Assembly (NCBI RefSeq): GCF_963921235.1
Contig: NC_086108.1
Location: 72,356,001 to 72,420,000, forward strand
Direction: 5' to 3'
Source of the DNA: Mobula hypostoma
Lineage: Eukaryota
DNA: 64,000 bases
The notes beneath the pieces are model-generated. The model worked only from the letters and a program-made list of their open reading frames with translations, had not been told where the DNA came from and did not search any database. The position numbers were made by a program, and so were the translations under genes. Numbering within the stretch: the first letter of the stretch is position 1; the number at the start of each line of letters is the position of its first letter. Below are positions 1 through 64,000 of the stretch, piece after piece.

Positions 1-59
1 GAAAAGAGTACAGTCTACATTTCAGACCGAGACCCTTCAGCAGGACTGGAGGAAGAAAA

Positions 60-490
60 GGCCTATAATTCTTCTGCCTCTCTCCCTTTTTGAAGTGAAG
101 TGCAATTTGTAATTTTGCAGTCTTCTGGAACTTCTCCAGAATGTAGTGATTCTTGAAAGATCATTACTAATGTCTCCACAATCTCTTCAGCCACCTCTTT
201 TAGAACCCTGAAGGTATACTCCATCTGATCCATGTGATTTATCTACCTTCAGTCCTTTCAGTTTCCCAAGAACTTTCTCTCTAGTAACTTCACACACTTC
301 AGGACTCCTGACACCTGGAACTCCCATCATACTGCTGGTGTCCTCCACAGTGAAGACTGATGCAAAATACTTATTCAGTTCATCTGCCATTTCCTGGTCC
401 CCCATTACTACCTCTCCAGAATCGTTTTCCAGTAGTTCGATATCTACTCTCACTTCTCTTTTACACTTTATATGTACTTAAACCACCTTT
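60..490 (-). mobile_element. CR1 LINE ORF2 fragment
   Basis: ORF 187..453 (ENDSGEVVMGDQEMADELNKYFASVFTVED...LKVDKS) is the CR1 endonuclease-RT linker, also seen at 43002-43322. Confidence 0.85.
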
Positions 491-554
491 CACAAGGTAC
501 TTGAATAAATTATTGGTATCCTATTTAACAGTAATATATTAATATTAATAACAT

Positions 555-894
555 TGTGACGTTTTGTGCATGGGCGTGGTCGACAGCCTGCCCCTGCATT
601 TCTAATGACCAGCACTGTTTACTGTTCTTGTGTTAAAATGCTTTTGTGAGATTACAGTGGGAAGTTCCAGTTAATTTATTGTTACATAGTGTTATATAGT
701 TATTTGCTTGTGTATTTGTGGGTCACCCTGACTGTAACCGGGGTGTGTGATGGTCACCTCCCCCGTCTGTGTGAGACTGGTTGGGTTTACTCTCTGGGTC
801 ATGGTGCCCAGTCTGTTTTGTGTCTATCACAATAAAACCATTGTTGAGTGAAAGAGCTTCCCCGTCTGTCATTATGGACCAAATGCTCGCCACA
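555..894 (+). mobile_element. Solo LTR (Gypsy-like)
   Basis: Begins TGTGACG and ends CGCCACA (short inverted termini, 6/7 match); AATAAA at 831-836; flanks ACAT/ATAT resemble a 4-bp TSD with one change. Confidence 0.55.
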
Positions 895-993
895 ATATAC
901 TGTTTAAAAGGGTAGGTCTGGTTCTTGAGTTGAGATTACAAATTGGAGAAAGACCAATTTTGATGGTATCAGAAAGGATCTGGAAAATGTGGA

Positions 994-3900
994 CCGCTGC
1001 TGGTGACGTCCCAGCCGGTCGTTCTGGCTGGAGACTTCAACTGCACCATTGGTGCGGCTGGATGATCCAGCAGTGCCGACGGCAGGCTGGACGGTACCTC
1101 CAGACTCCTGATGGAAATGGTGAAGGCAGCCAAGCTGCGCGACGCCTTTGGCACCCCCACAGGTGGAGCACAGCCACAAGCCACCTGGACACGATCGGAC
1201 AGCTCAGCCCGCACCCAGATCGACTTCCTCTTCCTCTCAGTGTCCATCTCGGTCAGATCCAACCATGTCACGCTGGTGTTCTTCTCTGACCACTGCCTTC
1301 TGCAAGCCACCTGTCACTTACGGGAGGACCGGAAGACAGGCAAGGGGACGTGGAAGCTGAACGTAAAGCTGCTGACCCCAGAGAATATTAAGGAACTAGG
1401 GAAGGAATACACAGGTTGTAGAACCTTGAAAGCCTTCTTTGATTCCCCGGTTCACTGGAGGGAAGCCACCAAGGAGAACATCAAGATGTTATTAATTTGC
1501 AAGAGTATCCAGAAAGCAAAGCGGGAGCAGAGGGAACTGCGAAAACTCCAGACTGAGTTGCAGCAACTCCTCCTTTCAGGGAGGAATTACGAGAGGATAA
1601 GGGCTGGCAAGCCCAACACTTTGCCGCCGGATCCTCCAAGATCATCTTCCGATCAAGGGCCCAAACCGTGGAGCAGGACGAGACATGCTCTCACTACTTC
1701 TTCCAGAAGGTGCACAGGAGGAGCTCTGTGATCCACAGCCTTATGGAAGAGGACGGCTCAGTCGCGCCCTCGCAGACAGACATGTTGAGGATCTCCTTCT
1801 ATGCCAGTCTGTACGACAGCAAGGCCACAGACTCCACAGCCACCCGCAACTTCCAGTCGTCTATCACGCAGGTCTTAGAAGACGCCATGCGGGAGAGTCT
1901 GGATCAGCCACTGACCCTGGACAAGCTGACAGGCTCCGTCCGTTCCTTTGTGTCGAATAGGACTCCCAGAGGCGACGGCTTACTGGTTGAATTGCATTCG
2001 GCTGTGTGGAATTGGATAGGCCTAGACCTGTTGGAAGTGTACAACGCTATGCTTCTGGCCGGCAGCATTTCAGAATCCATGAGGAAGGGCATCATCACCC
2101 TCATCTACAAGCAGAAGGGGGAAAAGGAGGACATTAGGAATTGGAGGCCCATCTCTCTCCTGAATGTGGACTACAAGATCCTGTCCAAGGCTATCGCCAA
2201 CAGGGTCAAGTCTGCTCCGGGACAGGTGATTCACCCAGACCAAACCTGTGCTGTACCTGGCAGGAAGATCTCAGACAGCCTCGCGCTGCTGAGGGACACC
2301 ATCACCTACGTGCAGGACAGGGGGGTGGACGCCTGCCTGGTCAGCTTGGACCAGGAGAAAGCCTTCGACACAATATCGCACACGTACATGGCGGACGTAC
2401 TCTCCACAATGGGATTTGGGGAGGGAATCCGGAATTGGATCAGACTGCTCTACACAGACATCCATAGTGCAGTCCAGGTCAACGGGTGGGAAACAGACAG
2501 CTTCCCCATCAGGTCTGGAGTCAGGCAGGGCTGTCCCCTCTCTCCTGTCTTGTTTGTGTGCTGCATTGAGCTCTTTGCCGAAGCCATCAGGAGGGCTGAG
2601 GGCATAAGAGGGATGCAAGTCAAAACCTCCCTGTACATGGACGATGTCACCATCTTCTGCTCTGATCCGAGGTCAGTTCGCAGAATTATGGACATATGCG
2701 AACAGTTTAAGCTGGCGTCGGGGGCCAGGGTCAACCGCACGAAGAGCGAAGCCATGCTCTTCGGCAACTGGCCCGACTGATCCGGTGTGCCCTTCACCAT
2801 CAGGTCTGATCACATGAGGGTGTTGGGGATCTAGTTCGGAGGGGCCGAGGCGTGCAGGAAGAACTGGCTGGAGCGGACTGCCAAGGTGAAACAGAAACTG
2901 GGACTGTGGGGAGGGCGCTCTCTATCGATAATGGGCAAGAACCTGGTCATCAGGTGTGAGGTGCTCTCGGGGCTGCTGTACTTGGTGCAGGTGTGGTCCG
3001 TCCCCGACTCCTGCAGCTTGGAAACCACCCGAGCTGTCTTCAGATTCGTCTGGGGATCAAGGATGGAGCGGGTCAGACGGGCTGCCATGCACGAGTCCCT
3101 GGACAATGGGGACAAGAACATCCCCAATGTCGCCCTCACACTAATGGCCAGCTTCATGTGTGGCTGCATCAGGTTGTGCGTGGATCCCAGATACGTGGGC
3201 ACAAAGTACCACTATGTGCCCAGGTTCTACCTGTCGCCCTGACTGTGAAGGATGGGTCTGGCCCCTTTCCAGCGCAACACCCCCGTCAGCTGGTCTTTGC
3301 TGCCATACCTGTCCTTCATAGAAAAGTTCTTCCAGGTCAATGCCTTTGACAACAGGGCCATCAGGCAGTGGTTGGCACTAATATCCTGCAGGTACTACAG
3401 GAGAAGGACGTGATGGACACAGCGGGGTGGTTCCCTGAGCAGACCATCCAGTACATCTGACAAATTGCCTCATCACCAGACCTCACCAACAGGCGCCAAG
3501 ACCTCGCCTGGCTGGTGGTGAGAGGGCCCTCCCTGTCAGATCCTTCCTGTACGCCCGGGATATCGTCTCCACTCCCTGCTGCCCACAGGAGGACTGCAAT
3601 GAAGTGGAGTCAGTGATTCACCTCTTTGCACACTGTGGGTCCGCGAAGAACGTGTGGAGGATGATGGAAAGGACGGTGTCGAGATTCATGCCCAGCAGCT
3701 GCGTAACCGAGGACTCCCTGATTTACGGGCTGTTCCCGGGGACGCACGCGGAGACCAACATCCGGTGCTGCTGGCAGATCATCAACTCGGTGAAGAACGC
3801 TCTTCGGTCGGCTTGAAACTTGATCGTCTACCAGCACATGAAGATGTCCGTGGCTGAATACTGCCGGCTGGCGCATTCTCACCTGTAGGAAAATGTGCTG

Positions 3901-4365
3901 GGGGATGCACTGAAACTTGATGCAGTCACCATGAAGGCCCATTGGGGAAGGACCACAGTTTATTGTTCGTCACCCACGGGAGTGGGAGGGGTCGGGTGGG
4001 AAGGAGTATACCCCTCATCAGCAGCGTGGATAGATGAATCAACATAGTGCCACAGGAGCAGCTGGTAATGTGGAAAGGTATAGACCGTAAAGAAACTTCG
4101 GTAAAGGAATGAGAGTCAACGCCTGTTTTTGTTAAATTGTAAATAGTTTTATTGTAAATAAGTTTTATTCCCGACTAAGGTTTGAGAGTCAACAAATGAC
4201 TTATTGTAAACATCTTTATTTTGAATAAGGACTGAGAGTCAACGCATGATTTATTGTAAATAACTTTATTTATTGAATAACGACTCAGAGATAAAAAAAT
4301 GGTTTTTTTGTAAATAACTTTATTTTGTAATATTTCTGAATAAGTTATATCTTTGGGAAAAAAAA
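994..4365 (+). mobile_element. Tx1-clade (L1 group) non-LTR retrotransposon, 5'-truncated and disrupted
   Basis: APE endonuclease C-terminus (IDFLF...FSDH, TWKLN). RT ORF 1668..2780 (NWRPISLLNVDYKILSK, LDQEKAFD, GVRQGCPLSP, YMDD). C-terminal zinc knuckle (CPQEDC...HLFAHC). AT-rich 3' UTR with repeated GAGAGTCAAC/TTATTGTAAA units and an A-tail at ~4358-4365. Confidence 0.9.
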
Positions 4366-5036
4366 CATTGTTGAGTGAAAGAGCTTCCTCGTCTGTCATT
4401 ATGGACCAAATGCTTGCCACAATATACTGTTTAAAAGGATAGGTCTGGCTCTCGATTTGAGATTATAATTTGGAGAAAGACCAATTTTGTTGGTATCAGA
4501 AAGGATCTGGAAAATGTGGATTGGGACAGGCTGTTTTCTAACAAAGGTGTATTTGGTAAGTGGGGGGACTTCAAAAATGAAATTTTGAAAGTACAGAGTT
4601 TGTATGTTCCTGTCAGCATAAAAGGCAAGGATAATCAGTTGATGAAACCTTGTTATCTGAGAGACATTGAGGCCCCACCTCCGAAAAAGAATGAGGTACA
4701 TAGCAGGTATAGGTAGGCAGGAACAATGAGGTACTTGAGGAGTATAAGAAATGTAAGGGAACACTTAAGCAGGAAATCAGGAGGAGAAAAGAAGACATGA
4801 GGTTGTTCTAGCAGACAAGGTGAAGGAGAATCCCAGGGGCCTCTACAGATATATTAAGGACAAAAGGATAGCAAGGGACAAAATTGGTCCTCTGGAAGGT
4901 CAGAGTGGCCATCTACACATGGAGCCAAAAGAAATGGTGGCGATCTTAAATAGATTGTTTGCATCTGTATTTACTCAGGAGACAGACACAGAGTCGAGAG
5001 ATGTGAGGCAAATTAGGGTGGATAAATTCCTCAGGT

Positions 5037-5567
5037 CTCACAAGGTATTCCCTTGGACCTTGTGGAAAGCAAGTGCAGATATTGCAGGGGCCCCAGCAGA
5101 GATATTAAAAACATCTTTAGCCATGGGTGAGGTGCCGGAGGATTGGAAGATAGGCAATGTTGTTCTGTTGTTTAAGAAGCCTATAAGAATAAGCCAGGAA
5201 ATTATAGACTGGTGAGCCATCAGTACTGGGAAAGTTTGGAAGGTATTCTAAGGAAGCGGGTTTTGATAGACAGGGACTGATTAGGGATAGTACCATGCAC
5301 AAAGCCATGTTGACTATCCCTAATCAGTCCCTGTCTATCAAAACCCGCTTCCTTAGAATACCTTCCAAACTTTCCCAGTACTGATGGCTCACCAGTCTAT
5401 AATTTCCTGGCTTATTCTTATAGGCTTCTTAAACAACAGAACAACATTGCCTATCTTCCAATCCTCCGGCACCTCACCCATGGCTAAAGATGTTTTTAAT
5501 ATCTCTGCTGGGGCCCCTGCAATATCTGCACTTGCTTTCCACAAGGTCCAAGGGAATACCTTGTGAG
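5037..5567. repeat. Long inverted repeat: 255-bp arms (5037-5291, 5313-5567), 21-nt spacer
   Basis: Arms are reverse complements with no mismatch noticed; the ORF track reports identical peptides on opposite strands (5038..5220 minus, 5384..5566 plus). Confidence 0.95.
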
Positions 5568-6117
5568 TCATGCCTAAGCAATCTTACAGAGTTCTTCAAG
5601 CAAGTTACCAGGAAGGTTGATGAATGCAAGGCAGTGAATGTCTTCATGGACTTTAGTAAAGCATTTGACAAGGTCCTGCTTGGGAGGTTAGACAAGAAGT
5701 TTCAGTGGCTTGGCATTCATGATAAAATAATACATTGGATTAGACATTGGGTTTGTAGAAGAAGCCAGAGAGCGGTTGAAGATGTTACCTCTCTGACTGG
5801 AGGCCTGTGACTGGTGATGTGCTGCAGGAATCAGTGCTGAGTTCATTGTTGTTTGTCATCTACATCAACTATGTGGTAAACTGGATCAGCAAGTTTGACG
5901 ATGACACCAAGATTGGAGGTGTAGTGGACAGCAAGGAAGACTATCAATGTATGCAACTGGATATGGATCAGCTGGACAATGGGCTGAAAAATGGCAGATG
6001 GAATTTAATTCAGACAAGTGTGAGGTGTTGGACTTCGGGAGGACCAATCTGCGTATATCTGCGTATGTAGGGCACTGAGGAGTGTGGTAGAACAAAGAGA
6101 TCTGGTAATAAAGAGAT

Positions 6118-6743
6118 CGGTGGGAGGAGAGAGAGCAGTGTGCTGCACGTGCGCAGCTCTCCGGTGAAAAATGATATCATATCCATTAAATAGGGGCCGT
6201 GGACAATTCTGATTTGACGGAGAGGGACGAGAAAGCATAGAGGAACATCTGGAGAAATTTCTGAAACGCTAGTTTGCTGCTGTCGTTACTGCGTGGTCGG
6301 GAATCTTCCGGAGGGTAGGCCTCAAAATCCCCGGCTTTGCCTGCTGTTGGCGACTGAGATTGAGGTCGAATAGTTCGGACAGAGACGGTGCTCAGTACTC
6401 GGTGTCGGAGAGCTGATTCAGAGGCTCGAAGTTTTCGGATGATTCAGAGTCGGACTGTGGTCGGGTATGGCAGGAAGAGTTTTTCTTCCTTCTCCCGTCT
6501 GCGTGAGATGTGGGACATTTGAGAGACTTTGAACTTTTACTGTGCTCATGGACTTCTTCATCAAGTTATGGTATTGTTGCACTGCTGTAACTATATGTTA
6601 TAATTATGTGGTTTTGTCAGTTTTTTCAGTCTTGGTCTGTCCTGTGTTTTGTGATATCACACCAGAGGAAATATTGTATCATTTCTTAATGCATGCATTA
6701 CTAAATGACAATAAAAGAGGACTGCTTGTCTTCATAGTCTAAT
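6118..6743 (+). mobile_element. ~620-bp non-autonomous retroelement, copy 1
   Basis: Highly similar to 54505-55132 and related to 14319-14950; ends ...AATGACAATAAAAGAGGACTG...CATAGTCTAAT; interrupts CR1 ORF2. Confidence 0.8.
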
Positions 6744-9700
6744 ACAGATCCATAATTGCTTGAAAGTGGTGTCATAGGTAGATAGGATTATAAAGAAAGC
6801 GTTTGGCACATTGGCCTTCATAAATCAATGTATTGAGACAGGAGTTGGGATGTTATGTTGTCATTGTATAAAATGTTGTTGAGAACTAATTTGGAGTATT
6901 GTGTGCAGTTTTCGTCACCTATCTCCAGGAAAGATGAAAATTGGATGAAAGAGTACAGAGAAAATTTACAAGAATGTTGCCAGGACCTGAAGACCTGAGT
7001 TATAGGGAAAGGTTGGATAAGTTATGATTTTATTCATTAGAACATAGAAAATTGAGGGGAGATTTGATAGAGGTATACAACATTATGAGGGTATAGATAG
7101 AACCTGCAAGCACGGTGGGCGAGACTACAACTAGAGATCATGAGTTAAGAGTGAAAGGTGAAATGTTTAAGGTGAACATGAGGGGCAACTTCTCCACTCA
7201 GAGGGTGTGAATGTGTGGAATGAGCTGCTAGCGCAAGTGACGGATGTGGGGCCGACTTGTACACTTAAGAGAAAATTGAAGAGGTACGTGGATGAGAAGG
7301 GTGTCGAGGGCTATAGTCCAGGTGTAGGTCAATGGGACTAAAAAGTTTAATGGGTCGGTACAGACTAGATGAGCTTAGGGGCCTTTTTCTGTGCTGTAGT
7401 GTTCTATGACTCTACTGCCCATTGTATGAAAGTAGGATCTGAAAGGTGTAATACCTGTTCTACTTGTTACCCAGTCTGGCAACCAAGGATTCACATCTGA
7501 GCTACATACATTTATTTTTGAGTGCAATAATTGAAAGCTTCTTCACCAAGGTGACATAGGCTTACTTACACCAAATTTATTTGTGAAAGCAAACGATGCT
7601 CATTATAAGCTTCATCTAATTCCTGTCAGTTCTTCAACCACAATTAAGGAAAACTCACTCTTGCCGTAATCACCCTGAACCTAATTGGTTGTTTGCATAG
7701 TAACATTTAGAACAGGTGTAGGTGACCTTAAGCACAAATGATTTTCTAGCATGTGTTATTCATTAATTTGAGTCAAAACATAACTAGATGTATTTAGATG
7801 GATAATTCCCATATTTCAAGTTTTCTATGGCATTTACCTGGTCTACCGTCTGCTCATTAATACGCGATCCGGCCTACAGAGGCAAAAAGGTTGCCTACCC
7901 CTGATTTGGAATGTTAGGCAGCATCTGTGGAGACAGAGGGTTAATATTCCGGGGCCGACTGAGTGATTTCCACATTTTGTGTTTTTATTTGAGATACACA
8001 GCATCTGAAGTACTTTCATATTTACATAAACAGTTTAAGCTCAATGAGCCATTTTTGTGCAGTTTATTCTGTCTTTGTATTTGTATACTGTATGTGGGGG
8101 GGAGGATGAAAGATAATACGGGAAATACTTTGTATCCTTTTCAACTTTGAGGATTTGTCTGCCAAACTGTCAAGCAAGGTGCCATTTTATGCTTTTTAAG
8201 CTTCCAGGCTTCCAAATGCCATAAAGCTCAGAATCGCCCCAATCATAATCATAACGTTCTTAAACACAAAAGGCTTTGCAGAAGTTAGAAATCCAGAGCA
8301 ACATACAAAATGCTGAAGGAACTTGGCAGCTCAGGCAGAATCTATCAAGGGGAATTGATGTTTCAGGCCAAGACCCATAATCAGGACTACTTTCCCTATC
8401 TAACAGGACATCTTGGAGTGATAACTCTTGAAATCAATATCATAATATTTTAAATCTTACCATAATATTGAAGGTTTTAGCAAAAACATGCCTGCCTTTC
8501 AAGATTGTGAAAAATGAAGGAATATAATTTGGACTAAAATTACATTGTAACTTTCAAACTGCAGTTCAACTAGCTCAGTGTAGAAAACATATATATCAAT
8601 TCTTCAGACCACAAACATAAGACTGCTTGCCAATTGAGCTGTTTTATATGATTTCCAACAAAAATAAAACAACACATCTTCTGACAAGTGTTGGAGATTT
8701 AGCGAACCCTTATACCATGGCAGGTAATTCATCACAAGCATGAGAGAGTTTCAAGATATAATGGAAATTGATTCCAGTCATACTAGATCAAATGTAATGT
8801 GATCAAGTGTATTATTGTTAACTCCACCAATTATTAACCAGTTTACCTAGTTATCTGCTGTTTGGTCTTGAAAGGGAAACAGAAAACGAAGAACAAAAAT
8901 TATTGTGCTTCTTGGCTTGAAAAAGTATTTTCAGGGGTTATACTGAATGACCCAAACAAGAAGTTCTGAAAATTACATTAACACAATTTTGCGCATATTT
9001 TAGTGGCTGTTGCAACATCCTCTCTTCATCTTCCAGCAAGATTTTCATGTTCTGGTTTGCAACTTCATGAAAGACATTGTCAGTTGGGCAACAGTCACAA
9101 TTCATTATGAATGAGGTTCTCACCCATCCTAGTCTGGAAAGTGACCATGACAATGAAAAGTGAGCATTAAACTACCTTTGGAATGCTGCTTAAAATCTGC
9201 ATTCATAAGCAGACAACTGCACAGTGCCCTGCAGACTGACTGTCCACTCACACAGCAGAATAAGCCATCCTGGCACATTCAAATGCTGTTTCTCAAGCTC
9301 TACTGACTTTTGGGAAATGGTCTTGCCCAGGCCTCCCTGCTGCACAGCATGGAGCTGCAACTGAGACCTGTAAGGCACCAGAGGCACTCATGCAGACCAT
9401 GTTACAGAAATGTACAGCATCCACGCTTTATCCATCCATGAATTAGAGGGAGTCATAGTCAGGATCAAATTTATTTATCACATGTATATTGAAACATGCA
9501 GTGAAGTGCATCATTTGCATTAACAACCAACATGCAAAGATGTGATGGGGGCAGCCCACAAGTGTCACTACACATTCCAGTGCCAACATATTGTAGAATG
9601 TGCATCATGCTGGGCAGAACAACACAACAACGTACGCCCTGTTCCTCCCTCCTACACACCAATGCACAATAGTTTTGTCAACGGGGAGCAGACAGCGAGC

Positions 9701-10379
9701 TTGTATATCTGGTGGGAGTAAAGAATGTTGGGAATGGTGAGGATGAAGTGCCACGAGAGGGGTGTGGGGCAGATGGCAGAGAAGGAGAGACAGGGGCTGG
9801 GGGTGGTGCGAGTACAGGCATGCCCAGCCCTGAGCCGCCAGGCAAGGTCACTCAATCACAAACAATTGGTTTATTGATCATTACAGAATGTCTCTCCAGT
9901 GCTTCCCGCTCCCTTCACCTTTTCCCAACCATAATTCTTCTCTCCCTGCCTCCTTCCCATTCAGAGTCCTAACTGCAGGCTCCCATGGGTAGTAGCATTG
10001 CTATTACCATCAAAGCTTCCCGGCTTCAGGAACATTCCAGGCTGCAGCTACACATTTGCAGTATGTCACCTCCCCGCCCCCCCAATGTTTTGCTGCTCAC
10101 TGCTAACTATGGAGGCGTTTGCTTCACAATGGAGGCTTCATCTATTTTTCCTTCAGTGGACTGGAAGGGTCAGACCAAGGACACATATCCTGGACTTGTA
10201 TTTATTTATTTATGAAACTCAGTGCAGAATAAGCACTGTATTCCAACCCTTCCAGCTGCACCACCCAACAATCCCCTGATTTAACCCTGGCCTAAAAACG
10301 GGACAACTTACTTCTTGACAGAAAGGCCACAGTGAGTCTGTGTTGGCAGAAACATCCTCTAGCTCCATCACACTGAGCT

Positions 10380-11330
10380 GCGTGCTCAGCCCGCTTCTCT
10401 CCACGCTGCTGATGCGTGACTAGATCCAATTCAAACTGAATCGTCAAGTTCGCTGATGACACAACAGTGGTTGGCCTCATCAAAAACAATGGCGAGACGG
10501 CATACAGCTAGGAGGCAGAGTGGCTGGTAGAATGGTAAGAGCACAACAACTTGAGTCTCAACATGGACAAGGCCACTGAGATGATTGTGGACTTCAGGAA
10601 GGTTTATTCTGACCACTCCTGACTGCACATACATGGCTCCTCCATGGAGAGAGTTAGGAGCACTGTTTTTTTTGGAAGTGCAGTTGATGATCTCGCCTGG
10701 TCCCACAAAACCACCGCTTTGGTCAAGAAAGCATAGCAGCATCTCCACTTCCTGAGGAGACTGAGGTGAGTGAATCTCCCTCCACCCCTCCATTCTAAGC
10801 AATTTTTACAGGAGTACTATCAAGAGTATCCTGACCAGCTGCATCACCATCTGGTAAGGCAATTGTAAGGTATCTGACCAGAAACACCTACAAAGGATTG
10901 CAAAGACTACTGAGGGGATTATCATGGTCTCTTTTCCATCCGTCAGAGGTATTTATTAGAGGTGTTTTGTATACAGGATCAGTGATCCCTCCCATCCATC
11001 CAACGATCTCCTTGACACCCCCTTCCCCCATCATTATCAGGCAGGAGGTACTGTAGCAATAGGACAAGGTCTGTTTGGATGGGAAACAGCTTCTTCTCCC
11101 AGACCATAAGATTACTGAACTACCTGCCACCACCCAGGTCTCTCCATATACGAAGCAACAGCAGTGTTATACTGTTAACCTTTTAACTTGTGTCACAAAT
11201 ATGCCTTATTGTTTATTAACTTACTAGTGGTAATATTACTTTATGTGTTCTGTGTGTGAGTTATGTGTACTGTGCTGTGCACCTTTTGTGGTATACATTT
11301 GTGCAGCTGAATTACAATGAACTGAACTTG
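10380..11330 (+). mobile_element. Rex1/Babar-type LINE 3' fragment
   Basis: Encodes IVKFADDTTVVGLI, KATEMIVDFRK and the downstream conserved domain with stops; tail ...AATGAACTGAACTTG. Confidence 0.75.
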
Positions 11331-12299
11331 CTGCTTTTTTCAAGCTGCTGGCAATTGTACACTGAACATGTCTGCCCCTTGGTTGCTCGCATTCATGGCT
11401 CACAGATTTTGGATAACAGAAATGTCTAAGTGCCTTGATATGCATTTGGTAGGAGATCACCAGAGAATTGTCCAACCAGTCAGCTTGAAATACAAGTTCA
11501 CACAATAAATTGCTTCTTAGGTAGTCACAGCTGCCTATCTTGTTTCTAAATACATGCTGCATCATCTTGGGCAGAAGGCCATTCCTGGCTCCTGGTTGCT
11601 ACAACACAACAGATGGTCAGTGCTACAACAGCTACGCTCTCAGCTTTGTAGGCCCACAATAAGGTTGCTGCAATGTGATTACACATTAGCAGCACTCTTC
11701 AGCCTCCAGAACCCCACCAAAGGCTGGCATGTAGAATATAGCTGTCCACTCCCTAAGGTCAGCACCGAAGGCCTACTGAACCCGGCTCAGCTTGCTGACG
11801 GTTCAGGAATAGCTGGGCTCTGGAGGACTGGGTCTTGGCTTCAGTGGATCTAGAAATCTGCCCTTTAGCTGTTTTGATTCCTCATCATTACCATTCACAG
11901 ACAGAGGGGGGAAAGTTGCTACCCAACGTGGAACTGTTATTCTCCTTGCCATGCACCAGATCCTAGAGAATATAGACGTGAACTCCTCCACACTTACTGA
12001 ACTTACTCATCCCGTGAATCCATTCTAACAAGCTGGGTGCTATGCCAAATATATTAGGTGACCGTCTGAACCGTATGAACCTGAGTACTTTCTCTTTATG
12101 GAGTTCATTTGAGCCTTCCTGCTCAGCAGGTCATTCTGGCTTTAACCCATAGAGCCAAAGCATGCAGCTTGTTTTGCTCTTTTCTAAGGCCAGCATTTCC
12201 CCTCATGAAAGATGTTCCTCTGCACAAACATCTTCCCTTACAGTGCCCTTGTCTACACAGATACTTTGCCACAATGGAGACACTCTTCTACTGAAACAG

Positions 12300-13715
12300 A
12301 CCATAGGACCATAAGATATGCAGCAGAATCAGGCCATTTGGCCCATTGAGTCAGCTCTGTCTTTTCATCATGGCTGATCCATCTTCCCTCTCAGCTCCAA
12401 TCTCATCCCTTCTCCCCGTGTCCCAGCATGCCCTGACTAATCACAAATCTATCAACCTCCACCCTAAATACACCCAATGACTTGACCTCCACAGCTGCCT
12501 GTGGCAATGAATTCCACAAATTCACCACTCTCTTGCTAAAGAGATTCCTCCTCATCTAAAAGGATGCTCCTCTATTTGGAGGCTATGTCCTTTGCTCTTA
12601 GAGTCTCCCATATTTGGAAACATCATCTCCACTCTATCAAGACCTTTCAACATTCCATAGATTTCAATGAGGTCACCTCTGATTCTTCTCAATTCCAGTA
12701 AGTAGAGGCCCAGAGCATTCAAATACTCCTCATATGACAAGCCTTTCAATCCCAGAATTATTTTTGTAAATCTCCTTTGAACCCTCTCCAACATCAGCAC
12801 ATCCTTTCTTAGATAAGGAACGCAAAACTGCTCACAATACTCCAAGTGAGGCCCCACCAATGCTTTATAAAGCTACATTACATCCTTGCTTTTATACTCA
12901 AGTTCTCCTGAAATGAGTGCTAACATCACATTTGCCTTCTCACCACCAACTCAACCCGTAAATTAAACTTCAAGGGACTCCTGGATGAGGACTCCCAAAT
13001 CCCTTTGTAGTTCATATTTTTGAATTTTCTCTCCATTTCAAAAATAGTCTGTTTTTATTTCTTCTGCCAATGTGTATTACCATACATTTTCTGACAATAT
13101 ATTCTGCCTTTCTTTGCCCATTCTCCTAATCAGTCTGTCCTTCTGCAGCCTCCCTAAATTCCACAAAACTACCTGCCCCTCCACCTATCTTTGTATAATC
13201 TGCAAACTTGTCTGCAAAATCATCAATTCTGTCATCCAAATCATTAACATATAACACAAAAAGGATTCGTCCCAACACGACTAATCACTGGCAGCCAACC
13301 AGAAAGGATTCCCTTTATTCTTACTCTTTGCCTCCTGCCAATCAACCACTGCTTTATACTTGCTAGTATCTTTCCTGATATACCATTGTCTCTGAATTTG
13401 TTAAGCAGCCTCATGTGCGTCAAAATGTCAAAGGCCTTCTGAAAATCCAAGTGCACAAAATCCAGAGATTCTCCTTTGTCTATCTTGCTTGTCGTTTCTG
13501 CAAAGATTGCCAACAGATTTGTCAGGCAAGATTTTCCTTTAAGGAAACTGTGCTGATTACGGTCTATTTTACCATGTGCCTCCAAGTACCCTGAAATCTC
13601 ATTCTTAGCAATCGCCTCCAACATCTTCCCAACCACTGAGGTCAGACTAAATTGCCTATAATTTCCTTCTGCTTCTCTCCCTTCTTGAAGAGTGAAATAG
13701 CATTAGCAATTTGCC
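12300..13715 (-). mobile_element. CR1 LINE 3' part
   Basis: Minus ORFs QHSFLKGKSCLTNLL/LDFQKAFD and PHLEYCEQF...RRIRGDLIE; CCATAGGACCATAAGAT tail at ~12300. Confidence 0.88.
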
Positions 13716-13719
13716 TATC

Positions 13720-15182
13720 GCCGCAATAGGCCAATGGCAGACGCAATCTCAACGACTCTCCTCATGGCTTTAGACCCCTAGACAACACAAACACCTACGT
13801 CTGGATGCAGTTCATCGACTATAGCTCAGCATTTAATACCATCATTCCCATAATCCTGATTGAGAAGTTGCAGAACCTGGGTCTCTGTACCTCCCTTTGC
13901 AATTGTGTCCTCGACTTCCTAATCAGAAGACCACAGTCTGTGCGGATTGGTGATAACATCTCCTCCTCACTGACAATCAACACTGGAGCACCTCAGGGGT
14001 GTGTGCTTAGCCCAATGCTCTATTCTCTATATATACATGACTGTGTGGCTAGGCAGAGCTCAAATACCATCTATAAATTTGCTGACAATACAACCGTTGT
14101 TGGTAGAATCTCAGGTGGTGACGAGAGGGCGAAAGGTGTGAGATATGCCAACAGGTGGAGTGGTGCTGCAGCAACAACCTGGCACTCAACGTCAGTAAGA
14201 CAAAAAAGCTGATTGTGACTTCCGGAAGGGTAAGACGAAGGAGCACATACCAATTCTCATAGAAGGATCAGAAGTGGAGAGAGTGAGCAGCTTCAAATTC
14301 CTCAATGTCAAGATCTCCTAGGAGAAGATGGCGGCGCGACGCAGCACACAGCGGCCACTCCGGTGACACAATCCTGATTTGATGGAGACAGACGTGAGAG
14401 AATGGAGGAACATCTGGAGAAACTTCTGAAATGCCTTTTTCGCTGCCGCTGCTACTGCGTGATCCAGAATCTCCGGAGGGGAAGGCCCCAAGTCCTTGGC
14501 TTTGCTTGTTGCTCAGCGGCCGGGGTGGGGTCGAAGCACTCGGCAGAAATGGTGCTCGGTGCATGTTGTCGGAGGGCTGGTCAAAGGCTCGAAGTTTTCG
14601 GACGGACTTAGAGTCAGCTGTGGTCGGGTGCTTCCAACGCATCTGCAATTGTCGGCGCCTGGAGGTTTATGGCAGGGAGAGTTTTTCCTTTCTGCCGCCT
14701 GCTATCGGGGACTACCAGGAGTCGATCGGAACTTTGAGACTTTTTTTTTACCGTGCCCATGGTCTGCTCTTTATCAAATTATGGTATTACTTTGCACTGC
14801 TGTAACTATATGTTATAATTATGTGGTCTTGTCAGTGTTAGTCTTTGGTTTGTCCTTTTTTTGTGATATCACTCTGGAGGAACATTGTATCAATACATGC
14901 ATTTCTAAATGACAATAAACGAGGACTGAGTGTCCTCATAATCTAATCTCAGGATCTAACCTGGTCCCAACATACCAATGTAGTTATAAAGAAGGCAAGA
15001 CAGCGGCTATACTTCATTAGGAGTTTGAAGAGACTTGGCATATCAACAAATACTCTCAAAAATTTCTATAGTTGTACCGTGGAGAGCATTCTGACAGGCT
15101 GCATCACTGTCTGTTTGGAGGGGCTACTGCACAGGACCGAAAGAAGCTGCAGAAGGTTGTAAATCTAGTCAGCTCCATCTTG
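13720..15182 (+). mobile_element. Rex1/Babar-type LINE RT fragment, interrupted by the element at 14319-14950
   Basis: [13 protein letters not shown]...[17 protein letters not shown]...[11 protein letters not shown]. Confidence 0.85.
14319..14950 (+). mobile_element. ~630-bp non-autonomous retroelement, copy 2 (different subfamily)
   Basis: Starts AGGAGAAGATGGCGGCG; shares internal blocks (GAGGAACATCTGGAGAAA, CTGTAACTATATGTTATAATTATGTGG) and a CATAATCTAATCT tail; interrupts a Rex1-type LINE. Confidence 0.8.
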
Positions 15183-15406
15183 TAAGGACATGTTATAAGG
15201 ACAAATGCCTTACAACTAATTGAATTCTGAATGGTTTTGTCAATTTTTATCTATCTTTTCAGGACGTTAGTCATTTTGATCTGGCAACTTGAATGATGGA
15301 TTTGGCCATGCATCTGGAATTTACACAGTTGGTTAGTAAATAGATGATGCATTTTTGTAGCTATTTAACTAGCTTTCATGAAAACATCGAAACTCATTTA
15401 ATTAAT

Positions 15407-15823
15407 AAAGACAAGAGGTCCTGCAGATGAGTAAATAGTCAACAGTTGGGGCCGAAACTCTTCATCGGGACTGGAAAGGAAAGGGTGGGGGGGGGGGGGA
15501 GGAGAGATGCCAGAATAAGAAGGCAGGGAGAGGGGGAAAGGGTAATCTAGAAGATGATAGCTGAAGCCAAGGTGAATGGGTGAGGGGGTTGAAGTAAGAA
15601 GCTGGGCAGTGATAAGTGGCAAATGTAAAGGGCTGGCAAAGAAGGGGTCTGATACCTATCACCTTCTTGCTTGTCCTCCTCCCCCTACCCCTACCTTCTG
15701 GCATCTTCCCCCTTTCTTTCCAGTCCTGACGGATGGTCTTGGCCCAAAATGTTAACTGCTTATTCATTTCCATAGATGCTGCCTGGCCTGTCGAGTTCCT
15801 CCAGCATTCTGTGTGTGTGTTGA
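15407..15823. mobile_element. PLE-derived fold-back mini-element (two opposed terminal fragments)
   Basis: Purine-rich half then pyrimidine-rich half, each with a degenerate hammerhead motif; 13-bp TSD TCATTTAATTAAT at 15394-15406 and 15824-15836. Confidence 0.75.
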
Positions 15824-15929
15824 TCATTTAATTAATGTTCATGAAAAAAATTGCTATAAAATATTAGTAGGTAGTTATTTTTAAAATTCAATATTGTAGC
15901 ACAGTTTGTCTATATGAGGTACCAGCAAG

Positions 15930-16509
15930 CAGTAATGAAGGCAAGAAACTCCTTTATATTTGAGCATGCAAAGATTCAGCATGACATCCAGTACTTTAAC
16001 AAACTTCTATAGGTGTGTGGAAGACAGAATATTGACTGGTTGCATCACAGCCTGGTGTGGAAGCACCAATTCTCTTGAATGGAAAAGACTACAAAGAGTA
16101 GTGGATATGGCCCAGTCCATCGCGGGTAAAGTCCTGCCATCCTTTGAGCACGTCTACCTGGAGCGCTGTTGCAGGAGAGCAACATGCATGATCAGGGATC
16201 CTCAGCACCCAGGTCATGCTCTCTTCTCACTGCTGCCATCAGGAAGAAGGTACAGGAGCCTCAGGATCCACACCACCAGTTGCAAGAACAGTTATTACCC
16301 CTCCCCCCAACCAATAGGCTCTTGAACCAAGGGGTTCACTCTCCCTGTCGCTGAACTGTTACCACAACTTATGGACACACTTTCACAGACTCTTCACCTC
16401 ATGTTTTCGATATTTGTTGCTTATTTATTTGTTACTATTATTATCTTTTTCTCTTCTGCATTTGCCCAATTTGTTCTCTTTTACACATTGGGTGTTTGTC
16501 CATCCTAAT
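15930..16509 (+). mobile_element. Rex1/Babar-type LINE 3' fragment, split by the CR1 and resuming at ~20631-20750
   Basis: LTNFYRCVE..ILTGCITAW..., HPGHALFSLLPSGRRYRS; the 3' UTR continues after the CR1 and ends AATAAATTTGCCTTGAATTTTGAA. Confidence 0.8.
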
Positions 16510-16634
16510 TCAGGGTCTGAAACCGACAGAAGAGATGCCTGAGCCTGCGAAATCGGCTCCGAAGAAGAGTCTTTGGCGAGGAGGCTGACAGAGGGGACTA
16601 CGCCACAGTTGGAGAGGGTGAGAAGTGGTGAAGA

Positions 16635-17562
16635 GATGACCGCTGGGCTGATTCAGTGTGCTGCGTGCATGATGTGGGAGGTCAGGGACACTGATAGTGC
16701 CTCTGGCTCCTACACCTGTGGAAAATGTTTCCAGATTCAGCTTCTGAAGGACCATGTTGCAGCACTGGAGAGGCAACTGGATGACCTTAGGTTCATCTGG
16801 GAAAATGAGACTTTTCCGGACAGGACCTACAGTGAGGTTGTTACACCAAGGATACCGGAAGAGAGAAGGGGGGCGACAATGAGCAAGGAAAGGATGCTTG
16901 ACGTACAGGAGACCCCGGGGGATGTGCCTCTCGTAAACTGGTTCACCCTCTTGGAAGCTGTCGGGACAAAAGATGATGCCAGCCTGAAAGGCGGTCAGGT
17001 CTGAGAGTCAACAATTGGCGCTGAAGCAAAGCCGAGGAGACAGACGTCAGGCAGAGCCGTGGTAGTAGGGGACTCCATAGTGAGAGGTACAGAAAGGGGT
17101 TTCCGTGGCAACAGGTGAGATTTAAGGATGGTGTGTTGCCTCCCTGGTGCCGGGATCCAGAATGTCACAGACCGATTGCAGGGAATCCTCAAGAGTGAAG
17201 GTGAACATCCGGAAGTGGTGGTGCATGTCGGCACAAATGACATGGGGAAGAAGAGGAAAGACATTCTACAGCGTGACGTCAGAGAACTCGGAAGAAGGCT
17301 GAAAAGCAGGACTTCCAGGGTGGTTATCTCCGGTTTGCTTCCAGTTCCCCGTGCTAGAGTAGGCAAGAACAGGGAGATAATGGATCTGAATGTGTGGCTG
17401 AGGAACTGGTGCAGGAAGCAAGGATTTACATTCTTGGACCACTGGGGTATGTTTCAGGGTGAGGATGAATTGTACAAAAAGGACGGGTTGCACCTTAATA
17501 AGTGGAGAAGCAGCATTCTGGCAGGCAGGTTTGCCTCTACAACACGGGTGTGTTTAAACTAA
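16635..17562 (+). pseudogene. CR1 ORF1 (zinc finger/leucine zipper + SGNH esterase) with two in-frame stops
   Basis: ORFs 16573..17004 and 17128..17562 share a frame; TGA at 17002-17004 and 17116-17118. Confidence 0.85.
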
Positions 17563-17614
17563 GTAGTGGGGGGAGGGGACAAACTGGAAATATAAGGATG
17601 GAGATAAAGGGAAA

Positions 17615-20525
17615 GTGAGAATAAGAAAAGTTCAGAAAGACAACAGAATCAACAGAGCAGAAAGCTCAAGAAGGGATCGTACAGTATGGCCAAGTGAAAT
17701 AGGAATTGATATGGGAGGTGAGGGGAATAATGAATTAAAAGTATTATATACAAATGCACGGAGTATAAGAAATAAAGTGGATGAGCTTGAGGCACAGTTG
17801 GAAATTGGTAAGTATGATGTTGTGGGAATAACAGAGACATGGCTTCAAGTGGACAGGGCCTGGGAAATGAATATTCAAGGTTATACATCCTATCGAAAGG
17901 ACAGAATGATGGGCAGAGGGAGTGGGGTGGCTCTGTTGGTGAGGAATGATATTCAGTCCCTTGCGAGGGGGGCCATAGAATCAGGAGACGTAGAGTCAGT
18001 ATGGATAGAACTGAGAAATTCTAAGGGTAGAAAGACCCTAATGGGAGTTATCTACAGGCCCCCAAACAGTAGTCTGGATGTAGGGTGTAAGTTGAATCAA
18101 GAGTTAAAATTGGCATGTCGCAAAGGTAATGCTACAGTTGTTATGGGGGACTTCAACATGCGGGTAGGCTGGAGGAATCAGGTTGGTACTGGACCCCAAG
18201 AAAGGGAGTTTGTGGAGTCCCTCCGAGATGGATTCTTAGAACAGCTTGTACTGGAGCCTACCAGAGAGAAGGCAATTCTAGATTTAGTGTTGTGCGATGA
18301 ACCGGATTTGATCAGGGACCTCGAGGTAAAGGAGCCATTAGGAGGTAGTGACCATAATATGATAAGTTTTAATCTACAATTTGAGAGGGAGAAGGGAAAC
18401 TCAGAAGTGTCAGTATTACAGTTGAACAAAGGGAACTATGGTGCTATGAGGGAGGAGCTGGCCAAAGTTCAATGGAACAATACCCTAGCAGGGATGACAG
18501 TGGAACAGCAATGGCAAGCGTTTCTGGGAATAATGCGGAAGGTGCAGGATCAGTTCATTCCAAAGAGGAAGAAAGATCCTAAGGGAAGTAAGGGGAGGCA
18601 GTGGCTGACAAGAGAAGTAATGGACAGTATAAAAATAAAAGAGGAGAAGTATAACATAGCAAAGACGAGTGGGAAGCCGGAGGATTGGGAAACTTTTAAA
18701 GAGCAACAGAAGGTAACTAAAAAGGCAATACACGGAGAAAAAATGAGATATGAAGGTAAACTAGCCCAGAATACAAAGGAGGATAGTAAAAGCTTCTTTA
18801 GATATGTGAAAAGGAAAAAAAATAGTTAAGACCAAAATCGGGCCCTTGAAGACAGAAGCGGGTGAATTTATTAATGGGGAACAAGGAAATGGCAGACGAG
18901 TTGAACAGGTACTTTGAATCTGTCTTCACTAGGGAAGACACAAACAATCTCCCAGATATAATAGTGGTCAAAGGACCTGGGGTAATGGATGAATTGAACG
19001 AAATTTAGTTAGGCAGGAAATGGTGTTGGATAGGCTGTTGGGTCTGAAGGCTGATAAGTCCCCGAGACCTGATGGTCTGCATCCTAGGGTACTTAAGGAG
19101 GTAGCTTTAGAAATCGTGGATGCATCGGTAATCATTTTCCAATGTTCTATAGATTCAGGATCAGTTCCTGTGGTTTGGAGCGTGGCTAATGTTGTCCCTC
19201 TCTTCAAGAAGGGAGGAAGAAAGAAAACAGGGAATTATAGACCAGTTAGCCTGGCATCGGTGGTGGGAAAGATGCTGGAGTCAATTATAAAAGATGAAAT
19301 TACGACAAATCTGGATAGCAGTAACAGGATCGGTCTGAGTCAGCATGGATTTACGAAGGGGAAATCGTGCTTGACTAATCTTCTGGAATTTTTTGTGGAT
19401 GTAACTATGAAAATGGACAAGGGAAAGCCAGTGGATGTAGTGTACCTGGATTTTCAGAAAGCCTTTGATAAAGACCCACATAAGAGATTAGTGGGCAAAA
19501 TTAGGGCACATGGTAATGGAGGCAGAGTACTGACATGGATTGAAAATTGGCTGGCTGACAGAAAACAAAGAGTAGCGATTAACGGGTCCCTTTCGGAATG
19601 GCAGGCGGTGACCAGTGGGGTAGCGCAGGGTTCAGTGCTGGGACCGCAGCTGTTTACAATATATATTAATGATTTAGATGAGGGAATTAAAAGTAACATT
19701 AGCAAATTTGCAGATGACACAAAGCTGGGTGGTAGTGTGAAATGTGAGGAGGATGTTATAAGAATGCAGGGTGACTTGGACAGGCTGGGTGAGTGGGCAG
19801 ATGCATGGCAGATGCAGTTTAATGTGGATAAATGTGAGGTTATCCACTTTGGTGGTAAGAACAGGAAGGCAGATTATTATCTAAATGGAGTCCAGTTAGG
19901 AAAAGGAGAAGTACAACGAGATCTAGGTGTTCTTGTACATCAGTCACTGAAAGCAAGCATGCAAGTACAGCAGGCAGTGAAGAAAGCTAATGACATGCAG
20001 GCCTTCATAACAAGGGTAATTGAGTATAAGAGCAAAGAGGTCCTTCTGCAGCTGTACAGGGCCCTGGTGAGACCACGCCTGGAGTATCGTGTGCAGTTTT
20101 GGTCTCCAAATTTGAGGAAGGATATTCTTGCTATTGAGGGAGTGCAGCGTAGGTTCACAAGGTTAATTCCCGGGATGGTGGGACTGTCATATGTCGAAAG
20201 ATTGGAGCGACTGGGCTTGTATACTCTGGAATTTAGAAGGCTGAGAGGGGATCTTATTGAAACATACAAGATTATTAAGGGATTAGACACACTGGAGGCA
20301 GGAAGCATATTCCCGCTGATGGGTGAGTCCAGAACCAGAGGCCACAGTTTAATAATAGAGGGTAGGCCATTTCGAATGGAGTTGAGGAAAAACTTTTTCA
20401 CCCAGAGAGTGGTGGACATATGCAATGCTCTGCCCCAGAAGGCTGTGGAGGCCAAGTCTGGATGCTTTCAAGAAAGAGATGGATAGAGCTCTTAAAGATA
20501 GCGGAATCAAAGGTTATAGGGATAA
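17615..20525 (+). pseudogene. CR1 ORF2 (APE endonuclease + reverse transcriptase), frameshifted
   Basis: 404-aa and 488-aa ORFs separated by a disrupted zone at ~18820-19010 (A-run slippage, a stop); a further frameshift near 20458. Confidence 0.88.
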
Positions 20526-22144
20526 GGCAGGAACTGGATACTGATAGTGGATGATCAGCCATGATCACAGTGAATGGTGGTGCTGGCTTGAAGGGCCGAA
20601 TGGCCTACTCCTGCACCTACTGTCTATTGTCTTTTGGGTGTGGTCTTTCATTAATTCTATTGTGGTTCTTGGATTTACAGTATGCCCACAAGAAAACGAA
20701 TCTCGGGTTTGTATATGTACTTTGATAATAAATTTGCCTTGAATTTTGAATTAACTTCTAAACAATAATGTTTACTGACTAGATTTAATTAATTTAAATG
20801 TACCATTTTTGCATAGGAGCCATCCTGGATGATTTGCCATCATTTGGTCAGTGCAATTACCACTCAAAAACTGTTTAGCTGTAACCTTTTGAAGGAATGA
20901 TCAATTTAGCTGCATTGATCATTTGAAGACAGCCCTAACTAATGGCTGCAACTAAAATCCATTGTTCTTTACAACATATGTTATGTGCCAAGGAGTTGAG
21001 AAATAAATTATTTGCACTTTATATTGTTTTCACAAGGCAATTGACAGTCAATAAAATATTCATGAAGTTTGCTCACTGTTGTAATGAATGTAAACACAGA
21101 CTCAGGTCTCACCAACAGCAATAAAACAAAGGCTCCACATAGTGACACAGCAACTTCCAGCCAGAATTGGTATGATTGCGTAATCATGCTCACAACCCCA
21201 AATCTGCTGCTGGTATTGCTGTAAATCACCGATTTTATCCAACCACCCTCCACTCAATGTATTGCAACTGAAATCACAAAATAAAGAAACCGCAAGTGCT
21301 GGAAATCCCTCTCGGTAGAGTCAACATCTTTGTGAAGAGTTTTCGGATCAGAGAACCTTAGTCAGAACTAGCAAAACTAAGATGAAGTAAGGTATTTTTT
21401 AAGTTGCAGAAAAGCTACCAGTCAGAATGCACATAACAAAGGGAATATCCATAATCAGTGGAGACCAGGTAAAATGATTAATAATGCAATTAATAGAACA
21501 TAGAACATAGAATAGTACCGCACAGTACAGGGCCTTCAGCCCACAATGTTGTGCCGACCATCAAACCCTGCCTCCTATATAAACCCCCACTTTAAATTCC
21601 TCCATATACCTGTCTAGTAGTCTCTTAAACTTCACTAGTGTTTCTGCCTCCACCACTGACTCAGGCTGTGCATTCCACGCACCAACCACTCTCTGAGTAA
21701 AAAACCTCCCTGTAATATCCCCCTTGAAATTCCCACCCCTTACCTTAAAGCCATGTCCTCTTGTATTGAGCAGTGGTGCCCTGGGGAAGAGGCACTGGCT
21801 ATCCACTCTATCTACTCCTCTTATTATCTTATACATCTCCATCATGTCTCCTCTCATCCTCCTTCTCTCCAAAGAGTAAAGCCCTAGCTCCCTTAATCTC
21901 TGATCATAATGCATACTCTCTAAACCAGGCAGCATCCTGGTAAATCTCCTCTGTACCCTTTCCAATGCTTCCACATCCTTCCTATAGTGAGGTGACCAGA
22001 ACTGGACACAGTACTCCAAGTGTGGCCTAACCAGAGTTTTATAGAGCTGACAACAGGAATTCTGCAGATGCTGGAAATTCAAGCAACACACATCAAAGTT
22101 GCTGGTGAACGCAGCAGGCCAAGCAGCATCTGTAGGAAGAGGTG

Positions 22145-22182
22145 CAGTCAACGTTTCAGGCCGAGACCCTTCGTCAGGACTA
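22145..22182 (-). ncRNA. Minimal type I hammerhead ribozyme motif (intact core)
   Basis: Minus strand reads uaguc-CUGACGA-a-gggucucggccu-GAAAC-GUU-gacug: stem I, catalytic core, stem II and palindromic ACGU stem III. Confidence 0.75.
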
Positions 22183-22192
22183 ACCCTGACAT

Positions 22193-22230
22193 TAGTACTG
22201 ACGAAGGGTCTCGGCCTGAAACGTCGACTG
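22193..22230 (+). ncRNA. Minimal type I hammerhead ribozyme motif (GUC cleavage triplet)
   Basis: uagua-CUGACGA-a-gggucucggccu-GAAAC-GUC-gacug; one mismatch at the innermost stem I pair. Confidence 0.7.
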
Positions 22231-23867
22231 CACCTCTTCCTACAGATGCTGCTTGGCCTGCTGCGTTCACCAGCAACTTTGATGTGTGTTGCTTTTATAG
22301 AGCTGCATCGTTACATCGCGACTCTTAAACTCTATTCCTCGACTTATGAAAGCTAACACCCCATAAGCTTTCTTAACTACCCTATCTACCTATGAGGCAA
22401 CTTTCAGGGATCTGTGGACAGGTACCCCCAGATCCCTCTGCTCCTTCACACTACCAAGAATCCTGCCATTTACTTTGTACTCTGCCTTGGAGTTTGTCCT
22501 TCCAAAGTGTACCACCTCACACTTCTCCGGGTTGAACTCCATTTGCCACTCTCAGCCCACTTCTGCATCCTATCAATGTCTCTCTGCAATCTTTGACAAT
22601 CCTCTACACTATCCACAACACCACCAACCTTTGCATTGTCTGCAAACTTGCCAACCCACCCTTCTACCCCCACATCCAGGTCGTTAATAAAAATCACGAA
22701 AAGTAGAGGTCCCAGAACAGATCCTTGTAGGACACCACTAGTCACAATCCTCCAATCTGAATGTACTCCCTCCACCACCACCCTCTGCCTTCTGCAGGCA
22801 AGTCAATTCTGAATCCACCTGGCCAAACTTCCCTGGATCCCATGCCTTCTGACTTTCTGAATAAGGCTACCATGTGGAACCTTATCAAATGTCTTACTTA
22901 AATCTATATAGATCACATCCACTGCACTACCCTCATCTATATGCCTGGTCACCTCCTCAAAGAACTCTATCAGGCTTGTTAGACACGATCTGCCCTTCAC
23001 AAAGCCATGCTGGCTGTCCCTGATCAGACCATGACTCTCTAAATGCCCAGAGATCCTATCTCTAAGAATCTTTTCCAACAGCTTTCCCACCACAGATGTA
23101 AGGCTCACTGGTCTATAATTACCCGGACTATCCCTACTACCTTTTTTGAACAAGGGGACAACATTCACCTCCCTCCAATCCTCTGGTACCATTCCTGTGG
23201 ACAACGAGGACATAAAGATCCTAGCCAGAGGCTCAGCAATTTCTTCCCTCACCTCATGGAGCAGCCTGGGGAATATTCCATCAGGTCCCGGGGACTTATC
23301 CATCCTAATGTATTTTAACAACTCCAACACCTCCTCTCCCTTAATATCAACATGCTCCAGAACATCAACCTCAGTCATATTGTCCTCACCATCATCAAGT
23401 TCCCTCTCATTGGTGGATACCAAAGAGAAGTATTCATTGAGGACCTTGCTCACTTCCACAGCCTCCAGGCACATCTTCCCACCTTTATCTCTAATCGGTC
23501 CTACCTTCACTCCTGTCATCCTTTTTTTCTTCACATAATTGAAGAATGCCTTGGGGTTTTCCTTTACCCTACTCACCAAGGCCTTCTCATGCCCCCTTCT
23601 TGCTCTTCTCAGCCCCTTCTTAGTCTCCTTTCTTGCTTCCCTATATTCCTCAATAGACCCATCTGATCCTTGCTTCCTAAACCTCATGTATGCTGCCTTC
23701 TTCCACCTGACTAGATTTTCCACCTCACTTGTCACCCATGGTTCCTTCACCCTCCCATTCTTTATCCTCCTCACTGGGACAAATTTATCCCTAACATCCT
23801 GCAAGAGCTCTCTAAACATCGATCGGAGGAAAATTGTGCTCCCCTGATTCTCTGATGAGATCCATGG

Positions 23868-25160
23868 CATAAGGCCATAAGATATAGGAGCCAAATTAGG
23901 CTATTTGGCCCATTAAGTATACTCCACCATTTCATCATGGCTGATCTAATTTTTCTCTCAGCCTCAGTCTCTAGCATTCTCCCTATATCCCCTCATGCCC
24001 TGACTAATCAAGAATCTATCAACATTAAATATACATAAGGACTTGGCCTCTACTGCTGCCTGTGGAAAAGCATTCCACAGATTCACCACTCTCTGGTCAA
24101 AGAAATTCCTCCTCATCTCTGTTCTAAAAGGACGTCCCTCTATTCTGAGGCTGTGTGCTCTGGTCTTAGACACTCCCACCATAGGAAACATCCTCTTCAC
24201 ATCCACTCTGTTAAGGCCTTTCACCATTCGTTAGGTTTCAGTGAGGTCTCATTCTTCTGAATTCTAGTGAACGCAGGCCCAGAGCCATCAAACACTCTTT
24301 ATATGACAAGCCATTCAATCCTGGAATCATTTTCATAAACTTCCTTTGAACCTCTCCAAGTTCAACTCATTCTTTCTAAGATAAGGGCCCAGAACTGCTT
24401 ACAATACTCTCAAAGAGGCCTCACCAGGGCTTTATAAAATCTCAAAATTATAGTCTTGCTTTTATATCCTAGTCCTCTTGAAATGAAGGCTAACATCACG
24501 TTTGACTTCCTCACCACAGACTTAACTTGCAAATTAACCTTTAGGGAATCCTGCACAAAGACTCCCAAATTCCATTGTACCTCATTTTTTTTTTGTATTT
24601 TCTCTTCATTCAGAAAATTTCTGCTACCAAAGTGCATGAGCATACCTTACCTGACATTGTATCCCATCTACCATTTCTTTGCCCTATTTTACTAATCTAA
24701 GTCCTCCTCTAGCCTCTCTACATCTTCAAAACTACCTGCCCCTCCACCTATCTTCATATCCTCTGCAAACTTTTCAACAAAGCCATCAATTCCATCATCG
24801 AAATCATTGACATATAACATAAAAAGAATCGGTTCCAACACAGACCCCTGTGGAACACCACTGGTCACTGGCAGCCAGTCAGAAAAGGCTCTCTTTATTC
24901 ACAATCTTTGCCTCCTGCCAATCAGCCACTTTTTATCCATGCTAGAATCTTTCCAGTAATACCATAGCTTGTTAAGCAGCCTCATGCGTGGCACCATGTC
25001 AAAGGCCTTCTGAAATTCCAAGTACACAACATCAGCAGATTCTCCTTTGTCTATCCAGATTGTTATCTCTTCAAAGAATTCCAATAGAATTGTCAGGCAA
25101 GATTTTCCCTTGAGGAAACCATGCTGACTACTGCTTATTTTATCATGTGCCTCCAAGTAC
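23868..25160 (-). mobile_element. CR1 LINE 3' part
   Basis: QHGFLKGKSCLTILLEFFEE and RNFFDQRVVNLWN fragments; CATAAGGCCATAAGATA tail. Confidence 0.88.
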
Positions 25161-25164
25161 TGGT

Positions 25165-25608
25165 TGTAAGACAAAGTTTGGGCAAGGAATACTTCCTCAA
25201 CATCCATGAAAGATCCTCACCACCCAGGCCATGCACTTTTCTCACTGCTGCCATCAGGCAGAAGGCAGAAGAACCTCAGAACTTGCACCACCAGGTTCAA
25301 GAACAGTTACTACCCCTCAATCATCAGGCTCTTGAACAAAAGAGGATAACTATACTCAGTCTACTTCTGAGGTTCTTACAACTGATGGTCTCGCTTTAAC
25401 TACTCTTTATCTTGATATTTCATGCTCTCATTATTTATTGCAATTTATTTATATTTGCATTTGCACAGTTTGTTGTTCACTGATCCTGTTTACAGTTACT
25501 GTTCCATAGACTTGCTAAGTATGCCCGCAGAATAAAGAATCTCGGAGTTGGATGTGGTGACATGTATGTACTCTGATAATAAATATTACTTTGAACTTTG
25601 AACTTTGA
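25165..25608 (+). mobile_element. Rex1/Babar-type LINE 3' end
   Basis: HPGHALFSLLPSGR-type coding remnant and (CTTTGAA)n tail at ~25589-25608. Confidence 0.7.
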
Positions 25609-28600
25609 CAGGGGATTCTATAGTCAGGTGCACAGACTGATGTTCCTGTGGCTGGGAGCCAGAGTCTAGTTTCCTCCCCGATGCCAGGATCAAGGATATC
25701 TCTGATATCGCACAGGACCTTCTGGAATGTGAAGGTAAGCAGCCAGAGGTTGCTTTAGTACATTGGTACTAAAAACATATGCAGGCACAGAGATGAAGGC
25801 CTGTAAAGAGAATTTAGAGGGTTAGGTATAAAGTTAAAAAAGGTCCTCTGGGGTTATAAATCTGGCGAGGCAAGAAATAGTATGGTTAAGTGTGCCTTAG
25901 GAGCTGATGCAGGATATGAGGGCGGGGGTGCTTCAGGTGCACAGAGTTCCGGGCTTCCTACCAGCCACGTAGCACCGGTTCAAGAAGAAGGAATGCACCT
26001 AAGCTGGAGGTGCACAGGCATCCTTGCAGAGAGGTTTGCAAGTGCTACTCAGGTGGGTTCAAACCAGTGTGATGGTTGGGTGGGAACCAGAGTAGTGGGT
26101 CAACGAGTGAGCAGCTGAGGGAAAGGTAGATATTGGGTCAAGGCTGAAAGGCAGAAAGTGCAGGGCCATGTTAAGGAACACTATGGGGCTGATGAGCTGA
26201 AGTGTATTTTTTCAATACAAGGTGCATTACAGGTAGGGCAGAGTATTTAGAATCTGGATTAGTACTTTACAAAAGCTTGGTTGGGATGACAGCAGGACTG
26301 ACAGCTCAGTGTTCCAAACGCAACAGAGAGGGTGCATAGAAGAGATAGGGAGTTGCACTACTGAACAGGGAAAATGTCAGAGCGTGACACTCAGAGAAGT
26401 ACATCTTGGAGGGCTTATCCTATGTAGAAACATGGGTAGAGCTCAGGGATAAAAAAAGTTTCAATCATGATGACGAGGTTAATCTACAGACCTCCTGAGA
26501 CCCTGTAGAAAATAAAGGAACTGCTATTTTGGCAGATTATAGAAACTTAAAACAACAAGGTATTACAGTGAATCACTTTAATTTCTCTAGTATTGAAGGT
26601 TTGATGCAGTATGTTGATAGTCTTAATTTAGTCACAACTCTGAAGTTTGCCAGACAATTATGGACAAGGATAAGAATGAATCTCAGGGCCAAGTGTTGTA
26701 TTGGAGAAGGACGTCTAAATCTGGCATGTGAGAGTTGTTTAAAGATCAACTGGTTAGAATTCAAGACCAACAAGTACATGTGAAGAAGAAAGACAAGGAT
26801 GGCAAGATTCTGGAACCTTAAATGTTGAGAGATATTGTAAACTTAGACAGAAAGTAAACAAAGCATATGTAAGATTTAGGAAGATGAGATCAGGCAGGGC
26901 CTTTATGAAATCTAAAGGAAATAGGAAAGCACTTAAACAGGCCATCAAAAGTGCTAAAAGAGGGCATGAAGAATCTTTGGTCAGTAGAATTAAAGAGCAC
27001 CCCAAGGCACATATACACATACAATGATGGTAGCTATGGGAGAGTAGGACCACTCAAGGACAAAAGCGAGTATCTTTGAAGCTTGAGGATGTGGGTGAGG
27101 TACTAAATCAGTATTTTGCCCATCTTCATCAAAGTACCTCAGTCCGCATAGATCGCCCCAATCAAATCCCTCAAAAACAGTGAGAAAAGAATAACCAGAC
27201 TCCAGAAGCGCATGGAATATCAATCACAAAGTCCCCCAAAACGAGCCTACAAACAGAAATCTCGCAATCAATCCTTGCAACTTTCCTCTGACAGCAACTA
27301 GTGAGAGGAAAAGGAATACCAGTCAAATGCAGGCAGGCAGTACCAAACACCGGCCTGTCTTCCACTCTTTTTAATGGGTTATTTTGTGTTTCTTTCTGGA
27401 GATTCATGACTAGCTATGTTCATCATGGATCAGTGCTGGGACATCTATTGTGGTATACATTCAGTGGCCACTTTATAGCTGCAGTACATCTGCTCGTTAT
27501 TGCAATTATCTAATTGGCCAATCATGAGGCAGCATAAGAGCATGCAGACATGGTCAAAAGGTTCAGTTGTTATTCAGACCAGACATCAGAATGGGAAGAA
27601 ATGTGACCTAGGTGACTTTGATCATGAAATAATTATTGGTGCCAGATGGTGTGGTTTGAGTATCTCAAACTGCTGATCTCCTGGGATTTTCACACACAAC
27701 AGTCTCTAAAGTTTACAGAGAATGGTGTGAAAAACAAAAAACAAAATCCAGTGAGTGACAGTTCTAGGGGCAAAAATGCCTTGATTATGAGAGAAGTCAG
27801 GGGAGAATGGCCAGACTGGTGCAAGCTGACAGGAAGACAACAGTAACACAAATAACCACAGTGGTGTGCAGAACAGCATCTTTGAATGCACATCACGTCG
27901 AACTTTAAAGTGGATGGGCTACAGCAGCAGAAGAATACACCGGGTTCCACTCCTGTACCTAACAAATTGGCCACTGAGTGAATGTAAATGAAATGGACAA
28001 AAATGTAGGTTGCCTGATTAGTAAGTTTGCAGAGGCCACAACAACTGGTAGAGTTGTAGATAATGAGGAAGGTTGTCAAAGATTTCAGCAGGATATAGAC
28101 TATCTGGTAATTGAGCGAAGGAATGGCAGATGAAGCTTAATCTGTACACCTGTGAGGTATTGCAGTTTGTAATTGTAATTGGCTTATTAATGTCATAATA
28201 ATAAGGATACCACTTTCCCAATTAGATCAAGCTATTTTATTTGCTTTCTTTAGTTGGAATACTGAGTAGTTAGTCCACATTTGGAGTCTTGACTGCAATT
28301 CTGGTTACTGTTTTGCAGGAAAACTCTGGAGGCTTTGGAAGTGATTCACTTGGATGTTGCCTGGATAGGAGAACATTAGCTATAAGGGGAGGTTGGTAAA
28401 ACTTGGATTATTTTCTCTGGAGTGCCAGAGGCTGCGAAGGTGACCTGATAGAAGTATATAAAATTATGAGGGGCATAGGTAGGATAGATAAAGATTATTT
28501 CCCAGGCTGGAAAGATCAAATATTAGAGGGCATAGCTTTAAGGAGAGATGGACAAAGATTAAAGGAGATTTGAGGCAATTTCTCTTTTTTTTTACACGGA

Positions 28601-28790
28601 GTAGTAGGTTCTTGGAACGTGATGCTAGGGTTTAAATGGTGGAACTGGCTATGAGATCAATATTTAAGAGGTGCTTAAAAAGGCACATGAATAGGCAGGG
28701 AATGGAGATGTATGATCCACTTGCAGACAGTGTGGATAAATTAAAGTTGGCGTGATCGGCACTAACATTGTGGACTGAAGGGCCTTTTTT
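25609..28790 (+). mobile_element. Old, heavily degraded CR1 (esterase ORF1 remnant to 3' UTR)
   Basis: GDSIVR and HIGT remnants, YRPP, GSVLG, KFA...VDNEEG and RGDLIEVYKIMRG-like segments; many stops. Confidence 0.7.
27458..27980 (+). mobile_element. Internally deleted Tc1/mariner DNA transposon
   Basis: TIRs CATTCAGTGGCCACTTTAT / ACAAATTGGCCACTGAGTG with TA on the left; remnant of the transposase HTH start (CDLGDFD...IIGAR...LSIS); inserted in CR1. Confidence 0.75.
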
Positions 28791-29869
28791 TCTAAGACCT
28801 CCTTTAAAATGTATCTTTTCATTTAAATATTTAACACCTCCACACTAGCTCCTTTTTCTTGAAGATTTTATATAATGGGCAGACACTCAAATTGGCAAGA
28901 CTAGTGTTTCTTAAACAGTGTCAGAGCCATTAAAGTTCACTGTATTTACAACTGACAGAAGCACTGCATCAATCTTTGCATGGACAAGGTAATGGTCAAT
29001 GTTGTAAGCACTGTGAATCAAAGCATTAAAACACAAGGAGCTATCAATCAGTCGTGAAAAGACAAGAATGAAGCAAATGGATTTTTGCTTGGAACTTAGC
29101 AGATATAAATGATAAAAAGATGGAAACAAAAGTAAGACAGAGGTTTTGGAGTCCAGGTACTTTAATCATTAAAATATAATGTAAAGGCACAGAATATAAT
29201 TAAAAAGGCTAACAGAGTGCAAGGCTCTATTAGCAGAACTCTGGAATTCACAAAGGTAGAAGTTACACTGAATCAGCTGGTTATATCACACCTCAAGTAT
29301 CATGAGCACCAACTACTTGGAAGATGTCATAGATGTTACAAAATGATATCTGGAGTCTGAGCTAAACTGTAAGAACAGTTACTGAAACTAGATACTCCCT
29401 GAAAATTAGAAGTTTCGTGTTTTCAATGTAAATTCAGATGGTAGATGGAAACAAAACTATTTTTGCTACTAATAGAGTCCAGGGCCTAGGACATGAGCCA
29501 AATTTGGATCCTGACTTCTCAAGAGTGAATAAATTTAGGAAGGTACTTCTTTATGTAAAGGATGCTGGAATTTTCTACGAAGAGATATTAAGTTGACTGG
29601 TAATTTTAAATTGGATACTGCTAGAGTTTTGTTAGCCACAGTTTTTAAGAGCAGTTGGACAGATGAAAGGGATATTGAGTTGTCTTGCAGCTTAGCCACT
29701 TACAGGAGGCAAGCTGCATCATGTGTACATTCATTTATACCCGCAGTGATGACAAAGAAAATGTGGCCGATGTATACAGGGGCACCTGTGTCTCGGATTG
29801 TAAAGCAGAATGTTATAAAAGGAAAGAAGAGAACATAATTGCCTGAAAACAAATATCATGCAAATCAAA

Positions 29870-31235
29870 AACGAGAGAAAATCTGCAAATGCTGGAAATC
29901 CAAGCAACATACACAAAATGCAGGAGGAACTCAGCAGGCCAGGCAGCATCTCTGGAAAACAGTACAGTCAATGTTTCGGGCCGAGACCCTTCATCAGGAC
30001 TGGAGAAAAAAAGATGAGGAGTCAGAGTAAGAAAGTGGAGACAGCTTAACTACTGACGTCTATTATAAACCCATTGACTCTCACAGCTACCTGGACTATA
30101 CCTCTTCCCACCCTGTTACTTGTAAAAATTTCATCTGCTTCTCTCAATTCCTCCATCTCTGCTGCATCAGCTTCAAAGACAGGGTGACAGGGGCTTCTCT
30201 TCCTCCATCATCAACAATGCGCTCACCCGCATCTTTTCCATTTCACACGCACTTACACTCACCCCGTCCTCCTGCCGCTGTACCAGGGATAGGGTTCCTC
30301 TTGTTCTCACTGACCAGCCTCCATGTCCAGCACACAATTTTCTGTAGCTTCCTCCATCTCCAATGGGATCCCACCACCAAGCACATCTTTCCCTGCCCCC
30401 CCCCACTTCCTGTCTATTCGTCCCTCCCCACTGATCTCCCTCCTGGCACTTATCCTTGCAAGTGGAACAAGTGCTAAACCTGCCCCTACACCTCCTTCCT
30501 CACTACTATCCAGGGCCCCAAGCAGTCTTTGCAGGTGAAGCAACACTTCACCTGTGAGTCTGTCGGGGTCATCTACTGTATCTGGTGCTCCCGATGTGGC
30601 ATCCTGTATATCGGTGAGACCCAACGTAGTTTGGGAGACCGCTTTGCCGAGCACCTACGCTGCATCTGCCAGAAAAAACAGGAACTCCCGGTGGCCATCC
30701 ATTTTAATTCCATTTCTCATTCCCATTCTAATATGTCAGTACATGGCCTCCTCTACTGTCGCGATGAGGCGACATTCAGGTTGGAGGAGCAACATCTTAT
30801 GTTCTGTTTGGGTAGCCCCAACTTGATGGCATGAACACCGATTTCTCAAACTTCTGGTAATTGCCCCAACCCCCTTCACCATCTCCTATTCCCATTTCCC
30901 TCTCTCACTCTTATCACCTTACATGCCCAGCACCTCTCTCTGGTGCTCCTCCCTCTTTTCTTTCTTCCATGGCCTTCTATCCTCTCCTATCTGATTTCCA
31001 CTCCTCCAGCCCTGTATCTCTTTCATCAATCAAATTCCCAGATCTTTACCTCATCCCTCCCAATCCAGGTTCACCTATCACCCTGTGTTTTTTCCTCCCC
31101 CCCCCCACCTTCTTACACTGCCTCCTCCCATCTTAGTTTCTCCAATCCTAATAAAGCAGCTTGAAATGTTGACTACTCTTTTTCATAGATGCTGCCTAGC
31201 CTGCTGAGTTCCTCCAGCATTTTGTGTGTGTTGCT
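29870..31235 (+). mobile_element. Penelope-like element (probably Neptune clade), 5'-truncated, with inverted terminal repeat at its 5' end
   Basis: RT thumb remnant TDVYYKP.DSHSYLDYTSSHP; Cys linker GTYPCKWNKC*TCP; GIY-YIG endonuclease VIYCIWCSRCGILYIGET...RFAEH. Terminal repeat inverted at ~29870-30040 and direct at ~31135-31235. Confidence 0.88.
29965..30002 (-). ncRNA. Minimal hammerhead ribozyme motif in the inverted PLE terminal repeat
   Basis: caguc-CUGAUGA-a-gggucucggccc-GAAAC-AUU-gacug; perfect stem I, stem II with one U-G pair; stem III ACGU changed to ACAU, consistent with CpG decay. Confidence 0.7.
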
Positions 31236-31649
31236 AACATTGCAAATGTTAGAACCTGAAATAACTATAATTCCTTTTAGTGTTAAAAACAGAAATACTG
31301 AAAGAATTCAATCAGCCAAAAGCATCTGTGGAAAGAGAAACCAGGCAACAATTCTGTCAGCAATATTTCCTCAGAACTGGGGGAATAATAGAGTATAAAA
31401 AACAAAGTGCTGGGAGAACTTAGTAGTCCAAACAGCAGCTGTACTGGTAAAGGGATCAAGGGAGGGTAAGAGGCCTGGTAGGGGTGGCTGTGAGTTATTT
31501 CAGGGGAACTAGAAATACTGGGGACAGATAGGAGTGTCATCAGGTGAGGGTTCATGGCCAAAGCAATAGAAGAAGAACTTGGCATAATCTGGGGCCAGAG
31601 TTCATTGAGGTGCAGACATAAGAGTACTGTTCTCATGTATCTAAGGTCT

Positions 31650-32790
31650 CAAAAGTTCAAAGTAAATTTAATATCAGTATACATACCACATGTCATCATA
31701 TACTACCTTGAGATATATTTTTTTGCAGGCTTTCATATTAGAACAAAGAAATACAATAAAGTCAGTGAGAAGCTACTCATCCAATGTGCAAAAGAAGATG
31801 AACTGTGCAAATAAAAAGTCTAAAGTTCAAACTAAATTTATTATCGAAGTATATACAAGTCACCACGTATAACACTTGGATTCATTTTCTTGTGAGCATA
31901 CTCAATAAATATATAGAACAATAATCATCAATGAAAGACTGCCCAGCCTTGGTATTCAACCAGAGTGCAGAAAACAACAAGCTGCGCAAATACAAAAAGA
32001 AATAAATAATAATAATAAATAAATCAGCAATAAATATCAAGAACATGAGATGAAGGGTCCTTGAAAGTGAGTTCATTGATTGTGGGAACATTTCTATAAT
32101 AGGGCAAATGAAGTTCAGTTAAGTTATTCCCTTTGGTTCAAGAGCTTGATGGCTGAGAGGTAATAACTGTTCCTGAACCTGTGATTCCCGAGGTTCTTGT
32201 ACCGACTTCCTGATGGCATCAGTGAGAAGAGAGCATGCCCTGGGTGGTGGGGATCCCCAATGATGGACGCTGCTTTCCTACAACAGCATTCTATGTAGCT
32301 GTGCTCAATAGTGTGGAGGGCTTTACCTGTGGTGAACTGGACCATATATACTACTTTTTCGTAAGGTTTTCTGTTCAAGTGCTTTGGTGTTTCCATATCA
32401 GGCTGTGATATAGCCAGTCAACAAACCTTCCATTACACATCTGTAGAAGTTTTTCAAAGTTTTACATGTCATGCTGAATCTCCACAAACTCCTAAGGAAG
32501 TAGAGGTAGTGCCGTGCTTTCTTTGTAATTGCTGGGCTCAGAACAAGTCTTCCAAAATAATGACACTGAAGAATGTAAAGTTGCTGACCCTCTCCACCTC
32601 TGATCCTCCATTGAGGACTGGCTCATGGACCTCTGGTCAATAATCAGCTCCTTTGACCTGCTGATGTTGAGTAAGAGGTTGTTTTTATGGCATCACTCCG
32701 TCAGATTTTCAATCTCTCTCCTATATACTGATTCATCCCCATCTTTGATTTGGCCTACAACAGTGGTGTCATCAGCAAACATGAATAGGG
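31650..32790 (-). mobile_element. Rex1/Babar-type LINE 3' fragments (two stacked AAAGTTCAA tails)
   Basis: HPGHALFSLMPSG remnant at 32124..32396; FADDTTVVG-like reverse complement near 32755-32780. Confidence 0.75.
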
Positions 32791-34069
32791 CATTCGAATA
32801 ATGATAATTCTTATTCTTGTAAATAACACGGACAGTATGAATTGCAGAGAACTTGAAAGTTAGAAACATAGGTTATGGAAATAGTACAGAGTTGAGGAGA
32901 ATGAAGTTATATGCGTTGGTTCAGGAACCTGATTGTTAAAGGGCAACTATTGTTCCTGAACCTGCTGGTCTGGGATCTAAGGCTCCTGTACCTCCTTCTG
33001 AAAGTAGTAGTAAGAAGAGAACATGGCCTGGATGGTGGGGGTTCTCTGCTGGGAGTGGATCACTTAGAGTCTGAGTTGGCGAGGTCAGAGGGAATGTGAA
33101 AATGTTGGGATTGGAATTCAGGGAAGATATGGGATCTGAGGAAAGCGAAGTGGAAGAAAGCTCAGGAGTGGTACTGGAAGTCAAAAGATGGGGAGGTTTA
33201 CATCAGTTATTACCACAATGGAGGCAGCAAAAATGAAGTATAACTGTGGGCTTTGGGATTAAGGAAGTTGATATGGTTGGAGAGCAAAGTTAATACATAC
33301 ATATGTAGATCTCAGGATGTAGTTATAACTCTGCCTTAAGAAATAATGTACAGTTTGAACAAGTAATTGCCTGGCCTACTCCAACTTTACCTGGTTGCTA
33401 ATTATGTTTCCTTTTTTGTACTACTGTATTTGTCCACATTCTGTCAATGTTTTGTCAATTATCTGAGGAAACTGTAGTCCTAACAATATTTGATGAGAGT
33501 GATGACGGTGTTTCTTGCTTTATCTTTAATAACAATGATCCTCAGCTTGCCTTGAGTACAATATACAGTCCCTCTTCCACAACATCTCACTGCTACCCTC
33601 CGCGCTAAGTCCTTGCACACTAGAAAATCAGAACAGATGCACTGCCAGCAATGAGATGGAAGTTCTGATAATAATTGATTTTGGCAACATACTAAACCAC
33701 ATATACCTCAAAGGACTTAATAAAATACAAAAATAAAGTCCTGTATACTTGATGCTCATAGATTTATTGGGATCTCAAAAGCATGACATTTTTATGCTTG
33801 TGACATGAGGTAGCACTCCCATCTTTGAGTATGAAGTTGTTACTTTCCTGTTGAACGGCAAGAGATCTAGGCACAGAATCCAAGTTATTATACACTCATA
33901 AATGACTACTGCACAGACACAGGCCCTTCAGTCCATCTAGTCCATTCTGGCCTGGTTTTCTGCCTAGTCCCATAGCCCTCCATACCTTTCTCATGAATGT
34001 ACCTGTCCAAACTTCTATCATTCTATACATTAATAGGACACTTTTCCATTATTCAGACTATTATCTAGG

Positions 34070-35205
34070 TGGAGTTTAAAGGTATTGAAAGGATGGGCAG
34101 GAAAGCAGAGGGGACGGCATTGCTTTGTTGGTAAATTGAAATCAAATCATTAGAAAGGGGTGACATAGGGTCAGAAGGTATTGAATCAGTTTGGATAGAG
34201 CTAAGGAACTGCAAGGATAAAAAGCCCTGATGGGAGTTGTATACAGACCTCCAAACAGCAGAAAGGATGTGGCCTACAAATTACAATGGGAGACATAAAA
34301 TGCATGCCAAAAGGGCAATGTTACAATAGTCATGAGGGACTTCAATATGCAGGTAGATTAGGAAAATCATGTTGGTGCTGAATTACAGGAGTGGGAATTT
34401 CTAGAGTGCCAATGAGATGGCTTTTTAGAGCAGCTCATGGTTAAGCCCACAAGAGGATCAGCTATTCTGGATTGGGTGTTGTGCAATGAACCAGAATTGA
34501 TAAGAGAGCTTTAGGTAAAAGAACCCTAAGGGGAAAGTGATCATAATACGTTCAAATTCAGACTGAAATCTGAGAAGTAGAAGCTAAAGTCAGATGAACC
34601 AGTATTACAGTGGAGTAAAGGGAATTACAGAGGCGTGAGAGAGGAATTGGCCAGAATTGATTGGAAAGGAACACTGGCAGGGATGATGGCAGAGCAGCAA
34701 TGGCTGAAATTTCTGGAAAAAGAATTGGAAAGCACAGGATATATATATTTCAAAGAGGAAGAAGTATTTTAAAGGAAAAATAGCTCAACTGTAGCCAACA
34801 AGAGAAGTCAAGGCCAACATGAAAGCCAAAGAGAGGGCATATAACTGAACAAAAATTAGTGGAAAGTTAGAGGATTCAGAAGCTTTTAAAAACAGACAGA
34901 AGGAAACTAAAGAAGTCATTAAGAAGGAAAGATGGAATACGAAAGTAAACCAGCTAGTAATATCAAAGAGGACACCAACAGTTTCTTCAGGTTCATGAAA
35001 TGTAAAAGATAGGCAAAAGTGGATAATGGACCACTGGAAACCGACACTGGAGAGGTAGCAATGGCGGGGGGGCGGGGGGACACAACAAAATGGTGGACAA
35101 ATTGAATAAGTATTCTGCGTCAATCTTCACTGTGGAAGACACCAGCAGTATGGTGGAAGATCAAGGTGCCAGGGGAATGAAGTGTGTGAAGTTACCATAA
35201 CTAGG
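34070..35205 (+). mobile_element. CR1 ORF2 endonuclease fragment
   Basis: DNA clearly homologous to 17900-18950 (WIELRN, YRPPNS, DFN, SDHN-like segments), with stops. Confidence 0.82.
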
Positions 35206-35807
35206 GTTGGAAGAATTTACAAAGATAGTGAAGATAGGAAATTAAAATATTTGAAAATATTGTGTGAGCATTATGCACTTCAGCAAGGTAACAAGTGAAG
35301 ACTGAATGATCTATGACACAGCAGAATTTTAGAGTAATATAACTTTTCAGAATTGAACTAATCATTAGATCTATAATGACATCAACTTAATATCATCCTT
35401 ATAGGATGTCCCTCAACTTTACTATGAATGGTATCCAAATGCCCCTCAAATCCATTTCAAAATACTTTTCGTATTATTTGGGTAAAGATATGTCTCACTT
35501 CAATCTTGAACCAAATGTTCTAGTTTTTAAATTTGTCTGAAAATACTTTTATTATTATCATCTGGAGGAGCCTAGATCATTTGTACACAGGATGTTTACA
35601 TATAGATCAATAAGATATTCAGTGGTAAAAATAAAACTTCAAGAGTGTGTTGTTCTGCATTGTAGCTGGGGCTGCTGTGATGTGACCCATAACAATAACA
35701 ACATTATTTATACAACCCTGAAATATTAAAATGTGTTTAACAGATGCACAATCAAAAATTGTATGTCAAAACAAATAAGGAGAGGGAGGAGTGACCATAA
35801 GTTTGGT

Positions 35808-36375
35808 CAACCACAAACCAGAGAAAATCTGCAGATGGTGGAAATCAAAGTAATAATCACGACATGCTGGAGGAACTCAGAAGACCACGCAGGGTCTATG
35901 GAAAAGAGTAAACAGTCGATGTTTCAGGCTGAGTCCCTTCATCGGGACTGGAAAAAATAGATTAGAAGTCAGAGTAAGAAGGTGGGGGGAGGAGAGGAAG
36001 AAGGACAAGGTAGAAGGTGATAGGTGAAACCAGGAAAGGAGGAGGGTTGAAATAAAGAGCTGGGAAGTCAATTGGTGAGTGAGATAAAGGACTGGAGAAG
36101 GAGGAACCTTACAGGAGAGGACAGAAGTCCATAGAAGAAAGAAAAGGGGAGGAGCGCCAAAGGAAGGTGATAGGCAGATATGGAGATAAGATGAAAGAGG
36201 GAAATGGGAATGGGGGATGGTGAGGGATGGGGGGACATTACTGAAAGTTCAAGAAATCAATGTTCATGCCATCAGGCTGGAAGTTAACCAGATGGAATAT
36301 AATGTGTTGCTCCTCCAACCTGAGTGTGGCCTCATCGTGGCAGTAGAAGAGGCCATGGACTGATATGTTGTAATA
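35808..36375 (-). mobile_element. PLE 3' fragment with terminal repeat
   Basis: Endonuclease C-terminal remnant (HGLFYCHDEATLRLEEQH), purine-rich tail, mutated hammerhead at 35913-35950; 11-bp TSD ATAAGTTTGGT at 35797-35807 and 36376-36386. Confidence 0.8.
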
Positions 36376-37729
36376 ATAAGTTTGGTGAAAATGATTTTCT
36401 TGGAGAGAAGAAGATATACTTCAAAGATTGGTTTCGGGGTAATGCAACATAGTCATTAAGAGAAGCAGTAGGGAGATGTACAGGAGGGTGAAACTAACCG
36501 ACAGGAGGGGAGATGCCTAGATGACTCTTTGCAGATGAAGGGGATTGATGAAGTGTTCTTTTCAGGGTGAAGCCACTGGTCCTGCAACACCAGTTTGACT
36601 CCCTATAGGAGCCATAATGGCAGGACATAAATTAACAAGGTGAAGACACAGAGGTCAAAGTGAGAGGTCAAACTAAGGAAAGGTTAAAGTGCAAAAAATT
36701 AGGATTAAAACACAGGGCCACTGTGGGTAAGCAGGGACTATAGTAATGGAGGTGTCTTTTTGAAGGGTCTTGGCCCAAAATATTGACCTTTTATTCCTCC
36801 CCATAGATGCTGTTTGAACTGCTGAGTTCCACCTGCATTCTGTGTGTGTTAAACAGACTTTTGCATAATGTGATAATGTATTTTATATTTCTGGCTATTC
36901 TCTTAAATGTGTTTTCAGAACAACTAGAACTAGACAACCAATGCTAATCAACACTGTAAGTACTTAGATGAAACAATGCCTACATTATAAACTCAGAGAC
37001 ACGAACCATCAAGGTCATATGCTCAGAGACAGCCTGTCCAAGATGCAAAATTACCACACTTTATCTGAAACTATGAAGGTTCTTTGTTAAAACAAAAATA
37101 ATCAGTTAGTGAACGGAGAGGGAGGAGTGACAAAAAAAACTAGCTTGTCTGGATCATACAATAACTGCCAATAATGCCAAATTAGTCCTTATTGTTAGTA
37201 AATAACAAACCACATTTAGTTACCTTGCTGGAATTTTAGCAAAATATCATATTGTTCCATTAGAAATTCTTCACACACTTTTTATGGTTCTTCAAAACTT
37301 ATTGTTTACTTCAATACTATATTTTCCTCAGATTTTGTCAATTCCTTCTTAATCACGTAAGTTCAAAGTTTAAATTACATTTATTATCGAAGTATGTATA
37401 CATTATACAACCTTGAGATCTCCATGTAGGTAATCACAAAACCAGAAACTCAAAAGAACACATAAAAAAATGACAAATGCCCAATATGCAGAGAGGAGAA
37501 AAAGAAGAATTGTGCAAACAATAAAAGTAAGCAAATAGCATTTATAAAGAAAATGAGTCCTCAGACATGAAGCCCAGTGCAGTTGTAGCAGGTCCACAGT
37601 TCCCACTCTGTAGGGTTACATAGTAGTTTTTCAACACAATTTATCCTAGTCACCTTTGAAACTTCAATTGTATTTCTAAAACTTACATTAAGTTCAGTCA
37701 TTTCATAGCCATTACAACACATCTTACTT

Positions 37730-39560
37730 CAAACTATAGTCATACAACAGCCCTTCATCCTGACCCATCCATGCAGACATAGATGCCTGTTTACATTGAT
37801 CTCATTTTCCTCTATTTGGTCCATATTGTTCTAAACTTTTTCTATCCACATACTGTCCAAATGTTCTTTTTACTTGCCCCTATCACCTCCTCCGGCAGCT
37901 TGTTCCAATTGCCCACCACCATTTGTGTGAAAACTTGGTCCCCAGATCTCCTTTAAATATTTCCCATCTCACCTTAAAATTTCATGTGCTCTAATTTTAG
38001 AACACCCTAGTCATGGAAAAATACTGTGACAGTACAATATCTATGCCCATCATACTTCTATAAGGCCTCCTCTAAGATCTCCATAAGATTTCCCTTCATT
38101 CTCCTGCACTCCAATGAGAAAAATTCCACCCTCTCCTTTTTCTCCTATAGTTCTCCATTCCAGATAACGTCCTTGTGATTCTCTTCTGGACCTTCTCTAG
38201 TGCTACAGCGTCTTTTCTACAGTATGGTGACAAGAACTGCTCACAATATTTTAAGTGTGGCCTAGCCAATATCAAATAGATTTCATCCACTACCACTCTG
38301 CACAAGTTAACAGTTTGTCTATGTCCCTCTCTATCCTGAAGGAATCATCCTCCTATCTACTCCTCCACCTATTTTTGTAATGTCAGCAAACTTACTTACC
38401 AGATCACAAAGGCATTTATGTGACAAAGGTGCCATATTTAGAACAAGTTACAAAGCTTCCAGCACCGATCTGCATAGTACACCACTAGTTACAGACTTCC
38501 AGTCAGAAAAATAACCTCCACCACTACCCTCTGTCTCTTATCACCAAGCTAATTTTGCATTTATTTTGCTATACATCTTGAACCCCATCCCCATCCATGT
38601 GCTCTAATTTTTGGACCACCCTCGCATTCTAGACTGTAATAAAAACCTTGCCAAAGTCCATATATACTATATCTACAACTTTATCTTTATCAAGTTGCCT
38701 TGTAATCTCCTCAATAAACTCAGATTTGCGAAGCACAATTCTTCATGTATAGAATTAGACTGACCTCGCTGCCCATCAGTCCCTATCTTTCCAAATGGAT
38801 ATAAATCCTATTGCTCAGAACTTCTTCCATTAGTTTGCCTTCTGGCCTGTAGTTACCTGGCTTATCTCTACCGTCCTTCTTGAAGTTGGGATTAGCAGTC
38901 TTCCAGTACCTCTGCTGTGGCTACAGATGATGCTTAAACTCCAGCCATCTCCTGCAGAACCCTCCTGGTAACTCCTCATAGACCTCATCAGGCCCTGGGG
39001 ATCTTAATGTGTGTCATTATCTCTAATATGTCCTCTTTCCTGACACACACATATTGCAGACTATCAGTGTGCACTTTGCTTGACTCTCCATCCTCATCAT
39101 CATTCTCCCTGGTGAATACTGAAGCAAAGTCTTCATTCAGGCCGCCACACATTTTCCCATGCTCCACATAAAGACTACTCTCACCTACCTAAAGAGGTGG
39201 TGGCCTACTCTTTCCATGGCGACCTTGCCTCTAAAATAGTTATAAGATGTTCTTAGAAATTGCTTTGGTTCTGTTAGCCAGGGCCATTTCATGTCTTTTT
39301 TTATTGTGCTCCTCACTGCGTTTTTTTTAATATCCCCCCCCCCCGCCCCCATACTTGGCTACAAACCTCAAAAGACTCACTTCATAAGAATTTCATATAT
39401 TTTTCCTTATTTTCCTTGATGAAACCCTCAATATCCTTTGTTAGACAAGGTTTCTTAATCTTGCCAACTTTGCTTCCTACCCCTACTGGGATATCTGACT
39501 CTGAACTCTTACTTTCTTGCTTTTAAGCACGGGTCACTTATCTGATTTTACTTGTCTCTG
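37730..39560 (-). mobile_element. Old degraded CR1 ORF2
   Basis: RPHLKYCEQFLSPYCRKD fragment and other RT remnants. Confidence 0.65.
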
Positions 39561-39920
39561 TATCAGCTACTTTCTCCAGATAAAATATACGCAATGCTGG
39601 AGGCACTCAGCAAATGCTGACTTCCTCCAGCATTTTGTGTGTGTTGCTCGGATGTCCAGCATCCGCCGATTTTCTCTTGTTTGTGATCGGATTACTTTCT
39701 CCAGGTGCTGTCTTATACTACTGAAGTCAGACAAGACGAACTTACGGAAAATGTTTATGTCCATACACAACACTTGCAGGGGTTTTAGCAACCTTATCCT
39801 TTTCCATGACTACCATAAATCATTCTGAATTGTCATTTTTCACCTAGGGTTCCTCCACAGACTCTTCCATTCTCTATTCCCTTTTGTCCTCAACCCCTTC
39901 ACTAAAGGGAAACACCTACC

Positions 39921-40148
39921 TGTAGTATATTTAATATTTTACTAATATTGTAAATATACTGTTTAATTAAGCATTCTTCATTTGTTTATGTAATTCATTA
40001 TGGGTTATATGTAAGAAGCAGGTGAATGGGTATGTCATTACACCACCACATCACATGTGTGCACCTCACTAAAGAAAAACTAGATAGATGAATATCCTGG
40101 CTCCTTTGTTTTTCATTTGATTAATTTCTAGAGTTACAAAGCAAAACG
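39921..40148 (+). mobile_element. Putative solo LTR
   Basis: Starts TGTAGT and ends AAAACG (CA read as CG); flanks CTACC/CCACC resemble a TSD with one change. Confidence 0.4.
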
Positions 40149-41768
40149 CCACCATTTAATCCAAATCCCCAGTTACATCTTTTTGCAAAATTATCCCTGT
40201 TCCATCTTTCCCAACTAACCTGCCTTATCTTAAGACCATATTACCTGCAATATACACCTTCCAGTCAGGCTCAGTCACTTCAAAGACAACTATACTGTAA
40301 CATTGAAACTAAGTTTGTGCTATCTTACTTATCAAAACACACATACCCAAAATGCTGGAGGAACTCAGCAGGTCAGGCAATATCTATGTAAATGAATAAA
40401 CAGTCGCCGTTTCGGGCTGAGGCCTTTCATTAGGACTGGTCAATGGAAGTGAATGAATGATCCTCCAACAGTTTGTGTATGTTTTTGCTCCAGATTTCCA
40501 GCATCTGCAGAATCTTAATTCATTTCTTATCTACTTGCACCTTTGTTGGGGCAACTGTTAATGCATAAAGAACTCAGTTCTTTTTTGCACAGTTTTTAAA
40601 TATTGAAGAGATTTCTCCAATATTGGTAAACCACCATTGCCCTTACCCTTCAGCCCTCACCAAATTCCCTTCCCACCCCTTACACTTTAATCTGCACTTC
40701 TATTATTGCTATGATTATTTCAGTGCACTGCTGTAATAAATTGGTCTGTATGAATGGTATTTCGCTGTACATGTGACAATAACACACCAATATACCAATT
40801 TCAATTTATACCTCATAAAATTCAATTAGCTCTTTCAAATTACATTTTCAAACTAATCTCATTAAACCCTTTTATAAGGTTGTAGTTCGTTTGTCAATTA
40901 CTGTGAAGAGCATGTTGTTTAAATATTAAACCAAAATTGGTTTCGGTGTAGCGAGGATCTAATCTTTCCATTCTGTTCCATCCTTCCAGTCACTCACTGC
41001 CAATCTAATCATAACTAGTCTGAATACTGGCCCAATCTATACTTATGGGAATAATCCAGAGACAGCAATCTTAGAGATATTGTTGTACAGGACAGCAGCC
41101 CATCTTATCCATGTTAACAACGTGATACCTACTGTATCTACACAAATCCTAATTGCCTGCATTAGGCCCATATCCCTTCACCTATTCCCTATTGAAAAGC
41201 CTGTCCAAGAGCCTTTTAACGACTGTAATTGTACCCACCCAAACACTTCCTCTGGCACCTTATTCCATACAATCATCACCCTACATGTAAAAAAATGATC
41301 TGATACTCAGATCAACTTCAAATTCTCCCCCTCACCTTAAACCTATACTTCCTACCTTTAGTCTCCCCTTTCTTGGTAAAAATGCAAACTATTTCCCCTA
41401 TTCATGCCCTCATAATTTTATAAATCACAATATGATCATCCCTCAGGCTCCTACATCCAGTGAGAAAAGTTATTAGCCTATCCATACTCTCCTTATAAAG
41501 TAAAAGGCCTCCATTCCAGGCACCATCTTGAAAATTTACTTTTTGATTAGATCCTATGTCATTGATTTCATTTGAAATTATGATCTTTGACCACTTGATC
41601 AGAACTTTTTAAAAAATGCTTGTTGTTGCTGAACCCTGTTATCTCGGAGGTAATATGCCATTTGGGGTTTTGAATCATGTATACAAATATCTTTTCCTGA
41701 GAGAATCCCTTACAGTCACAACTCACCTATCCTTCCTATCACTGCTGTTTCCCTCATGATAACTCTTA

Positions 41769-42261
41769 AGGCTGATTTATACTTCTGCGTCAAATGGACG
41801 CCATAGGTACGGCATAGCCGCGAACCCTACGCAGTGCCTATGCGGATCTCTACGCCGTAGCCTGACGCGCACCTCTCCCAAAAAGTTACTATGCATCACG
41901 GCTTCGCAGACCACAACAACTGTGATTGGTCCATCGCATTTCCTCCTACGCTGCAATAGCTTCCCATTGGGCGACTGAAGGGCAGGGAAGGAACTCTGGC
42001 TGCAATGCTTTCCATAAAGCTTTACAGACCTCTGAAATCATGGAGGACACATTTCGCTTTTACGACAAAAGACACTCGCTTTACCTGAGAAAGACTACCA
42101 TGACCATGAAGCCTTGCACGGGCAGGTGTGTGCACATGCATGACGTGCGCAAATTGCAGAGCAACGCAGACACACCAACGCACAAGTATAAATGCTCACA
42201 ACGGCGTTGCCCACTTGCATAGGCTACAGCGCAAGCTTGATGCACAATTATAAATCAGCCT
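41769..42261. mobile_element. PIF/Harbinger-type MITE
   Basis: TIRs AGGCTGATTTATACTT / AATTATAAATCAGCCT; TTA TSD at 41766-41768 and 42262-42264; CpG-rich interior with repeated CTACGC motifs. Confidence 0.8.
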
Positions 42262-42404
42262 TTACTTTGCACTCCACAGTAATTTTCATAGACACTTGCC
42301 ACCAAATCACTCATTTGTTGATGTGACAAGTACCCTGACAAAAATGCCTATTGAGTGTATCCATAGGTCCATTGACCAAGCTGCAAAGGACAATTAGTTT
42401 TATG

Positions 42405-44780
42405 AAGTAGTGATCATAATATGATTGAATTCATACTGCAATTTGAGAGGGAGAAGCATAAGTCACATGGATCAGTATCGCAATGGAATAAAGGGAATTA
42501 CAGAGGCATGAGAGAGGAGCTTGTGAAGTTTCTGCGATGTTTTGCCTCACCTAGCGCTTCCACATGGAAGAAGTATCTGCTCTGGGCCAAGTTGTCCTAC
42601 AAACACTCATCAATATCACAATGGAATTACTGAGCCATGACAGAGTAGCTTGCTCAGGTGGATTGGAGGGGGATACAGGCAGGGATAATGGTTGAACAGA
42701 GGTGTTGAAGTTTCTGGAAATAGTTTACAAGGCGCTGGATGGATATGTCCCACAGAAGAAGTTGTTCTCAAATGGCAATGTTAGGCAACCGTGGCTGTCT
42801 AGGACTGCATAAAAGCCAAGGAAAGGGCATACAAGATAGCAAAAGTGAATGAGAAGTTGGATGATTGGGAATCTTTTAAAATGCAACAGAAGGCAACCAA
42901 AAAAGCTATAATATCAGAAAAGATTAAATATGAGGGCAAACTAGCCAATAATATAAAGCAGGTTACTAAAAGTTTTTCAGTTATATAAGAGTAAAAGGGA
43001 GGTGAGAGTTGATATTGGACCACTGGAAAATGATGCTGGTGAGGTAGTAATGGGGGACAAAGAAATGGCAGATGAACTTAATAAGTACTTTGCTTCAGTC
43101 TTCACTGTGGAAGACACTCACAGTGTGCCTGAGGTCCGAAAGTGTTGGGGAGCAGGAGTGAGTGCCGTTGCTATTACAAATGAAAAATTGCGGGGCAAAC
43201 TCAAAGGTCTTAAGGTGGATAAGTCTCCTGGGCCAGATGGACTACATCCCACAGTCCTGAAAGAGGTTGCGGTAGAGATAATGGATGCATTGGTCATGAC
43301 CTTTCAAGAATCACGATTCTAACATGGTGCTGGAAGACTGGGAAATTGCAAATGTCACTCCACTCTTTAAGAAGGGAGGAAGACAAGAGAGAGGAAATTA
43401 TAGGCCTGTTAACCTAACCTCAGTGGTTGAGAAAGTGTTGGAATCCATTATTTAGGATGAGGTTTCGGGGTACTTGAAGGCTAATGATAAAACAGATCAA
43501 AGTCAGCATGGTTTCTGTAAACGGAAATCTTGCCTGGCAATTCTGTTAAAATTCTTCAAGGAAGTAACAAGCAGGGTGGACAAAGGATAGGCAGTAGATG
43601 TCATTTACTTGGATTTTCAGAAGGCATTTGTTAAGGTGCCTCACATGAAGCTGCTTAACAAGATAACATCCAATGGTGTTACAGGAAATATACTGGCATG
43701 GATAGAGGAATGGCTGACAGGCAGGAGGGAGCGAGTGGGAATAAAAGTGGCCTTTCCTGGTTGGCTGCCAGTGACTAATGGTGTTCCTCAGGGATCAGTG
43801 TTGGGACCATATCTGTTCACATTGTTTGTCAATGATTTATACAATGGAATTGATGGTTTTGTGGCAAAGTTTGCAGATAATATGAAGATAGTGGTGGGGT
43901 AACGCTGAGGAAGCAATAAGATTTCAGCAGGAAGAATGGGCAAAAAAGTGACAGATGGAATACAGTTGGGAAATGTATGATAATGCATTTTGGTAAAAGG
44001 AACAAAAGTGCAGATTACTATCTAAATGGGTAGAAAATTCAAGCATCGGAGGTGGAGAGGGACTTTAGAGTCTTCATACAATACCTCCAGAAGGTTACTC
44101 CAGGTTGAGTCTGTGGTAAAGAAGGCAAAGGCAATTTTGGCATTTATTTCAAGGGGAACAGAATATAAAAGCAAGGAGATAATGCTGAGCCTTTATAAGA
44201 CACTGGTCAGGCCGCACTTGGAGTATTGTTAACAGTTTTGGACCCCATATCTCAGAAAGGACGTGTTGTCATTTAAGAGAGCCCAGAGGAGGTTCATGAG
44301 GATGATTCCAGGAATGAATGGGGTTAACGTATAAGGAGCATTTGGCAGCTTTAGACCTGTACTCACTGGAATTTAGAAGAATGCAGGGGTGTCTCATTGA
44401 AACCTACGAAATGTTGAAATAACTAGAAAAGATGGATGTGGAAAAGATGTTTCCTATCGTGTGGGTATCCGGAACTAAACGGCACAGCCTCAAAATTGAG
44501 AGGTGACCTTTTTAGAACAGAGGTAAGGAGGAATTTTTTAGCCAGAGGTTGGTGAATCTGTGGAATGCTCTGCCACAGACCAAGATGGCCAAGATGGTGG
44601 GTATATTTAAAGCAGAAATTGATAGTTTCCTGATTGGTCAGGGCATCAAAGGATATGGCAACAAGGCAGGTGTATGGAGTTGAGTGGGATCCGGGATCGG
44701 CCATGATGGAATGGCGGAGCAGACTCGATCGGCTGAATGGCCTAATTCTGTTCCTATGTCTTATGGTCTTAAGGTCTTAT
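42405..44780 (+). mobile_element. CR1 LINE ORF2 and 3' end, degraded
   Basis: SDHNMIEF, KSPGPDGLHP, DFQKAF, GVPQGSVLGP, KFADN and RPHLEYC fragments; tail CCTATGTCTTATGGTCTTAAGGTCTTA. Confidence 0.88.
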
Positions 44781-45329
44781 AGTCCTAGGATCCTGCAGAG
44801 AAATGTTTGCAGCATCTTCGATGTGAGACAATGAACAGGTAGGATTCTATCCAAGGAACGAACAGCTTTACCACAATTCCCATTGACTTCAAATTTACTT
44901 GTTTGCCATGTTAAAGGGTGCTTTGATGTCAAGCATACTCTTTCTTTTCTGTTATCCAGTTTCTATTTTCACTCCGATTCAGAAATCTGCACTCATTTAA
45001 TTCTGGCCTCCTGCTCATTGACAAATTGAATTCTTCACTATTGCACCCACTCTTTTGTGGGCAAGATATTAAGCCCTGGGAACATTCCTCTCTTAAAAAA
45101 ATACTTTAAAAGCTTCTTCTTTAAATAAGTTTTTGTCCTAATAACTCATGGAGTTTAGCATCAATCTTTGTTTGATATAACGCGCATCTTAACTAATAAG
45201 TTGTTTTGCTGCATTAAGCAAATGGAACTTGTATTTCATATATAGAACTCAATCCCTTTATCCAAAACAGGATCAAGGCTTGTTATGAGCTGTTGCTATA
45301 GAGCTTCGAACGGGCATCTACAGGTTATT

Positions 45330-47750
45330 GACACAAGAGGTACTGCAGTTGCAGGAAATCTAGAGCAATATACACAATGTGCTGAAGGAGCTCAGCAGGT
45401 CAGGCAATGGATGGGAATAAACAATTTACATTTTGAGCTGAAACCCTTCATTAGGACTAGAAAAGAAGGGGGAAGAAGGCAGAGTAAGATGGTGGGGGGA
45501 GGGGGCAGAAGTAAAGGTGGCAGGTGATAGGTGAAACTGGGATTGGGGAAGGGGGTGGAGTGAAGTACTGGGAAGTTGCTTGGTGGAAGAGATAAAGGGC
45601 CAAAGAAGGAGGAATCTGATAGGAGAGGACAGAAGACCATGGAGGAAATGGAAAGGAGAGGAGCAACAGGGAGAGGTGATGGGCAAGTAAACGAAAAGGT
45701 GTGAGAGGTAAACAAGAATGGAGAATAGTGAAGGAGAGGATGGGGTCAATTATCAGAGGTTCGAGAAATCATTGTTCATGCTATCAGGTTGAAGGCTACC
45801 CAGATGGACTAGAAGGTGTTGTTCCTCCAACCTGAGTGTGGCCTCATCACGGCAGTAGAGGAGGCCATGGACTGACATGTTGAAATGGGAATGGGAAGTA
45901 GAATTGAAATGGGTGGCCACTGAGAAATTCTGCTTTTTGTGGTGGACAGTGTGAAGGTGCTTGATGAAGTGGTCTCCCAATCTATGTCATGTCTCACCAA
46001 TATGCAAGAGGTCACACCAGGAACACTGGATACAGTAGATGACCCTAACAGACTTGCTGATGAAGTGTCACCTTACCTAGAAGGATGGTTTGGGTCCCTG
46101 AGCGGTAATGAGGGAGGAGGGGTAGGTGCAGGTGTGGGGCTTGTTCGGCTTGCAAGGGTAAGTTCCAGGAGGGAGATCAATGGGGAGGGACAGGTGGACA
46201 AGGGAGTCACACAGAGAGGGATCCCGCAGAAAGTGGTAGTTGGGGGAAGGGAAAGCTGTGCTTGGTGGTGTGATCCTGTTAGAGATGGCAGAAGTTACAG
46301 AGCATTATGTGCTGGATGCGAAGACTGATAGGGTGGTAGGCGAGGACAAGAAGAACAGGATCCCTGGTGTGGAGGCAGGAGTATGGGGTGGGGGTGGATG
46401 TGTATGAAATGGAAGAGATGCAGGGGAGGGCAGCATTGATGGTGGAGAAAGGGAAGTCCCTTTCTTTGAAGAAGGGAAACATCTGGAATGAGAAGCCTCA
46501 TCCTGTGAACAAATGAAATAGAGACTGAAGAGTGCGAGAAGGGAGTGGCACCTTTACAAGTGACATAGTGGGAAGAGGTAGAGGCAAGAAAGCTGTGAGA
46601 GTCAGTGGGTTTATAAAAGATATCAGTAGATAGACTGTTTCAAGAGATGGAGACAGAGAGATTGAGAAAAGGGAGAGAGGTGTCAGAAATGGACCAAAAA
46701 ATTTGAGGGCAGGGTGAAAGTTGGTGGAAAAGTTGACGAAATTGATGAGTTCAGCATGGGTGCAGGAAGCAGCACAAATGCAATTGTTAAGGCAGTGTAG
46801 GAAGAGTTGGAGAGCATTGTAGACTTGGAAATGGACTGTTCTGCATAGCCAACAAAAAGGCAGGCAAAGCTGGGAACCATGTGAGTGCCCATGGCTATAC
46901 CTTGGGTTCGAAGGGAGGTGCTGAAGGAGAAATTATTGAGGGTGACGACCAGTTCCACAAGACGGAGGAGTGTGGTGATGGAGGGGAACTGGTTCAGTCT
47001 GCTTTCCAGAAAGAAGTGGAGAGCTTTAAGGCCCTCCTGATGGGAGGGAGAGAGCTGTACAGGGACTAGACATCCATAGTGAAAATGAGACAGGGACAGG
47101 GAACTTCAAGTTCTTGAAGAAATTGAGCGCATGTGAATTGTCACAGATTTAGAGCTGAGGTATGCAGACCCGAGTTCAATGGGGCAGAACAATGTTCAGG
47201 TTTATGGATCTTGGGTAGGAGGTAGGAAAGGGAGGTGTGGGTTAAGGAAAGTATGATGTTGGTGGCAATGGATGGGAGATCCCTGGAATTGATGAGGTTG
47301 GTGATGGTGTGGAAGATAACGGCCTGATGCTCCTTAGTAGGGTCCTGTTCAAGGGTTAAGTAAGAGGAGATGTCTGAGAGTTGCCGTCTGGCCTCAGCAA
47401 TGTAGAGGTCAGTCCATCAGACTACTGCAGCACCCGACCCCCCCCCCCCCAGCCCCATCTGCAAGTTTGATGGTGAGACTGGGATTAGTGTGGAGAGAGG
47501 GGAGAGCAGCACGCTCAGGGGGAGTGAGGTTTGAATTGGAGAGAGGAGTGGTAAAATTGAGATGGACGATGTCTCATTGGCAGTTAGACATAAAAAGATC
47601 CAGAGCAGGGTATCCAAGAAGAGTAGGAGGGTTGAAGATGGGAGAAGGGGTCATTGGTGCAGGCTAGAGAGTCCTTGCCAAAGAAGTAGACACAGAGATG
47701 GAGGTTTGTTATCGTCCATTACTGATAAGTGAGAAGAGCCTTATGGGGGT
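45330..47750 (-). mobile_element. Penelope-like element, longer copy (RT + GIY-YIG), degraded
   Basis: Minus ORFs LNNFSF...QGIAMGT...PSFACLFVGY (PLE RT), FFKERDFP, GDHFIKHL...VATHFN...EATLRLEEQH; terminal repeat at ~45330-45460. Confidence 0.88.
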
Positions 47751-49149
47751 GAGGCAATTGGCTCTAATTGTGTTATTTTGTGGCCAGGGCATCCTTAGCA
47801 TTTCAGGTTGTATATTCTATACATCCTCGGATATTAAATGGATCTATTGAATGTCTTAGTATAAATGCCAAATGCAAGAGATTCTGCAGATGTTGGAAAT
47901 GCAGGGCAACACACACAAACTGCTGGAGGAACTCAGCCACTAAGGCAGCATCCATGGAGAGGAATAATCAGCAGATGTTTTGAGTTAAGATCCTTCATCA
48001 ATATAAATGCCACCCTTATTGATATGCTGGAACAGAATGGCTAGAGGTGTCCCATACTTTGAACATGAATTCAACAGGACAAACAAGGTATTGTTGGGTC
48101 CCATAGCCTTTGGTGCATCCATTACACTCAGTATTTCTTAAAGTGATACAGTATTGGAAACAATCAGATTCCCTGAGACTGGATTAAATGATACGGAGGA
48201 AGGTCATGCAGAATCTGAATTGAATCAATAGCCCAGATAGGCCAGACTGGATAAACTCTGCACACTTCCCTTCCTAGAAGGCATCCCTCAACCTAATAGG
48301 TTTCATGATTTGGCTACCATTACTGGATCTCTATTTTATATAATTTAAAAATTGTTAATTGAGTGGAAATTCCTCGGCTGCTGTGACAGGATCTGAATCA
48401 GTCTTTCCAATTCACCTGACCAGACCTCTGGATTCCTCATCATCTTGACGCCATCTCACTCAATGGCATTATATTTTAATGCAATAAACAAAAAAATACA
48501 GATGCTGGAAACCTGAAGTAAAATCAGAAAATGCTGAAAATACTCACTAGATCAGCCCAGAGCTGTGGGAGAGAAGCAGCGCTAATATTTCAAGTAGATG
48601 ACTCTTAGTCAAAAGGGAAACTTGACCCAAAACGTTAATACGAGGAAATCTGCAGATGCCGGAATTTCAAGCAACTTTTATGTGTGTTGCCCGAAACGTT
48701 AATAACTGTTTCTCATCCCACAGACGTGGCTTGACCTGCTGAGTATCTCCAGCCTTTTCTTCCGTATAGTAGATCCTTAATTGGTAACGGTACGATTTGT
48801 TAATGGTATTAGATTAAATTCAACTTTATTGTCATTGTGCCGAGTACAGATACAAAACCGATGAAATGCAGTTAGCATATACAACTATTCATGTATTTTC
48901 CGAAACACCTACATTACAAATTGTCAGGCTTTTTACAATGATAATCTTGCTGGAGTACAAGTTTACTGCAGTCCTTCTCCAAGTCCGCGGCTCAGCGTGC
49001 TTTAATGCAACACGTAGCGACTCCAACCCAGTTCGTGAACCGAGTCCGGGTCCTGCTCCGTCCCAGCGAGGTATCAGCGCATCTGCACAGATTCTGCAGT
49101 GCAATGACCGACTTCCACTCGCAATTTATCACTGACAGTGGGTGTGGTT

Positions 49150-49200
49150 AGACACGTCACATTATAAATGCTGGAAGTCTGGCTGGGTGAAAGTGACTGC
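49150..49200 (+). promoter_or_regulatory. Putative core promoter of the PI3K regulatory subunit gene
   Basis: CACGTCAC (CRE/ATF-like) at 49153-49160 directly followed by TATAAA at 49163-49168, in a CpG-enriched, repeat-free stretch ~1 kb upstream of the ATG. Confidence 0.45.
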
Positions 49201-49394
49201 AATGAACAGTCCTAACTGCGGAGTTTCGGATGTCTCAGCAAGGAACAACTAAAATAAAACAACAGCAGGAAAAAAAAACAGCCATGGAACGACTGTGCGC
49301 GTCACTTCCAGCACACCATGTACTTGGGTCTGCCTGAACCCCCATCCAAGTGGCACTGAGCATCTCTACGACAAATCGCGTGGGATTTGGAGAG
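49195..49394 (+). other. Putative non-coding first exon (5' UTR); start approximate
   Basis: Strong donor GAG|GTATGT at 49394/49395 downstream of the TATA box. A matching long polypyrimidine tract (~49825-49875) ends in a CAGTAG acceptor at 49884-49889. Confidence 0.45.
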
Positions 49395-49886
49395 GTATGT
49401 ATTTTTAACCCTAATGTTGAAAATTGGGGACGTCTGGAATTATTTTGTTTTAACTTGGTGTTTGTATCGCAAATTCTATAAAGAACAACGCATCTTATTT
49501 TGGGAATTGCTCGTTTTCAAATTGCGTTTTTATTTTGCTTCACTTTCTCTTTATGTTCAATGTCAAAAGCTTCAGCGATATTTAAAAATTGGGGATTGGT
49601 GGGATTTGGTCCCCATTGGCCAGAACGGCTGAAGACGCATGTGCTCTGGAGATGAACTGCAGTGGGTTGGTTTTGCTCTGTGGTGAATTATAAGATTAAC
49701 CTATTCCCAAACGCTGTTAGTGTGTCCCATGCACTTCCGCACAGACACCTCTAGTGCCTTGTACATATTAGATAATTATAAGCGCATGTAATGTCCTCTG
49801 ATTTTTTTCTGGCCGCTTTAATGAGCTCTTCTTTTTTCTCTCGCTCCCTCTTTCTCTCCACCCGTCTCTGTCCCTGGTTAATTCAG

Positions 49887-50181
49887 TAGGATTACTAGAA
49901 GGACTTGAACCGGATGGATTCCGCTTGATTAGCATCTGTCCGAAGCAGAAAAAGCCACACAGCCAGCACACTTCGTGAAGTTTCACGGTGTCACGCAACT
50001 TGGGTGCCAGCTCTGTCGAAGTGTGGGGAATGGAAACTGCAGCAGGCGAAACAGCGGGCATTTCACACAGGGGGAATTAACAGGGTTTTGGCATTGACCT
50101 TGAGTCGGTGCTCGTCCTCAGGAGCTGCCACCATCTCTTATTTTTTAGACAGAGCATTTACTTCCTTCAGCCATACCAAAA
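49887..50181 (+). other. Putative 5' UTR portion of the ATG-containing exon
   Basis: Begins after the pyrimidine tract and CAG acceptor; contains short upstream ORFs; contiguous with the CDS at 50182. Confidence 0.45.
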
Positions 50182-50506
50182 ATGTGCACCGAGGGTTTCC
50201 AATACCGGGCTCTGTTTGAGTACAAGAAGGAGCGAGAAGAAGATATCAACCTATTGCCGGGTGACCTGCTCACCGTTAGCAAGTCGGTGCTGCTGACTGC
50301 CAATTATCAAGAAGGAGATGAGAAAAATCCCAAAGGGTGGCTAAATGGAGTTAACGAAAGAAATAAGGACAAAGGAGACTTCCCTGGGACCTATGTCGAG
50401 TTCGTTGGACCGATTCGAATTGTGCCTCCAACTCCCAAGCCAAGACCGAGACCTGTTCCTCCTACCCCCAGCGGCTCGGCAGCGGCCAGTCCGGTCCCAC
50501 TTTCTG
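50182..50506 (+). CDS. PIK3R3: First coding exon of a class IA PI3K regulatory subunit (p85-type SH3 domain + proline-rich linker); probably the long SH3-containing isoform of PIK3R3, paralogue assignment less certain than family
   Basis: Translation MCTEGFQYRALFEYKKEREEDINLLPGDLLTV...GWLNGVNERNKDKGDFPGTYVEFVGP...PPTPKPRPRPVPPTP matches the p85 N-terminal SH3 (EGxQYRALY..., GDFPGTYVE) and PxxP linker. Consensus donor CTG|GTAGGT after 50506 gives a 325-nt, phase-1 exon, the phase I recall for the p85alpha/beta equivalent exon. The ORF-track extension to 50550 is intronic read-through. Confidence 0.88.
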
Positions 50507-53500
50507 GTAGGTGCCTCTTGATAGCAGTGCACAGACACAGACATTTATAGTTATTAAAGATGAAATCAGCAGGAGTGAGGTTTGGCCCGTTATTAACGGT
50601 GTACGGCGTTGATCAGACAAAATGGGTTTATTTGTGCTTGCTTTATTGTTTCGTGGCTGCAAGTTCTTGGTTATTACTACGCGAGAATGGAAATTGCCCA
50701 TATGAAATACAGAGGTTGAATTAAGGGGATGAAAAGTTATGCTATGCTTTGATTTTTGAAAATAAATCAACTGGCCTTTCTTGCCACCCAAGCATTCTAT
50801 ATCTTTTTCATTGGTAGAACTCAAGTGAACACGCAGGGAATCAAAGAATTAAAAATTCTAAAATCAGTTGACATTCTGTATAAACATGTCTAACCTTTAC
50901 TACCCAGAGCAATCTATTAGGAAAGCTTTGGAGATACTGGATTAAAACCCCATCCTCTGGCATGAAGTTATTATAACTTGTGCTTTTCGGTACCAGTGTA
51001 TATTCTCAATAAGCTCTCTCGGGCTGGAATAAGCATGTTAACAGATAATGTATTGACCTACTCGCCTCTAGTTTCTAGTTGCTATAAGGAATATTCGCTA
51101 ACGTCCTACGTTAATGGTGCATCATTATAATGCTATTGAAAGAGGATCGTAGTTTGTCTTGCTGTACCTAAAAAAAAGTTACTTGTTCTAGGGATGCTGT
51201 TCTCTTCGTGGAAAATCAAAAAATAAGATGATTATTAGTTGCTTAGTTTTGGCACTAACAATGAACTTCAGCTTTTCAAAGTCCACTCAAATAGAGCTAG
51301 TAAATAATTCTGTATCTAGAGTGTTATGATTTAGCTACAGATACCGTTGCACCAATAGAAGTTTCAGATATTGACGTATAAACTTCAGTAAATTAGGTTA
51401 TGAGGGTGGCATCCTTTTTGTGAAGCGATCAACCCTCTGCATCAATGTTTTGGGCAGGTGTACTTAACCCTCAATTTCTGCACAATAGCTAGAATCTTGT
51501 TTTCTATACTTCTGAAAATCCATCAGAATTAAAGTTCAAAGTCTTTAAGGTCATGGCTGGAGTTAAGTTTGAATTTCTGCAATTAGGGATTCAGATTCAA
51601 ACTGTCACAATTTGGTTAAAGATATAAAACCATACAATTCCTCACAAGAGAAAGATGGAACAAAATATTGAAATATTTCAAATGGATTTTTTTAGTATAT
51701 CTTGGCATTTTGTTTATATCTTTTGCATCAAAAGTTACTCGGATATCAAATTTAAAAATTCTTAATATTTTGAGGTTCTTGTTACAACTTCTGTAGCAAT
51801 GGTTGGATAAAAGAACCAGGGATTATTAATTTTTTTTGCATTCCCTTAATTTAAGTACATTTTAACTACTGCACCCAATTAAAATAAAACTATGTTCATG
51901 TTCGAACAAGTGACTAGTTGAGTATAAACAACAAAATATAACTTCTGATAATTATATCAATAATTTACAGCAATCAAGTAGCCTTTTGGAAGAAGTGATG
52001 ATGTGAGCAGATGAGATGGTCGATTAGAGATTTGAAGCAGATAATTTGCATTTCAAATAAATTAAGTTAGGTATGATTTTGATGGGTATACTTTTTATTG
52101 GCTCTACGTAAACTTTAAGTCACTTGGAAAAATATTGTCATTTATTCCATAATTAATATATCATTTCTGTAAATAAACATTCTAATAAAAAGAACGTTTA
52201 CATTTTAAACTTAAAGCTTCCGTAGCGACACTTTTGGCAAATTAATAACTGCAGTCCTATGTGCAAACATAGGCTTTTTTTTGAACGAGCGTACAGATAG
52301 TTAATTTGCTGTGTGGATATTGCCGTGGCTCATAAGAATGTGTATATAAAAGAGGTACTAAAAAATATTCTGACTTAAGAACATTGTTACGAATTTTTGA
52401 AGGTAATTGAAAGAAGCTTATGCAGAATACTTTTACCAATATCATAACCACATCAAAGGATACCATAGTCTTTCGTGGAAAAAGATGGGCTCATCAGAAG
52501 TGCAGAAAGATCTTGGAAATGGCAGAATTATCTTGGGATAGGTGAAAGATAATGCTTAATGCCACATAAACACTAAAAGCTTGCATATGTAGCTATTACA
52601 CAAGGCATGGAGTTGCTGTATTCGCTCAACAGAGTTCTATAGTTTTAAGAATGCTGACGTTACAATTAATAAAAGGCCTTGTTTAATAGCATGGTAAAGT
52701 CAAAGGCTATCAGAAACAAAGAACTGAAAGGTAGAATTTTGTTATAAATGCATTGAACTTATTTATCCAAAAAAATTAATGCAGTTTTTCAGAGAATAAT
52801 CAAATACTATTTTTGACATAATTTAAAGGAAAAGTCTGTGAAATCAGTCCCCGTTTATAACTGTCCTTTAGCAATTGAATGTATATAACCCAAAACCTCA
52901 CCTACTGTCTGGATAGACATTTTGCATACCAATTAATTTTAGACTGTGAATCCAATGTTTAAATAAGACCTGAAGTAATAAATCTTTTTTTTCTCATCTG
53001 TTATCTTCCATCTGAAGAAAATTGTGGAAGTTCTGACAGCAGAATATTTTTATTGTTCATCTCCCTGCATTTCATGTTTCTGACTGGAAAGAAAATTTAA
53101 AATATGTAACATAATGTTCTTGTGCTTCAGTTTAGGCAGTTCAGCTTCACTTTGAGGTTTAGATTGTTATGTTTTGAAGCATAACTCACTGCAAGCAAAG
53201 GGTTTCCATCAACATATGGGTTTTTGAACTAATCAATAAACTGAGCAGGAGCCCGAGCAAATGGCTTTTCTTTAGCTTTTTTAATACTGGAGATCTCTGA
53301 GGAAATAGAGGGATAAAATGTTTTCAAACCTGGGGATTAAACATAGTTAACAGAAGAGAATAAAATAATTATTGGTTGGGGAGTGGGAAATATCACTGCC
53401 GAATGCTATTGTGACTGCATTTTCATCTTTTGAACTGAATTTATTTTTCAGTTTGGCAGACAATTTAAAGCATTTTCCTTTTCTTATTTTATTGTTTAGA

Positions 53501-54214
53501 ATAAACTATTTAGCATGTGAAATTAATTGCTTCCCAGTTTAAAAATGAAGTGTCTTGTTTGTCCATTTTTGCTGCTGGTATTAAATCAAAAAGAATGATT
53601 CATAAAAATATGCTAACAGACAGGATTTCTTCACTGTAGTCTTACTCCTTTGATAATTTTCTGTTAATTCAGATGACCTTTATTGATCTTTATTAACCTT
53701 TAGATCCTTGGTTTATCATGGAGAGTTCAATTTTGAGGACTAATACTCAGAATAAATTTTAAGTCAATTTTGATTTAAAGTCATTCAAGTTAAACAGTTA
53801 AAATTATGGACACTTCTGTTTTGTTTGAAATGAGTTTGTTAGCTCTATCTGACGATTCCAGAAAAGTCACAAATGGATTGATCACATCCCGATGTGTAAA
53901 ATTATACTTGGCGACCTGACTTTCAGTTAAAATTCCTGTTAAAATCTGTACCTATGGTAAATATTTCAGTGGAACTTCTCTCTCTTCTTGGTATAGTAGG
54001 TTCATAAGTAACATGTAATAAGTAACATAAGTAATTGCTGCTTTGAAGTATGTTTTGACTCAGTCTCACATTCACTTCATCTGTCATGCTTTTTGTTGAA
54101 TAAATCTGACTGGATGCAATTCCAGCCTGGCACAGCAGCTAACTTGCTCTCTCAGGAAAACATGATGCCCACCCCCAAACACTGAAAGGATGCTACGGCC
54201 CTGGTAGGCAAAAT

Positions 54215-54485
54215 ATTTATTTATTGAGTGATGCACCGGTGAACAGGTCCTCCCTGACCACTGAGCTGTGCTGCCTAGCATGCCACCTGTTTAACCCTAG
54301 CCTGATCACAGGACAATTTACAATGACCAATTAATCTACCGACTGGTACATCCTTGGCATTTTGGAGGAAACCCACATGCACACAGGAAGAATTTCTTAC
54401 AGAGGATGACAGAATTGAACTCCAAACTCTGACACCCTGAGCCGTAATAACGTTGCAATGACCACAATACCACCACAGCTCTACA
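54215..54485 (-). mobile_element. tRNA-derived V-SINE (HE1-like), degraded
   Basis: Reverse-complement homology to 55385-55662 (GGACAATTTA, GACCAATTAA, GGAAACCCAC; ATTTATTTATT tail). Confidence 0.6.
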
Positions 54486-54504
54486 CCTGGGTTAAGAAGG
54501 TAAT

Positions 54505-55132
54505 TCAGGCAGGAGGAGGAGATAGCAGCGCGCCATGCATGCGCAGCCCTCTGGTGAAAATGATACCATATCCGTTAAATAGGGGCCGTAGACAATTCTG
54601 ATTTGATGGAGACAGACGTGAAAGCACAGAGGAACATCTGGAGAAATTTCTGAAACGCCAGTTCGCTGCTGTTGTTACTGCGCGATCAACAAATCTTCCG
54701 GAGGGAAGGCCCCAAAATCCCCGGCTTTGCCTGCTGCTGGCGACCGAGATTGAGGTCGAATCGTTCGGATAGAGATGGTGCTCAGTACTCGGTGTCGGAG
54801 GGCTGATCGGAGGCTTGAAGTTTTCGGAAGACTCAAGAGTTGGACTGTGGTCGGGCATGGCAGGGAGAGTTTTCTTCCTTCTCCCGTCTGCGTGAGATGT
54901 GGGACATTTGAGAGACTTTGAACTTCTTACTGTGCCATGGACTGTTCTTCATCAAGTGATGGTATTGTTGCACTGTTGTAACTATATGTTATAATTATGT
55001 GGTTTTGTTAGTTTTCTCGTCTTGGTTTGTCCTGTGTTTTGTGATATCACACCGGAGGAAATATTGTATCATTTCTTAATGCATGCATTACTAAATGACA
55101 ATAAAAGAGGACTGTGTGTCTTCATAATCTAA
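54505..55132 (+). mobile_element. ~630-bp non-autonomous retroelement, copy 3 (intronic)
   Basis: Near-colinear with 6118-6743; tail CATAATCTAAT; TAATT occurs at both ends. Confidence 0.8.
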
Positions 55133-55384
55133 TTGTTATCACTTTTGTGGGTTACAACCAGCCTCATCACTAGCATTCATTAAATCTTTCCACCAGAGTA
55201 CTCTTCCTGGCTGTCACTGGGCTTGGCTTCTGTCTTTTTATTTCTGATAATATACTTTGTAGAAAATGACAATATATGTGGCGTTTAAGGACTTTTAATT
55301 AAAAATGGATTATTGCTCTCTCTGTGTCCATTAGCTTGACCATTTGCATGTGGGTTCTTGCACATCCATTATGCACATCTTGCA

Positions 55385-55662
55385 CATGGGGTGGCATGAT
55401 AGCATAATGCTTTACAGTGGCAGTGACCTGGGTTCAATTCTCACTGCTGCCTGTAAGGAGTTTGTACTTCCTCCCTGTGACTGTGTGGGTTTCCTGCTGG
55501 TGCTCCGGTTTCTTCCCACAGTCCAAAGACCTACCAATTAGTAGGTTAATTGGTCTTAGTAAATTGTCCTGTGATTAGGTTAGGATTAAATTGGGGGTTG
55601 CTGGTGGCTTGGCTTGAAGGGTCAGAAAGGCCTATTCCATGTGTTGTATCTCAATAAATAAA
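55385..55662 (+). mobile_element. tRNA-derived V-SINE (HE1-like)
   Basis: B-box-like GGGTTCAATTC; V-domain GGGTTTCC...GGTGCTCCGGTTTCTTCCCACAGTCCAAAGAC; AATAAATAAA tail. Confidence 0.75.
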
Positions 55663-56578
55663 TTAGCTTGCTGACACAAGTATATGCATCAAATGCTTTT
55701 TCTGGTAAATTTAAAGGTAGACTTTATAATCAACTAAAGTACTGCCAAGTGTTTAGTTCCTTTCAACTAAGTCAGCATCGACAATATGTTCCGTAGAGGA
55801 AAGAGGGGCATGAATGAACTAATATAGGGGAAGAACCATATGGTATTAACTGAATTGGTGGAGGTAAAAGTAAACAGGTTGAATTAACACAGAGGTAGAA
55901 GAGTTCTTGTATAAACTGTGAAGGTGGGAGTAGTGTTACAGTGAAAATGTGAGGGTTTGAAGGAGATACTAGCCTCCTTTTCTCTCAGGTGCTTTTGGAA
56001 CTAGAGTGTTGAAGACAAAATCAGGATAGAGAAAGTTAACCACTGAACTTGTTGACATTCCAAATGTATTTTAATCTTTTTTAAAAAAACTATTAGTCAT
56101 AATATAAACAAACGCTGAGAAGTTCCTAGATATGCTATTTTTATTAACTTCGGACCTTCAATTATTTTATTAACCCTTCAGAGTTTTGGAATATTTATGA
56201 TGATGCAAGTGAAGAAATTTATGTATATCTATATACAAAATTATGTATAGGTACTTGTCTTTAATGTAAGAGCTGTCTTTAAACTGTTGGCTGCTTGATT
56301 GCCCTAACAGTTTCACTTGCAGAAGATATGAAATTGGCCCTTGTTCATTTTTCTGGATTGCAGCTCCTAACAGTTGACTTTTGAGGATGTGGAAAGATCT
56401 ATGCAAGTAGTTTTTATGGAAGAGGAGCAACAAAAGAAACATCTCTTCTTTCTCATTTATTCTACACTTGTTTGCAAAATGACGTCGGAATGTTTTTGAA
56501 AGATCGTATATGTGTCGGAATTCAAGATTGTTTATTGTCATTCTTCAGTAAACGAGTGTAGAGGAGAATGAAATGATT

Positions 56579-56758
56579 GTTGCCACACACACAAAATACT
56601 GGAGGAACTCAGCAGGCCAGGCAGCATCTATGGAAAAAAGTACAGTTGACGTTTTGGGCCGAAACCCTTCAGCAGGACCAGTAAAAAAAGATGAGCTCTT
56701 CCAGTATTTTGTGTGTATTGCTTGGATTTCCAGCATCTGCAGATTTTCTCTTGTTTGT
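56579..56758. mobile_element. PLE-derived fold-back mini-element
   Basis: Opposed terminal-repeat pieces; 13-bp TSD GAATGAAATGATT at 56566-56578 and 56759-56771. Confidence 0.78.
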
Positions 56759-59700
56759 GAATGAAATGATTTTTACTCTGGATCAGATACAGCATTTTTA
56801 AAAAAAAAAGCACCTTATCAGAACAAGGCAGCAATTATTCAAATTCTAAATGTCTTTTTCTTATTGGAAAGACATTGCTATCATCTTGCATTAACAAATG
56901 ATGGGCGTCAGCCTCAGATAATTATTTTTGTATTAAACAGCAACAGATTGGCAACATTCTGTGCCTTTTATTGATTTTGTTTCTGCATGTAAGTAGTTTG
57001 ACTAAGAATGGATATATTTTGCATTTTTGATTTAATGAGTAATATCTTCCTTTTGAAATGCTTTCATGCTGACATTGAAATCGGAACATTTTGTGGCAAA
57101 GATCAGAGATGTCTTTGATTTGCCTAATTACATTTTCGAAAGAAACATTTATGAAGATTTTGTGAAACTTAATCCCAGCTATTTAACCAAGTAATGTAAA
57201 GAAGCTTGCTCCAGTAACATCAAGAGTTTAATGTTACATTTTAAATCATGGAAGATGTTGAAATAATTTAAGATCTCCTAAATCAGTGAACTGTTTTACA
57301 ATCTTGAACAGTTTAGTTCAAGAACTCCATTTTAGGTGAAAATCAGTGCTGTATTTGGTTGAAGATATTTATTTTATCTCTTCATACTGTTGGCAGTAAG
57401 CTTGCAAATCTGAAATTCGTAATGCAGTGTTCAGTTTTTGTTTTGAAGGTGTATAATGTAGAAAATTATGTATCGGAGCTTAAAATATTTACTTGCTGCT
57501 GCTTCAGTAGGAATGCACTTGTATTTTTCTGTACTTTATCTACCTTCGTATAATATGGCTTGTCTTGGGGAAGTGCATACAAAGATGATAATCGTCTAGT
57601 CATATTGGACACAGTTTGACAATGAGATTAACAATTGGATCGTAATTTCCTCACTTTCAAATATGTTTATTAGAATCATTCTCGTCATAATTTTTCTGTT
57701 GCTTTAAGTTGTTACTAAATGGAATATTTTTCTTTGATTACATATTTTCTGTGCTAGTTATGCTAGTTAACTGTCAAATGACTGATGTTGTAGATCTCAT
57801 CTAAGTGATCCTAGAGCCACCTCTGCAGCCAGATTCAAGCTCCACAGTCTTGCTGCATGCAGTCTTGAATGGTGGTGGATAAATGGCTAATGAGTGGAGA
57901 TGGCTGTATGGTAGGACAGGCTGTCCCTGGGAAAGGAATTGGTTTTGTTTTCACTGATGTCCATAAGTTAGTTATTTTCCATGTTTCAGAAAATTCACTG
58001 GATGTGGTAAATGTACCTCTCCAGTATTGTAATGAACAGCATCAAATGCATGTAAGACTCGTCAGAAGTAACAATGATCAAAATTGGAAAGAGAGAGGAA
58101 ACTAGTTCTGCCATTTGTAGGAACAAATATATGCATGTTGGATTTTAATGTTATGGGAGCTTGTTTGTATTTAGGAGTCATGAGCTCATAATGTAGGGGG
58201 CAGTCTATTTTGCCCAGAAGTGTGTGCAGAAGGCAAGTGTAGTGTATTTGAAAACATTTCAGCAAATATTATAGGATCACAAAGACACCCTGTTTGTAGT
58301 GCTGAAGACTCGTGCAACCAAACTGTTTCACCATACCCATAGCGTGGTATTGAGCCAATAATGAGAAATATTATCAAAGTACGTTTGAGCCACCAAGTTA
58401 GGACCAATTTATTCCAGATAAACTATCTGGGGGTTTTATTCACATCTAAAAACTATTGACTTCATTTCAGTTTGGACTTTGGGCCATAAAAATTCAAGAG
58501 AGGACAATGTAGTCCTGACAAAGTGGAAAAGGTGTGTTGTACATTTGCTAAGTCACCAAAGGCAACATATCCAGATCAAATGAAGGAAGCATTTAGTATT
58601 TAGTGGATGCTGAATTATTTTCCCCTGTACTTAATTCTTCATATAAGCACTTACCTTGCTTTTCTTTTTTGGATAATAGCTTGAATACAAGTAGAGGGAA
58701 TATAATTATCATCGTCTACTGAAAATAAATACCTCCAAATCTTAAGTAACACACCAGAAAATGCTGGAGGAACTCAGCAGGTCAGGCAGCATCTATAGAA
58801 ATAAATAAAGTTGTGTTTTGGGCTGACGCCCTTCAACAAGACTGAAAAGGACAGGCGAAGACCTTCAAATCTTGTTATTATGCTTGACTCTCAATTTAAA
58901 ACTACTTGGCCATGTGCAGTGAAGTATTTTGTGCTGATAATACATTACACTCAGAGTGTTTGGTCAGTGCTCTTTCTGCCTAACTTAAATTGAAGTTTTG
59001 CTTCTATTTCATGTCAATATTACAACAAATGCTGTAAATATTGGATAACTTTAAAGTCATAATTTAAACAATACTTGCAAATGTTATCTTCTCAAGTCTT
59101 ACCGTCATGCTCTGCATTACAATCTGAAGCCTGTGGATAGATTACAAGTTTATTTTTATAGCCAGTCATACATATTTGCACTTTGTCTATGCTCTATATC
59201 AGAACCAAGTCTGAATAAGATTTTTTATCAGTGGGAAGCTGGTTTCTGCAGCAAGCTATGGCACCTGTGAAAGATTTCTGGTGAAAGGCATCTGGCTCAA
59301 ATATATTTGACAAAAAAATCCTGAACTTCACATTAGAAATCGCCAATTATTGGTTTACTAATTTTCTACTAATAGTGTATGCTGGAGTCTTTCTGGTAGT
59401 GGAATTTGACAGCTCTTTATTGCAATATAATTCAAAGATTCAAGCAGAACTATCATGCCAGAAATGTTAGAAAGACTGTTCCTCAATAATTTTATGGATA
59501 TTTACATTTTAGTTCTTTCAAGAGTGCCAAAGCTTAATTTTTCATAGAATGCGAACAGCATATGATCCAGTCCCTGAGCAATTTTAGTGAGCTCTCTTTG
59601 AATGGAGTATTCTTTTTGAATAACTCTAATGCAAACAGAAGTTGAGGGGAAAAATGCACGAGTTTCATATGTTTGTGAGTCAGTGATTACATTCATTATA

Positions 59701-59879
59701 TAATTGAATCCTCCCCTCACAGACTGAAAGTGAAGAAAAGCAAAGAAAACGAAATGTTGCTTGCAAGGCAGTTAATAGTACATGTGTCAATATGAATGTC
59801 AATGAATTGATGAGATTAAACTTTGAAACATTTTCTTTGGTGATCACAAAATATTATTGAAATAAACATCATCCAAAGG

Positions 59880-60115
59880 CTTGAATTTATAACACACATT
59901 TCTTGACCTGAGTAGATCAAGTATTTTGCCAGAAATGATTATTTTGAGGGAGAAGTCCTATTGTAATGGAGAAGAATGAACCCAATAGAGTACAGGAAAT
60001 TACTCTACTCTTCCAGTGGGGATATAGTGGGTTCTTTTACATTCTCTTGAGAAATCAAATGAGGATTTGGTGTGACATTTTGTGTCAATGATACCACCAC
60101 TGAGTGTGCAGGAGA
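59880..60115 (-). mobile_element. Possible ancient DeuSINE (SacSINE1/AmnSINE-like) core
   Basis: Reverse complement resembles the Deu domain as recalled (...GTAAAAGAACCCAC...GAAGAGTAGAG...); highly diverged. Confidence 0.35.
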
Positions 60116-60869
60116 GGGATGAAGTCTCAGTCGAGATTATAAACGCAGTTCTTGGCAATGTTGTCTTAGCTCATCCACTCTGACATATACTGTACGTTTT
60201 GCATTTAAAACTTTTCCAATCAAAGATAAAGAAGAGTGATGAGAACTAACTTTGATTGTAAGTATCCAAGGAAAGTCTCTCTCTGCTAGATTACGTATTG
60301 CATTGAACTGCTGCTGCTAAGTTTACAAATTTCACGTCACATGCCGTTTATAATAAACCTGATTCTGATTCTGAAAGTTGCACTCTTGTAAATAAGGTAA
60401 ATTAATCCCTTGATATACCTTGTCGGTCCTCTGGGATTAGGTTTTATAAATTAGTACTTTTCATGAAAAATTTTGGATACTAGATCTGTAAGGATGAATT
60501 TACTTATCTTTCAGTTAATACAAATCATGTGCCTCTCTGAACTTGGATCCTATTATTGATTCTTTCCAAATATAAGGCTATTTCCCTTCTCTAATGAGTT
60601 CAAATTTGTAAACATGGGGTAAAAAAAATTGAATTCATGGTCCAACCGTTAATCTGAGAGAATGCAATACCCACCAGAGATTCCATCTGGTTTTTATTCC
60701 GTTGCAAGTATAAGAAGTCTAGATTCAAGAATGTAAAACTACATGTGAATATCAAGTTTCATGTTACTATCAGTGGGGAAAATGTTCATGCAGAGATTCA
60801 GTACTATTCCACTGAGCATATTGAATTGGTTAGTAATCTGCCTTTGCCCTTTCTCCCCTCAGTAGAAAC

Positions 60870-61390
60870 TGTTCTGCCAGGCTTAGTAACTAACTACACG
60901 TGAAGGCCAGGAACTGGACTTGGTTGTCAGAGGCCATTGGGAGCATTTATCATGTAGTGGGAACTTATCCCCCACTACCACCCTCCCCCCTCCAGCTATC
61001 ACTACCTTAAAACCAGTCACGTTGGGCAGATGGGGCTCGTCAGCCATGGTTGGTAGATCATCTGGGAGAAGGAAAAATCTGATCTCAAACCTCTGCTATC
61101 TTGTGGCTATACCAACTTATGTGGAAGGTTTTGGGTGTAAGCCTCAGGGAAATATCCAGCACTTGAGTCCCTCAGGCAGTCCTACATTGAGTTTGATGCT
61201 GACTGGCAACTCCTGTGATGCTCCTCTGCTGTTCCTTTGGATTCATCAGCTTCATGTAGAGGGGAAGCCTGCTGTGTGAGCAACATGTCTCTGTATCCTA
61301 CTGCCCTGGCTTGCATACCGGCTTGTGTATCAGGTTGAGAGTTAAGACACGATATCCATGGTCGACCCTGACCAATGAAGGGCCTCAAGT
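60870..61390 (+). mobile_element. Probable RTE-related non-autonomous repeat
   Basis: GC-richer block with GGGAGAAGGAAAAATCTGATCTCAAACCTC, resembling an RTE 5' region motif; no intact ORF. Confidence 0.4.
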
Positions 61391-63659
61391 GAATTGGAAA
61401 AATGGGCTCAGTGAATCATGGACTATAGCTTTTATTGTTTTAATTTCTTATGAACTTAATTGTTAATGCATGGCTAGCTGATGGAATCTAATAGTATATT
61501 GGTTTTTGATGAAAGAGCGCATGAAATTTCCTTTGAGTGTTGAATGTTCCGCTTCATCTGAACATTAAGTGATTTTTCTTAAATATAGGTCTATTAAAAT
61601 TGCATTTCCTCTGTTAGTGTTTTTTTTTGCTGACAGCGTGACACTCAAGGAGAAATCTAAACTGCACTGCATATTTGCTTGACCATTTTAGCTCTTTCAC
61701 ATTAGCTTGACCAATTCCATGTGAATTGCTGTAAAGGCTGCCACATAACCTTCTGCAAGGAGCTCGGGTATTTTGAAACTTGCTGCACCAGACCCAGAAG
61801 TCATAAATTTAAAACCCATCAAGGAGAAATGTGGAAGTAAATTCAAGAAATTTGATAATTTAGGGACAATTGCCAAAATGGATTGGCCATGAAAAACTGC
61901 TTAATTTCAGTAAAACTTCAATATTCTTCCTTGAAAGTATCTGCTGCACATAACTGGCTCAGCCAAAATATAACACCACTCCAAGATTGCAGAAGAAATG
62001 TTTATAAATTTCAAAAATGTGGTATTTGCTTCCAATAAAACAGTTATATCTTCTGTCATCTGTAATATTCACAGCATTAATTCTGACTGTAATTTTCATC
62101 TGGAATCTTTATGTAATTCTAAAATGTTGATTTTATTGGGCATCATTTAAAGCTAATGAGCAGTTTCTGAGGAAGAACTATATTCAGCGGAGGATTGTCA
62201 ACACGATGATTAGTAATAAGAGAAGTTTTCTTTTCTGCATCAAGTGGTTGATGGCAGAAGGGGAGTGGTTGAATCAAGTTCAACAGGAGTTTTTAAAAAG
62301 ACAGTTGGCTATTTACTTGAATGCAAAAGTGCTTCAGTGTTATTGGAGAATCTATCAGTGACTGGAACTGAATGGCTACCTTTTTCAAAGATTAGTGGGC
62401 ATGATGGGCAAAAGTCCTAATTCTATAATGTAGGAAGATATTCTGGCAACTAGACATTTTTCAACAGTACACACATGTTTTGATCTTTGAGCCTTGTGGT
62501 CATTACTGCACGGTCATCTCTTTGGTCTACTTTAGTTACAATAGCACAAGTTCTTACTGTAAGAACAATACCAAAAGCTCAGACTTGTTCTTTAAAGACT
62601 TGTGCCATCAGTCTGGCGGTGGAAAGTGTTTGAGGTCCTGGAAAATTAGATCATCCACATTGGTGATAGTGAAGTATCTAATTTTGTAGGTGTATTTACT
62701 GGAGTTGAAATTTTAAAAAAAGTTAGCACTGCACAGAGTTCGATCGCTTGTATATCAAATATATAAAATATTTCTACAATTATTTTATGTTTTAAGTGAT
62801 ATTATTCTGAATTAATGGAAGGATTTAATCTTTAATAAAAGATTAGCCAATCTCAATTATGATTTTCTGGAAATAAATCCATGTAGTTAGAACAAGAAGC
62901 TTGTTTTGATTGTTGGATTTCACTGATGTGCTTGTCCGAGATTGTCTGCTACATCACTTGACACTGCAGTGCTGAAGCAATAGAGGCTGACCGCTGACCG
63001 CTGAATGCTGCCATTGTGCAACTTTGTAAAACCAGAGTATGTTTTGGCACAATTTGGTGTTCTGTGAGATAGAACTGAAGCCAGCTGAAGATTGATCACG
63101 GCAACTGTTGCAGAGTGAAAGAAGGGCTTGTGCTTCAACTGAAAGATAAATTTGGATAGGGCAAAAATTATTCTTTCACTTTCTGTAATCTTTCATTTAT
63201 TGTCATTAATGAAAATAGTTTGTTGCTTTAAATGGACCGTAGCTTGTGAAATATGTGCATCATTGAAGATGTTATCCTAGTACACATTTCCTGCCAGTCT
63301 CTGACCATAGGACATGAATCTGGATCACAGACAATTTTCTTCTTGGAGGCTGTCAAATTAGTTATATACAAGTTATTCTTTTCAATAATTTCTCCTTTAT
63401 TGAAATTTACATTTTCCATTATCTCTTGCCCATCCACATTAATCCTAAGATTTAGGGACAAGAGGGACCAGGCTCCAATTTACAAGGACGTTAGTGATCC
63501 ATGATCTGAAAATAAACATACACAAAGTACTGCGGATGCTGGAAGTCCAAAATAAAATGGAAAATTCTAGAAATACTCAGAGATAATGTTTGGGGTGGAT
63601 GGCCTTTCATTACGATTTAGAATGGTGGGTTGTATAATTTTGAACAATGTGTGGATATG

Positions 63660-63905
63660 CACTGGACAGGGTGCTGTTACAGACGTAAGATAAATCTTCC
63701 AGAGAGAGACATCACAGAAAGCACCTGGCTCAGGAGGTGTCCCTGGCCATACCCTTAGATACTGTGCAAATTAGCTGGCCCGGTTATTTGCAGACATTTT
63801 TCACCTTTCCCTGTTTCAATCTGTGATTCCCACCTTTTTTAAGAAGAATACTGTCATCTCAGTATGCAAGGGAAAAAAAACACAGGATTACATGCCTTAA
63901 TAACT
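63660..63905 (+). mobile_element. Rex1/L2-type LINE RT N-terminal fragment, followed by a PLE mini-element (63906-64000)
   Basis: KAPGSGGVPG...CAN*LARLFADIFHLSL remnant; then CAACACACACAAAATGCTGGAGG, its inverse and a (GT)n run. Confidence 0.6.
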
Positions 63906-64000
63906 GCAACACACACAAAATGCTGGAGGAACTCAGCATGCCAGGCATCCCTCCAGCATTGTGTGTGTGTGTGTGTGTGTGTGTGTTGCTCGGATTTCCA

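What the first reader, a model, noticed from the sequence alone, without database searches (positions are those of the whole stretch)
22037..22305. Young 243-bp palindromic mini-element with two opposed ribozymes and an exact 13-bp TSD
Seen: 103-bp arms with 2 mismatches and an 8-nt loop, built only from PLE terminal-repeat sequence, with CpGs retained and a perfect TSD inside a CR1 RT. It looks like a MITE but is retroelement-derived. A transcript of either strand would contain one hammerhead plus its antisense copy, forming a ~100-bp dsRNA hairpin that competes with ribozyme folding. Inference: it is either a non-autonomous PLE-mobilised ribozyme element or the extreme truncation product of the PLE 'inverted repeat + 3' end' integration reaction.
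Basis: partly seen in the sequence, partly recalled or inferred. Interest (0 to 1): 0.75.

Follow-up and report, generated by a model that had tools for sequence, protein, structure and literature searches.

The report
Tiny palindromic Penelope retroelement insertion
This 243-base hairpin-shaped insert is a stump of a Penelope-like jumping gene, two short end-copies joined head to head, likely made anew in one insertion event rather than spreading as its own ribozyme element, and the arrangement is already known for this class.

Summary
Observation confirmed, with one omission. The insert is not symmetric: a 31-nt 'tail' (22050-22080) sits on one end only. Tail arm + inverted tail-less arm + TSD is the published insertion anatomy of endonuclease-bearing Penelope-like elements (PLEs). 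The 64-kb window holds 8 such inverted insertions (49 bp to 1.4 kb), with 8 different centres; one carries a GIY-YIG gene piece. Contigs of four public runs gave 14 distinct arm-to-arm joints among the rows shown. Best reading: both 3' ends of a 13-nt staggered cut primed reverse transcription at the element's two start sites, and the two short cDNAs were end-joined with a 7-nt filler. Both hammerheads are minimal motifs on opposite strands; each has one change that likely weakens it, and each is predicted to be buried in the hairpin (57-67 kcal/mol). Not settled: the copy number of this exact centre; some other centres look multi-copy. One lead: 13 of 14 joints have an arm ending at the hammerhead's 5' edge. 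This scan noted the same anatomy before, in another genome and elsewhere in this one. Known kind, clean example; interest 0.3.

The parts
22037..22049 (.). Left copy of the 13-bp target-site duplication
   Evidence: single copy in paralogous empty sites (tables 5, 7)
22050..22080 (-). 31-nt PLE 'tail', the 3' extension found at this end only
   Evidence: unpaired; 156/131 contigs in runs X1/X5 end at 22050 with other flanks (table 7); same extension in 4 other tail arms
22081..22184 (-). Tail-side arm: 3' part of the PLE pseudo-LTR, 5'-truncated 7 nt upstream of hammerhead C3
   Evidence: family sequence continues differently after 22184 (tables 5c, 7)
22146..22181 (-). Minimal hammerhead motif 1; cleavage triplet GUU instead of GUC (CpG-type change at 22150); G10.1-U11.1 wobble
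   Evidence: pattern scan
22185..22191 (.). 7-nt filler at the central junction; 6 nt are the reverse complement of 22173-22178 (possible templated insertion)
   Evidence: chance of such a local 6-mer match is about 6% (hand estimate), so suggestive only
22192..22294 (+). Tail-less arm: inverted pLTR copy starting 6 nt upstream of C3; ends at the internal 3' boundary and shares 2 nt with the TSD
   Evidence: 6 other tail-less arms in the window end at the same motif
22194..22229 (+). Minimal hammerhead motif 2; GUC triplet intact, but the helix I closing pair is broken by A at 22197 (C in the other arm and in 8 of the 10 other aligned copies)
22293..22305 (.). Right copy of the 13-bp target-site duplication
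21493..23900 (-). Host: decayed CR1-type LINE ORF2 (RT core upstream of the site, C-terminal part and 3' microsatellite downstream); interrupted by the insert
   Evidence: Pfam RVT_1 E=9e-15; frames; the CR1 label is recalled from motif likeness, not from a call

Best explanation
The insert is a head-to-head pair of 5'-truncated Penelope-like (PLE) end copies, one with the 31-nt tail and one without, between a 13-bp duplication, and it was likely made in a single insertion reaction in which both nicked target strands primed reverse transcription. Shown: the anatomy, the PLE origin, two discrete 3' ends 31 nt apart, and varied centres among sister insertions. Inferred: an autonomous PLE RT-endonuclease cut the host LINE with a 13-nt stagger. 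The top-strand 3'-OH was extended from the tail start site and the bottom-strand 3'-OH from the internal start site, where a 2-nt primer match is possible. Both cDNAs stopped just past the hammerhead, and end-joining with a 7-nt filler sealed them. The product is probably a dead-on-arrival passenger. Any read-through RNA would form a ~100-bp hairpin in which the antisense copy is made first, so the hammerhead is predicted not to fold.
For: Tail on one side only. Eight inverted insertions in the window, with 8 different centres and arm lengths. TSDs of 12-15 bp are clear in 5 of the 8 (the 15.4-kb one read). The 29.9-31.2-kb copy has the same layout with a GIY-YIG piece (E=1.2e-4, above cut-off) and 108/130 identity to this arm. 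14 distinct arm-to-arm joints in the rows shown (listed). In two of them (22070, 22073) one arm is shorter than the tail while the other is about 90 nt, which one self-copied cDNA cannot give. The tail-less arm is the longer one in 4 of the 8 window copies (29.9/31.2, 40.3, 48.6, 56.6 kb). 5 of 9 table-5 joints have 3-nt microhomology against 2-6% expected. The 48.6-kb micro-copy is joined at a 6-nt overlap. PMC11167929: a purified PLE protein cleaves and extends both strands and starts RT at two sites that bound the tail. PMC8557442 and PMC3846280 describe the inverted 5'-truncated copy, one-sided 30-40-bp tail and TSDs. The hammerhead fold costs 57 and 67 kcal/mol, and the core is paired with P>0.99.
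Against: The copy number of this exact centre was not readable: no listed piece spans the loop. Some other joints stand at depths of 36-174 in run X1 (unique flank 9-22) and 92-420 in X5 (flank 56), and 3 joints occur in two runs, so some centres may be multi-copy (the tool warns that depth is no copy number). The two arms end within 1 nt of each other, as do those of the 39.6-kb copy (31-nt arms, 2-nt loop); independent truncation explains this only if there is a shared stop site. One X16 contig shows a tail-less end at this same host site in a flank differing at several letters. Only the best-supported rows were shown (626 joints hidden), so the joint sample is biased. The two-ended joining step was not shown in the papers I read.
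Confidence: 0.72

Rival explanations
1. One-off PLE insertion, but the mirror arm was made by fold-back: a single cDNA primed at the tail snapped back near the hammerhead and copied itself, and the endonuclease resolved the intermediate at the tail boundary.
For: Arms here end within 1 nt of each other, and the filler can pair with 22173-22178. The 39.6-kb copy is also symmetric. PMC3846280 proposes self-priming for PLE inverted junctions, and PMC8557442 ascribes the tail to endonuclease resolution.
Against: It predicts that the tail arm is never the shorter one, yet it is shorter in 4 of 8 window copies and in joints 22070/22073. The final junction has no pairing that would prime the right arm.
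Confidence: 0.12
2. A self-propagating non-autonomous family: the whole palindrome is transcribed and re-inserted by PLE proteins, keeping one centre.
For: Some joints look multi-copy and 3 occur in two runs. Non-autonomous PLE derivatives exist (Chlamys MRC1 in PMC8557442; retrozymes in bioRxiv 2026.07.22.740005). The minus-strand transcript would end in the tail.
Against: 8 of 8 window centres differ, and 14 joints are all different. The 13-nt TSD occurs only here in the window. The internal start site would be locked in a -210 kcal/mol hairpin. Recurrent joints can arise from microhomology plus a shared stop site.
Confidence: 0.08
3. The centre is shared only because the insert travelled as a passenger in a duplicated or retrotransposed host LINE copy.
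For: An X16 contig (110 nt, depth 28) runs from the tail-less arm through the TSD into the host LINE with 6 other letters (table 8, record 23).
Against: That contig differs from the window more than the two arms differ from each other (6/110 against 2/103), which fits an independent insertion at a favoured site better. The host ORF here has several stops.
Confidence: 0.04
4. A MITE / DNA transposon with long terminal inverted repeats.
For: Small, TSD-flanked, nearly all inverted repeat.
Against: The left terminus is not part of the inverted repeat. The arms are the 3' end of a GIY-YIG retroelement. TSDs vary from 11 to 15 bp among sister copies. Tail-only and tail-less-only copies with TSDs exist (47.9 kb, 58.7 kb).
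Confidence: 0.02
5. Assembly or library fold-back artefact.
For: Long perfect hairpins can be artefacts; no listed contig piece spans the loop.
Against: The arms differ at 2 sites, the ends fall at the family's two natural 3' boundaries, an exact TSD flanks the insert, and older decayed copies have the same layout.
Confidence: 0.02

Closest known systems
EN+ Penelope-like element insertions with inverted pLTR and tail (PMC3846280; PMC8557442 Fig. 2 legend)
   Same: Inverted 5'-truncated copy head-to-head with the 3' pLTR; 30-40-bp tail at one end (31 bp in A. vaga Pen2a, 31 nt here); TSD (8-10 bp there); hammerhead in the pLTR.
   Different: Here both copies are cut down to about 100 nt, so nothing but the inverted pair is left; the TSD is 13 bp. 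Genome-wide abundance looks very high.
PAc (Poseidon of Anolis) in vitro reaction (PMC11167929)
   Same: Two RT start sites bounding the tail; both target strands cleaved and extended; uncleaved RNA is the template (both arms here run through the cut site and include the whole motif); AT-rich target.
   Different: In the main text I read, the paper does not propose joining the two cDNAs into an inverted insert. The sister ORF here has a CX4CxxC linker, i.e. Neptune/Nematis type, not Poseidon.
Minimal hammerheads (min-HHR) of metazoan PLEs (PMC4209133)
   Same: No helix III, palindromic 15.2-16.2 core, extra base after A9, 4-5-bp helix I. The paper also reports dual min-HHRs 100-700 bp apart on opposite strands.
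   Different: The two motifs here are only 12 nt apart, have G10.1-U11.1 instead of G-C, and each has one further change.
Non-LTR retrozymes (bioRxiv 10.64898/2026.07.22.740005)
   Same: Non-coding, PLE-pLTR-derived, carry a type I hammerhead.
   Different: Retrozymes are direct tandem repeats with same-strand hammerheads; this insert is inverted, single, TSD-flanked and cannot release a monomer circle.
L1 twin priming (recalled, not read; search listing only)
   Same: Both target nicks prime cDNA; an inverted 5' part is joined at microhomology.
   Different: Twin priming inverts a non-overlapping upstream segment of one RNA. Here both arms copy the same 3' region from two start sites, which gives a palindrome.

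Membership tests
Truncated inverted insertion of an EN+ PLE | Sequence is the terminal repeat of an element with a C-terminal GIY-YIG endonuclease | tested here: met
   Sister copy 29871-31235: 108/130 identity to this arm; GIY-YIG hit in 30478-30831; 4 homologues at 73-81%. The sister is an older subfamily.
Truncated inverted insertion of an EN+ PLE | Inverted 5'-truncated copy adjacent, head to head | tested here: met
Truncated inverted insertion of an EN+ PLE | 30-40-bp tail at one end only | tested here: met
   31 nt, 22050-22080
Truncated inverted insertion of an EN+ PLE | Target-site duplication of variable length | tested here: met
   13 bp here; 11-15 bp in sister copies; null maximum score 9 in 300 trials
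Truncated inverted insertion of an EN+ PLE | Hammerhead motif in the pLTR | tested here: met
   pattern scan; no Rfam hammerhead match
Autonomous PLE | Own RT-EN reading frame | tested here: not met
   243-bp insert made only of end sequence
Neptune/Nematis clade | CX2-5CxxC linker before GIY-YIG | tested here: inconclusive
   A CX4CxxC-like motif is visible in the older sister copy (definition in PMC8557442). No ORF of this exact subfamily was obtained and no tree was built.
Active minimal hammerhead | Intact core boxes CUGANGA / GAAA and NUH triplet | tested here: met
   both arms; triplets GUC and GUU
Active minimal hammerhead | Same-strand partner for the dimer fold, and an accessible core | tested here: not met
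   The partner is antisense; core paired with P>0.99; fold penalty 57/67 kcal/mol (prediction)
Active minimal hammerhead | Self-cleavage | not testable with these tools
   needs an in vitro transcription assay
Non-LTR retrozyme | At least two consecutive direct tandem units, each with a type I HHR | tested here: not met
   no direct repeat of the unit in 21500-22900; definition
Non-LTR retrozyme | Circular RNA | not testable with these tools
   the runs laid were contigs only
MITE | Inverted repeats forming both termini | tested here: not met
   left 31-33 nt unpaired
MITE | Uniform length and fixed short TSD across copies (definition recalled) | tested here: not met
   49 bp to 1.4 kb, TSD 11-15 bp
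MITE | Partner transposase with matching termini | not tested
   no whole genome held
Self-propagating palindromic PLE family | Same central junction at several loci with different TSDs | tested here: inconclusive
   0 of 7 other inverted window copies share it; the exact centre was not resolved in contigs; other centres may be multi-copy

The most novel reading that the evidence does not exclude
These rays make a short (~135-nt) PLE end RNA whose 5' end lies at the outer edge of the hammerhead's helix I. A dimeric RT-endonuclease loads two such RNAs, copies one from each start site onto each nicked strand, and so writes a fresh ~100-bp hairpin at many insertions. The genome would then hold a very large fossil record of PLE two-ended priming, and a dispersed source of family-specific dsRNA that could silence the parent element.
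Probability: 0.25. Interest if true: 0.6.

Novelty: new member of a known kind. Interest (0 to 1): 0.3.

Why it matters
As a single locus it is an inert retroelement scrap. Its value is mechanistic. How PLEs make their inverted structures is called undefined in PMC8557442, and PMC3846280 proposed self-priming. Young micro-insertions like this one fit whole within one read, and they keep the TSD, both start sites and the junction. Thousands of them could separate two-ended priming from fold-back and show whether templates begin at the hammerhead edge. If transcribed, they would be ready-made dsRNA triggers against the family; that was not tested.

Tried and rejected
No whole genome is held for this window, so no direct copy census was possible. 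Rfam: 0 matches at gathering threshold in the 64 kb; 8 sub-threshold matches around the locus, 7 to miRNA-hairpin models, none to hammerheads; rejected as hairpin-driven. Pattern scans: 0 hits in viral contigs, 0 in metagenome contigs, 1 in a second metagenome scan. That hit (L001) matches only the 22-nt pattern in unrelated sequence and was rejected as chance. Scan look-up by sequence: nothing. A telomere-like 8-mer at 22180-22187 was rejected: 5 of its letters are family sequence. TSDs at 29.9, 35.8, 40.3 and 8.3 kb do not exceed the null and are not counted. In one search the self-alignment missed the arms of the 49-bp copy; they were mapped. Two 'go-back' joints table 5c (22184>22153, 22181>22071) were left out of the joint count as ambiguous, and the host-LINE joints were left out as irrelevant. 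Expression: run X16 is only guessed to be RNA and is held as contigs, so nothing is claimed about transcription, editing, small RNA or circles. An orthologous empty allele could not be told from paralogous empty sites. Literature searches returned no listing on palindromic PLE micro-insertions in cartilaginous fish or on a two-cDNA joining model. The library lacks most subscription papers, and I opened no supplements (Fig. S2 of PMC11167929 and the supplements of PMC4209133 may bear on this).

Full report
Observation. The coordinates hold. An exact 13-bp direct repeat (22037-22049, 22293-22305) flanks 243 bp that contain 103-nt inverted arms, 8 nt apart, with two mismatches. The hairpin is far beyond chance (z = -27). 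The TSD score exceeds all 300 random trials. The host is a decayed LINE on the minus strand: RVT_1 hits upstream of the site, the frame reads on across the empty site, and contigs of paralogous copies show the uninterrupted site in three runs (66, 60, 59 contigs). The CR1 label is recalled from motif likeness.

What it is. The arms are the 3' end of a Penelope-like element. A sister insertion at 29871-31235 has the same layout, with a tail arm on one strand and an inverted tail-less arm on the other. Its long arm carries an RT-thumb/linker/GIY-YIG gene piece, and its end is 108/130 identical to this arm. The four homologues returned are annotated from rays, so the host is likely a ray. In a 12-arm alignment, the five tail arms run about 31 nt beyond the point where all seven tail-less arms stop, so the family has two discrete 3' ends. 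Contigs agree: 156 (X1) and 131 (X5) end at 22050 with other flanks, and 4 (X16) end at 22293.

Sister insertions. The window holds 8 inverted insertions: this one, 15.4-15.8, 29.9-31.2, 35.8-36.9, 39.6, 40.3-40.5, 48.6 and 56.6-56.8 kb. All 8 centres differ. Lengths run from 49 bp to 1.4 kb. Clear TSDs of 12-15 bp bound 5 of the 8; the other 3 do not beat the null. The 49-bp copy resembles the same subfamily; it is a tail plus 6 nt joined at a 6-nt overlap to a 20-nt inverted arm, and it sits inside another PLE end. Non-inverted copies with TSDs also occur: tail only at 47.9 kb and tail-less only at 58.7 kb. Most of these sisters are older subfamilies, so they show that the anatomy is generic, not that this centre is unique.

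Genome-wide view. I laid 4 of the 24 listed runs, all as contigs. Table 5 showed 15 joints (626 hidden), of which 9 join arm to arm. Table 5c showed 12 (356 hidden), of which 6 do, one shared with table 5. That gives 14 distinct centres; 2 ambiguous 'go-back' joints were dropped. Five of the 9 have 3-nt microhomology, against 2-6% expected. Against a strict 'all unique' reading, 3 joints occur in two runs and several stand at depths above the unique flank (X1 36-174 against 9-22; X5 92-420 against 56), although the tool warns that depth is no copy number. No listed piece spans this element's own loop, so its multiplicity is unknown. Loose ends show the family continuing with other letters after 22184, so 22185-22191 is a filler; 6 of its 7 letters mirror 22173-22178, which is suggestive only. 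One X16 contig carries a tail-less end at this same host site with 6 other letters in 110; I read it as a probable independent insertion at a favoured site, untested. Summed depth over the arm bins is far lower in X10 than in X1 and X5 (about 0.1 million against 2-13 million, with host-LINE depth within about threefold), which fits a lineage-restricted young subfamily.

Hammerheads. Each arm holds a minimal type I motif of the kind described in PMC4209133 (parts 1-2 of 4 read). That paper found such motifs inactive as monomers and weak as dimers, and noted pairs 100-700 bp apart on opposite strands. Both arm mismatches lie in the motif: GUC to GUU on the tail arm, and a broken helix I closing pair on the other arm. 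With two events this cannot show selection. In either transcript the antisense copy comes first. Forcing the hammerhead fold costs 57 or 67 kcal/mol, and the core is paired with P>0.99. Both arms include the whole motif, so the templates were uncleaved RNA, as in vitro.

Mechanism. PMC11167929 (parts 1-2 of 4 and passages read) shows a PLE protein cleaving and extending both target strands and starting at two sites that bound the tail; the protein is predicted to be a dimer. Applied here (inference), a 13-nt staggered cut leaves two 3' overhangs. One primes at the tail site and the other at the internal site, where two target A's could pair with two template U's. The two cDNAs stop near the hammerhead and are end-joined. 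This gives a TSD, a one-sided tail, head-to-head arms of independent length, and microhomology or filler at the centre, all of which are seen. Fold-back of a single cDNA (self-priming proposed in PMC3846280, passages read) fits the symmetry of this copy and of the 39.6-kb copy, but not the four window copies in which the tail arm is the shorter one.

A lead. Both arms here stop 6-7 nt upstream of C3. Earlier notes of this scan reported such clustering, so I counted: 13 of 14 joints have one arm ending between -6 and +11 (null 0.33 per joint; P = 6e-6), and 5 of the 6 with known fillers do (P = 0.018). The first figure is inflated, because my reference ends at -6 and alignments clip at its private letters, and only top rows were shown. 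It suggests an RT stop or a template start at the hammerhead's outer edge.

Comparison and novelty. The inverted 5'-truncated copy, the one-sided tail and the TSD are the described PLE insertion structure (PMC8557442, passages read; PMC3846280). It fails the tests for a MITE and for a tandem retrozyme (bioRxiv 2026.07.22.740005, part 1 of 5 and passages read). Six searches listed no paper on such micro-palindromes in cartilaginous fish or on the explicit two-cDNA joining model; the library is incomplete and supplements were not opened. This scan has noted the same anatomy before; those notes are leads, not support.

Verdict: a real, young, extreme example of a known PLE integration product, probably inert, and useful as a test object for the PLE mechanism. 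New member of a known kind; interest 0.3.

Noticed in passing
window 5032-5572: A 260-bp inverted duplication (2 mismatches) inside an old LINE RT: forward to 5291, an inverted copy of 281 bp including the 21-nt 'spacer', then the LINE resumes forward at about 5570. It looks like a recent template-switch duplication-inversion, unrelated to the PLE.
   Followed up: partly
window 48626-48704: A 49-bp PLE micro-insertion (tail + 6-nt overlap + 20-nt inverted arm, 15-bp TSD with 1 mismatch) inserted into the hammerhead region of an older PLE end.
   Followed up: yes
window 39568-39704 and 56566-56771: Older palindromic PLE minis with exact 12-13-bp TSDs: 31-nt arms with a 2-nt loop; and arms of about 110 nt against 30 nt.
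   Followed up: yes
window 15394-15836: Inverted PLE insertion with an exact 13-bp TSD; the tail-side arm has an internal deletion between the tail and the hammerhead.
   Followed up: partly
run X16, record 23, laid on window 22267-22376: A contig joins a tail-less PLE end to the same host-LINE site but with 6 other letters: possibly a second insertion at the same site in a paralogous LINE copy.
   Followed up: no
window 21948, 22370, 22431 (joints to 22050): Tail ends of this family are joined to other positions of paralogous LINE copies, so the family is not specific for one LINE site.
   Followed up: no
window 54283-54373 and 55507-55597: 91-nt inverted pair, 78% complementary and 1.1 kb apart, of a different repeat (SINE-like by eye); not examined further.
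   Followed up: no
window 29966-30001: A third minimal hammerhead motif with a full 4-bp helix I and a G-C closing pair in helix II, in the older PLE copy.
   Followed up: partly

Follow-up and report, generated by a model that had tools for sequence, protein, structure and literature searches.

A candidate minimal hammerhead ribozyme of a Penelope-like element, and a head-to-head insertion carrying two copies of it, in Mobula hypostoma

The window analysed here is a stretch of 64,000 nucleotides of the Mobula hypostoma genome (contig NC_086108.1, positions 72,356,001 to 72,420,000), and at 22050-22292 it holds one head-to-head insertion of 243 bp with a 13-bp target-site duplication (TSD). 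The features of the locus are given below; positions with a sign are counted from C3 of the hammerhead core as 0, with the predicted cut between +27 and +28.

21561..23900, minus strand: decayed LINE interrupted by the insertion (RVT_1 at 22806-23900, E 9e-15)
22037..22049: left copy of the TSD, 13 bp, identical to the 13-mer at 22293-22305
22050..22184, minus strand: long arm of the insertion, a pseudo-LTR with a tail of ~35 nt (97% identity to the genomic copy L189, -7 to +127)
22145..22182, minus strand: intact minimal hammerhead (5-bp stem I, CUGACGA, extra A, 4-bp stem II, GAAA, ACGU, GUU)
22184..22191: head-to-head junction spacer of 8 nt, between the inverted arms
22192..22292, plus strand: short arm of the insertion, a tailless pseudo-LTR (98% identity to L189, -6 to +96; the last 2 letters are common to the TSD)
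22193..22230, plus strand: hammerhead with complete core letters and a GUC triplet but a stem I A.G mismatch, which fails the structural descriptor
22293..22305: right copy of the TSD, 13 bp, matching the left 13-mer

The interrupted LINE is presumably CR1-like, judged by protein likeness. The TSD begins the frame QLYKTLVRPHLEY, as in the LINE frame at 18993-20486; a nearly complete LINE occupies 16543-20486 (+; RVT_1, E 5e-30), and this we also take to be CR1-like, with esterase-like, endonuclease-like and RT frames. A different kind of LINE, decayed but with endonuclease-like and RT frames still recognisable, is present at 852-3816 (+; RVT_1, E 4e-39 at 1557-2780).

The inverted arms (22081-22183 and 22192-22294, 103 nt each, 8 nt apart) are 98% complementary, and folding prediction gives a hairpin of 103 bp with -215.6 kcal/mol and a z-score of -30. 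A transcript of either strand holds one sense and one antisense motif, and therefore the two cannot dimerise in cis; on these predicted structures, both local motifs are likely to be inert passengers. An Rfam scan of the window returned no hammerhead family among its 15 matches at E of at most 5, as is to be expected of a motif without helix III, and the miRNA-like matches at 22132-22243 reflect the inverted repeat. A short inverted duplication within a LINE fragment at 5245-5359 likewise has a miRNA-like hairpin score on both strands, below the gathering score.

An earlier sequence-only reading gave the repeat consensus as caguc-CUGANGA-a-gggucucggccy-GAAAC-GUH-gacug, and descriptor matches and the subfamily alignment bear this out as written. 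Among 148 young, 31 old and 35 unassigned copies, the letters found most often spell the core CUGANGA...GAAA...NUH, and the family majority retains both stems. Stem I has 5 bp in its commonest form (51 of 91 descriptor matches), and the predicted folds place an extra A between 9 and 10.1, followed by a 4-bp helix II; as read from the sequence, the young subfamily also allows an A-U/G-C/G-C register without the extra base. Among 111 distinct 38-mers, 15.2/16.2 is C-G in 88, the remainder being mostly CpG decay, and 10.1/11.1, a conserved G-C pair in the class, is G.U in 76 versus G-C in 28, with G.U typical of the young subfamily and C the majority letter in old copies. The same reading counted three cores as intact (22145-22182, 22193-22230 and 29965-30002), of which one passes the descriptor. 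This sole match in the window, 22145-22182 (-), has a UAGUC/GACUG stem I and a GUU triplet, its predicted cut lies between 22150 and 22149, and its dimer fold has no broken pair. At 22193-22230 (+) all core letters are kept, but A 22197 opposite G 22226 breaks the stem I pair adjoining the core, and at 29965-30002 (-) an A at 29972 (16.2) makes 15.1-16.1 read ACAU, not ACGU, breaking the palindromic stem III.

The young subfamily carries TCAGT at -10 to -6, which we take to be initiator-like. In all subfamilies a pyrimidine tract followed by AG lies just upstream of the motif and overlaps the 5' arm of stem I (e.g. 30002-30020, -); a comparable tract and AG are described at the intron end in Drosophila virilis Penelope (PMC4209133). 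An A at 2.1 was considered as a special junction feature and discarded, being common only in loci fetched with a query that carries it (1 of 30 in an unbiased set).

A profile built from the window's own copy was searched in the window and in 40 arbitrarily placed 10-kb genome stretches (400 kb), giving 23 matches in the window, 81 in the 400 kb and 0 in reversed sequence; 17 of the 23 begin at or within the first 8 model positions. The descriptor requires the core, a stem I of at least 4 bp adjoining it, a stem II of at least 3 bp and self-complementary 15.2/16.2. It finds 11 matches in the 400 kb and 1 in the window, whereas ten shuffles gave none. Taken by itself, the pattern CTGANGA-N(5-30)-GAAAC is weak evidence, with 4 matches in the window versus 1.29 expected, a number reached in 5 of 100 shuffles. 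Covariation of stems I and II, also proposed earlier, gave no compensatory signal: pair changes among the 111 distinct 38-mers are one-sided and compatible with pairing (U.G 56 and C-G 27; G.U 76 and G-C 28), with a two-sided change in 1 of 111 rows, at one pair, in a family too uniform to show more. The missing Rfam match, the lack of covariation and monomer folding z-scores of only -0.5 to -1.6 are what a chance resemblance to a hammerhead would produce, but such a resemblance is scarcely credible given that the core, the two stems, the extra base after A9 and the palindrome are all at the position known for Penelope-like elements (PLEs), and given the 11 descriptor matches against none in shuffles. 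On its sequence we regard the motif as a candidate ribozyme.

Eleven copies in all, intact and mutated, had been listed in the window by the sequence-only reading, each with correct coordinates, but the 23 profile matches show that the list was short. The positions of the copies called mutated also stand, with the reservation that 11-48 and 56643-56680 share the CUGCUGA of an older subfamily with a C at position 6 of the core (A6C), and so are not cases of private decay. Copies outside the insertion at 22050-22292 are as follows.

2..48, minus strand: A6C-core copy at the window edge (profile match)
8278..8388, minus strand: decayed copy (profile match)
15426..15825: head-to-head decayed pair, 15426-15473 (-) and 15721-15825 (+)
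29869..31241: older two-armed insertion (profile matches and reference alignment), with a tailed arm at 29869-30002 (-) whose palindrome is broken, an RT/EN fragment at 30036-30874 (+) and a short arm at 31146-31241 (+)
35814..36368, minus strand: decayed copy with the ORF 3' end upstream at 36245-36368 (profile and reference alignment)
40335..40508: decayed two-armed copy, 40335-40438 (-) and 40459-40508 (+)
45345..47703, minus strand: older 5'-truncated Penelope-like copy, with a body at 45730-47703 (72% to the coding copy L185) and a decayed motif at 45425-45459 after it
56577..56757: older two-armed mini-insertion, with a short arm at 56577-56680 (-) carrying an A6C core and a tailed arm at 56692-56757 (+)

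The window also contains an SH3-domain exon at 50149-50550 (+; Pfam SH3_2, E 3e-6), and the insertion lies 28 kb upstream of it. By its likeness this would be the exon that opens the coding region of a PI3-kinase p85-type regulatory subunit.

Genomic loci with long upstream homology encode reverse transcriptase (RT) and a GIY-YIG endonuclease (EN), and the ORF ends ~300 nt before the motif on the same strand. The identification as the minimal type I hammerhead of Penelope-like elements is thus supported by a pseudo-LTR (pLTR) position and an orientation sense to the RT and GIY-YIG ORF; we looked for motif copies unlinked to a Penelope ORF, and linkage is what was found. The open frame of L185 runs to 856 codons and includes DKG, the CX4CxxC linker and a CxxC within GIY-YIG (motifs read from sequence); Pfam matches to this type of ORF are GIY-YIG (E 9e-4) and RVT_1 (E 0.004), neither of which reaches its curated cut-off. 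The linker that joins RT to EN reads CKRNKCYTC in the frames of L184-L190. A CX2-5CxxC linker is reported to mark Neptune and Nematis and to be absent from Penelope/Poseidon (PMC8557442), and the element appears Neptune-like from its RT-EN linker. The hallmarks of EN+ Penelope-like elements are present, namely pLTRs, an inverted truncated partner, an optional 30-40-bp tail and a TSD.

Of 30 loci retrieved by the 5' part of the ORF, 5 contain the motif a second time, 880-882 nt upstream of the query point, which gives a repeat unit of about 3.5 kb. The ORF frame opens at about +85, and two of the five upstream-motif copies begin at -4/-5. The order within the 3.5 kb is hammerhead, short end (~+94), tail end (~+130), ORF, 300-nt UTR and hammerhead; the hammerhead heads and closes the element, and therefore every copy reaching the motif carries it. 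We are confident that the motif represents the minimal type I hammerhead of a young endonuclease-bearing Penelope-like element, and that the locus at 22050-22292 is a 5'-truncated, head-to-head insertion of that element whose motifs are likely inert.

Genome-wide, an exact 33-mer has 39,061 matches in the 3.48-Gb genome, a degenerate intact 35-mer has 44,943 exact matches and a young-subfamily downstream anchor has 78,402, each with 0 in the reversed control. Extrapolation from the 81 matches in 400 kb gives about 700,000 repeat copies, and from the 11 descriptor matches about 96,000 intact motifs (Poisson range about 48,000-171,000). The very large ribozyme complement that had been proposed is upheld as a count, both by the 44,943 exact matches and by the ~700,000 repeats, but most copies are decayed, 11 of 81 sampled copies passing the descriptor, and solitary, with a same-strand partner within 5 kb for 8 of the first 100 listed intact matches (counted by eye). 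Massive solitary spread of minimal hammerheads is already in print: about 4,000 motifs are reported in coelacanth and 9,000 in Xenopus, most of them single and some in close opposite-strand pairs (PMC4209133). The exact matches here exceed both counts, and copies are near-identical here whereas they are described as highly variable there. Short head-to-tail pLTR duplications are rare (L003:1404-1538; C1:2252496-2252589, in L153), and L003, with two motifs 97 nt apart on one strand, represents the only arrangement able to dimerise in cis.

Many copies are 100-140 bp long, have their own TSD and start at the motif, as would members of an independent non-autonomous retrozyme or SINE family. We consider such a family most improbable, since in the anchored sample 5' ends form an unbroken range reaching as far as 1.9 kb into the ORF, the copies are 92-98% identical to coding elements, and they are dispersed or head-to-head rather than in the tandem arrays typical of retrozymes (bioRxiv 10.64898/2026.07.22.740005); the subfamily alignment showed neither diagnostic changes nor tandem arrays private to the short copies. 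The non-LTR retrozymes described in that preprint are similar in having a type I hammerhead that traces back to a PLE pLTR, and one chondrichthyan genome is reported among their hosts, but they form tandem non-coding arrays, in contrast to the dispersed truncations of a coding element seen here. Identity with them was rejected on the head-to-head pair at the locus, the 8 partnered matches among the first 100 listed, and the continuity with the coding element.

Conservation of the motif can be followed across subfamilies. Within the motif, the majority letters of the old and young subfamilies agree except at N7 and 11.1, but they diverge in the flanks immediately outside, and contigs of four other public runs (which may be DNA) diverge from the young reference at the same two motif edges. 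A block at +46 to +57 downstream is also common to old and young subfamilies, and conservation is therefore not unique to the motif. After insertion there is no sign of selection: among the sequences of 31 old copies, each non-CpG core letter is altered in 1-7 and each non-core letter downstream in 1-10. This near-equality weighs against a large, host-relevant set of functional ribozymes with transcripts genome-wide as their targets, as do the low fraction of copies passing the descriptor, the scarcity of same-strand partners and the lack of in vitro cutting by single motifs in the accessible text of PMC4209133. The numbers of exact and extrapolated intact motifs, and the occurrence of the same block in public contigs of related organisms, would fit such a set, which we nevertheless judge very unlikely.

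A C at position 6 in an otherwise intact motif has 310 genomic matches, with old-type flanks in 16 of 20 examined, and the A6C core is present in 5 of 81 sampled copies and 2 of 23 window copies. An older subfamily was amplified with an A6C core. A6C is a natural hammerhead variant, described as having low Mg2+ activity and a preference for Mn2+ (PMC7151607, PMC3088659). The amplification of a subfamily with a change that strongly lowers Mg2+ activity elsewhere raises the possibility that the motif is kept as a protein-binding or promoter/5'-end structure for which cutting is dispensable. Two further observations agree with this: catalytic mutants are reported to have no effect on insertion in vitro (PMC11167929), and 5' ends cluster upstream of the motif rather than at the cut. 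However, the old and the young subfamily each keep the remaining core letters, the two stems and the palindrome as their majority, with adjacent flanks that differ, A6C occurs naturally in a phage hammerhead that is still active (PMC7151607), and the motif of the Anolis element does cut in the presence of protein (PMC11167929). A purely structural role is thus possible but doubtful.

Predicted energies, which ignore tertiary contacts, favor rod-like misfolds over the hammerhead fold for both monomer (-11.0 versus -7.0 kcal/mol) and dimer (-30.3 versus -11.5 kcal/mol). For single minimal motifs the accessible text of PMC4209133 reports no cutting in vitro, and the class is described as cutting slowly as a dimer (PMC4209133; review PMC6765202). 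In the element described here, two motifs would pair through ACGU only in tandem pLTR-ORF-pLTR transcripts or between two RNAs, and paired motifs would cut slowly after GUC, probably helped by the element's protein. The Anolis motif is reported to cut when protein is added, with uncut RNA as the main substrate, and catalytic mutants did not impair insertion in vitro (PMC11167929).

If the ribozyme cuts in vivo and the cut RNAs are used as templates, insertions should start at the cut site. From 1,494 copies that mismatch at +21 to +24 and match from +36, the 100 listed were tallied by eye, with apparent starts at +25 (18), +26 (2), +27 (5), +28 (19), +29 (2), +30 (5), +31 (2), +32 (8), +33 (11), +34 (15), +35 (4) and +36 (9). 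The excess at exactly +28 over its neighbors from +26 to +31 is in favor of cut templates, and so is the stem I junction of +28 to -4, which occurs 85 times genome-wide versus 36 and 15 for two control junctions. However, +25 and +34 are nearly as frequent in the same 100 listed copies, and 14 of the 19 starts at +28 are accounted for by microhomology or small deletions (7 by stem I complementarity and 7 by other short homologies or deletions), leaving 5 clean; moreover, -4 is itself the commonest start, and 85 events correspond to about 0.1% of the 78,402 young copies. A clear cut-site footprint was thus not found in the 100 listed copies and the junction counts, in which the +28 peak is inseparable from microhomology. 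Templating by cut RNA is unlikely as the source of these starts; the data are a weak hint at most, of about 1% of copies or less, and fit uncut RNA as the main substrate. Five of the 100 listed copies (e.g. L208) have a precise deletion that removes the whole core, running between two GTC triplets, one in stem I and the other the cleavage triplet.

The ends of insertions were analyzed in the first 100 young-anchor matches on the contig C1, all of which were examined. Their 3' ends fall in two classes, near +94 (58) and near +130 (42), and a direct repeat of at least 8 bp is present in 70 of 100 arms, with a mode of 14. Inverted partners accompany 42 insertions, and all 35 classifiable pairs combine one long and one short arm (p 3e-11 versus 0.5; 7 unclassifiable). 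In a second set of 156 other sequences (849 kb), among them this window and loci selected with different patterns, 39 of 39 classifiable pairs again join a tailed to an untailed arm, with 4 unclassifiable; overall, the one-tail pattern is seen in 74 of 74 classifiable two-armed insertions. A remnant of the other arm was sought in single-arm copies, giving two suggestive cases and no pattern.

At the 5' side, 14 of the 100 ends are in +11 to +46, 36 in -20 to +10, 8 in -60 to -21 and 42 further up. The density is 1.75% per nt in -20 to +10, versus 0.42 and 0.44 on either side, with the bin chosen post hoc and paired arms not independent; 12 of 44 single-arm copies also begin in this bin. The likeliest cause of this pile-up at the motif's upstream edge is a transcription start there. 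Splicing was rejected as its cause in the single-arm copies that begin there (TSD callable in 22 of 49), where the TSD abuts the copy or unrelated letters follow, with no shared exon.

A far-reaching account, to which we give about an even chance, is that every two-armed Penelope insertion arises by obligatory paired priming, in which the dimeric RT-endonuclease starts on one target strand at the tail site and on the other at the short site and never uses the same site twice, on an uncut template beginning at the motif's upstream edge, with the A6C lineage indicating that fast cutting is dispensable. In the reading that we prefer, two internal RT start sites would give the short and the tailed 3' ends, and the template would mostly be uncut RNA, both by analogy with the Anolis element (PMC11167929). 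The enzyme would nick both target strands about 13-14 bp apart and prime one cDNA per start site, with one site per nick, to leave a tailed and an untailed arm. Many cDNAs would stop at the motif's upstream edge, probably the RNA 5' end, and tens of thousands of hammerhead-headed copies of 100-140 bp would result. In the literature, the PLE tail is described as optional, or often at one end only (PMC8557442, PMC3846280); it maps between two RT start sites of a protein for which a dimeric form, nicking and extending both strands, is predicted (PMC11167929). An alternative proposal is that priming occurs on an antisense template by the element itself, as self-priming (PMC3846280). The titles and abstract openings searched contained no report of twin priming in Penelope elements.

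The motif shares with the minimal hammerheads of Cervera and De la Pena (2014, PMC4209133) a type I core without helix III, a palindromic 15.2-16.2, an extra base between 9 and 10.1, a helix I of 4-5 bp, the pLTR position, and the occurrence of copies mostly singly with some close opposite-strand pairs. It differs in helix II, which has 4 bp here, with G.U closure in the young subfamily, as compared with 7-8 bp in S. mansoni. That paper reports such motifs in Xena, Poseidon and Neptune elements of fishes, and its accessible text names no cartilaginous fish among the hosts. No paper on the motif in sharks or rays was found by our search, although subscription papers and supplements, which lay outside it, may list the family. 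Our sequence data confirm for a further genome the class known from 2014, and the number of copies exceeds those given there.

The Poseidon element PAc of Anolis carolinensis (Frangieh et al. 2024, PMC11167929) is similar in having a hammerhead at the pLTR-ORF junction, two 3' ends with a 30-40-nt tail between them inside the start of the ORF, and no clear trace of RNA ends at the cut site in the accessible text. By contrast, the element here has the CX2-5CxxC linker that Penelope/Poseidon lack, and its ORF starts about 90-170 nt after the hammerhead core rather than inside stem II. With respect to EN+ PLEs of the Neptune clade (Craig et al. 2021, PMC8557442; Arkhipova et al. 2013, PMC3846280), the single tail is strict here and described as optional there.

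The value of the young family is in its size, with tens of thousands of near-identical insertions whose ends are readable, such that DNA alone may test both the use of two RT start sites per insertion event and whether cut RNA ever serves as template. The leads worth following are the strict one-tail rule and the A6C lineage, and, were obligatory paired priming true, the ~80,000 young copies would be a ready-made record of PLE integration and of the purpose of the ribozyme. Hammerheads of Penelope-like elements with a short stem III reportedly cleave as dimers (Lunse, Weinberg and Breaker), and by the title of that work the motif class and the dimer mechanism are the same. Finally, we note two insertions with unlike 3' flanks, C1:400678 (L110) and C1:1823859 (L141), whose inversion junctions are identical (-797 to about -2622), which would fit the copying of an inverted structure as a unit.
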